Positions 1-63,950 are shown, counted from the first letter of the whole stretch. The stretch: DNA of 63,950 nt, filler included, from Collodictyon triciliatum (GCA_043381765.1; 28 parts of 28 records of this genome joined end to end with filler, not necessarily neighbours in it); one strand, 5' to 3'. The notes: generated from the sequence alone by a model not told the origin. Made by a program: numbers and translations.

Positions 1-401
1 TTTTTAATATCTTTATCATTTTTGGTCTTTCTTTAATGTTCATTTTATTCATTTTATTCATTTTATTCATTTTATTCATTTTATTCATTTTATTCATTTT
101 ATTCATTTTATTCATTTTATTCATTTTATTCATTTTATTCATTTTATTCATTTCTTTCATTTTATTGTTTCTTTTTGTGAAGATCTACTTTGTTTGTTTA
201 TTTCATGTCAATTGAATTATCTGTCCTTCACATGGTTCAAAATACGATGCATCATGGTGTTATATGATGTTTGTTTGTATTACTCACTTAAGAATCTGCT
301 GATTTTAATTGTCCTTTGTTAAAAAAAAATAATATTTTATCACGTTTATTAATAAAATAGAAAGCATCGACTCATATTTGTGTATTTCTGATGTAAACAG
401 C

Positions 402-1780
402 TTTGTGTTAGTCAGAGAAACTTTATATTGCTGGTCCTGACTGCTGTGGGAATCACCCTTTTTATCTCCGGACTCTTTCAAACTACTTACAGAACTTCTC
501 ATCAAAGAGGAGAGTTGGTTCAAAAGTACAATCGAATCGTTAAGGTAAGCGACAGTTTGCTATGTATTTCTGATATTCTGTGTTTTTTTTCTGAATTCCT
601 TTCTTTTACAGGAATGGGAAAGCACTTACAAAAATCAGCTACAAATTCTCGAACGAGTCTCCTTACACTACGAAAATAGAACAATATGCTTACTTGAGCG
701 ATCAACTTATGTAACAACCCATCTTATTTCTGTTTTTTTTTTCTTACGTTATATAAACGCCTCGAATAAAACATCCCAGTTTTGATAATAGCAGAAAAAT
801 GTGTGCGTGTAAAAGAAAGAAAGAATGAAAGAAATGGCAATATTCTCACCCAAAAATGGCATGGTATGATTTGAAATATAGGCAGATAATATCGCTGAGG
901 ACCACGATGACGTATTTGTATACAGCCCTTTCAAGTTTGTCGGTAGAGTCGATGCCGGATTAATAGAGACTTCATTGGATCCATTCGAGCAAGTAAGCAT
1001 ACAATTAACAATCCAGTACCAACACGGTTTTCCAACGATTATCCTTACTATTTTTCGGTTATGCATATTATTTTATGGCATCTTATTATATTTTGGTGTG
1101 ATATACTTTGAATCAAATAAAGGGGAAAAAATATCTTGGTGTGATACTTTAGGTAAAGACTTCAATAAGGATTCGTGATAAAGAAAAATCTACAAAGATT
1201 CGCCTGCCCATGTTTTCATATGTTCGCTCACGAGTGGTGGAAGCTGCTGATTGGAAAGGTCATAAGCATCCTTTTATTCGTACTGTATGCTATCCTCCCA
1301 TTTCAATCATTATTTATATGCCAAAAATAATGATAAATTTTTTTGTATTCCTTGAATATGGTGATGCAATATTCAGACTGTTTCTACACTCTGCGGGGCA
1401 CTACATTTATGGCTGACCAAACTTGCCGAGTACACGAGGTATACAATTGTTTATTCCGTAAATTTTCGATGGTTTTCTTCGTTCCTTCTGGGCATTATTT
1501 ATTATACATGTCTGTATCACCTTTTTTTCCCGTACTATTGTGGAATGTTTATCCTTCATATTCAATGGTTTGTATGACATAACCTCGCTACACTTTGAAT
1601 CGAATAAAGGGGAAAAAAGCATTCATATTCAATGGTAAAATGTATGAAAGCATAGTAGATATTCATAAATCTTTCTTACAAAATTGATAAATAGATATTG
1701 GACTCTATATGCATCAAAGTTAGTGTTGGTCGCCATAGCCAACGATATCGAAAGGATTGGTCCTCCGATACTCGATTGTA
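402..1780 (+). CDS. Spliced hypothetical membrane protein (fragments, boundaries approximate)
   Basis: Exon-like blocks bounded by AG/GT: hydrophobic FILLVLTAVGITLFISGLF..IVK|gtaag, ADNIAEDHDDVFVYSPFKF..EQ|gtaag, DCFYTLRGTTFMADQTCRVHE|gtatac and ILDSICIKVS. No family recognised. Confidence 0.4.
1088..1146 (+). mobile_element. 27-nt LINE 3'-tail micro-insertion with 16-bp TSD
   Basis: atattttggtgtgata (1088-1103) + tactttgaatcaaataaaggggaaaaa + atatcttggtgtgata (1131-1146). The insert matches the LINE 3' end at 55302-55325 (minus). Confidence 0.75.
1555..1636 (+). mobile_element. 52-nt LINE 3'-tail insertion with perfect 15-bp TSD
   Basis: ttcatattcaatggt at 1555-1569 and 1622-1636 flanks ttgtatgacataacctcgctacactttgaatcgaataaaggggaaaaaagca, which is near-identical to the reverse complement of 55301-55348. 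Confidence 0.85.
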
Positions 1781-2236
1781 ATCATCTCAACTTGCTTCGT
1801 GATTGTCTTTTCACAACATATTATGTCCAAAACAGCCTGGCTTTTCCCATTTTATTCACCGATTTATGTATCTTTTTTCTATTGTAATTCGCACCTAGAA
1901 AGACATCATTGTCGTTCTTTACTTTTCTTCTTTTTTTTTATAAACTTGATGTACGATAACATCCGTGAAATACCAGTGGTGGAATCGGGTGCATGCCTGG
2001 CCCAGGAAATGATTGGAGTTCGTTTAGATACAGACTGATGCCTGCAGAGTATGTTGTTCTCATTTCAAATCATACAGAATTTGATTAAATTAGACTTTTA
2101 CTCCGTTTTCGCTCGGGGTTTGAACTTTTTCTTTCTTTTTCTTTTTCTTTTTCTTTTTCTTTTTCTTTTTCTTTTTCTTTTTCTTTTTCTTTTTCTTTTT
2201 CTTTTTCTTTTTCTTTTTCTTTTTCTTTTTCTTTTT

Positions 2237-2336
2237 NNNNNNNNNNNNNNNNNNNNNNNNNNNNNNNNNNNNNNNNNNNNTTAATTAATTAANNNNNNNN
2301 NNNNNNNNNNNNNNNNNNNNNNNNNNNNNNNNNNNN
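2237..2336. other. Artificial contig-joining linker (N44-TTAATTAATTAA-N44), first of 27
   Basis: Identical 100-nt spacers with stops in all six frames start at 2237, 4570, 6902, 9234, 11566, 13897, 16228, 18560, 20891, 23221, 25550, 27879, 30206, 32532, 34857, 37177, 39503, 41825, 44146, 46467, 48786, 51105, 53423, 55741, 58058, 60375 and 62692. Adjacent contigs are unrelated. Confidence 0.98.
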
Positions 2337-2955
2337 AAATGACACCCTGAACCTTACAGAGGCTCTCTGCGGGTTCGACTTTGTGATTGAACACCTGGAC
2401 GGTCGCCACCTTCACGTCCGCTCCGGTGCTGGCGAGGTCATCAAGCCTGGAGATGTCCGCGGAATTGACAGCGAGGGAATGCCTACATACAAGCGCCCCT
2501 TTGATAAGGGTGTTCTGTTTGTCAAATTTGACGTCACCTTCCCACAGGCCATGGATGCCGCCACCCTTGACGTTAGTGCCCCTTCGCGCCCAACACTACA
2601 TCAAGGGGTTCTAGCCCCACATTCCTATATACACGCACCCACATATCCTGACGTTAGACACATTCACTTCTACCTATGTACAGAAACTCAGCAAGGTGCT
2701 GCCTGGACCGGAAAAGCCTGTGGCCGTGCCAGCCGACTCTGAAGAGGTCAGCCTGCACAAGATCGATCCGTCGAAGAGGTAAGTGCCTTCTCCGAAGATA
2801 CGGTGTCATGAGATGGTATGAAGGCAGTTTCCTTGAACTCAGAGAGATCGGTTTCCCACAGGTCGTCCAGCCACCAAAAGGGCAACGCATACGAGGAGGA
2901 TGACGACGATGAAGGACACCAGGGAGGCCAGCGCGTCCAGTGCGCATCCCAGTAA
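2337..2955 (+). CDS. DNAJA: Type I Hsp40/DnaJ (DNAJA/Ydj1-like), C-terminal three exons
   Basis: Exons 2337-2571, 2684-2778 and 2862-2955 with GT-AG introns. Translation LTEALCGFDFVIEHLDGR..IKPGDVRGIDSEGMPTYKRPFDKGVLFVKFDVTFP..AYEEDDDDEGHQGGQRVQCASQ*, ending in a CAAX prenylation motif. Confidence 0.93.
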
Positions 2956-3560
2956 AACCCGAAGGCTGCTGTAATGCACAGGAAGGGGAAGGGAAGGGAA
3001 GGGAAGGGAAGGGAAGGAACGAGAACAGAGCGCCGAACGAACCTGCCAGTGGGGAGCAGTAAGACTGATGGATAAGGAGAGCTGCTCGACAATCACTGTT
3101 TTTGAGCCTCTCTCTATCTTTCTGTCTGGTTCTTGGCCTCTTCCCCAGGACTGTCCGAACACAACCACAGCCACACAAACGTGCCCCTCGCCCCTCCCAT
3201 GTCCCCTCTACCCCTCCGCCTTTTCTTCCCTCTCTTCTTCTCTCCCTCTCTCTCTCTCCCTCTTTTCCCCCCCCCCCCCCCCCCCCCTCCTCTTTTTGGC
3301 TCCTCTATACACACAGCGAGAGACGCACTCTCACCCTCCTCTCCATCCCCTGCACTCTATCTTATGCCGCCAAGCAAGTATCTGCATATCCCGCGTTGTT
3401 CTAATCCAGACCCGGCGCACTGTATGAACAGAGATGCTCGCAGCTGAATCCGCCCCAGCCGGCCACGCAGCCCGTGCCCATAAAAACTGACCAGCACACA
3501 CAAACGCCACAGGACCGACCGAGCAAACAACCCAACAGAGCCCCAGCGATCGCGGCGGGG

Positions 3561-4298
3561 ATGGACCGAGAGCAGCGGCCGGATCGCCCTGCGCTGCAGA
3601 CGCCGTCGCCAGACATGCTCCTGCTGCACAGCCCCTTCGGCGGAGACGGCTTTTGCGCCCGCCACACACAGACGCAGACACCAGCGCAGACGCAGACGCA
3701 GACGCAGACACAGACGCTCGACAACCACAACCACAGCCACAACCACAGCCACAGCCACACGTTCGGCAGCGCCACGCCCACGGAGGCGGTCTTTGTCGGG
3801 TGCGGGGTGCAGGCCTCTGCGCTGCTGTGCGAGAGTGCGGCGCAGTACGAGGGCTTCCTGCCCGCCCCACACCACGCGCCGCAGAGGCCCGCCCCCCGCC
3901 CCCCGCGCCGTCCGCGCAACTCCACGTGTCGCCAGCTGTTCCCGCTGTGCGTGCGGGGCCGCGCGTGTCTCAATCGCCTGCTGTGGTGCGCACACGGCTG
4001 CCGGCTGCGGCGACAGTGCGAGCGCCTGCCCCACGACCCGTCCGCCGCCCTGCCTGCCTCCCCGCACCCGTGCCCGTGCCACACAGCCACAGCCACAGCC
4101 ACAGCCACAGCCACAGCATGTCCCGCCCGCTTTCCGCTCTGCTGCCGCGGTGTGGATTGTCCAAACAGCCAGCTGTGGTGCCGCGAGCCGCTGGCCAGAG
4201 CGGGCTGCTTCTGGAAGGGTGTCTGTCTCAGCCCACCCGCCCCGCTTGCCGCCCCGCACCCGTGCCAATGCCACCTCACACACCCGCCCCCTGTCTGA
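3561..4298 (+). CDS. Hypothetical Cys/His-rich protein with two tandem copies of a putative Zn-binding module
   Basis: GC-rich intronless ORF from ATG 3561 with two repeats of C-x3-FPLC-x-RG-x2-C-x-N-x2-LWC...GC-x5-C...PHPCxCH. Microsatellite-encoded QT, HS and TA linkers are in frame. Confidence 0.5.
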   Translation: MDREQRPDRPALQTPSPDMLLLHSPFGGDGFCARHTQTQTPAQTQTQTQTQTLDNHNHSHNHSHSHTFGSATPTEAVFVGCGVQASALLCESAAQYEGFLPAPHHAPQRPAPRPPRRPRNSTCRQLFPLCVRGRACLNRLLWCAHGCRLRRQCERLPHDPSAALPASPHPCPCHTATATATATATACPARFPLCCRGVDCPNSQLWCREPLARAGCFWKGVCLSPPAPLAAPHPCQCHLTHPPPV

Positions 4299-4974
4299 TG
4301 GCCTCTGTCTCGTCCCTATGCTATCCTGTCTTTTATTTATATATAATTATTTTTTTTTTATTGCTGTGTAGATAAAGGAATATGTAAATTGTGCAAGAAA
4401 AAGAAAAAGAAAAAGAAAAAGAAAAAGAAAAAGAAAAAGAAAAAGAAAAAGAAAAAGAAAAAGAAAAAGGAAAAGAAAAAGGAAAAGAAAAAGAAAAAGA
4501 AAGGAAAGAGTGATAGGGATGATAGGATCTCTGTGGAAGGTGACCCATGTGTGTTTGTGAGTATCATATNNNNNNNNNNNNNNNNNNNNNNNNNNNNNNN
4601 NNNNNNNNNNNNNTTAATTAATTAANNNNNNNNNNNNNNNNNNNNNNNNNNNNNNNNNNNNNNNNNNNNATGAACTTTGTTTAACGAAGGAGAAAATTAT
4701 AAAGACGAGAAAACCTCGGTGTTACGATTCCCTGGTGCGCATTTGTGAATATATCCGTGGGTCGGCTGTTTTGAAGGAATGTTAATGGAGAAAAGCAATG
4801 CCTTCCTTTTTATTTTTCACCCTTATATATATACATATATATGAAGAACAAAATTCAACAACCAGAAGTCATGCCATCTCCTCATTTAATAATAAGGATT
4901 TGAAGCAAGAAGCGGAAGCAGAGAGAACAAAGAACAGAAGAGATTGAAAAATAAGGGGAAAACGGTTTCGGTAC

Positions 4975-6655
4975 CTTTGAACTTTAAGTTTTATGATATC
5001 CTGTAGTCTATTTTCCAGCCATGTATTTTTCATCTCCCATATTTTGCGAACGATTTGCTTGGAAGGCTCGTCCATTCCTGATTGAAATTCTTTGATTGGC
5101 ATGGTGCGAGATAAACACAAACTATATTTATGCATAAGCATATACAAGTAGTCAAGATATTCTTGTATTTGTAGATTTTGAACGAGTGAATGAAATTAAC
5201 AAGTTTACTCTTTATAAAGTCGCTTTTATTCACAATCAGGAGTTCTGTGTCATTTTCTGCAATCACCATTCCCAACTGCGGGAAACTGGCAATCACGCCT
5301 CCTTCCCCAAACATTTCCCCAGGACCCAAGACAGCCAATTCCAACCTCACTTTACGCTTTTGTGGGGCCATCTAAAGAATAAAATATTAAAATCGTATAT
5401 AAGAAAAAATAAAGAGAGGAAGAAAAGTGAAGGGCCTCGTAATTCCGATAATGTAGTATTAATGGTTTGAAACTGAAGATTCTAGAAAAGTATCAGAGAC
5501 CAGCGAGTATGGAGTTGGTGTGTAGTTTGCGCTCAGATTCTTGAAAAAGACGCTGCTATCTTCCATCAGAAGCCATGGGAACTTAACACATAAATAAAAA
5601 CAGAATTGGACTCCAAGGTAGAGCAAAGCAAAATTGTACGTTTTGATAGAAAAAATTACAATAAGCAATCAAACAGGTGTGCAAAAGGGAAAATTACTGT
5701 GGAGTTTCGGTCGTTCTCCAGCTCGGCTTGGAATATTATTCTGCAAGCTCCTTTGTAGATAAGGTATATATTGTCTGAAATTTCACCCTGTTTTAAAATT
5801 ATTGCTGGACGATGAAGAAAAAAAAAAGGCGATAATGAGTTGTTAGAATAATTAATTCCTGAGTAACTTAATGCACAACCAACATTTTGTAAATTTAAAA
5901 AAAATTAAAAAAAAACATGACAGAGTAAGATGAGGTGTGTTTTTGTCTTGGGAGGAAAAGGTACTTTCAGAGGAGTTGAATGTTTGATTCTTCATAAAGT
6001 GGGAAAATCGGGTAAGCCTCTTTGAGTCCCATGACCGAAAAATACTCATACTTCGAAGAAATATTATTTTGCTTTCAAGTAATTGGACTTGAATTCTCTA
6101 TATTGAAGATAAGGAAGAAATGAGTGAATATTCGAATACAATCAGAAAAGTATGCGTGGTTCAAATAGTTTACATTCAAAAAAAAGTAAAATAAAAATGA
6201 GAACTGGTCATATATCATGACAGTGGAAATAATTTCAGTCAAAATAGCAACGTTAAGAATTGCATAGATATATATAATGGTACGAAATTCACCTTCAAGG
6301 TACGGTCATAGTCTGTTTTGTGAATCTAATGAGCATGGGTATCTTAATTTCTGCATCAATACTGCATAATACTCAGATGGTCATGAGAAAAAGAGTTTGC
6401 ATATTAAATGATAAAATTACTGTAAGGAACTCTGTGTCCTCGACGGCTATGATGCTCGCAGCTCTATTGGTAAGTAGGGATATCAAAATCATGAGTGGCG
6501 TTGATGAAAGAAATGGCGGTATTGAACCAAAATTTCTTGTGAACAGTAAATAACCTTGGTGCTGTAGGGTTTGTCAACAGTGCAAGCTCTCCAAATGCAT
6601 CACCACTTGCCAAAGTTCCCACCAGTCGCCCAAAATCGTACGGTTCGTCGGGCTG
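4975..6655 (-). CDS. Cyclic-nucleotide-binding protein with two cNMP domains, spliced, partial
   Basis: Exons translate to GRLVGTLASGDAFGELALL..PR, AASIIAVEDTEFL, FLRSMSIFRSW, IILKQGEISDNIYLIYKGAC and LAVLGPGEMFGEGGVI..GMVIAENDTELLIVNKSDF. Confidence 0.85.
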
Positions 6656-7669
6656 TGGGCAAAATTCACATATGCATGAACGTTAGATATAATTGATACG
6701 TCGATGAGAATGATTTCAATGAACATGCACTTCAGAATCGGTTTGGGTTTTGTTAAATTTATCCTTTTTTTTCTCTTTTTTTTCTCTTTTTTTTCTCTTT
6801 TTTTCTCTTTTTTTCTCTTTTTTTCTCTTTTTTTTCTCTTTTTTTTCTCTTTTTTTCTCTTTTTTTCTCTTTTTTTCTCTTTTTTTCTCTTTTTTTCTCT
6901 TNNNNNNNNNNNNNNNNNNNNNNNNNNNNNNNNNNNNNNNNNNNNTTAATTAATTAANNNNNNNNNNNNNNNNNNNNNNNNNNNNNNNNNNNNNNNNNNN
7001 NATTTCACCTTGATGCTGAGTCTGCTTTTCAAATACAGCAGTATTAATCAAAAAACTGAAGTTGTGTTGGTGCTTTTGGTTGTTATTCTGAATGGCGGAA
7101 TATGTATCGTTTTTCTTTCAAAGGCCGGCCCTGTTGTTTTGAGACTGTTACTCACACAATTTCTGTCCTTGCTCAACTCTATTTGGGACTTGATTGTTTA
7201 TAATTGGGTTTCAAATTTTATTATCAGAAAGATAATGGGCATGAGACTTCGCAAGGATGTGGAAATGCATGATATTGCTAATCCAAAAGTAGTCGACCAG
7301 TTTTGAATTTTTTTCTTTTCAAGCTATCTCATTTGCCCGCCGATTCTCTCTCATTTTTCAACCATTTTTTAATATCCATTTACTTAAATAAAATGTTATT
7401 TAGACTCTTTCATGGCCACTTTTGAAAGAATATGTAAAATATATGCAAATACAATTGAATTATTTAGCAATAACCATGAAAACGTCGAAGTGATAGTTAG
7501 ACATAAATTTCATCATTTTAAGAAATCGTGCCAATTAAGCTATCCTGTAAAGTATAGATTATATTATTAATATTTTCATTTTTGAATGAATGCATTTATT
7601 GACAGCAAAATAAATGTCCGGTGGTTCCGTCAAAAAGTGCAAAATAAATATGAGATTATGATTTTGATG

Positions 7670-9233
7670 ATGACAGCCAGCTTCCTGCACGGTCGAACTT
7701 GCATCGGGAAACGAAACCTCTCGGTCGATCTTTTGTGGCTGACGTACCACGATCAAAAAGTGCGATTGAGAACGAACTCTTTAAACACGAAGACTGCTTT
7801 GTCCGCCTTCGGGGCAACCAATGGTCTGTTCTCTCTTTCGCAAACCGTAGTATTATGCGCAAGCAAATGCGTGCTGTAAAAGAAGCCAGATATTGCTACG
7901 AGAAGAACCTGACTCTTATGGTTGACCACCCTGCCCTCGGACTCAGAATCGCCTTCCCAAGAAAAGAAAATGCAGCTGCCTTCATTAAAGAGGGGTCTTT
8001 CCAGCTTCTTAATGACCAATACATCCACACGCCAGCAAAAACTGTCACCAAGGTTGCGCACCTGTCTAACATACCGCTGAAGTTGACTAGACTGACATTT
8101 TCGAAGCCTGTAGCGAATACTTCACCCCAATCAAAGTCAACTGGACAAAGCCCGGAGGAATATTCATGATTGATTCACTCGTTATTTTTATACAAAAGAA
8201 CAGGAAAAAATGAGGAAAATACCTACCTTTGTCGTCATTCATGGTAGACGCTGTCGCGTGGAGATAAGCGTCCTCAAAGAGTCTGACATCCCACCAACTC
8301 TCCCCAACAAAGAAGGGAATGACACACGAGGTCAAGCCAGCCAAAAAAAAACAACTACTGTCAAGTCTGTCACTACCAAGCAAAGCGACCACCAAGAAAC
8401 AAAACGGCACCACACACACCTTGGGCTCCAAGACAAAAGTAGTCAACTCTTCTACGCTAAAGACTGGCCAAGTGTGCAGGAATCGTCTGTGCAAAACAAG
8501 CCCAGAGCACAACAACGAGGCCAAAGGCAACGCGCGTCTTCTTCTAACATCAGAGGAAGAAATAGTGACAAGACACCCACGGACAAAGTGCTCGAAGTCT
8601 CATTCAAGACAAAGGTTCAGGGACGGCCCCAAAATCAAGAAATGGATATCAAAAATGGACGAATCATCAGTCGTTTGAAACATGAAAATGTCCACAAATA
8701 AGCTCTATGACAATAATCAACAGAGACACGCAGTTGTAGCGATTCTATGCAAGAAATGGATAGCCAAACTCAATCCTCGCTTCAGAGAGATTATTCCTGG
8801 CCGCTGCATAAGTCTCGATGCCCAAATCGATGGAGCTGACACTCGTATAATGACGACATACATGTCGCTCCAAACAGCAGGTCCAAATACTAGAATACAC
8901 GAGTATGACCTTATCTCTAAGGAGATGGAGTCTGCGAAACGTATCATCATCTGTGGAGACTTCAACGCTCTTCTTGATGCCAGCACCGAGTGGTCTGGGT
9001 CTCGACACGAAATGGCAAACCTTTCGTCGGCTGGACAATCAGACACAAGCTGCAAGACCCTTGGAAGACGCTCAATCCTCACTCTCTAGGAGCAACGTGC
9101 AGAAGACATACAAAAAGCGGCTTCACGTGGAGCAGAATCGACCGCTTCCTCTGCTCAAGGGACTTGCATGCGTGGTTCAAGAAACTTAAAACAGTCTATT
9201 CTGCGCTATCCGACCACAGTGCTATCCTGGCTA
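7670..9233 (+). mobile_element. Degenerate non-LTR retrotransposon (L1/Tx1-like): ORF1 part plus APE endonuclease, frameshifted and internally deleted
   Basis: 7670-8660 is homologous to 28430-29420. The endonuclease motifs IIPGRCISL, IICGDFN, SRIDRFL and SDHSAIL lie across frameshifts. Confidence 0.9.
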
Positions 9234-9333
9234 NNNNNNNNNNNNNNNNNNNNNNNNNNNNNNNNNNNNNNNNNNNNTTAATTAATTAANNNNNNNNNNN
9301 NNNNNNNNNNNNNNNNNNNNNNNNNNNNNNNNN

Positions 9334-9453
<120 letters not shown>

Positions 9454-9510
9454 TGAGATGCTTCAATTCTCATGGACACTTGAAGAAATATATATGTTTC
9501 TTAAAATAAC

Positions 9511-10554
9511 CTTTTGCTGAAGAGCAACAAAACACTCTTTCCGTTGAGATTTGGGTCTTCCAACAATGTAAATAATTCATACAAAGCTGTTGAGATTTGT
9601 GAAGCATTTGATATATCAAACATGTACTAAAAAATAACATTTTTTAGGTACAGAAAATCTAATCAGAACGGTTTCGAATTCTTATGATAAAATTGTTCGT
9701 ATGTGACATAAAATGGCTTTTCTTTTTCTTTCTTCCGTTACAGAAATATTCTCCTTTTGAAAAACATAATCTAATGTATGAGGAATGAAAGAATATGGTA
9801 TACATACAATAACGCATTTTGCGTTGGTGTAATATCTTGGCCAAACTTGCACAAAGGAGCCACCAAGCTCGCGGACAGGAATCGACTTTTTCTTGTAGAC
9901 AATCTGCTCAATCTCTACACCTATCTGGATGATAACAACGAGAATAAGGTAAGAGAAGAATTGGAAATGTATCCAATTAGAAATATTTATCAAGATAAAT
10001 CTATTTATTTGTAAGAAATCATCTTTAAATCGAATAAAGGAATTTTTTTGGAAGAAATCATAAAACTGCTTCTGTCTGGTAAAATGACAAACTGTCGGAG
10101 ACGTGTCTACAAAGTCAGGTTCCACTCCGGTATTTGCATAAGCTGTTCGAATGTCCAAAAGATTTCAAGAAAGTAATTGAATAGAAAACTACGCCAGAAT
10201 TATTTACAACTGTATCAACAGGTATGAGAGGGAAAAAGCAAATGCAACCACAACACATAAATCCAAAACGAGAGAAAGCTAAGAAAATATTGATGAATTC
10301 AGAAAAGAAAAGAAAAAGGAAGCATATGAATTAAAAAAAATAAAAATCAGCTGATTTTTCAGTTCGTTTGGAGGCTTTTGGGATAGTATAGTTCTTACTA
10401 ATTTTTTTATTAATACGTTTACTGAAAAAAGCAAAATACTTCTGGGTATTGTTGAGAATAATTGCAGACCGACGATTCTTTTGAGCAGAAGAGACTTTCC
10501 TGACCCACTCGGGCCGATGATCAGCACTTCTCCAGACGCTCTTTCAGCCGCCAT
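9511..10554 (-). CDS. ARL16: Arf-like small GTPase ARL16, spliced, 3'-partial
   Basis: MAAERASGEVLIIGPSGSGKSLLLKR (P-loop), IPVRELGGSFVQVWPRYY (ELGG replaces DxGG, typical of ARL16) and FDISNASQISTALYELFTLL..SVLLLFSK. Confidence 0.8.
10004..10061 (+). mobile_element. About 20-nt LINE-tail micro-insertion with imperfect TSD in an ARL16 intron
   Basis: tttgtaagaaatcat (10008-10022) + ctttaaatcgaataaaggaa + tttggaagaaatcat (10047-10061). Confidence 0.65.
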
Positions 10555-10839
10555 GGCAAAATGCTGCCTTCTAAAGAAAAAGAAAGGAAAGAAAAGTGCA
10601 TCTCTCTTTAATTTTGAAATAAATTGAATAAAATGAAGAAAAGTAAAAGCAAAACGGTGTGGAAAGGTGGTATTATCCTTGGGAAGAGACGCCGCCTTTC
10701 TCTTTATTCATTTCTTTTTTGTGTGTGTTTTTTGTGTTTTTTGTGTTTTTTTGTGTTTTTTTGTGTTTTGTTTTTTGTTTTTTGTTTTTGTGCTTTTTTG
10801 TGTTTTGTTTTTTGTTTTTTGTTTTTGTGCTCTTGTGTG

Positions 10840-11565
10840 CCAATATTTCTCAACCGAATCCCCATTGCTGAAGATATCATATCCAAAGAGCAGATATGCT
10901 TTATGAACGGAAGGAACATATGTGAGTTTGGCTAGCGAACCAAAGCCAGCATCTCCACCATCCTGCACAACATTGAAAGGAAGAATAAAATAAAAAAATG
11001 AACGGAAGGAACATCGACACAAACATATGGGTTGTCAACAAAGAGTACATGGAATATCAAGTAAGCGGGACACCCCGCGCTATGATTTTCTACGACCTGG
11101 AGAAAGCATATGACTATGTGAACCACGAAGCACTGGAAACCATCCTACACAAAAGAGGCTTCTGTACCGGATTCACCAGTCTTATCAAGAAATTGCACGA
11201 CAATGCAACAGCGAGGGTACTCACGGCACACGGACCTACGGATGCAATTCAAAGACAGAGCGGGGTGTATCAAGGCTGCCCACTTGCACCACTGCTCTTC
11301 AACTTTGTCGCTGACTGCCTTGCAAACCACTTCCGAAACGAAAACAAGGTACGCAACCAACTGCTACTTCAATATGCAGACGACACAGCATTCATCTTGC
11401 GGTCTCCCGAAGGCGCCACACTCGCCAACAAATGCATGCAAGAATACACACGAGCTGTCGGCGGGAAAATCAACTATGACAAGACAGATGGAATTCTTTT
11501 TGGGTTTCAGGATGGACTGATGTTTCCAGGAAACATTGTGTGGAAGTCACCGTCACATCCACTCA
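10840..11565 (+). mobile_element. Non-LTR retrotransposon reverse transcriptase fragment (L1-like), interrupted by a short insertion
   Basis: IISKEQICFMNGRNI|DTNI..IFYDLEKAYDYVNHEAL..GVYQGCPLAPLLFN..LQYADDT..GGKINYDKT. Confidence 0.93.
10903..11014 (+). mobile_element. 78-nt poly(A)-tailed element (family B) with perfect 17-bp TSD, nested in the RT ORF
   Basis: atgaacggaaggaacat at 10903-10919 and 10998-11014. The insert ends catcctgcacaacattgaaaggaagaataaaataaaaaa and is homologous to 26308-26396. Confidence 0.88.
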
Positions 11566-11665
11566 NNNNNNNNNNNNNNNNNNNNNNNNNNNNNNNNNNN
11601 NNNNNNNNNTTAATTAATTAANNNNNNNNNNNNNNNNNNNNNNNNNNNNNNNNNNNNNNNNNNNN

Positions 11666-11758
<93 letters not shown>

Positions 11759-11859
11759 AGAAAAGAAAAAAAAAGAAAAGAAAAAAAAAGAAAAGAAAAG
11801 AAAAAAGAAAAAGAAAGGAAAAGGAAAGAAAAGAAAAGAAAAGAAGAAAAGAAAAAGAG

Positions 11860-11941
<82 letters not shown>

Positions 11942-12153
11942 GAAAGAGAAAAAGAAAGAGAAAAAGAAAAGAAAAAAGAAAAAGAAAAGAAAAAAGAAAA
12001 AAGAAAAAAAGAAAAGAAAAAAAGAAAAGAAAAAAAGAAAAGAAAAAAGAAAAGAAAAGAAAAGAGAAGAAGAAAAAAGAAAAAGAAAAAAGAAAAAGAA
12101 AAAGAAAAAAGAAAAGAAAAAGAAAAAAGAAAAAGAAAAAAGAAAAGAAAAAA
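11666..12153. repeat. Poly(A)/(AAAAG)n purine tract, representative of the microsatellites ending most contigs
   Basis: Seen directly. Other arrays include (AAT)n 9334-9450, (TACA)n 14768-14960, (AAATCAC)n 18433-18559, (GACAAAAT)n 24321-24424, (AAAAACCCAAT)n 37280-37420, (AGATTAGAT)n 55841-55940 and (CA)n 63855-63950. Confidence 0.95.
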
Positions 12154-12345
12154 GGATTCAACAGATCGATCAGCTTTGCTTTCATTTTTAAGGTTTTATT
12201 CTGTTTTCATGGAGTGTCCTTGTGGGAAAAAAGCGGAGGTCTGCTTGAAAAAAACCCAGAGAATCTCTCCATCTAAAATGATTACAGTTAACGAACATAT
12301 ATTTAATATTCATTCATAACACTACTTACCTTGTTAAGCTGAGTC

Positions 12346-13896
12346 TTACTGTCTCCACCCAGCTGCTTTCTGTCTCCACCCAGCTGCTTTCTCGGTGTCC
12401 TTCCCAACACCCCACCCATTCTCATAGCACTCAGCCACAACAGAAACAGCTTGTGGATATTTGTGTTTTTCACCAATTTTTCTTCCATACCCCAGAATAT
12501 CTTCCTTCATTCCAGCCATTTCTTTCAAAACATTGAATGTCACCTTTGAGCCTTGTTGTGCTAGTTGCTTCAATCCATCAAAGTCTAATGATGACTTCAA
12601 AGGAGCGATAATTCTCCACTCAGCTGCTTTCTCGGTGTCCTTCTCAACACCCCATCCATTCTCATAGCACTCAGCCATCATCTGAGCCTGGAACTTCGTG
12701 AACTTACCCTGTTCACAATACGCAGCAAAGTCCGCATCAAAGGAAGCAGCACCGATAGAAAGTAGAAGGGTTTTGTTGAATCGACTCAATGCCGTGACAT
12801 TTCTGATTTGGATGCTTCCACCTTGCAGCTTTCTTGGGCCGATAATCTGGACTGTCCTTGCATCTTGGATACTGTTGGTGTCAATCATGTTCATCGCATC
12901 ACTTGTTCTGATGAATACTGCGATGACTTCATCTGGCTTTTCTTTCTTGACAAGGTATTTTCCTTGCGTGTAGGTCACTTCTGACTTTTGCACACTGTGT
13001 GTTTGATTTCCTGAGGCTACATCCCAAATACGTATTGTGTTATCATTACTTCCAGAAGCCAACCAATTTTCACCGTTCGGTCCTTGAATACTACGAACAC
13101 TATAGACCGAATGTGTATGACCTTCTAATGTTTTGATTTGGTTTCCTGTGACTACATCCCAAACACGTATTGTTCTATCTTGACTTCCAGAAGCCAGCCA
13201 TTGTTCTCCATTCAGTCCTTGAATACTGCAAATACTCCAGACAGAATCTGTATGTCCTTTTAATGATTTGATTTGGTTTCCTGTGGCTACATCCCAAATA
13301 CGTAATGTTTTATCCATACTTCCAGAAGCCAGCCAATTTTCACCATTCGGTCCTTGAATACTGCAAACACTATAGACCGAATGTGTATGACCTTCCAATT
13401 TTTTGATTTGGTTTCCTGTGACTACATCCCAAACACGTATTGATTTATCATCACTTCCAGAAGCCAACCAGTTTTCACCATTCGGTCCTTGAATACTGCA
13501 AACACTATTGACACATTCTGTATGCCCTTCTAATGTATTGATTTGGTTTCCTGTCACTATATCCCAAATACGTATTGTATTGTCAAGACTTCCAGAAGCC
13601 AACCAACTTTCACCATTCGGCCCTTGAATACTGCAAACACTGTTGACACCATATGTATGTCCTTCTAATGTTTTGATATGGTTTCCTGTGGTTATATCCC
13701 AAATACGTATTGTTTTATCATCACTTCCAGAAGCCAACCACTTTTCACCATTCGGTCCTTGGATGCTGCAAATACTCCAGACAACACTTGTATGTCCTTC
13801 TAATGTATTGATTTGGTTTCCTGTCACTATATCCCAAATACGTATTGTATTGTCAAGACTTCCAGAAGCCAACCAACTTTCACCATTCGGCCCTTG
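12346..13896 (-). CDS. WD40-repeat protein (at least 7 near-identical 45-aa units) with C-terminal Sel1-like repeats, 5'-partial
   Basis: 135-bp period with tccagaagcc at 13051, 13186, 13321, 13456, 13591, 13726 and 13861. Unit consensus LASGSxDxTIRIWD..LEGHTxxVxS, followed by two AECYENGWGVxKDTEKAAxW Sel1 motifs. Intronless over 1.5 kb. Confidence 0.9.
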   Translation of the reverse strand, partial: QGPNGESWLASGSLDNTIRIWDIVTGNQINTLEGHTSVVWSICSIQGPNGEKWLASGSDDKTIRIWDITTGNHIKTLEGHTYGVNSVCSIQGPNGESWLASGSLDNTIRIWDIVTGNQINTLEGHTECVNSVCSIQGPNGENWLASGSDDKSIRVWDVVTGNQIKKLEGHTHSVYSVCSIQGPNGENWLASGSMDKTLRIWDVATGNQIKSLKGHTDSVWSICSIQGLNGEQWLASGSQDRTIRVWDVVTGNQIKTLEGHTHSVYSVRSIQGPNGENWLASGSNDNTIRIWDVASGNQTHSVQKSEVTYTQGKYLVKKEKPDEVIAVFIRTSDAMNMIDTNSIQDARTVQIIGPRKLQGGSIQIRNVTALSRFNKTLLLSIGAASFDADFAAYCEQGKFTKFQAQMMAECYENGWGVEKDTEKAAEWRIIAPLKSSLDFDGLKQLAQQGSKVTFNVLKEMAGMKEDILGYGRKIGEKHKYPQAVSVVAECYENGWGVGKDTEKAAGWRQKAAGWRQ

Positions 13897-13996
13897 NNNN
13901 NNNNNNNNNNNNNNNNNNNNNNNNNNNNNNNNNNNNNNNNTTAATTAATTAANNNNNNNNNNNNNNNNNNNNNNNNNNNNNNNNNNNNNNNNNNNN

Positions 13997-14046
<50 letters not shown>

Positions 14047-15982
14047 TGTGTTGGAGGCTGTTTAGTATATTATTTGCTTTAGAGTGTGAATTATCACAAT
14101 AATATAGAAACGAACTGTCGAAAAAGAAAAGGTCGACGTAGGCGGATAATCCGTCTGCCACATATCCAAATAGCTAGTGGGTTTAGTCTGCTTAGACTGA
14201 GAAATTATTAAATTGGTGGAAATTGTTCAAGTACATTTATTGCATCATCTCTATGCAATATATACTGTGTCTGTGCGGTTAGAAATTATGCATGATATAT
14301 ATCCCACAAATTTTATAATTCTTTTGAATTTATTTTCCATTTTTGTATAATTTTTTTATATAAAATCCTTTATGCAAATGTGGATAAAATTCGTCATTTG
14401 GTTTTTTCAATCTGGTATTTTTGTCCTAGACTTCGCCCATTCTCTGGTTTCCGTTGGGTTCGCAATCCTCCGAAGCTGAAGAACAACACTCTCGACAGCA
14501 AAGATCTCTTCGTGGTTCGGGCATCCTATCACTCTTGAGAATGACCTGCAGCGCTTTCTGTGCCTGTGCTGGCTCTCGAAGGTGCTCTATTGCGATTGAG
14601 AGGGTTGAAAAGAAAAACATCAAGAAAAAGCTCGCGCTGTTAACTAATCATGTTTGTATCAAGCAAGCAGCGCTAAGGATGGGTGGCGCTTCTCCGCCAA
14701 CAAATGCCATGTCGTTTTTTATGTTTGGTTTGTTTTTACTTATTTAAGAGTTCTTGGACAACATAAATACATACATACATACATACATACATACATACAT
14801 ACATACATACATACATACATACATACATACATACATACATACATACATACATACATACATACATACATACATACATACATACATACATACATACATACAT
14901 ACATACATACATACATACATACATACATACATACATACATACATACATACATACATACACACATATGCACATATACACACAGCAGAAAACACATAATGAT
15001 ATAGACGATTCGATTTTCTTTTTTGAAATATAAGCATATGTTAAATAAACAATAAATGGAGGAGTAAAAATAAATCAAATAACCGCAATTAAACGACAAA
15101 ACAAGACCACATTAATATTTTATGTCAAAATATTTAGCCAAGTGCAAATTACCAGCATATTTTCATGAATGACTTCAGTGTCACGAAATAACATAATTTG
15201 ACACAAATATAAATACATTTTTCATTATTTAGCTCATAGAATTGTTTATTTTATTTCTTTCCTTAACAGCTTGTCCAGTCCATTCTTCAATAATCAGACC
15301 TTGTGAGAAGAGACATGTGGGAAGAGGCTGAGAAAGAAGATAAACATCGCTTTACCTCTCATGCAGGCACAAGATACAGCTACAGACCAAACCACGAGAT
15401 GCAATTCCTGATTACCAACTTTTCCACCAATCGGGTGTCAATGAGCGTCCATATGAACAAAGGTTAGAAAACATAAGATAAAAATTCCACCACCTTGCAG
15501 AAAAAAATGAGTTAAGATAATGGCAAACAGAGAACCTTGAATGCAAGCCCATCGCTAAGCGTTTCATTTCATAGCCAAGATACCTGCTGATATATGAGTC
15601 ATTACGAACGAGCAGCGTTACCAACAAATGGAAACTTTGGAGTTCAAATAATGTTTTTTTTTTTTGCGGTATTATTACCTATATATTATAGAGGTAATAA
15701 TACCACAAATTTGACTGAAAATTAAAAGTAAAATAAGACAAAAGCCACTCCTGATCAAACACCTTGACATATGGTGCCTTGAATGAAAGGCTAGCCCACC
15801 CAACAAAGTCTCCCAGCGCCAAGGTTAGGATTTTCCCAGGCACAGATGGTCCGCTGTCTAGTGTGAATTCGGTGAGCACCAATTCAAACAAAAGCCAACG
15901 CCTACCGTGTGAAAAAATACTCGACTTTATTCATTCTTCTCCACAAATACTTGACAAGGAATCGTTTGCAATCATAATCAAT

Positions 15983-16227
15983 CTCTTCGATCTCGGCTGG
16001 CTTAATTCAACCATCAATGGACTTCAGTGAGACCAGAACTGTAATGGCGCCAGTCAGCCCTGTGCATCGGCGGGACTTGCACCGGGAAGCGGAACCTCCA
16101 ATCAACCATTTTTTACATACCACGATTTGGATTGCGATTGAGAACGAACTCTTCAAAGACGAAGACTGCTTTGTCCGCCTTCGGGGCAAGCAATGGCCTG
16201 TTCTCCCTTTCGTAAACCGTAGTAACA
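15983..16227 (+). mobile_element. 5' portion of the LINE family (ORF1 start MDFSETR)
   Basis: Homologous to 28366-28612 and 7690-7850 (IENELFKDEDCFVRLRGKQW). Confidence 0.85.
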
Positions 16228-16338
16228 NNNNNNNNNNNNNNNNNNNNNNNNNNNNNNNNNNNNNNNNNNNNTTAATTAATTAANNNNNNNNNNNNNNNNN
16301 NNNNNNNNNNNNNNNNNNNNNNNNNNNATATTTTCATT

Positions 16339-17680
16339 TTATGATTTGGAAATGAAGCACTCATCGAACTTACCGAAGTCAAAATCTAAAATTTGCAGAG
16401 GTAATTCTTGTCCAGTTGTACCCATCATAACTCTCCACTTGCTGTTATAAACGAAAGATGAAAAGTGGTATCTCCCCAATGACGATGGCCCATTTTGCTG
16501 AATCAGACTCCACTCGTTCGTTACTTTTGTGTCACGCCACAATTTTTTTATTAAAATTTCATGAAAAACTAGATGATTTATGCATAATGTGTTCATTATT
16601 GTCTATATGGCATTTAGTATAAACCTGTTGAGAATCTCCACGTTTCCGTCGAAATCTGCGAACCGTCTGCCAAGCTCTTCTCTAGCCATCCAGAAGTCAT
16701 GTAAATGGAAGTGCCATTTGATATGCACGCATGGCCCATTCTATTTGATGGAACGGAACTGCTCGGCCCAGAGATAGAAATCCGAGTCCATATACTGAAT
16801 AATGAATATTTGTTATAAAAAAGAAGTAAAACTCTCAATCGTGCATCTTGCACATATTGGCTAACCTCGAACCAAGGTGAAGGATGTATGTAAAAAGGTC
16901 GCCGTTGTCATTCTTATTGAATCCTCCGTAGAGATATATCCTTTAATCAACAATTTTGTATGAGTACTTCCCAATCGAAACATTCTAATGCGCCAGTATA
17001 TATCAAATTCATTCATACCGATGTTTATTTTTTCATTTCAATATCATTATTGGCTCTGTGTAAGTAATTGTAGGTATTTAATTTTATACAAACTTGTTGT
17101 TAGTGAGGACTGCACAGGCTCCGTATCTTTTTGAAGGAATGTCTTCAGATGCTCGAATCAACTCCCAGCCGAATGTGGCTTTTATTTTGAGTAATTTTTT
17201 TTAAAAAAGTAGAAAACTGAGTGATTATTTTTTATATTTGAGAGAAATTTTTTGGATGAATAAAGCGATAGGTCTCCTTTTTTTTCCTTTTCCTATGATT
17301 CTTGAAGGTGAGTAACCTGCATTAGTATCTCTCAAAAGATAAATAAGGTCCATGTCTGTGAATTCTACACTAGAAGATGAGAGCTTTGCATTGTTACGGT
17401 ATCCACCCAACAAGTAAACGTGTGTTGAGTTGGATGCAACAGAGCCATGGATGATTGCAGGGGGCTGCGAATCTGCTTGAATCCAGTCATATCCTTTGAA
17501 AAGGAATTTTTATTCAGTTTGTCTCAACATTTCCAATTCTATTTAAAAATAATATAATATAATATGAAGTAATAAAATTATAAACCTATTACCTAGAACG
17601 ATTATCGAAGAAATAAGCAAGGTTATCGCTGGAGCGAGGGATGCGCACAACATTTTTGTTCTGTTTTTGGATGGAGCCAT
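16339..17680 (-). CDS. Kelch-repeat protein with N-terminal signal/TM segment, spliced, 3'-partial
   Basis: MAPSK..ITLLISSIIVL|GYDW..HGSVASNSTHVYLLGGY, PSKRYGACAV, PSNRMGHACISNGTSIYMTSGW..TWRF and GRYHFSSFVY. Confidence 0.7.
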
Positions 17681-19383
17681 GTGAATTCCTCTAAAGGCAC
17701 AGAAGTAATCTAGCAGCATTAATTTATTATGGTTTGGTGCCTTTTAAATATTTTATCCTTGTTCCTTTCGAACGGGAGGAAATACAGTCTTGTTCAAGAT
17801 AATATGGGTGTGCATTTTTTTGAACGGCATATGCTATGAGTGGTGAACAATTTTTTCGTTTGTTTTGTTTTGTTATTTAGGGGCAGTAAAGAAGAAATAT
17901 GTAAATGGAGTGTGGGAGGTGAGTATAGAAATCAGCCAGCCAAGCTCTATTGTTTTATTTGTCCTCTATATAAAGGCTGCAATGGTGCGGATTATGATTG
18001 AAGTTCAGAACCCAAATCAATCGGATGGAACTGTAGTTGTGTGATGTTAATATAGCTTTTAGACTGTCGGCCAAGAAACAACAGGAGTGTCCCTCGTGGC
18101 TTGACCCTATTATATCGTGCATTATGCACTCAGCACGGGGATGGCTATCTTTTCTTCTTGCCTGATGTACAGCTTGTGTTGTGGGAAGACCAAACTGGCT
18201 ATCTATCTATTCGTTGCTGGCTTGCGGCTTTTCTTTGGACTGTCTTTCGGAATGTGGGCTTGGCAAACGGCTTTACTGGTTTTATGACTTCCTAGAGAAA
18301 GTCCGCAAAAAGATAACAAGGTTCCCGATGTCGGCACGGCAGAGAACAATCTATGCCCGAGACGCCGCATTCCTAATCCAACGGACTACTTATCCGGAGG
18401 TTATATGTGAATGAAGCGTAATCACAAGTCGCAAATCACAAATCACAAATCACAAATCTCAAATCACAAATCACAAATCACAAATCACAAATCACAAATC
18501 ACAAATCACAAATCACAAATCACAAATCACAAATCACAAATCACAAATCACAAATCTCANNNNNNNNNNNNNNNNNNNNNNNNNNNNNNNNNNNNNNNNN
18601 NNNTTAATTAATTAANNNNNNNNNNNNNNNNNNNNNNNNNNNNNNNNNNNNNNNNNNNNAAAAAAAACAATAAAAACAATAAAAACAATAAAAACAAAAA
18701 AAAACAATAAAAACAAAAAAAAACAATAAAAAACAATAAAAAACAATAAAAAACAATAAAAAACAATAAAAAAACAATAAAGCAGTTGAAAAAAAATGGA
18801 CGGAACACCAAATAAAAAACCAACCATTCTTGCGGTCTCCATGGTAACCTATACACCAGTAAAATATTAGCACGGTTGGCTCGGTATCGGGCCTTGGATC
18901 ATATGGCGTGCTCTAGTTTAATGCGCATTGTTCCCCACCCACTTTGCATACAAGAGCGATTATTAATCCCTTCTTTTGATTCTTGTGATCACAAGACAAA
19001 CACAAAGCCTCATTTCCATATATGCATAAAGTCGGTATACGAGGGTGGAAGCCACAATCATCATCAGACCACCAGACCATCAGACCATCATACAGGCAAA
19101 CAATCAGACAACCGAATAATCGAACTATTGGACAATCACACAAAGCATCCTTTCTGTCTGTGTCCCCACTACGTTCACCGCCCCCATCAAAACCGAGTAG
19201 ACATTCGTGCAATTTTACGGAGTGCTGCGAAGGATAGGAGGCGTAAGCTTTATCATACGAAAGCAAATATTAAGAGAAACATGTATACAAACCAGGCGGT
19301 TTTTTGCAACATATGCGATGTGTGCAGATATGAGAGAAAGTTTGGGACGGAAAAAAAGAAGAAAAAAACAAAAAAACGTGTCT

Positions 19384-20540
19384 CTAGTCCGGCGAGAGCA
19401 TGGCTGATTCTCTCAAACCAAAAGTGTCCTGAGTCTTGTTTGCTGGAGAGAAAGGATGGAAAAGGGTGCCAGAGCCGATGCTATGTTCGGATGCCATCTT
19501 TTGAGAAGCACGAGAAACGCGGTTTCCTGAAGGGTGCTCCATCGGTACTTGAGTTGCAATGCATAGTTCTCTTGTTTCTTTGTTCAAGTTGCCCGTGCTG
19601 GGTTGGGTCAGAAGGCGGTGAGATTGGATGCTACTGGATAAAACTGTTCCAAAAGACGCGTGTTGAGGAATGGCTGATTGAAGGCTTGGAACAGAGTTGC
19701 TGGGGAGATGCTGGTCTCTCAGTGTCGTTTGCTTCGGATTTTGAATATATTCTTTGTCTGCTTTTCTGTAATCATGAAATATATGGGATTTGAATGAGAT
19801 AAAAAGATATAATGCGAAGAAAGAAAACAGACAGGGATAAAGAAAGACAAATTCAGGAAAAGAATAAGAGAACCGTATCATACTTAGTTTCTTCTGTACT
19901 AAGCTGCTCTATCGCGACAACAAGCGGTTTTGGCTTTAACTGGGAATCAATGATTAAGTTTAATGTACACAAAACTGAAGTGGAATATTAACAGGTGATA
20001 CCCTGACTCTGGAAAGGGGTCTAATTTTTTTCAATAGTGATAGTTTCAAAATATCATGAGTCAATGAATTACGCTGTAAATCCGGAATATCCGAATGCTC
20101 ATAGCTATGATGTAGCGCTGTGTTTGGTTCTCAGAAGTTAGCCTATATAACTTCTTCCCATCAAGCGTGATGGAAAATTCCTTTTCGTTGGACGGGCTCA
20201 ACACAATCTGTCATTTTTTTTTTTAAATAGAAGACTTTTCAATACAACACCATACCAAAAATAAAAATGAATCATGAATCACAGGATGGGATAATTCGTA
20301 GGGTCTGATGACATACCTCTATTGAAAAGGTGTACTTTTCTTTGTATTTTGTCTTTCCATTTTTTTGGAGCTTCAGCTTGCTGGAAGTCAAGAGTATTGT
20401 GTTTATTGAATCTCTCTCACTCTTTACACTAAAAACTGCAGCTCCTTCTTTAACGAAGCCCATGACTATTTCCCCTATTTCATTATCTATTGAAGATTGA
20501 GAAAGATTCCATTATGCTATAGTTGTATATTTACCCATCT
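19384..20540 (-). CDS. Spliced hypothetical protein with a PH-like segment and a low-complexity C-terminus
   Basis: DNEIGEIVMGFVKEGAAVFSV..ILLTSSKLKLQKNGKTKYKEKYTFSIE|IVLSPSNEKEFSITLDGKKLYRLTSENQTQRYIIAMSIRIF, then a last exon at 19384-19770. Reminiscent of SCAB-type PH domains (my impression only). Confidence 0.45.
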
Positions 20541-20549
20541 CTGAAAGAA

Positions 20550-20661
<112 letters not shown>

Positions 20662-20990
20662 AGAGTAAATAATAATGAGAAAAGAAAAGAATAGAAAATA
20701 GAAAGAAAGAAAAGAAAAAGAGAAAAAGAAAAAAGAAAGAAAGAAAAGAAAAAAGAAAGAAAAGGAAAGGAAAAGAAAGAAAAAAGAAAAAGAAAGAAAA
20801 AAGAAATAGAAATAGAAAGAAAAAGAAAAGAAAAAGAAAAGAAAAAAGAAAGAAAAAAGAAAGAAAAAAGAAAGAAAAAAGAAAGAAAAANNNNNNNNNN
20901 NNNNNNNNNNNNNNNNNNNNNNNNNNNNNNNNNNTTAATTAATTAANNNNNNNNNNNNNNNNNNNNNNNNNNNNNNNNNNNNNNNNNNNN

Positions 20991-21396
20991 CAACATCGGC
21001 CACTTCGACAACGAGATCGACGTGGCCGGCCTCAAGGCCTACCCGGGCGTTGTCCACCGCAACATCAAGCCCCAGGTCGACGAGTACCGCTTCCCGGACG
21101 GCCACTCCGTCCTGCTCCTCGCCGAGGGCCGCCTCGTCAATCTCGGCTGCGCCACCGGCCACCCTTCCTTCGTCATGTCCTGCTCCTTCACAAACCAGGT
21201 CCTGGCCCAGCTCACCCTCTGGCGCGACGCCCACCCCATCGGCTGCCACACCCTCCCCAAGAAGCTCGACGAAGAGGTCGCCGCCCTCCACCTCGACAAG
21301 CTCGGCGCAAAGCTCACCCGCCTCACCCCGCTCCAGGCCGAGTATCTCGGCGTCTCCGAGGACGGACCCTACAAGCCCGAGCACTACCGCTACTAG
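20991..21396 (+). CDS. AHCY: Adenosylhomocysteinase (SAHH), C-terminal part
   Basis: [73 protein letters not shown]. Confidence 0.97.
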
Positions 21397-22399
21397 TCCC
21401 CTTCTCTTCTCCTCCCCGCCCTTCCCAGTCCCCGTTGCGGCGGGTTGTTCAGATGGCGGTGGCGATGGCGATGGCGATGGCGATGACAGCGGCTGGTGAG
21501 GGGAAGAGCAAGAAATAAGCGGGGGAGGCGCAATCTGATATGAGGGGGAGGGGCTAACGCAGCATGACATTACTAACTCTGCTTTTGTCCTTCCTGTCGT
21601 TCGACGCTTCACCAACACTCTACCTCTTTCAGATGACCCCATATCCATTCTGCTTTCTTTTCTCTTCATCTCCTCACGCAGGAATTCACACAACGCTTTT
21701 CCTCCCTTCTCCCCCCATGACGAGATACATCCTCGAAGGCACATAATTAAAAACGTCAACAACAACAACAACCACAAATAAATCTGTGACTTGAGAAAAA
21801 AAGATTAAAGAAATCTGGCATTTTGTGAGGCATAAATTCTCGCTTGCGTTCTCCTCATACCCTTTTGCCTGTCACTTGTTATGATTTGAAGAGACTCTGT
21901 TTTTTTTTCCCCCCTTTCAATGGTTTTCTTTTTAATTAGGAGAATATGGAGAGACAGAGATAGAAAGATTTGGAGGGGATGGAAGGAGGCGGGTGCATCA
22001 GGCGCTCGGAAGAAGTGTTTTTTTTTCGAGCTTGATGATGGGGTGATAGGCGCGCATCCACTCTTCCTGTTGTTCTCTAAGTGTCTTGTGGTATTTCTTG
22101 TCCGTGTATGTTCACTGCATTGATTTATGTTGGATATTATACACTCCGAGTGCTCAGATAAACATATTTTCTTTTCCATTCTTAAAGGCGCTAGAACATG
22201 CTTGATAATTTAAATGGCCATTGTTGCATTAGATGTGTCATACAAGTATAGGTGTATGCGAATATACCAACACTAAATAACATTCAATACGTTGATCTTC
22301 TCAAAATGCTGATATATTTTTGTCTTGGCATAAAAATTACTATGTTTCTCTCTTCTCCACTCTTTTTCTTATTCATTTTTCTATCTCTATTTTAACACG

Positions 22400-22935
22400 T
22401 TTGTTTCTTCTATTTGGAAGAATATGGCATATAGATAAATAAATGCAGAGGTAAATAAAACAAACCGTAATCGCGAAGACCGACGTAGAATTTTCGCACA
22501 TAGTTTAGAATGGCCGCCTATATTTACCATTGTACAAATGAGCAGGTAAGCAAGATCAATATTCCATATCAGAAACAAATAAACATGACATACCATCGAA
22601 ATTCTTTCTTTTCAATATGTATATAAAATATATTCTCAAAGGAAAAAAAGAGAAAAACGAAGAGGATAATGGATACCTATCAAATTTCGGACAATTATTA
22701 AAAGTGCAGATAAATAATCTCAAGTCAACAAGAAAGTCGCGTCGTGTAGAAAATATTTTGTTATCAGTTTATGTACACATTCTTTCCCCAACAGTTTATG
22801 TGCACATAATAGATGGATATAGTTAACCTGAATAGCAATGCGGAGTATGAAAAAAATGACAGTGGTTGCATTCAAGTCCATCACTTGGGCAGCCACAGCC
22901 AATGTGACAACATCTGCCAGGAGCATCATTGCGAG
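22400..22935 (-). CDS. Spliced membrane-protein fragment
   Basis: Hydrophobic exon-like blocks MMLLADVVTLAVAAQVMDLNATTVIFFILRIAIQ|gt and RRSSRLRFVLFTSAFIYLYAIFFQIEET. Confidence 0.35.
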
Positions 22936-23078
22936 ATAGATTGTATACTAAATAAGAGGTTCATCTACCGTCAAATCTACATCGTTCATATAAAAGAAAA
23001 AGAGAAAAAAAGAGAAAAAAAGAGAAAAAAAGAGAAAAAAAAGAGAAAAAAAAGAGAAAAAAAAGAGAAAAAAAAGAG

Positions 23079-23169
<91 letters not shown>

Positions 23170-23383
23170 AAAAAAAGAGAAAAAAGAGAAAAAAAGAGAA
23201 AAAAAGAGAAAAAAAGAGAANNNNNNNNNNNNNNNNNNNNNNNNNNNNNNNNNNNNNNNNNNNNTTAATTAATTAANNNNNNNNNNNNNNNNNNNNNNNN
23301 NNNNNNNNNNNNNNNNNNNNATCATTATCATTATCATTATCATTATCATTATCATTATCATTATCATTATCATTATCATTATC

Positions 23384-23418
<35 letters not shown>

Positions 23419-23435
23419 AATTATTTTAAATTACC

Positions 23436-25288
23436 ATTGGCCCAACAGAGCCCATCTTGTGCCAACCTGGAAAAGAGACGGTTGTTGGGCCACACGACTC
23501 GCTCATACCAAACAATTCGTACAAAGGAATTCCCTTTTTACGCATAAAAAGTATGAAATATTCATATTTTAGCCTCTATTCGTGTATATTTCGTTTTTGA
23601 TTGAATACCAGTGGGTCATTATTTGGGGTAAAAGATAATACGGGCAATACTTTTGTAATCCCACCGTAATCCATATGAAAGACCCTTACCAAACTCATGA
23701 AATACTCGAATGTAGAATGGCTTGTTGGTGCTGCGCCAGTCATAAGATAGCGGCATCTGTCGAGTCCAAGTGCCTCTCGGATCTTCGAATAGTTGTAAAA
23801 GTATCAATGATATGTATTTCATTATTCTTCTGGCAGGATGTGATTATTTTTCTAATTACAGAACATAGCCGAAAATTTAGGATGATAGAAAATTAGGCCA
23901 AAATATAAGGGGGTTAAAAAAAGTGTATGAGTTAAATTGCACCTTGAAGAATAGAGTCTTTTGTAACACATCAAATGCCATTCCTGGTTCGTTATTGTTC
24001 ATAACTCGATAGGATCCTTCTAATCCTTTCTTTTTTGCCCAGACGGATATTTTCCTCATTACTAGGTGATACCAACGTATTATTCTTTTTAGAGATGTTC
24101 AATGTCAATTAAAGTAATAAGTGCTCTTTATATCTCAGTGCTTCATTCGGCATACTTCCACGTCTATTTGCACCAGCGGCCTTCAAGGCAGACTCTATTT
24201 TTTCATAAACGCGTGGAACACCAATAAATACTGTTGGACGTACTTCTCGGAGTGTCTGTGCAAAAAGTACTGGGATGTCAGTGAAACAATATCTAAAAAA
24301 TATCTACACAAATAATAGATGACAAAATGACAAAATGACAAAATGACAAAATGACAAAATGACAAAATGACAAAATGACAAAATGACAAAATGACAAAAT
24401 GACAAAATGACAAAATGACAAAATAAATGAACATATGAAAGAATAACTAATTTTTCATGAAAATTATATATGAAGCACACGACAACTTATCGTTATAACA
24501 CGTACATTAACCAATCCTCCCTTCAAGGCATCTGGTGTAGCAAAGAATACTTCGCTCCCAGAGAATGCAGGTAAAAATAGACCAGCCATTTGCTCTGCGA
24601 CGTGACTGGGAATATATGTTACGTTGAATTCGTTTTCATTAATCCTTACTTGATAATCAGATAGACATTGATTGCTAATATATCACTTTCAAAAAGAAAA
24701 TTTATTTCAAATAAGTCGTAGTGTTTCTTATTCTTCCTTTCAATTTTGTGCAAGATGGTGGGGATGAAATCTTAGTATATCTATAGAACCTTAGAGGAAG
24801 ATAACTAACAGTTGAGTCAGTACTACTAAATCGAATCAAAGAATGGCCCGATTTGAGAATCCAACATATGTTTCTATGCGTAAGCATCACACCCTTAGGA
24901 TTTCCTGTGGTCCCTGAAGTATAAATCAGTGAACAAACATCACCAAGAGCGATTTTTTCTATTCTCTGGCGCAATTCAATGTCTTGTATCTAATTAATTA
25001 CAATTCTATCAGTTATTTACTGGACTGTTTATAAAGGAAGAATAAGGGCAAAAATTCCTCGGCTGTTTATCAAAAGCCTGTTCTACATAATGTCAAAAAT
25101 TGTAGCATCTAGTCGATGCAATTCACAAAATCACCTCTGTGCTCATACTCATAAATCTATTCCATGGGATTGCCCACCCATCTGGGTCTACTGTATCATC
25201 CATGAGCACAACTACCTTCACTTTGGTGAGTTGGGTGCGAATATATTTGAACTTTGCCAATTGTGAGAGATTCTCCACAAAAATTAGC
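23436..25288 (-). CDS. ACSBG: Long-chain fatty-acid-CoA ligase (ACSBG/bubblegum-like), internal exons
   Basis: AMP-binding motif [69 protein letters not shown] and [17 protein letters not shown]. Confidence 0.92.
24728..24766 (-). mobile_element. 39-nt family-B tail insertion in an ACSBG intron, with decayed TSD
   Basis: ttattcttcctttcaattttgtgcaagatggtggggatg is the reverse complement of the family-B 3' end. Flanks aagtcgtagtgtttct and aaatcttagtatatct match at 12 of 16 positions. Confidence 0.7.
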
Positions 25289-25361
25289 TATTAGATATTT
25301 CAGACAAGGAAAATATCATCGAAGTAATTATCTTAGTATCAAATATAGGAGAAAATCATAA

Positions 25362-25411
25362 ATTCAAGATAAAGACTTTTTTCCTTTATTCGATATTCAA
25401 GATAAAGACTT
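25362..25411 (-). mobile_element. 16-nt LINE-tail micro-insertion with perfect 17-bp TSD
   Basis: attcaagataaagactt at 25362-25378 and 25395-25411 flanks ttttcctttattcgat (reverse complement atcgaataaaggaaaa). Confidence 0.75.
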
Positions 25412-25455
25412 GATAAGAGCCAAAAAAAAAAGTCACAAAAACATTCTAGGTGAAA

Positions 25456-25546
<91 letters not shown>

Positions 25547-37603: not shown

Positions 37604-38513
37604 ATGGGCTGCGACGACGACACAGACAGTCCAGGCGCCTATACATACTGGATTGTATCTGGACTGAGCTATCTGCTCTTCCAGGCGTATCTCCTCGCCA
37701 AGAGCAAGTACGAGAGCATAAACTACACCTAATCAAAATCGACATCATGAGTAACTCATGTTTTACCTATTGAATATATCTTCAAGTTTATTATTATGTT
37801 TTTCAATATTCAAACTTTTTTCTTCAAAAAAAATCAAAAATAGTCAAAAAATAACCATAATGAAACAAAAAATAAAAAACAAAAAACAAAAAAACAACTG
37901 CCGTGTATCTCGCCCAGGCACGAACGAAAAGTGAAGCTTGTAATCGCCCTTCGTTGGCTGGTAAGCATAGTGGGCTGTACAGTGTCTTCGACAATCATTT
38001 ATGAATCGTCTGGCCTTGTGGAAGGATTTTGGCCACTTTTGCTTGGGTTATTCTCGATTTACTCTGGATTCATTGTGACATTGGTTTTCGAACCAGGACA
38101 GAAGACTCGTTCAAAATCTATTCCGTTTTATGTTGTCTTTACAACACACTTGGTAATATTCAAATTATGCATCAAATGTGATTTTTATGTCATCTTCCTT
38201 TATACAAAATCAGCCCAATCAACATGTTATTGGGTGTTTGAGCTGGGTATCACATCTTTTAAAATTAATTGCATCAAAGGTTGTTCTCTGTGTCTTTTCT
38301 TCATTCACTGGCCAAAATTAAAAAAATTAAAAAAAAATGCAGGTGGGATGCCTTTTGTTGGGAGTCCTGTGTTTCTATGACAAAACAAGTGCTGGTGTTG
38401 CATCTCTATTCCCCAACATCGCGTGCGCTTACGAGTTGTTTGATATTTTCGGGCTCATCAGATACATCAAAAGAATATCATTTCAGAACAGAAAATCATT
38501 CGTCAATGCCTAG
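37604..38513 (+). CDS. Spliced multi-pass membrane protein, unknown family
   Basis: MGCDDDTDSPGAYTYWIVSGLSYLLFQAYLL, VIALRWLVSIVGC..FWPLLLGLFSIYSGFIVTLVF..TTHL|gt and VGCLLLGVLCFY..FVNA*. Confidence 0.55.
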
Positions 38514-38722
38514 AAATAACTCGCCATGCAATCGATTATTAAAAAAAAAAAACAACAAATTTAATAATCAATCGTGATTCCTTTCGTTCATCACCCATAA
38601 AGTCGATTATATGGTGGCAAATAAACAGAGAAGTACAACCTTTCATTCATTCAAATATGAGAAATTTATAAACAAGGGACTGATTCCGTTAGCTCGTTTT
38701 TATTCATTTATTATGTTTTCAT

Positions 38723-39228
38723 TTACTTCCGCGGCCTCTTTGGGAACGTGCCTCTATCAAAGGAATTGGCGCCGTAGGAATGCTGGCCATAGTGTTTCAT
38801 CGAAGAATGGGCGCTCTGATAACTTGACGACGGGAAAGAATATGGCGACCCCCGAATGACATATCCAGAGACGTCATTGTCGTGGTAGGAAAGATGTGTT
38901 TCCGCATCGTCGCTGTCGAACCCTCCGAATGAACGCAAAGGGCTAGTGAAAAGAATATGCGAGTTAGAGTGCAGAACCGGGTTCCGCCATATGATTGTTG
39001 GGACCACTTGGAGGGATTTCTCATCCGTAAGTGTGTTTGGTAGCAATAGAAACTCGTACCCAGCGATTGAGGTCAGCCAGCGACGCCTTTCCTCCATCCG
39101 ATAATTGGGACCGGCTATTATTTCAATTAAATTTACTTTGTCCTTGTTGTAAATGATTCTTTCATGGCACTTTAGAAAAAGATTGCGGATTTCCAATGCT
39201 CTGAAGGTTGCTTTCCCAATATTATTGC
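38723..39228 (-). CDS. Last exon of a possible Trf4/PAPD5-like non-canonical poly(A) polymerase
   Basis: After an AG acceptor: NNIGKATFRALEIRNLFLKCHERI, like the NxxGxxSF-helix that follows the PAP-associated EDP motif. The ORF is open to a stop at 38723. Confidence 0.45.
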
Positions 39229-39337
39229 CTACCCCATAAGTGATTGTCAGAGGGTTTATAAATATATCATGATAAATAACCCGTTTTCTTCTAAAACAAC
39301 ATCTAAAACCAACAACAAAAAAAAGAAAAAAAACAAG

Positions 39338-39378
<41 letters not shown>

Positions 39379-39949
39379 AAAAAAAGAAACAAAAGAAACA
39401 AAAGAAACAAAAGAAACAAAAGAAACAAAAGAAACAAAAGAAACAAAAGAAACAAAAGAAACAAAAGAAACAAAAGAAACAAAAGAAACAAAAGAAACAA
39501 AANNNNNNNNNNNNNNNNNNNNNNNNNNNNNNNNNNNNNNNNNNNNTTAATTAATTAANNNNNNNNNNNNNNNNNNNNNNNNNNNNNNNNNNNNNNNNNN
39601 NNCAAAAAATGCGCGATGCAATAAACTATATCTTTTTTAATATCCATCACCATTTTTCTTGGTTTTCTGGTTCCAAATACAAGTAAAATATGCTAACATA
39701 TCTATTGTGAGCCTCTGAGACAAACAAACATGAAAAATCCACAAAATATCCGCTCAAACGATTCTTAATCTTTTCACTCAAAAATTGGAGAATGTTTGGG
39801 GTATTTTCAGGTTGCATTACTCTGCAGCAATTGCGTGTTATCAAACTCATTGCTAGTGATTGTTTTCATTCAAAAAATACTGAAAGGAAGGTAGAAGAAA
39901 AAAGGCACATCGGCCAACGCTTGATTCTGATCTGCTCGGAAAAATGCTG

Positions 39950-41824
39950 ATTCATCTTGGGTTAGATTTGATTCAGTTGAAATCCGTTGCTTTCATCTAT
40001 ATGTGGATATTATCATACTCAATATACCATACATATTCATTTGGTATCATTACTTATTCTATAGAAAACAAAAATGATATATTCTAACAGCTTTACTTTT
40101 CCAGTTTGTTTTATCCAATAAGCTAATTGCCTGCATCATATCTTTCAATTATCCTATGTTCATTTTAAATGTTTCATTTGCATAATCAACAAAGAACAAT
40201 TACATCTTGAATTGATTTTTTATTTGCTATAACTTTATCTTAAAAAATGCATCAAATATACCTTGCTCTTGAACAAACATGATTTTCATACTCCAGATAA
40301 ACTTAAATCATCTTCAATATATTATTATATTTCACCTATTTTCATCGATTTTCAAGAATTAATTAAACGGCCAATATGCAGAAATTCGTGTTATTTTTCC
40401 TTCAACAGCTGCATTAGCATTTTTGCTTCTTTTATATCAATCGTAATGAAACAGCTATTGACTAATTACCCGATGATATATTCATCATGCTGAATCCTTT
40501 TTTCGATTTCGACCAAAAAAAAATCGACGGAAACATTTGGTTCAGGATATATCAAAAAAATAATTTATCTACATATTATTGTATGATTCTTCACTATTGA
40601 ATATTCATCTCCATTTTATATGCTGTTTTCATATATCTGATTATCATCTACAAATACCCATTCAACATCCATGTAAATAATACAAATGCCGGCAATATAT
40701 TCATAATATACACTTTATACAACATACTTTGTAAAAATATCTGAAATACAGATATACAGGTTTATACCATATTCCTTTCACTTTATCATTGAATGAATAT
40801 TTATATATTAAATTGATTGAAGCACAGCCCAAATACATATCTCCCATATCTATAACTATTAATTCATCCGATGATAACCCCTTGGAAATATACATTTTTA
40901 TCTCGTTCCTGCCCATAATATTGAATACGATATACCTAAACAATAAAGTAATACCAATCCATATTTACAATTATCTATGTATTTCATTGTATGAAATATG
41001 TTACAGTAATTTTTCCTCATGCTAATACCATTATTCTGTTCAAGAAAATTGACAATTGGCGCATAAGAATACCTTTCAATCATCTACTAAATCTGTAACT
41101 CGTTCTGAACTTCACTTCCATAAAATAAAATAATGAAAATATCGGCCAACCGGTTCCATCATGTCCCATACAATCTTTATGTAAACCATTAGGTTGCAAT
41201 AATTGTATGATAAATCTCAGTTTCAATGTAAAAATTGGTCTTGTGGATTAAAATTGATGATATTTATCGATATACTATGCGTAATATATAATTCATAATT
41301 GATCAAACATAAGCTACATGTAAATTATCATGGATGTCCCCAGACAAACATTCACATTTTCACAGCTAATATTATGCACTGCATAGTTCAGCCACCTATC
41401 CTACTAACTATTCATACCACGCCATATTAGCATTTATGAAAAATATGAAATTCATTCTTCACGATACCATGTATCTAACATCCAATCACCCTGTTCCTGA
41501 AACTAATAAAGGAAGAGAAAACAACAGCAATCGATTACCCTGCAATATCTTTCATTTCTTTCCATGCAATTCTGTGGATGTCCTAACCACCAACACAAAT
41601 GAAGGCAAACCAACTCCACTATCTCTTTCCTATCAGCCCTCCTCATCGCACAGAACAAGCTTCGTTGCAAATTCAGCGTGCTCCCTTTCAGCCTTCTTTG
41701 CTGTCCATATAGACACGAGTCTTTGTCCTTATAATAGCAACGACATGTATTCGCCATTGCATATTAATGCGCATGCGAGAAGTCCTCCAGCCATATCCAG
41801 TCGTACTTGCGCGATATCATTATT
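39950..41824 (-). pseudogene. Decayed intronless coding-like sequence
   Basis: Around 40710-40290 one frame reads YYEYIAGICIIYMDVEWVFVDDNQIYENSI*NGDE..EIEKRIQHDEYIIG*LVN..QLLKEK*HEF..EI**YIEDDL. No microsatellites or obvious introns. Confidence 0.35.
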
Positions 41825-42563
41825 NNNNNNNNNNNNNNNNNNNNNNNNNNNNNNNNNNNNNNNNNNNNTTAATTAATTAANNNNNNNNNNNNNNNNNNNN
41901 NNNNNNNNNNNNNNNNNNNNNNNNTTTGTGTTTGTGTGTTTTTGTGTGTGTGTGTGTGTGAGTTAGTGAGTGAGGGTGTGTGTGTGTGTGTGTATGTGTG
42001 TGTTTATTCATTTTTCTTTCAATTTTCACCGTCATCTTTTCCGCTTGCGGAGCCGAGATGATATCCCAGCACAATTTACTTATCATTATCTTCTATGGGG
42101 ACATTTTCTGACAACGCTTTCTCTTCCACTTCCTGATATACAATAATTATTTTTTAGTTTTGTTTTCACATTCATTCTCGAAACCGAGGTTAATTGCACA
42201 TAAATGATGTATCTGGTGCTCGTTTTAATGGAATTTTTTTTATGATAATTCAATTTCATAATTCTCACCCGGACGCGCTGCTCGGCTTTCTCTATACTCC
42301 CGGTGAGGGTTAATTCTCCTCCGAAATTACTCTGTATCTGATTCATCACCTTTTGACGCTCACGAAGGAAACGTTGACCCTCTGCGTAGTATTCAGTATA
42401 TTAGACACCAAAAGAAAAATCTTGAGGACAAAGAGTCAGCATATACAATACGTATTTTTTCAAGCTAGAAAGAACGCATCTTGAATTAGCTAGAGGACAC
42501 AGACAGATGTTTTAATCGACATTAAAAAAAAAAAAGAAAAAAAAAAAAGGAGGACTTAACTGG

Positions 42564-43222
42564 TCACTGTTTCTTTCGCTTTTGGGGGGTCGGCTTGTGC
42601 ATCTCGAAACTTTTGCGCTAAAGCCTCGATATCAACAGGATCGCCAGGGTAAGGGTTTTCCACGTAGAAAATTGGTGTGACGTCCTTTTCTTCCTACTTG
42701 CGCGACGGGATAAGTTAAGTGGGGTCCTCAGAATAATGATAGTATTGGTTAAATAAAAAATGGAATAGGGGAAAAAAAGCCAAACAAAAAGAAAAGAAAA
42801 AGAAAAAAGGTAAAAAACAAAAACAAAAACAAAAACAAAAACAAAAACAAAAACAAAAACAAAAACAAAAACAAAAACAAAAACAAAAACAAAAAACAAA
42901 TCAGAGACACAAACCTGCAGCTTCGGCTTCATATTGAAGTATGACCAAGTCTGCTGCTCGGCGTCAAACCATCGGCCAAGCTCGATAGCCACGTAGCCAA
43001 AGACGAGCCCTTTTCCTATCTAAACAGCAGGAGGTGAGGCAGTTGTTGTACAGTTGGGATGACGTGTGGGGAAAGAGAAGAAAAGGCAGAAGAAAATAGA
43101 GCTGGAAAGTCACAAACATGGTAGACGTATTGAAGCGGTGGGTGCTTGTGATACCAGTTCCACATGGTTGCGCGATGACGGGTTTGGTCCTGCGCTTCAG
43201 AAGGGGCGTGCGGTTCCAGCCC
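42564..43222 (-). CDS. Small spliced single-TM hypothetical protein
   Basis: Three GT-AG-joined exons give MWNWYHKHPPLQYVYH|IGKGLVFGYVAIELGRWFDAEQQTWSYFNMKPKLQ|EEKDVTPIFYVENPYPGDPVDIEALAQKFRDAQADPQKRKKQ*. Confidence 0.5.
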
Positions 43223-43544
43223 AGGAAAAAAACCAAAAAGAAAAAAAAGCCAAAAAAATCAAAAGATGAAAACAAAAAAGTTAAAAAAAAAAAAAATACA
43301 AGAGAAGAAAGGATAAAAGACCAAATGAGTCTAGGTACTACACACAAGACTATCCCTGCACCTCACACAACTCGCTGAGCCCCTACGTCAATGACACAGC
43401 AACCCACTGTCCTCAAAAAAAAAAACGTCGGGCTGCCTTCTGGAATCAGCTCCTCTGTGGAGAGTTTAAAAAAAAAAGGTCTTATCTAAAATGCTTTGAT
43501 TCATTTACCCCTCCTCACAAGTTGGAAGTTACCGACGCAAAAGA

Positions 43545-43616
43545 TTCCGTTACCGGGAATCGAACCCGGGTTGTATGGGTGAGAGCCATACGTGCTACCG
43601 ACTACACCATAACGGA
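43545..43616 (-). tRNA. tRNA-Glu (anticodon CTC)
   Basis: TCCGTTA TGGTGTAGTCGGTAGCACG TATGG CTCTCAC CCATA CAAC CCGGG TTCGATT CCCGG TAACGGA A. It has a 7-bp acceptor stem, A and B boxes, and a downstream TTTT terminator. Confidence 0.95.
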
Positions 43617-43787
43617 TATTCTTGTGGATGGGAGGATACCAAATATATGTAATTATAAAAAACCTTGTGTGTTTGCGTTCGCCCATTTTTTTTCTCATAC
43701 CCTCCCATTCGCCCTAATCTCTGCATTAATGTTTATTGACGGAAAACAGACCACCTGTATAAGGAGCCTGAATCCTCCGTGGAGATT

Positions 43788-43922
43788 TCACAAATGGCTT
43801 TTTTGAAAAGAATCATTTTGACGTTCGTAGCGGGATGCATACGGCTCTATTGTGCGCTTCAGACGGGCGATTTCGTTGCGAACTCTGTCTGTGAGGGCTG
43901 CAACATCGTCGGGCGTCATACC
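43788..43922 (-). CDS. 1-acylglycerol-3-phosphate acyltransferase (AGPAT1/2-like), last exon
   Basis: cag|GMTPDDVAALTDRVRNEI..*, matching the conserved AGPAT C-terminal GLTxDDVxxLxDRVR helix. Confidence 0.65.
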   Translation of the reverse strand, partial: GMTPDDVAALTDRVRNEIARLKRTIEPYASRYERQNDSFQKSHL

Positions 43923-44391
43923 CTGGGTGATGAGAGAGAGAGAGAGAGAGAGAGAGGAAGAGAGAGAGGGGAAGAGGTGTTCATGGGTCCAATAGAAACG
44001 GAACACTGAGAGGAGCGAAGGGTAAAAAAGAAAAAAGTAAAAAGAAAAAGAGAAAAAAGAGAGAAAAAAGAGAGAAAAAAGAGAGAAAAAAGAGAGAAAA
44101 AAGAGAGAAAAAAGAGAGAAAAAAGAGAGAAAAAAGAGAGAAAAANNNNNNNNNNNNNNNNNNNNNNNNNNNNNNNNNNNNNNNNNNNNTTAATTAATTA
44201 ANNNNNNNNNNNNNNNNNNNNNNNNNNNNNNNNNNNNNNNNNNNNGAAAACAGAAAACAGAAAACAGAAAACAGAAAACAGAAAACAGAAAACAGAAAAC
44301 AGAAAACAGAAAACAGAAAACAGAAAACAGAAAACAGAAAACAATGCTGATATTGCCTTCCTTTCCTCTAGGGACACCGCGACATATCGAA

Positions 44392-45211
44392 ATGTCTCGA
44401 AAAGAATCTTCGCAAATAGCGCAAACCTCCTCCGTGACACCCACAAAGTCAGATAGGCTCCAATTATCTACCTTACTTGGCCGGTGTAGACAAGTGGATG
44501 AGTTTGAAAAGATAGATCGAGTAGGAGAGGGAACGTACGGAGTTGTATGTAAGAGACTATCTTCATGAGGGAATATCTATTTCTTGAAAATCTATATGAC
44601 CTTAGGCGATTTACATCACCTTTTCTTTCTGTCCTTATACTCTATCCCTTTCATTCCATTTGCTATGATTTCATCTTGCTTCTTGAATACAAGAATACAA
44701 AAAAGAAAAAGAAAAAGAAAAAGAAAAAGAAAAAGAAAAAGAAAAAGAAAAAGAAAAAGAAAAAGAAAAAGAAAAAGAAAAAGAAAATTATGAACCCCTA
44801 TAAGATTAGCGATAAATATTCACATCACGACTTAGGAATGTCTTCAATAAAAATACAATTTCTCAATAAAATATTTAGGGATTCATGGTACTGTTTCCTT
44901 AAAAAATAACTTTGCCACATTGACGAATAGATGCTGCAAAAGACAAAATGACAAGGGAAGTGGTTGCGTTGAAACGTGTTAGAATGGAAAGCCAAGAAAA
45001 TAGGGACAGAGTAAGCTTTACTCTACTTTTTCTTAATTTTATTATATGATGACAACAAATTCTCATACACATATTCTGTGTTTTCACAGACTGAGATGTA
45101 AAGATAGTTATCATGCAACTTACTCACGTCTCTGCTTATTTATTTATTTATTTATTGATCATCTAGTAAAAAATTAAAGTCATCATACACACAAAATAGC
45201 AACTAACTAAC

Positions 45212-45290
<79 letters not shown>

Positions 45291-46324
45291 ATCCAAAAAA
45301 TCCAAAAAAGAAATATATTAAATAACTTAATTAATATATAAATTAACGAGTACACAGATAAACAAATACATTAATAAAAATACTCACTCATGATAAAACC
45401 ATTCCCAGATGCCAATCACATCGCTTCGAGAAATAAAGTTACTTCGAAAGATTGACCATCCAAATATTGTCAGGCTTATTGATGTTGTGGTCGGGCTGGA
45501 TTTGGATAGGTAGGCAGTACACCCACGGTTATTTATAAATATACGTTCTATGATACGTAAAACATTGCTTTAAAGGCCAAACAGTTTAGTAATATTATGA
45601 TTTTTTATGGTAAAACAGTAATATTGACACTGTAATCTGATAGTGTCTTTCTGGCTTTCGAGTATTGCGAACATGACCTATCTTGCTTGTTGGATACGAT
45701 GAAAACTCGATTTCTGGAAGCTGAAGTAAAGAGTTTGGTCCTCCAGCTCCTGAATGCTGTTACATATCTGCATGCTAATTGGATTATTCATAGGTACAAC
45801 TATGCAATTTCCTTTTCCATTTAAGTAACTCAAGATTAGTTCTATACTTTTTTTTTCATTCATTCGAATATTAGTTCTATAACTTACAACTGTATAAAAT
45901 AAATCTCTTGATTTACTATTTTTGTATTATTCTTTATCATCGCGCATCATTAATTTGTATAACTAAACCAATTTGAATCTAGGGATATAAAGATGTCCAA
46001 TTTGTTATACACCAACAAGGGGCTTTTAAAATTAGCAGACTTTGGACTTGCTCGGACATATGGGAGACCTTTACAACCAATGACTCAGAAAGTTGTTACG
46101 TTGTGGTATTATCAAATCATTAATTTACCTTTATATTATCTTAAAAATGCCAAAAGTAATTCAACATACCTCTTTCGAATAATATATATATTTTTCTCTC
46201 GATTTAGCGTAATCCTCTATAATATAGTGTGAATATGTAAATCCTTACACAAAAAAAATACAGGTATCGAGCACCAGAGCTTCTTTTGGGTGTGGAAAAG
46301 TATACTACCGCAATTGACATGTGG
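44392..46324 (+). CDS. CDK10: Cyclin-dependent kinase 10 (CDK10/11 group), spliced, 3'-partial
   Basis: [98 protein letters not shown]. Confidence 0.9.
45835..45881 (-). mobile_element. 23-nt degenerate LINE-tail micro-insertion with 12-bp TSD in a CDK10 intron
   Basis: attagttctata at 45835-45846 and 45870-45881 flanks a T-run plus cattcattcgaat. The reverse complement attcgaatgaatg-An resembles the tail aatcgaataaagg-An. Confidence 0.55.
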
Positions 46325-48170
46325 TGAGGATGATTTTCTTTAAATCATTTGCTGAACAAACAAATACAAACAAAAAACAAACAAAAAACAAACAAAAAAC
46401 AAACAAAAAACAAACAAAAAACAAACAAAAAACAAACAAAAAACAAACAAAAAACAAACAAAAAACNNNNNNNNNNNNNNNNNNNNNNNNNNNNNNNNNN
46501 NNNNNNNNNNTTAATTAATTAANNNNNNNNNNNNNNNNNNNNNNNNNNNNNNNNNNNNNNNNNNNNCAATGTTGCAGGTTCTATCTGGGATATCGACCTG
46601 AAGGGAGTATGTTGGCCGTGTACCATCTCGTATGTACGTGTGCCTACATGTAGTAGAGTTGCAGAGTTTAGATGTGTTTGTAATTATTATATCATGTATT
46701 TTTTCGGAAAGGAAGTGATGAGACGCCACACGATGCCCTTCTTATGGCTTTTCTGCAAGTGTGTTTCATTCAGAGCTTCAGAATTATGGGCGCTTGAATT
46801 TGTGTTGTAAGCCTCTCCATCTGCGCACATCACTGCACGACTCGTTTTATTCCAAGATTAATGAAAATATAGCGTGTTGTTTTAGACACCAAATTGTTTT
46901 AGTTTGTCAAGAATGGTTTTTCTTACGAGAATAAAACTTATTCCAAAGTTGCATTCCATTATTTCTGTCAACGGGAAACCCTGGCTGGTATAAGGTTAAC
47001 TTTTTAAATTTTTTAATTTAAATTGGAGTAGCTGTACAATCGCGGAGCCTTTAAAAGAAGGATTTTGGGAAACTACCAGGTCTTTGCAAGCTTTCTAGAA
47101 ATATCTGTTCGGTTAGACGTCATGACAAGAATGGGGTGGGGACTGTGCAGGCGAGTGTGCTGGATTTTTGTGAGTGTCTTGCATAATTTTTATATGCTAA
47201 GTGAATGCGCGTGACAGAACACACAAAAAGAACGACGCGGCTGCGTAAGGGACATAGATACTTATAAGTGTTGTTAGGGGTGGGACTGACTGTCGAAAAA
47301 GAAAAAAATAGTTGAACAAATCAGATTGATACTTGTTTTTAATTAAAAAAAAACTTGCCTGGTAGTAAATGTTTAGTTCCGACCTGACATCAATATATGG
47401 ATACAAGTGAATGCGTGTTTTAATTCAGCCATTGTCCTTTCGTGTTGTTGGTAGCAGCATGCCTCCCAATTTAACGGATATTTCGTAGTGATTGCTATGG
47501 TTAATGTAATTTGCGATTAATGAATTTCAATAAGTAATTAATTATCATTTATATATTTGCTGCTTTTACTTTGTGCAGGATGGGCGGCGTTGCCCTGGTT
47601 CGCTAGCCTTTATTTGGACTAACATCACTTGGACATGTCGGCGCGCAAGTAAATATCTATCGATTAATTATCATTTTATACACCCATTTCATTTTTTGGA
47701 TTATTTATCAAGAATATCTCCTAAATTTTCTATGCCTTATTTTTTTACCAGTCGGTTTTTTTTTTTTCAATATGAATTTGGGTGCAATCGAATGGGTTGT
47801 ATCTCACGCGTGAACACTAAAATATCTTACTAAATCATTTCCAACCCAACTGCACACTCGCATCGATTATGACGTGAAATCCAATAAATTGGTATTGAGC
47901 AAATGGCGGGATAAATGCATTTTTTTCAAGGAGCTCATCCCATTCGACCAGACAGACCAGTTAAGATTCTCCATTGTACGACTGAAGGTATTAAGTTTTT
48001 TTTTTTACACCAAAGACGGTCTAACACACTCAACTGTCCGCATTTTCTCGATGACTATTCCATATTCCAAGCTGTTTCGATATGAAATCACCAGTCCGAA
48101 TCATTACATACTGTAGAAAATGAGTCGATGAGCCGATACTATAGGTATTATTGACCCGCCGATAGTCAAA

Positions 48171-48460
48171 AGCTGGAAGCACGCTCGCATTCTTCGCTAC
48201 TCTGACCACAAGCGAAGGGAGATGTGGGAATGTGTCGTGCGATATCTCCCACAGCATATCCAACCCCCGCTATCCACGCAACCAATCAACCACTTGGGAC
48301 GCCCACCTGACCAACTCGCTATCACCGATTTCATTCCAGTGCTACCCTCTCCACAGTAGTGTCTTCTCCTACTCACGTTTGTTCTGTCTCATGCGCTCCT
48401 ATCTCGCCTCTTGTATGGCACAACCTTGTTGCGCTATGAATCGAATAAAGGGAAGTAGTG
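48171..48460 (+). mobile_element. 5'-truncated LINE: ORF2 end and 3'UTR
   Basis: ARILRYSDHKRREMWECVVRYLPQHIQP..GRPPDQLAITDF..* followed by tgaatcgaataaaggg. Homologous to 55302-55590 (minus). Confidence 0.85.
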
Positions 48461-49842
48461 AAAAAAAGGAGGGTTATGTCGAGATATGCAAATAAGATGG
48501 GCTTCACAAACAAAAACAAAAAAATGCATTCTAATTAAAAAAAAAGATTTATCAACTCGCTTCAAACCTGAACCAAGTCGTGTCATTATGATGTAAAAAA
48601 AATTATAATGGCGCTTGCAAAGATTCCATCACACATAAACCACCGATTTGTTGAGATTGTGGTATCTCATAGGAATTATAATCATTCAGAAATGCCAATA
48701 TGTGCATTAAATATAACTACCATCATTATCACTCACTGCTGTGCGTTATGCTCTGTTCATTTATGCATCTTTCATATTTTTGTTANNNNNNNNNNNNNNN
48801 NNNNNNNNNNNNNNNNNNNNNNNNNNNNNTTAATTAATTAANNNNNNNNNNNNNNNNNNNNNNNNNNNNNNNNNNNNNNNNNNNNATAAAATAAAATAAA
48901 ATAAAATAAAATAAAATAAAATAAAATAAAATAAAATAAAATAAAATAAAATAAAATAAAATAAAATAAAATAAAAAAATAAAATCGCAGATGCAGACGA
49001 CACTGGAGCAGGCCTTTTTCTACTTCAGGCACCAGCAGGAGGCAGAAATGGAGCACAGGTACCGCTCGAACCAACAACCGAAAGCCAAAGGAAGTAAAGG
49101 CGATGACAGATGACAGATGGCAGAGGACAGAGGACAGATGTTTATGGAGATATACCAAACAAGGGTGTACTTGCAGGGAGGCGCTACAGGTAGATAAAGA
49201 GGGGGAAGATGAGGAGAAGGAGCCGCACAGCCCATGCGCAGCCGCCCCGAACACCCGGAAAGCGACGGCGTTGGATTTGCTGGCGCACACGTTGCCGCTC
49301 ATTGTCCGGGCGCTGTCATCCGTCCGCCGCCACTCACCTCCTCCACTTCTAACTCTGCCACCGCTTTGCTTTTGCTTTTGCTTTTGCTTTTGCTTTTACT
49401 TTTACTTCGGCTTCTTTGCTCTGTGATTTGTCAACTGCCTAGTTGGCCTGGCTGTGCGAGTCTATGGCTGTATTTCGCTCGGTGTGTTGCTCTGGTCCAG
49501 TCTATTTGTGGGTGATGTGTTATCACGTATGGGGAGCGGTTACATCCTTTATCTTTTTTCCGGTTGTTTTTGTTTTTCTATTTGTCTTTTTTTTTTGTTG
49601 CCATTTATTTACTTATTACTATTGCTGGGTGGGTTGTGGTTGGATAGCCTGCTGCGCATTCGGCCACACGCTTCTTTTATGGAGTCTGATGATATGGTCA
49701 GCAACACTTTTTTTTTGTCTTGCGTCCTGGCTGATTGGTGAAATTGATGGCGCCTGTGTTCTGTGTGCGATTGTGGCAGGCAAGTGTGAGGTTGTTGCTT
49801 GATAATGATCTTGATTACTCCTATTCAATGAGGAAAATTAAT

Positions 49843-49902
49843 ATATTTGAAACATAATGTTTGAATCGAATAAAGGAAAAAAAATATTTGAAACATAATG
49901 TT
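49843..49902 (+). mobile_element. About 22-nt LINE-tail micro-insertion with perfect 19-bp direct repeat
   Basis: atatttgaaacataatgtt at 49843-49861 and 49884-49902 flanks tgaatcgaataaaggaaaaaaa. Confidence 0.85.
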
Positions 49903-51204
49903 ATTTTGTGATTATTTGTGCATGAACGTATATTTGCTCTACGTCTGTGTAAGACTAAATGTATTTGCATCTCGTATATGACACAAGCCGAGCCAATGAC
50001 ACAGAACCAGGAATAGCAATTGTTGCATAATGTTTAAGTCATAGAGTACAAAGCAATTAGTCTTGCCCTTTCATCTACATATGCGACAGTTGGGAAAATA
50101 GAAAAATGGAAACGGAAAAGACTTTGTGAGGGTGTCAATAGCTGTGATGAATGAAAAAATAAAAGCCTCACCCCTTCGCTGTCATGATACGCAGTGTCAC
50201 GTACTTTCGATAGATGGAATTAAATGCCGTCTATGACTAAATCATGAACTACTAAAGGTACCGTCCTATATTCTGCCGATTTTTCCATACCTTTCTTTGT
50301 TGGCTTAAAGAATGACATAGCCTGCTGAAATTGTCACAGTAGTTTATTCATATAAAAGGAATAGTATATGTCACTTTGCACTCCTTTTTTTTTTTACCGC
50401 TTACTGATAATAGTATTTCCTTCTATATTTACTTATCTTCTTTTTTTTTATTCTAAAAATCTTAGCTATTGAGCCCGTCTCAACAATCTTTCATTCAACC
50501 ATCAGGCAAGTAGTTCCAAAGTAGGTGGTGATGTGTGGGAGATAGAAAAAAGAAAATCAGGGATAAAATAAAGAAAAAAAAAGGGAAAAGAGATGTCCTT
50601 GAGGCTTGATAAGAGACGCATGGATTTCTTTTGGGGACGCGTGATAGTGTCCCGCGAGCATGAGAAAAAGGGAAAGGCGATATTGATTGGATGGAGGAGG
50701 GGGAATACTGCTTTGATGGCGCAAGGTGTCGAAAAGGATGGTGAAAAGAGAAGTGAGGTTCGTTTGATAAGCATTAGGTCGAGTGCAAAGAGGAATTCTC
50801 TGCATGGTTGACTCACCTCCTTCCAGACCGTATTTGTGTCTTTTCAGTAGGGGTTGTCGAAGGGATTTCTCCCTCTTGCTAGCAAAAGAAAACCTATGGC
50901 TATAAGCACCCACTCCCTGGTGTCTCTCTCAACCAAGGTCGGGAGTTGTGGCTTTGTTACCGCAGGTCATGCAAGTGGATTTGGTCAGCTATTCAGGACT
51001 CACGCGTCATGAGGTGTTAGCTGCCTGCAGTCTCCCGGCTCAGGAAGTCTGTTAATGGGTTCGTTTGGGGTAGGGTATGGGTATGGTGGTCGGTATACCC
51101 ATAGNNNNNNNNNNNNNNNNNNNNNNNNNNNNNNNNNNNNNNNNNNNNTTAATTAATTAANNNNNNNNNNNNNNNNNNNNNNNNNNNNNNNNNNNNNNNN
51201 NNNN

Positions 51205-51237
<33 letters not shown>

Positions 51238-51874
51238 CAAAGAAACAAAGAAACAAAGAAACAAAGAAACAAAGAAACAAAGAAACAAAGAAACAAAGAA
51301 ACAAAGAAACAAAGAAACAAAGAAACAAAGAAACACAGGGATTTCTCCTCGCTCTTGTCGGGTGCCAACAGCATTCCGGCGACACAATCTACCCAAAGCT
51401 AAGCCTGCAATATTCTCTTTTCTTCTTCCCGTCTTCATGTTGTGGCGAATGACATCACACATGAAACGTCATCGCACTGCGTTCAGAAACATTCCATGAA
51501 GTCGTGTTAGCGGGTGCAACATTTTTTTTTTTTACCTCTGAAAGGGTGAATCATGGCTGCAACTTTGATGAAAGTATAATAAGTGTGTCAGATCGGGACG
51601 AGACTACGAAACTATGCCGCTGCTCTTATCGTCACCTCAACGACGAGCTAGGGGCAACTACTTGTGCTGTCAAATAAATGCAGAGACACATGCACTTCGC
51701 TTTTTTTTTTCTCTACCCTCTCTTCCTTTTTTTTTTTTTTATCTTTTTTATTTACATTTTCTTTTCTTTCTTTCTTCCTTTTCTTTTCTTCAATCACTTA
51801 ACTTAACTGTAAAATGCTTTATCTCCTTTTAACCACATACCTTACTCTAGGTCAGAGAGTGGATATATATATAT

Positions 51875-53322
51875 ATGAAGGTTTACTGTTTGTCCGATCT
51901 TCATGTCGACTTTGTTGAGAATAGAGAAGGTCTTTTGGAACTCAAACTACATGACTACGGGCAGGTTTCCCTCTCTTTCACCCCATTGGAAGGCAATACT
52001 GTCAATTGTTTTTGATATGATATTCACCCAGCATATGAAAGCTTCTATGAGATTGGGCCTTATTGTCGGCCCGATATTCGTTTATTTTATGAAACTACCA
52101 AGTTATATACCATGCATAGGACGCAATCGTTGTGGCGGGAGATATATCAGACGATATAGACCTTATTCGCCTCGCCCTCTCATCCCTTAAAGACACTTTT
52201 AAGGAGGTAAGGTCAAATTGATATCATGTGAAGTTAATTTGCTTCCTAAGCAAATTAATTTCTTTCCTTTTAACTTACATGTTTATATGTCATCTTATAA
52301 AGAAACGATTTATGAGCTGTAAACATTGATTTTTGCCGCGTTTAATGAAGCAAAAAAAAAAAACCAAAGAAACAAATATTTAAATATACAGGTGTTTTAT
52401 GTCCCAGGAAATCATGAGCTTTGGGTTGGAGAGACTGACAAAGAGGTAGTTTTCTCCATATATTAGTATTTAAAAGTATAGCTTTACATCAAATACGCTT
52501 GGGTTTAACAGCTTATTATTTGGGATCTTTTTGATAGCTTCACCTAATAAAATCCATGGAGACACTCTCTAATATTCCAATCATTTGATTGGATATCATC
52601 ACTTTCACAGAAGTTCGGAATTTGTGATTCCTTGCAAAAGTTTGATTATATCATGGATATGTGTGCCTCTATCGGAATCCAGACGAAACCTACGCTATTG
52701 CCATCGGCTGAAGTGTGGATCGCCCCTCTTTTTTCATGGTTAGTATTAGCCAGCACTTATGCTCCTATTTCTAAAACACATTCCTTGTTCCTTCTAATTA
52801 CGACAAAATCATGTGATGTTTGCTAATTACGGATATGTCAATGAATCGGTAATAAGAATGAAAAGGACGCATTTTTTTCTCACCGCCCCTCGTGGAAATG
52901 TACAAGACAAAAACAAGATAAGCAAAAAATTCGATGAAATGCTGTAGGTATTCTACAGAGTTTGATGAGCTGTATGATCATACTGTGGATGCACGATACC
53001 AAAAACTATTTGATTGTAACTGCAAGTGGCCTTTTGAGGTTTTTTTTTTAAAAAAAATAAAGACCTCAAGACATGCATGAGACATGAATATAAAATTAAA
53101 AACGTATTTATTTTAGCTATATCCAAATCAGCATACAATTTAACTCAGCTTATTGCCCCTCTAGTTATCCTTTGAATCCCATAGTTCCAATTCGTCAGAC
53201 GTTAGCCTTTCATCATTTTTTGCCGATATGAATTCAAGTAAGGGACATATGCGTAGATTGGAACTCTTTCCGGTAATTACATTTTCCCATTTTGTTCCCA
53301 GGAAAGATTTACTCCCTCCCAG
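51875..53322 (+). CDS. Calcineurin-like metallophosphoesterase (PptH-like), spliced, 3'-partial
   Basis: MKVYCLSDLHVD, AIVVAGDISD, VFYVPGNHELWV, VWIAPLFSW and VITFSHFVPR. Confidence 0.9.
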
Positions 53323-53324
53323 GT

Positions 53325-53355
<31 letters not shown>

Positions 53356-55301
53356 CATTATCATTATCATTATCATTATCATTATCATTATCATTATCAT
53401 TATCATTATCATTATCATTATCNNNNNNNNNNNNNNNNNNNNNNNNNNNNNNNNNNNNNNNNNNNNTTAATTAATTAANNNNNNNNNNNNNNNNNNNNNN
53501 NNNNNNNNNNNNNNNNNNNNNNTTATTTTGCTTTATCCGAAGATAGGCCGTTTCATTTCGCTGACAACCATGGACATTTGTCTTTCCCCTCGAGAGTATT
53601 TTTTTTCTTTGTGATTGAATAATATTCTTTTTCTCCTTAATCGAACAGCTAAATTCAACGGAGATGAATGGTTCCCGTTTCACTTTTGGTTCATCATCTT
53701 CGAACTTACATATTCAATTCCGGAAAAAAAAGAATGATGTGAAATATGTGGTTTTTATTCATTTTTAATTAAATCAGAAGTCATATCATGATATCTCATG
53801 CTATGCTATTGCAAATTAAACCATATGGGTCGCATTTGTGTTATTTTTTTTTTAAAAGAACCTACATGTGAGTAACCTACAATTGAAGAGGTTTTCCAAA
53901 TATATATATGCGTATTTATTTGATGTAGTCGAGTGTGTATATTTGTTGCATTGTCAGCAGTTTAAATGTTTGTCCGGCGCATGAAATTCAGTCACAATTT
54001 TATAACCTTTCCCAACAGATAGTCTTTTTATTCTTCCTTTCTATTTGTACAAACATGACTGACTGATAGAAAAGTTCTATCCAACCAAATGTTCCCACAG
54101 GATAAGCACCAAAAGGGACAGTTTTATATTCTTTGTTTTTAAGAGACGGAGATACCACTTAAGTCAGGTGGCATTATTGCGGACATCAGTAATCGTTCTC
54201 AACTCCCTTAGAAATGCAATTTATTAAGACATTCCAGCGAAAACTAGCAAGGGTTATCAACACATTGCCTACAACTGTGCAATCGAATCGAACAGCTTGT
54301 GTTGGTGCCTTGAAAGATTCGTATGATTTGACTAATATCTTAATCAAAGAGATAAAAAAAAAGAATCGACGACAATAATGGTGTACATTTAAATTATGTT
54401 GCTTTTAATTGATTGAACGTAGCAGGTTTTTTTTTTTTTTAGTTTTTTTCTTTGGTTTCATTTCATGTTTGCTGAAGAAAACAAAGCGGAGGAGACCGCC
54501 TTCGCCTTTAGGACAAAGACGAGATACGGACGAGACAGTGGAAAACTTGAGCATTGTGCAGTTGGAGTTTTTTGTTTTGGGGGAAAGAAAAATTCATAGA
54601 TAGAAAGTGATGAATGGGAATGTAAGAAAAGATAAATCGGAGTGAAATAGAAAGGTGACATAGTGTTTTTTTTTTTCCATTCAAAGTGAGACGAAGTGTT
54701 CTTAAACATAGACTATTCTCCCTGAAGTGGTTTACATCCAACGCGGTTTGAAGATTGTTACGCACAGGCGCCAACATCTAAGTTTGTCGTGAATTAAAAA
54801 AAAAAAACAATCCAACACGGTTTCAAACTGTATTCGAGACTGACAGAAGAGCGGATAAAGTTGTCGGGTCGATAAAAGTTCGCACAAATCATACTTAAAA
54901 ACGTTTTCAGAAAGTTTTTTACCTGTCTGTGTCAGACAATTATTATATTCTTCAACGCAAGTGCCATTTAAGTTCAGACGATGATATAGAAGAACAAGTA
55001 GTGGTGTGTTTTGAGCAAGAGATTGAAAGGTAAAACAAAAACCATGGATTTTCTTCATGCCTGGTTATGTTGTAGTTAGTACAGTAGTACAATTATTCGC
55101 AATTATGCCAGAAGGAATCCTCTAGAAGTTGAAAAAGGACTTTGTCTATGTTTTCTATGTCGTGTGCAAGGTATTTCATTTGCGGTAAATTTTTTGTGGA
55201 ATGTCTATTTTTTACATGTTTTGTTTCCTGTAGTTATTTGTTCGGATTACCACATCTAAAGTTTTATCAACCCCATTTTTTTTTTTTTGATGTATATACA
55301 C

Positions 55302-55740
55302 TTTTTTCCTTTATTCGATTCAAAGTGTAGCCAGGTTATGCCATACAAAGGGGCGGGATGGGAGCGCATGGGAGAGAGCAAACGTGAGTAGGAGAAGACA
55401 CTACCGTGGGGAGGCTAGCACTGGAAAGAAATCAGTGATAGCGAGCTGGTCAGGTGGGCGACCCAACTGGTTGATTGGCAGCGTGGGTAGCAGTGGTTGG
55501 ATATGCTGTGGGAGATATCTTACGACACATTCCCACATCCCTCTTCGCTTGCGGTCAGAGTAGCGAAGAATGCGAGCGTGTTCCAGCAGGCTGTTCAAGA
55601 AGCTGTATTGCACGAGGCTCTCTAGCCTGGATACATTGATTTCTCGTTCGGGTGAATCATTGGAGCGAGAGAATGCACGCACACTCCATAAGGCCCACAG
55701 CATATGTCCCCTTGTGACTGTCCAGAGTATTCTAGAGTCG
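55302..55740 (-). mobile_element. LINE 3' end: ORF2 C-terminus, 3'UTR, AATAAA and short poly(A)
   Basis: The ORF ending ..LWALWSVR..HARILRYSDRKRRGMWECVVRYLP..ASPR* (stop at 55401) is followed by ..gctacactttgaatcgaataaaggaaaaaa. Confidence 0.85.
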
Positions 55741-56052
55741 NNNNNNNNNNNNNNNNNNNNNNNNNNNNNNNNNNNNNNNNNNNNTTAATTAATTAANNNN
55801 NNNNNNNNNNNNNNNNNNNNNNNNNNNNNNNNNNNNNNNNAGATTAGATAGATTAGATAGATTAGATAGATTAGATAGATTAGATAGATTAGATAGATTA
55901 GATAGATTAGATAGATTAGATAGATTAGATAGATTAGATAAATTAGATGAACAGTCACTATCCACACATATATCTGTAGCCTGCGACCAATCAAGCACAT
56001 TTTCAGTTTATGTGCCTACGCGCTGTCAGTGCGCACAATGTCCGTTCATAAG

Positions 56053-57697
<1,645 letters not shown>

Positions 57698-57885
57698 TTC
57701 AACACACACTACTTGAACAAAACTACGTAGTAGAAAAAAAAGAAGAAGAAAACGACGTATGTAAGCACAAGAAGTTTTTTTTCTTTAACAAAGTCCTCTT
57801 GCCATCCATCGGAGCCATCACGAGATCGGCTGCTAGTCCTCTTGAAAGGTCATATCAGTTCGTCGAAGGCCTTGCGTTGAGCTTT

Positions 57886-57926
<41 letters not shown>

Positions 57927-58259
57927 TTTTCTCTTTCCCCCTCTTTTCTTGTTTTTTTCTTTTCTTTTCTTTCCTCCTTTTTCTTGTTTTTTTTTTCTTT
58001 TCTTTTCTTTCCTCCTTTCCTTTTCTTTTCTTTTTTTTTTTTTTTTTTTTTTTTTTTNNNNNNNNNNNNNNNNNNNNNNNNNNNNNNNNNNNNNNNNNNN
58101 NTTAATTAATTAANNNNNNNNNNNNNNNNNNNNNNNNNNNNNNNNNNNNNNNNNNNNTGTATGTATGTATGTATGTATGTATGTATGTATGTATGTATGT
58201 ATGTATGTATGTATGTATGTATGTATGTATGTATGTATGTATGTATGTATGTATCTTAC

Positions 58260-59970
58260 AAAAAAAGTGGTGAGGCTATCAGGATTGAATATATCACACC
58301 AGCCTTGTTTGAAGTGAGTCTTTTCTTTAAAAGAAAAAGAGAAAGAAAATACCAAATGCAGGACCAAAGCCAGGACCAAAGCCAGGACCAAAGCCAGGAC
58401 CAAAGCCAGGACCAAAGCCAGGACCACCTGGACCAAAGCCTGGGCCACCAGGAGGATTTCCCGGTGGATGACCAGCACCGTGCTGATGGGCACTGTTTCA
58501 ACATAAGCAGTTCGTATGAATATTGAGAATGATTCCGAATATTCTGCGTACTGGTAAAAAGAAGATAATAATGGAAAATATCTCATTTGTTGATTGTGTA
58601 ATGAAAGGCTACTCGTTTCGTTCCCTGGCGGTCTTGTAAATGTGATAGAAGATTACGCCTGCAAGAACCCAGAACAATATGTCGCTGAAAGATATCGAGT
58701 TGCTTTTTTGGTAGCTTCCATCTAATAGTTCAATGAAAAACATCACATATCAAAGTATAAGTTTAAATAGTGCAACAGCTGACGAAATCGGCTTCTATCT
58801 CCATAATCATCACTGATTTTATTGCATATATCCTTAGAGTAAACTTGCAACGAATAAAGGGGGGGAAACTTTATCATAGACAAGAATCATCAGTGGTGAA
58901 ATTTCATTAAATTTGGAAATATGATTCCATCTTCTATCTATTTCAATTGAAATATAAGGGATATATTCATATAAAGAGTTGTTTGATAATCTTGAGAATG
59001 AAAAGAAATTGCAAAGTATTTTGTGGGCCTGTTTCTGTACATGGAGATGATCCCCGATTTCCTTCAAGTGTGTATTCAAGAGCACAACTTCCATCCAGAA
59101 CAAACCTGTATGAACAGATAAACGTACTTTTAGAGGATAAGTCTGACTTTGAGAAAAGGCATTATTTGACGTAATTAATCTTTGTAAATCGTAAAGTAAA
59201 AGAACAGTGCGGTAGATGTGTATAAGGATGCGACATACGGGTCGTTGGGGTCATTGTAACCCTCACAATTCACTTCAATGTGACCAAAGCTTAAGCCTTC
59301 GGGAAGATTCGCTTCGCACTTCCATTGCGGATCGCCTGTAATGTAATAACGATTGCAACAATTATAAAGATATGCATAGAGTCAACTGATAAATGAACAA
59401 AAAAAAAAAAAAAGTCGGTGGTGAGATATCCGCTAATGTATTTATAATCTAGGAGGTAGGAAGTGATTGGGTGTTGTATTTTTATCTACTTTTCTCACAA
59501 AAAGTAAAGTATATTAACTACCTCGAGAATTTGATCCGACTCTTTCACAGTGAGCAGTATAAATGTCCTGATTGCATCCAGCCGAACCACCGACACAACG
59601 CAACTTTTGTAATGATGTAGCAAGTGAGATAAAGACAAAATAAGGCATTTGTTCAAGACAGTTTTATATGTAAAGTTGTTTTCACTCTAGAATATATATG
59701 TTGTAAATTATCACATAGCTACTGCATCTACCAACTTATTCCGTCATATATAGCATAACATGGATTGTCAATTTTCTGTGATGAAAAAAAGGACATGCTC
59801 TTGCACAAATGAAGTTGTATATACAGTAAATGAAAATACCTGCTCTACAGGGGAGGTTCTTCTGCCTGTCGTCATTTTGTTCTTCCATTTGAATATTTCA
59901 ATAAATAAAAAAATAAAAAAATAAAAAAAAATTATTCTTCCTTTCAATTTTGTGCAGGATGGTGAAGAAA

Positions 59971-60026
<56 letters not shown>

Positions 60027-60254
60027 ACATGTGTTTATGAGTGCCATAAGGGATAAATACAAAGCTTATCAACTGAGTGAGCATGTTACCTTTTCGAATA
60101 CAAGAGAATTTAATTTACTCATTTCGACGGCATCAGGGCCATACTTTCTCCCAAACCAGTTTTCTCCTATGGACAATACATGCCCAGAGAGTAAAACAAG
60201 AGCAACAAGGTATACCGCCGAGATTCCGCTCCCACCTTTCCCGGGCTTGAACAT
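58260..60254 (-). CDS. SARAF: SARAF/TMEM66 (DUF1183)-like type I membrane protein, spliced, 3'-partial
   Basis: Signal-like N-terminus, KMTTGRRTSPVEQ|LRCVGGSAGC, QWKCEANLPEGLSFGHIEVNCEGYNDPNDPY, VLDGSCALEYTL, a TM segment ILFWVLAGVIFYHIY and a GPGFGPGF Gly/Pro tail. Confidence 0.88.
59932..59968 (-). mobile_element. 37-nt family-B tail in a SARAF intron, flanked by (AAAT)n
   Basis: ttattcttcctttcaattttgtgcaggatggtgaaga is the exact reverse complement of 26352-26388. Any TSD is obscured by the microsatellite. Confidence 0.75.
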
Positions 60255-60312
60255 TTTGCTATGAGTTGTTTTTTGTTTTTTTTTGTTTTTTTTTGTTTTT
60301 TTTGTTTTTTTT

Positions 60313-60374
<62 letters not shown>

Positions 60375-60709
60375 NNNNNNNNNNNNNNNNNNNNNNNNNN
60401 NNNNNNNNNNNNNNNNNNTTAATTAATTAANNNNNNNNNNNNNNNNNNNNNNNNNNNNNNNNNNNNNNNNNNNNTTATCTTCATTTTTATCTTCATTTTT
60501 ATCTTCATTTTTATCTTCATTTTTATCTTCATTTTTATCTTCATTTTTATCTTCATTTTTATCTTCATTTTTAATATCATGTCTTCTAAAATTCCTGATC
60601 TTGCCATCATGCTCAAAGAGGAGGAGGGATGGATAGACAGGAACACTTGCTTGCCTATGAATTATAGTTTTTCAATAAAACTAAATATAACACACAACAA
60701 CTGTGACAG

Positions 60710-62567
60710 ATTCCTTATGCAAGCAAAGACCAGATTGTTGCTTATGGCGATATTTATTTCAAAGCCTGGTCCGTTGCTTCAGGCCCTTACTTGACAAAAA
60801 TAGGTAACTGTAGTTTATTTCTGTTCACAATAAACTCAAATGGAAAATGGAAAATATATCAATGCCATTGAACACGTACTTTTAGAGCGCCACTGCATCC
60901 AAGATATCATGTCACATGCCGTTCATGCATCGTCTACTGCCCTTTCTTCTAAACTCGCACGTTTCATGGGATGCTTGCATAAGCAAAGGGGATACAAAGG
61001 AGTAATAACTATAGCTATCGATATTATGAACAAAAGAATCTCGTTGAAATGGATGATATATGTAATGAATTAAACACTCAAGAGGCGTTTACGCACTTTT
61101 TCTTTCCACTTATATTTTAAGGGGATTAGTATAGACTAAATTGTGTAAATATCTGGCCCTTTCTTAATTGACAGTTGGATGAAATGCTGTCTCGTTTGTA
61201 TGAACCTATCTTATGGAGATCACTCAAGGTTGCCAACCCGCTAGGTTAACTTTGCTTAAATTCAAAAAAAAAAAATTAATGCATTACAGTAATTGAAAGC
61301 TGTTTTATTTTCTCCTTATACGATTCAAAGTTTGGTTATTTTGTTTTATTTTATTTAGTTCGAAAGAATGCCGCTGTTCTTTTGGGTGATGCATTTCCCC
61401 TTCAAGATTTGGATGATAACCTCGCAAACTTGGACTCTCAGATGCAAAGACAGCTGGGATACATGCAAGCCCTCCTAGACGACGATGTTGTGATTGTTCG
61501 GTCGACTGGCGTTCAAGGTACTAATTTAATCACGCTTCATCGATTAATTATGATGAATGAATGTGAACTTTTGTAAAGCCATATTATTTTAAAAGTTTTT
61601 GAAGTGGAGATATTTCAATGTATTTAATGATTACTGCTACATACATAAAGTAATTTGCCGTTCTTTGGGAATCTTCTGGGAGCTTATCCCTATGCAGCTG
61701 ACCAAACTGATAATGACAAAGCTTGCATGTGATATTGCATTTGATAGCAGGTATCTTCAAAAAGTATTTGCACAAAATGAGAATGAGAAATAGAATCAAT
61801 GTGCTCTTTCATCATATGCTGGAAAAATGTACTTTTCCATTCACTTTGACTGTTCTCTTATCTCCTCTCTTTCTTTCATTTCTTTTTTAAGCTCTGCACT
61901 AGTCCGAGCTTCTGTTATAGAAGGCTTCACATATTTGCTCCACAACAGACTTTGTCACCCTTCGCTGAAAAGTACATTATAATACTGATTCTGAACTCCT
62001 TTTTTTCCTTTTCCTTTTCATTTTCATTTTCATATTCATATTCATATTAACATTTTGCATAAAATATCAATAGTTTTGCTCCCGCATTTGAAAAATCTTA
62101 TTCATGACACATCTGAGCGCGTTCGACGAAATTTTGTTGATTTACTTATCAAGATTAAAGGTTTTTGGGAGAAATAAAAGCACATGTGGTTTATTTTTTA
62201 TTTTTGTCTTGTATTCTATTTTATCCTGTTTGTTTAAAAAAATGATTTGGTTTCAGGTGCAAAGTCTATAAGATTCTTTGACATTGTGCCTGTTGACCAA
62301 CTGCTTATCAGACTAGCTATTGAAAGTGAGAGATTGCATCAACAAACATCTCATATATATTCAACATCCCTTGATGATACATTTGCATCACTCTTACTTC
62401 TACAAACAACATGCTATTAATGAATTTTAGGCCGAGATATAGCTATCAAGATATCGCTGCTGCTATCAAACTCCCTGTTTCCTGAATCATCATCGTTAAG
62501 TTCGCTTATTGAGAGATGTATAAGGCTTTTGGAAATGAACCACCGGGCAGCGTTTGTGTTTTATAGG
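60710..62567 (+). CDS. NCAPG2: Condensin-2 complex subunit G2, internal exons
   Basis: YGDIYFKAW, CIQDIMSHAVH, LDEMLSRLYEPILWRSLKVANP|VRKNAAVLLGDAFPLQD, ICRSLGIFWELIP, IHDTSERVRRNFVDLL and IRFFDIVPVDQLL. Confidence 0.92.
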
Positions 62568-62610
62568 TAAACTGACCATCAGAATTATGTATTTATTATC
62601 ATTATTATTA

Positions 62611-62691
<81 letters not shown>

Positions 62692-63111
62692 NNNNNNNNN
62701 NNNNNNNNNNNNNNNNNNNNNNNNNNNNNNNNNNNTTAATTAATTAANNNNNNNNNNNNNNNNNNNNNNNNNNNNNNNNNNNNNNNNNNNNTTTGTTTTT
62801 TTGTTTTTTTGTTTTTTTGTTTTTTTGTTTTTTTGTTTTTTTGTTTTTTTGTTTTTTTGGGCTCCGAAATCTGCGAGGTAAAAGGTAGCCTCACAATCGA
62901 CCAAGAGAACAACGTCGAGACCCAAACAAAGTCGACAAACCTTTCGTTGAGCGCCGCATTTTCCTCCAAGTCTCAACTCGCTCGCAGGCGCTCTGACCTT
63001 CTCTTGTCTCTCTTTCGTCCGGTATGATCGGTGTTGTCGGCGTGGGAGTCATTCAAATGAATTCACAGCAGAGCACCAAAGAATATTACGGGCGCGATCA
63101 CGACAAACGAC

Positions 63112-63161
<50 letters not shown>

Positions 63162-63611
63162 CAACAAACGATCATGTTAACGATCATGTAAACAATCACA
63201 CAGGAGCTATTGAGGCACTTCGGGTCTGAGCGTTCGTTTCTGTTCGGAAATGACAACGTTTTTGTTCTCTGCCGTCGTTTCGTTGTCCCTTTTGTTTTGT
63301 TTTGTTTTCTGCTCGTTTTGTGCATCGTTGGGGTTTCCTTCTCGCTTGACAGATCGCAGCGCCGTGTGTTGACCGAGAAGCAGGCAGTGCCATTTCAGAG
63401 CACTCGTTGTCTTCAAGAATGTTTATTAATGCACACACAGAGCATCAGAGACGATGCAAAAGGGGGCCAGGAAAGACGGAAGGCAGAGAAAGGACTGTGA
63501 TGTATACAAGCCGGCAGGGCTTTGCTGCGGGCATTACGGAGTCGGAGTATTGTCTGTTGTTTTGTCTTTGAGTGAGTGAGTGAGTGAGTGAGTAGGTAGT
63601 GAGTGAACGAG

Positions 63612-63738
63612 TTATTTGATCTGCTTCTGCAGACTGATAATCATGGAGAACACCATTTGTGTATCAGCGTGGTCATCTCCGTCCAGTTTCCGGTGGATTT
63701 GGTACGCAGAGTCGAGGTGTGTGATGGCGTCCGAGAGC
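63612..63738 (-). CDS. Last exon of a TPR (kinesin-light-chain/nephrocystin-3-type) protein
   Basis: tag|..LSDAITHLDSAYQIHRKLDGDDHADTQMVFSMIISLQKQIK*, containing an A-x2-I-x4-G-x-DH-x-DT motif. Confidence 0.5.
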
Positions 63739-63851
63739 CTATGCATTCAGCGTTTCGGCATTCAGAGAGCGCGCAGGAAATGGCGGTGATCATATTAAAT
63801 GTTTCGGGGGTAACACACTCACACCACTTTCACACTCACACCACTTTCACA

Positions 63852-63950
<99 letters not shown>

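What the first reader, a model, noticed from the sequence alone, without database searches (positions are those of the whole stretch)
49843..49902. Frequent micro-retroposition: 16-52-nt LINE 3'-tail insertions with full-length TSDs
Seen: the last bases of the LINE 3'UTR (TTGAATCGAATAAAGG-An, defined by the long copies at 55302-55740 and 48171-48460) recur alone between 12-19-bp direct repeats. Cases are 1088-1146, 1555-1636, 10004-10061, 25362-25411, 45835-45881 and here, where about 22 nt sit between perfect 19-bp repeats; 61301-61352 is a weaker case. That is about six events in 61 kb, with variable 5' ends, a shared 3' end and both orientations, mostly in introns. Known: 10-20-bp TSDs, a 3' A-tail and 5' truncation are hallmarks of target-primed reverse transcription by APE-type LINEs. 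Inference: reverse transcription here often aborts after only a few tens of nucleotides, through a low-processivity RT or host restriction, leaving scars often no longer than their own TSD. Standard repeat annotation would miss them, and they carry AATAAA into introns.
Basis: partly seen in the sequence, partly recalled or inferred. Interest (0 to 1): 0.75.

Follow-up and report, generated by a model that had tools for sequence, protein, structure and literature searches.

The report
Tiny LINE-tail insertions with target duplications
Six or seven very short pieces (about 12-41 bases plus a few A's) of the end of an L1-like jumping gene sit between duplicated target sequences, so they are real but extremely stunted retrotransposon insertions, an extreme case of a well-known process.

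Summary
At 49843-49902 a 22-nt LINE tail sits between perfect 19-bp direct repeats, and the five other listed sites have the same anatomy. The 14-mer occurs 10 times at up to 2 mismatches, against 0.62 expected. Six of 20 motif hits carry a flanking repeat of at least 10 bp, against 0.38 expected, P about 1e-6.

The source element is an L1-like LINE with endonuclease, reverse transcriptase and zf-RVT, shown through relatives. Extremely 5'-truncated target-primed reverse transcription is the best reading.

- **The window is not contiguous.** It is 28 unrelated 2.2-kb unplaced contigs joined by spacers.
- **The shared 3' end may be internal.** The two long copies run 8-19 nt further before their last A-run and form a hairpin there. 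The micro-copies may be primed at an internal A-tract.
- **It is not one family.** A second poly(A) retroposon shows TSD-flanked inserts of 78, 94 and 112 nt; one splits an RT reading frame exactly at its duplicated target.

No genome is held and no empty site was found, so frequency and cause of truncation stay untested. This is a known mechanism in an extreme form.

The parts
49843..49861 (+). TSD copy 1 of the given site (19 bp)
   Evidence: Identical to 49884-49902. P(repeat of at least 19 bp) is about 0.001 at random places.
49862..49883 (+). 22-nt insert: 15 nt of LINE-A tail plus A7 (the A-run is 8-9 if the first A of the TSD is counted)
   Evidence: 23 of 23 identical to the long copy at 55302-55740; sequence read.
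49884..49902 (+). TSD copy 2 of the given site
1088..1150 (+). Micro-insertion. The insert is at 1110-1130 (14 nt of LINE, GGGG variant, A5-6). The TSD is 22 vs 20 bp with 1 mismatch and a 2-nt indel. There is a 5-nt microhomology (ACTTT) with the LINE at the 5' junction.
1555..1636 (+). Micro-insertion: a 52-nt insert (1570-1621) between 15-bp perfect TSDs. The tail has the GGGG variant, then A6, then G.
   Evidence: (40 of 42 identical to the long copy)
10003..10061 (+). Micro-insertion: a 19-nt insert (10023-10041) with a TSD of about 20 bp (18 of 20 identical). The A-tail is only 1-2 nt.
25362..25411 (-). Micro-insertion: a 16-nt insert (25379-25394) between 17-bp perfect TSDs. The TSD starts with AAGT.
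   Evidence: (18 of 18 identical)
45835..45881 (-). Micro-insertion: a 23-nt insert (45847-45869) with a diverged tail and A9, between 12-bp TSDs.
61301..61352 (-). Weak, older candidate micro-insertion: a 30-nt insert with a diverged tail between 11-bp A/T-rich repeats.
   Evidence: 3 mismatches to the 14-mer
55302..55740 (-). Long LINE-A copy: the ORF2 C-terminus (55407-55739) plus a 3'UTR of about 100 nt. It is cut by the contig end at 55740.
55276..55329 (-). 3' end of that copy. The predicted hairpin is at 55297-55329, with the motif and the A6 tract in its loop and 3' arm. Ten more bases and an A13 run follow.
   Evidence: (-8.4 kcal/mol, z -3.77, 1 of 200 shuffles as good).
48045..48467 (+). 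Second long LINE-A copy. It has an internal deletion of about 435 bp that removes the zf-RVT region. The hairpin equivalent is at 48432-48460 and an A7 run follows at 48461-48467. No TSD was found.
10903..11014 (+). Family-B retroposon tail: a 78-nt insert with an A-rich tail between 17-bp perfect TSDs. It interrupts a LINE RT reading frame, and the TSD encodes the duplicated residues MNGRN.
26290..26409 (+). Family-B retroposon tail: a 94-nt insert with an A10-11 tail between 13-bp TSDs.
47537..47676 (-). Diverged family-B-like insert of 112 nt between 14-bp repeats.
50578..50675 (+). Candidate third retroposon tail: 76 nt followed by an A-run, between 11-bp A/G-rich repeats.
   Evidence: Metagenome contigs show variable A-run length at 50664 and a loose end running into poly(A).
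10998..11564 (+). L1-like RT fragment (RVT_1), 35% identical to P0010. It runs off the contig end.
8721..9217 (+). L1-like endonuclease (APE) fragment in two frames.

Best explanation
These are genuine retrotransposition events of an L1-like, endonuclease-type LINE (called LINE-A here) that were cut short almost at once.

The proposed sequence of steps is as follows.
1. The element's endonuclease nicks an A/T-rich target.
2. The freed 3' end pairs with an A-tract at or near the 3' end of the LINE RNA.
3. Reverse transcriptase copies only about 12-41 nt.
4. The second strand is cut 12-20 bp away.
5. The short cDNA is joined to the other target end, sometimes through 2-5 nt of microhomology.
6. 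Fill-in produces the target site duplication.

Shown: the anatomy (TSDs, A-run next to the second TSD, common 3' end, variable 5' ends), its statistical excess, and the L1-like nature of the element.

Inferred: the order of steps, which is taken from established knowledge of L1 target-primed reverse transcription, and that the shortness arises at integration rather than by later deletion. Intact TSDs directly abutting the insert argue for that.

Not resolved: why the copies are so short. Candidates are early RT stop or template switch, already-truncated RNA, priming inside a 3' hairpin, and host repair.
For: - **TSDs.** Six sites carry TSDs with exact cores of 10-19 bp that abut a LINE-A tail. 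At random places P(at least 10 bp) = 0.019. Six of 20 motif hits carry such a repeat, P = 1.3e-6.
- **Motif excess.** The motif gives 10 hits against 0.62 expected.
- **Unbiased scan.** A scan for close direct repeats (at least 10 bp, gap 8-120) gave 35 pairs. Sixteen lie in one WD40 tandem array. Of the other 19, five are LINE-A sites and three are family-B sites. The 49843 site was masked there by a spurious TRF call.
- **Element type.** The LINE-A ORF C-terminus matches proteins carrying zf-RVT. Distant full-length relatives (P0010, P0012, P0013, P0016) carry Exo_endo_phos, RVT_1 and zf-RVT. P0010 aligns to human L1 ORF2p at E = 3e-57.
- **Internal empty-site proxy, family B only.** The 78-nt insert at 10903-11014 splits an RT frame, and the duplicated target encodes a motif that relatives carry once.
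- **Nick site.** T|A at the inferred first-strand nick in 6 of 9 events, P about 0.008 against a boundary-corrected null of 0.24 that I estimated by hand.
- **Age range.** Perfect TSDs and identical inserts at 49843 and 25362 contrast with diverged ones at 45835 and 61301. This fits repeated events over time.
Against: - **No empty-site allele** was seen for any LINE-A site. The four metagenome runs laid on 48886-51104 gave no joints, and no record bridges the insert by the tool's 31-nt rule.
- **No whole genome** is held, so all counts rest on 28 short unplaced contigs.
- **A-tails are short** (1-9 nt). One site (10003-10061) has almost none.
- **The 3' end may not be terminal.** None of the 6 micro-copies carries the AGTG that follows the A-tract in both long copies. 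They are therefore not simple 5'-truncated versions of those long copies.
- **Microhomology is inconsistent.** In-register microhomology at the 5' junction is 5, 2, 1, 0 and 0 nt, with one junction unclear (read by eye).
- **Membership is indirect.** The link to L1 rests on 31% identity of the C-terminus to P0010.
Confidence: 0.85

Rival explanations
1. This is the same TPRT machinery, but the micro-copies are a distinct product class. On this reading the target primes on the A-tract inside the loop or 3' arm of a conserved 3'-terminal hairpin of the LINE RNA, not on the terminal poly(A). Synthesis then ends at or just inside the 5' arm of the stem, so the scar is essentially a cDNA of the hairpin loop.
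For: - **Long copies run further.** Both continue past the motif with a conserved AGTG before their final A-runs of A13 and A7.
- **Same hairpin in both.** The stem is 8 bp in one copy and 6 bp in the other, and 14 of 14 cells are paired. There is 1 compensatory and 2 one-sided changes, while slid controls pair in 27-69% of cells. The 55292-55334 fold has z = -3.77.
- **Micro-copies lack the 3' arm.** 0 of 6 carry it.
- **5' ends cluster.** In 5 of 7, the LINE-derived part is 12-19 nt, so it ends within a few nt of the loop/stem boundary.
- **GT after the A-run.** In 4 of 8 copies the first bases after the A-run are GT, P about 0.003 against a null of 0.085 that I estimated by hand. In two of these the GT lies in both TSD copies, as expected if the target paired with A6-GU of the RNA.
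- **Precedent.** Internal priming at A-rich tracts by L1 is documented in mammals (PMC5322556; passages read).
Against: - There are only two long copies, so the covariation shuffles are uninformative (253 of 500).
- The second copy's fold is not better than shuffles (z = -1.32).
- Two micro-copies have A8-9, longer than the A6 tract. That fits a real poly(A) tail directly after the motif, or a subfamily without AGTG.
- The 12-19-nt cluster lies just above the detection limit of the motif search. A steep random decay would look the same.
Confidence: 0.2
2. The template RNAs were already short. On this reading, LINE RNAs are cleaved or degraded to 3' fragments before or during reverse transcription. 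The RT then simply runs off the end, as proposed for short human mRNA pseudogenes.
For: - Terai et al. (PMC2831318; abstract and Results read) report hundreds of TSD-flanked human pseudogenes of 300 bp or less (the abstract says 654, the Results 645). They argue that RT processivity alone cannot explain them.
- At least two retroposon families here give short TSD-flanked copies: 12-52 nt for LINE-A, and 78, 94 and 112 nt for family B. That fits a general property of the cell or the machinery rather than of one template.
Against: No RNA data exist for this organism here; no sequencing run of the organism itself was found. The rival makes no prediction that the window can test.
Confidence: 0.25
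3. The pieces are copies of a tiny non-autonomous element, a SINE-like 'tail only' retroposon with its own fixed 5' end.
For: The 3' end is shared, and five inserts are of similar size at 16-23 nt.
Against: - The 5' ends differ at every site. The LINE-derived parts are 12, 13, 14, 15, 18, about 28 and 41 nt, and they run continuously into LINE-A sequence.
- No tRNA, 5S or 7SL-like head is present. Rfam finds only one tRNA-Glu, elsewhere in the window.
Confidence: 0.03
4. The pieces are filler DNA captured during double-strand-break repair, either by endonuclease-independent LINE insertion or by polymerase-theta templated insertion. A third possibility is chance or an assembly artefact.
For: - The inserts are very short, as filler DNA is.
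- Some targets resemble the inserted tail. TRF read 49843-49899 as a weak period-14 array.
- The assembly is from short reads.
Against: - TSDs of 12-20 bp with an A-run next to the second copy are not expected from break repair. From recalled knowledge of endonuclease-independent L1 insertion, that route usually leaves deletions and no TSDs.
- The same dispersed template is used 6-7 times in separate contigs.
- Chance is excluded at P about 1e-6.
Confidence: 0.03

Closest known systems
5'-truncated L1 insertions of mammals (Kojima 2010, PMC2912911; abstract and three passages read)
   Same: - Endonuclease-dependent TPRT.
- TSDs of similar length.
- An A-rich 3' end next to the TSD.
- Variable 5' truncation.
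- Occasional microhomology at the 5' junction.
- An L1-like ORF2 architecture in relatives.
   Different: - The LINE-derived part is only 12-41 nt, often shorter than its own TSD.
- Such copies outnumber the longer ones in this sample (6-7 against 2), although the sample is biased.
- The A-runs are very short.
- The 3' end may be an internal A-tract rather than the poly(A) tail.
Short mRNA-derived pseudogenes of 300 bp or less (Terai et al. 2010, PMC2831318; abstract and Results read)
   Same: [quoted passage not shown]
- Missed by standard annotation and found only through their TSD signature.
- The cause of the shortness is debated, between pre-truncated RNA and RT processivity.
   Different: - Those copies come from mRNAs mobilised in trans, and the novel pseudogenes have a median length of 356 bp.
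- Here the template is the LINE's own tail (in cis, or a close subfamily), and the copies are about ten times shorter.
Tailless, 3'-truncated retropseudogenes made by internal priming on A-rich tracts (Noll et al. 2015, PMC5322556; passages read)
   Same: - The retrocopy's 3' end lies at an internal A-rich stretch.
- The start of the TSD is complementary to the template.
- L1-type machinery is involved.
   Different: - Those templates are small structured RNAs (5S, U2, tRNA, Alu).
- Here the template would be the LINE's own 3'UTR.
- The evidence for internal priming here is indirect.
Heavily 5'-truncated CR1/L2-type LINEs with a 3' stem-loop recognised by their RT (recalled, not checked in any call)
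   Same: - Most copies are short 3' pieces.
- There is a 3'-terminal hairpin.
   Different: - Those clades end in short tandem repeats rather than A-runs.
- They have a different ORF2 C-terminus.
- LINE-A's relatives are L1-like with zf-RVT.

Membership tests
TPRT insertion of an APE-type (L1-like) LINE | Target site duplication of about 7-20 bp directly flanking the insert | tested here: met
   Exact cores of 10-19 bp at 6 sites, extending to 20 bp with mismatches. The random expectation for a repeat of at least 10 bp is 0.019.
TPRT insertion of an APE-type (L1-like) LINE | A-rich 3' end abutting the downstream TSD | tested here: met
   An A-run of 4-9 nt in 5 of 6 sites; 10003-10061 has only 1-2 A.
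TPRT insertion of an APE-type (L1-like) LINE | Common 3' end and variable 5' ends, collinear with the 3' end of the parent element | tested here: met
   The LINE-derived parts are 12-41 nt and all end at the same GG plus A-run. However, both long copies extend 8-19 nt further 3'.
TPRT insertion of an APE-type (L1-like) LINE | Parent element encodes an apurinic-type endonuclease and a reverse transcriptase | tested here: inconclusive
   Only the last 112 aa of LINE-A's ORF lie in the window. They match zf-RVT proteins. More distant full-length relatives carry Exo_endo_phos, RVT_1 and zf-RVT. Separate APE and RT fragments at 8721-9217 and 10998-11564 cannot be tied to LINE-A.
TPRT insertion of an APE-type (L1-like) LINE | Endonuclease target preference (T-rich | A-rich nick site) | tested here: inconclusive
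   T|A in 6 of 9 events from families A and B, P about 0.008 against my hand-estimated null. The sample is small and the boundaries are ambiguous.
TPRT insertion of an APE-type (L1-like) LINE | Empty (pre-insertion) site with a single copy of the target | tested here: inconclusive
   LINE-A: there were no joints in the 4 metagenome runs laid. Family B: the RT frame at 10903-11014 carries the target codons twice where relatives carry them once.
SINE or other unit-length non-autonomous retroposon | Fixed 5' end with an internal pol III promoter-derived head | tested here: not met
   The 5' ends differ at every site. There is no tRNA, 5S or 7SL match at these sites.
Endonuclease-independent LINE insertion or break-repair filler | No TSD, often a target deletion, 3' truncation without an A-run | tested here: not met
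   TSDs are present at all 6 sites and an A-run at 5 of 6. The defining features themselves are recalled, not checked in any call.
Stringent-type LINE with a 3' stem-loop | Conserved 3'-terminal hairpin kept by covariation | tested here: inconclusive
   The same hairpin is predicted in both long copies. One pair changed on both sides and two on one side. With two sequences the shuffles are uninformative.

The most novel reading that the evidence does not exclude
The micro-copies are not random abortive products. They would be a structure-determined class: the L1-like enzyme primes on the A-tract inside the loop of the LINE's own 3' hairpin and stops at the stem. Each misfire would leave a loop-sized scar of 12-19 nt carrying AATAAA, flanked by a full-length TSD. 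If that happens about once per 10 kb genome-wide, it would be a major and so far unannotated source of small insertions and of polyadenylation signals in this organism.
Probability: 0.15. Interest if true: 0.6.

Novelty: new member of a known kind. Interest (0 to 1): 0.35.

Why it matters
The result shows that TSD-aware searches can recover retrotransposition scars far below the size that repeat annotation reports. It also gives a lower bound on how short a completed TPRT event can be: 12 nt of template plus a few A's.

If the density seen here (about one per 10 kb, in a biased sample) held genome-wide, three things would follow.
- These scars would be a common class of small insertions.
- They would be a source of AATAAA signals.
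- They would give a natural read-out of where an L1-like RT stops on its own 3'UTR.

The mechanism itself is textbook TPRT with 5' truncation, so the value is quantitative and methodological rather than conceptual.

Tried and rejected
- **Earlier findings.** Nothing exists for this genome or for look-alikes of the LINE.
- **Metagenome contigs.** None of them has LINE-A context or an A-run with TSDs, so all are chance matches.
- **Prokaryote genome contigs.** A scan for a 20-mer gave 10 hits, all in bacterial contigs and all chance.
- **Sequencing runs.** Only freshwater, lake and subsurface metagenomes were found, each with a share of 0.18 or less, and no run of the organism itself.
- **Laying X1-X4 on 48886-51104:**
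  - There were no joints, so no empty site was seen.
  - Two 151-nt records are identical to the window (49612-49762 and 49950-50100).
  - X4 record 25 carries 4 differences in the flank and runs 18 nt into the insert. It then diverges into a T-run. That is under the tool's 31-nt bridging rule and at depth 2, so it is not counted as support for a shared insertion.
  - X4 record 26 holds 49860-49890 between unrelated flanks. It may be another micro-copy elsewhere, or a chimera.
  - An X3 record starts at 49853 with an unrelated upstream sequence. This is unexplained.
- **Taxon.** The Atlas search with the WD40 ORF gave only bacterial WD40 clusters at scores of 0.82 or less. Rfam gave one tRNA.
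- **Pfam scan.** I scanned 126 of the 246 ORFs of 75 aa or more, plus 16 of the ORFs listed at 120 aa or more and a mixed set of 14 window ORFs and 2 fetched proteins, so the three sets overlap. The remaining ORFs were not scanned.
- **TSD for the long copy at 48045-48467.** No repeat of 8 bp or more was found.
- **T-run tails.** I first read the T-runs after the tail at 10030 and in X4 as an odd 'A then T' tail. At 10030 the T-run is simply part of a longer TSD.
- **First TSD null.** It was inflated by microsatellites and was redone outside TRF arrays.

Full report
**What the window is.** The 63,950 bases are not one locus. There are 27 spacers, each made of 44 N, TTAATTAATTAA and 44 N. They split the window into 28 pieces whose lengths fall steadily from 2236 to 2217 bp, and the last piece is cut. 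Most pieces end in microsatellite arrays of about 100 bp. This is the signature of unplaced short-read contigs, sorted by length and concatenated. No whole genome is held for the window.

**The observation.** It is correct at every listed coordinate.
- At the given site, 49843-49861 and 49884-49902 are identical 19-mers. They enclose 22 nt: 15 nt of LINE tail plus A7.
- 1088-1150: insert 1110-1130; TSD of 22 vs 20 bp with one mismatch and a 2-nt indel.
- 1555-1636: 52-nt insert, 15-bp TSD.
- 10003-10061: 19-nt insert. The TSD is really about 20 bp with two mismatches, so the T-run that looked like an odd tail belongs to the target.
- 25362-25411 (minus strand): 16-nt insert, 17-bp perfect TSD.
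- 45835-45881 (minus strand): 23-nt insert with a diverged tail and A9, 12-bp TSD.
- 61301-61352 (minus strand): a weak, diverged candidate.

**Is it more than chance?**
- The 14-mer occurs 10 times at up to 2 mismatches, against 0.62 expected; 0 of 100 shuffles reach 10.
- For the TSDs I measured the longest exact repeat between the 105 nt upstream and the 45 nt downstream of the motif. I then did the same at 20,000 random places outside tandem arrays. P(at least 10 bp) = 0.019, at least 15 bp = 0.003, at least 19 bp = about 0.001. A first null that included microsatellites was inflated.
- Of all 20 motif hits at up to 3 mismatches, 6 have a repeat of at least 10 bp. The other 14 are the two long copies and 12 loose matches with repeats of 3-8 bp. 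The binomial P is 1.3e-6.
- An unbiased scan for any close direct repeats (at least 10 bp, gap 8-120, outside short-period arrays) gave 35 pairs. Sixteen belong to one WD40 tandem array. Among the remaining 19, five are LINE-A sites. The 49843 site was masked there by a spurious period-14 TRF call.

**What the parent element is.**
- The long copy at 55302-55740 (minus strand) holds the last 112 codons of an ORF plus a 3'UTR of about 100 nt.
- The ORF piece matches two database proteins that carry zf-RVT, at 46-50% identity.
- An exhaustive profile-free search with one of them found 16 relatives. Four of these are 1226-1339 aa long and carry Exo_endo_phos, RVT_1 and zf-RVT.
- One of the four, P0010, aligns to human L1 ORF2p over residues 3-871 at E = 3e-57.
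- LINE-A is therefore, by indirect but consistent evidence, an L1-like endonuclease-type LINE.
- The second 'long copy' spans about 48045-48467. It has an internal deletion of about 435 bp that removes the zinc-finger region. No TSD could be found for it.
- Separate L1-like endonuclease and RT fragments lie at 8721-9217 and 10998-11564. Whether they belong to LINE-A is unknown.

**Mechanism.** The anatomy is that of target-primed reverse transcription.
- The TSDs are 12-20 bp.
- An A-run lies next to the downstream TSD in 5 of 6 sites.
- The 3' end is common and the 5' ends vary. The LINE-derived parts are 12, 13, 14, 15, 18 and 41 nt, and about 28 nt for the weak case.
- The inferred first-strand nick is T|A in 6 of 9 events when family B is included. 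This gives P about 0.008 against a null of 0.24 that I estimated by hand to allow for boundary ambiguity.
- In-register microhomology between the end of the upstream TSD and the LINE sequence just 5' of the truncation point is 5 nt at 1088, 2 nt at 49843, 1 nt at 1555 and 0 nt at two others (read by eye). This is compatible with what is described for 5'-truncated L1 (PMC2912911, abstract) but proves nothing on its own.
- The TSDs abut the inserts and are intact. The shortness therefore arose at integration, not by later deletion.
- Perfect TSDs and identical inserts at 49843 and 25362 contrast with diverged ones at 45835 and 61301. This suggests repeated events over time.

**How strong is 'frequent'?** Two opposite points apply.
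- Against: short-read contigs can contain a multi-copy repeat internally only if it is short. Copies of hundreds of bases break the assembly; the copy at 55302-55740 runs into a contig end. The ratio of 6-7 micro-copies to 2 long ones is therefore biased.
- For: six copies under 60 nt in 61.6 kb cannot come from uniform truncation of a 4-6 kb element. That would require 400-600 copies, or 0.8-1.8 Mb of LINE, in the same DNA.
- A strong skew towards the extreme 3' end is therefore real, unless these contigs are wholly unrepresentative.

**It is not a peculiarity of one family.** The unbiased scans turned up a second poly(A) retroposon tail, called family B here, as TSD-flanked short inserts.
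- 10903-11014: 78 nt, 17-bp TSD.
- 26290-26409: 94 nt, 13-bp TSD, A10-11 tail.
- 47537-47676 (minus strand): a diverged 112-nt insert with a 14-bp repeat.
- Three shorter pieces have no clear TSD.

The first of these is instructive. It interrupts the L1-like RT frame, and the duplicated 17 bp encode residues that relatives carry once at that position of the RT. Those relatives serve as an empty-site proxy, and this proves insertion with target duplication for that event. A possible third tail lies at 50578-50675.

**A complication for the 'last bases of the 3'UTR'.**
- In both long copies the sequence continues beyond the motif. One has A6, then AGTG-type bases, ten further bases and A13. The other has GAAGTAGTG and then A7. 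Homology between the two ends only there.
- Both copies fold into the same hairpin. The 5' arm lies just upstream of the motif, the motif and A-tract lie in the loop, and the AGTG stretch forms the 3' arm. The stems are 8 and 6 bp. For the two copies the energies are -8.4 kcal/mol (z = -3.77, 1 of 200 shuffles as good) and -6.4 kcal/mol (z = -1.32).
- On the two-sequence alignment all 14 cells pair, with one pair changed on both sides and two on one side. Slid controls pair in 27-69% of cells. With two sequences the shuffle control is uninformative, at 253 of 500.
- The final A-runs lie 11 and 21 nt after AATAAA. From general knowledge, that is a normal distance for polyadenylation.
- None of the six micro-copies has the 3' arm. 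One (1555) keeps a single G after A6.
- In two (25362 and 45835) the TSD itself starts with AAGT, as if the target had paired with A6-GU of the RNA. GT follows the A-run in 4 of 8 copies, P about 0.003 against my hand-estimated null.
- This suggests priming at an internal A-tract, which is known for L1 in mammals (PMC5322556; passages read).
- Against it, two micro-copies have A8-9, longer than A6. With only two long copies, a subfamily that is polyadenylated directly after the motif cannot be excluded.
- I rate the 'loop-priming, stem-limited' variant at about 0.15-0.2.

**External checks that failed to add data.**
- A 15-mer scan of metagenome contigs returned 118 loci, all chance matches.
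- A 20-mer scan of prokaryote genomes returned 10 chance matches.
- The only sequencing runs sharing words with the contig are freshwater, lake and subsurface metagenomes.
- Laying four of them on the contig showed two 151-nt pieces identical to the window.
- No empty site and no independent confirmation of the filled site was obtained.

**Comparison with what is known.** Severe 5' truncation, TSDs and junction microhomology are standard for L1 (PMC2912911). Short TSD-flanked retrocopies that annotation misses have been described for human mRNAs, with a debate between RT processivity and pre-truncated RNA (PMC2831318). Internal priming on A-rich tracts is described as well (PMC5322556). I ran four literature searches. 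None of the listings showed a report of LINE copies of 12-20 nt as a dominant class. Those searches were not exhaustive, and I make no claim that such a report does not exist.

**Verdict.**
- The TPRT interpretation is supported at a confidence of about 0.85.
- The claims about rate, introns, orientation and the cause of abortion are unsupported or untestable here.
- It is an extreme, and possibly mechanistically informative, instance of a known process in an unannotated L1-like family.
- Interest is about 0.35.

Noticed in passing
whole window; spacers at 2237-2336, 4570-4669, ... 62692-62791: The window is 28 unplaced contigs of about 2.2 kb, sorted by falling length. They are joined by spacers of 44 N, TTAATTAATTAA and 44 N, and most contigs end in microsatellites of about 100 bp.
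   Followed up: yes
10903-11014, 26290-26409, 47537-47676(-); shorter pieces at 59932-59968(-), 24728-24766(-), 54025-54046(-): A second poly(A) retroposon tail (family B) also occurs as short inserts. Three are TSD-flanked (78, 94 and 112 nt), and three shorter pieces have no clear TSD.
   Followed up: partly
10850-11564: An L1-like RT reading frame is split by the 78-nt family-B insert exactly at a duplicated 17-bp target. Upstream the frame runs only about 17 codons before a T/G-rich microsatellite at 10711-10839.
   Followed up: yes
55297-55329(-) and 48432-48460(+): A predicted hairpin at the LINE-A 3' end has the AATAAA-containing motif in its loop. Between the two copies there is one compensatory and two wobble changes.
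   Followed up: partly
48045-48467: This LINE-A copy has an internal deletion of about 145 codons that removes the zf-RVT region. The deletion lies between two short similar peptide motifs, which suggests deletion between short repeats.
   Followed up: partly
50440-51104: In freshwater metagenome contigs this stretch has high summed depth and many variants. It looks like a multi-copy repeat. It includes a poly(A)-tailed piece ending at 50664 whose A-run length varies.
   Followed up: no
49843-49899; 26356-26415: The targets resemble the inserted tails. TRF reads the 49843 site as a weak period-14 array because the target and the LINE tail share TTTGAA...ATAA. At 26290-26409 a 10-mer of the insert recurs just after the downstream TSD. 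Whether this is chance or homology-assisted integration is unexplained.
   Followed up: no
12349-13896(-), tandem array 13002-13896: A 516-codon open frame of WD40 repeats carries a 135-bp tandem repeat at DNA level: 6.6 copies, 85% matches.
   Followed up: no
33497-34855(+): A 453-codon open frame running to the contig end has a weak DUF5906 match, the primase/helicase-type domain seen in mobile or viral elements (E = 1.4e-5, below the Pfam cut-off).
   Followed up: no
2337-4569: This contig has 58% G+C against 30-44% in the others. It has many overlapping open frames and a DnaJ_C match. It may come from another organism or from an unusual region.
   Followed up: no
37014-37171: A 74-bp unit is duplicated in tandem: 40-bp exact repeats with a 34-nt gap, then a third partial copy. 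A T9 run follows the first repeat. I did not resolve whether this is a tandem duplication or another retroposed scar with a long TSD.
   Followed up: no
1110-1130 and 1570-1621: Two independent LINE-A micro-insertions lie 490 bp apart in one contig. Both have the rare GGGG-A6 tail variant, which suggests the same source subfamily.
   Followed up: no
43545-43616(-): tRNA-Glu (CTC), the only Rfam or ARAGORN hit in the window.
   Followed up: no
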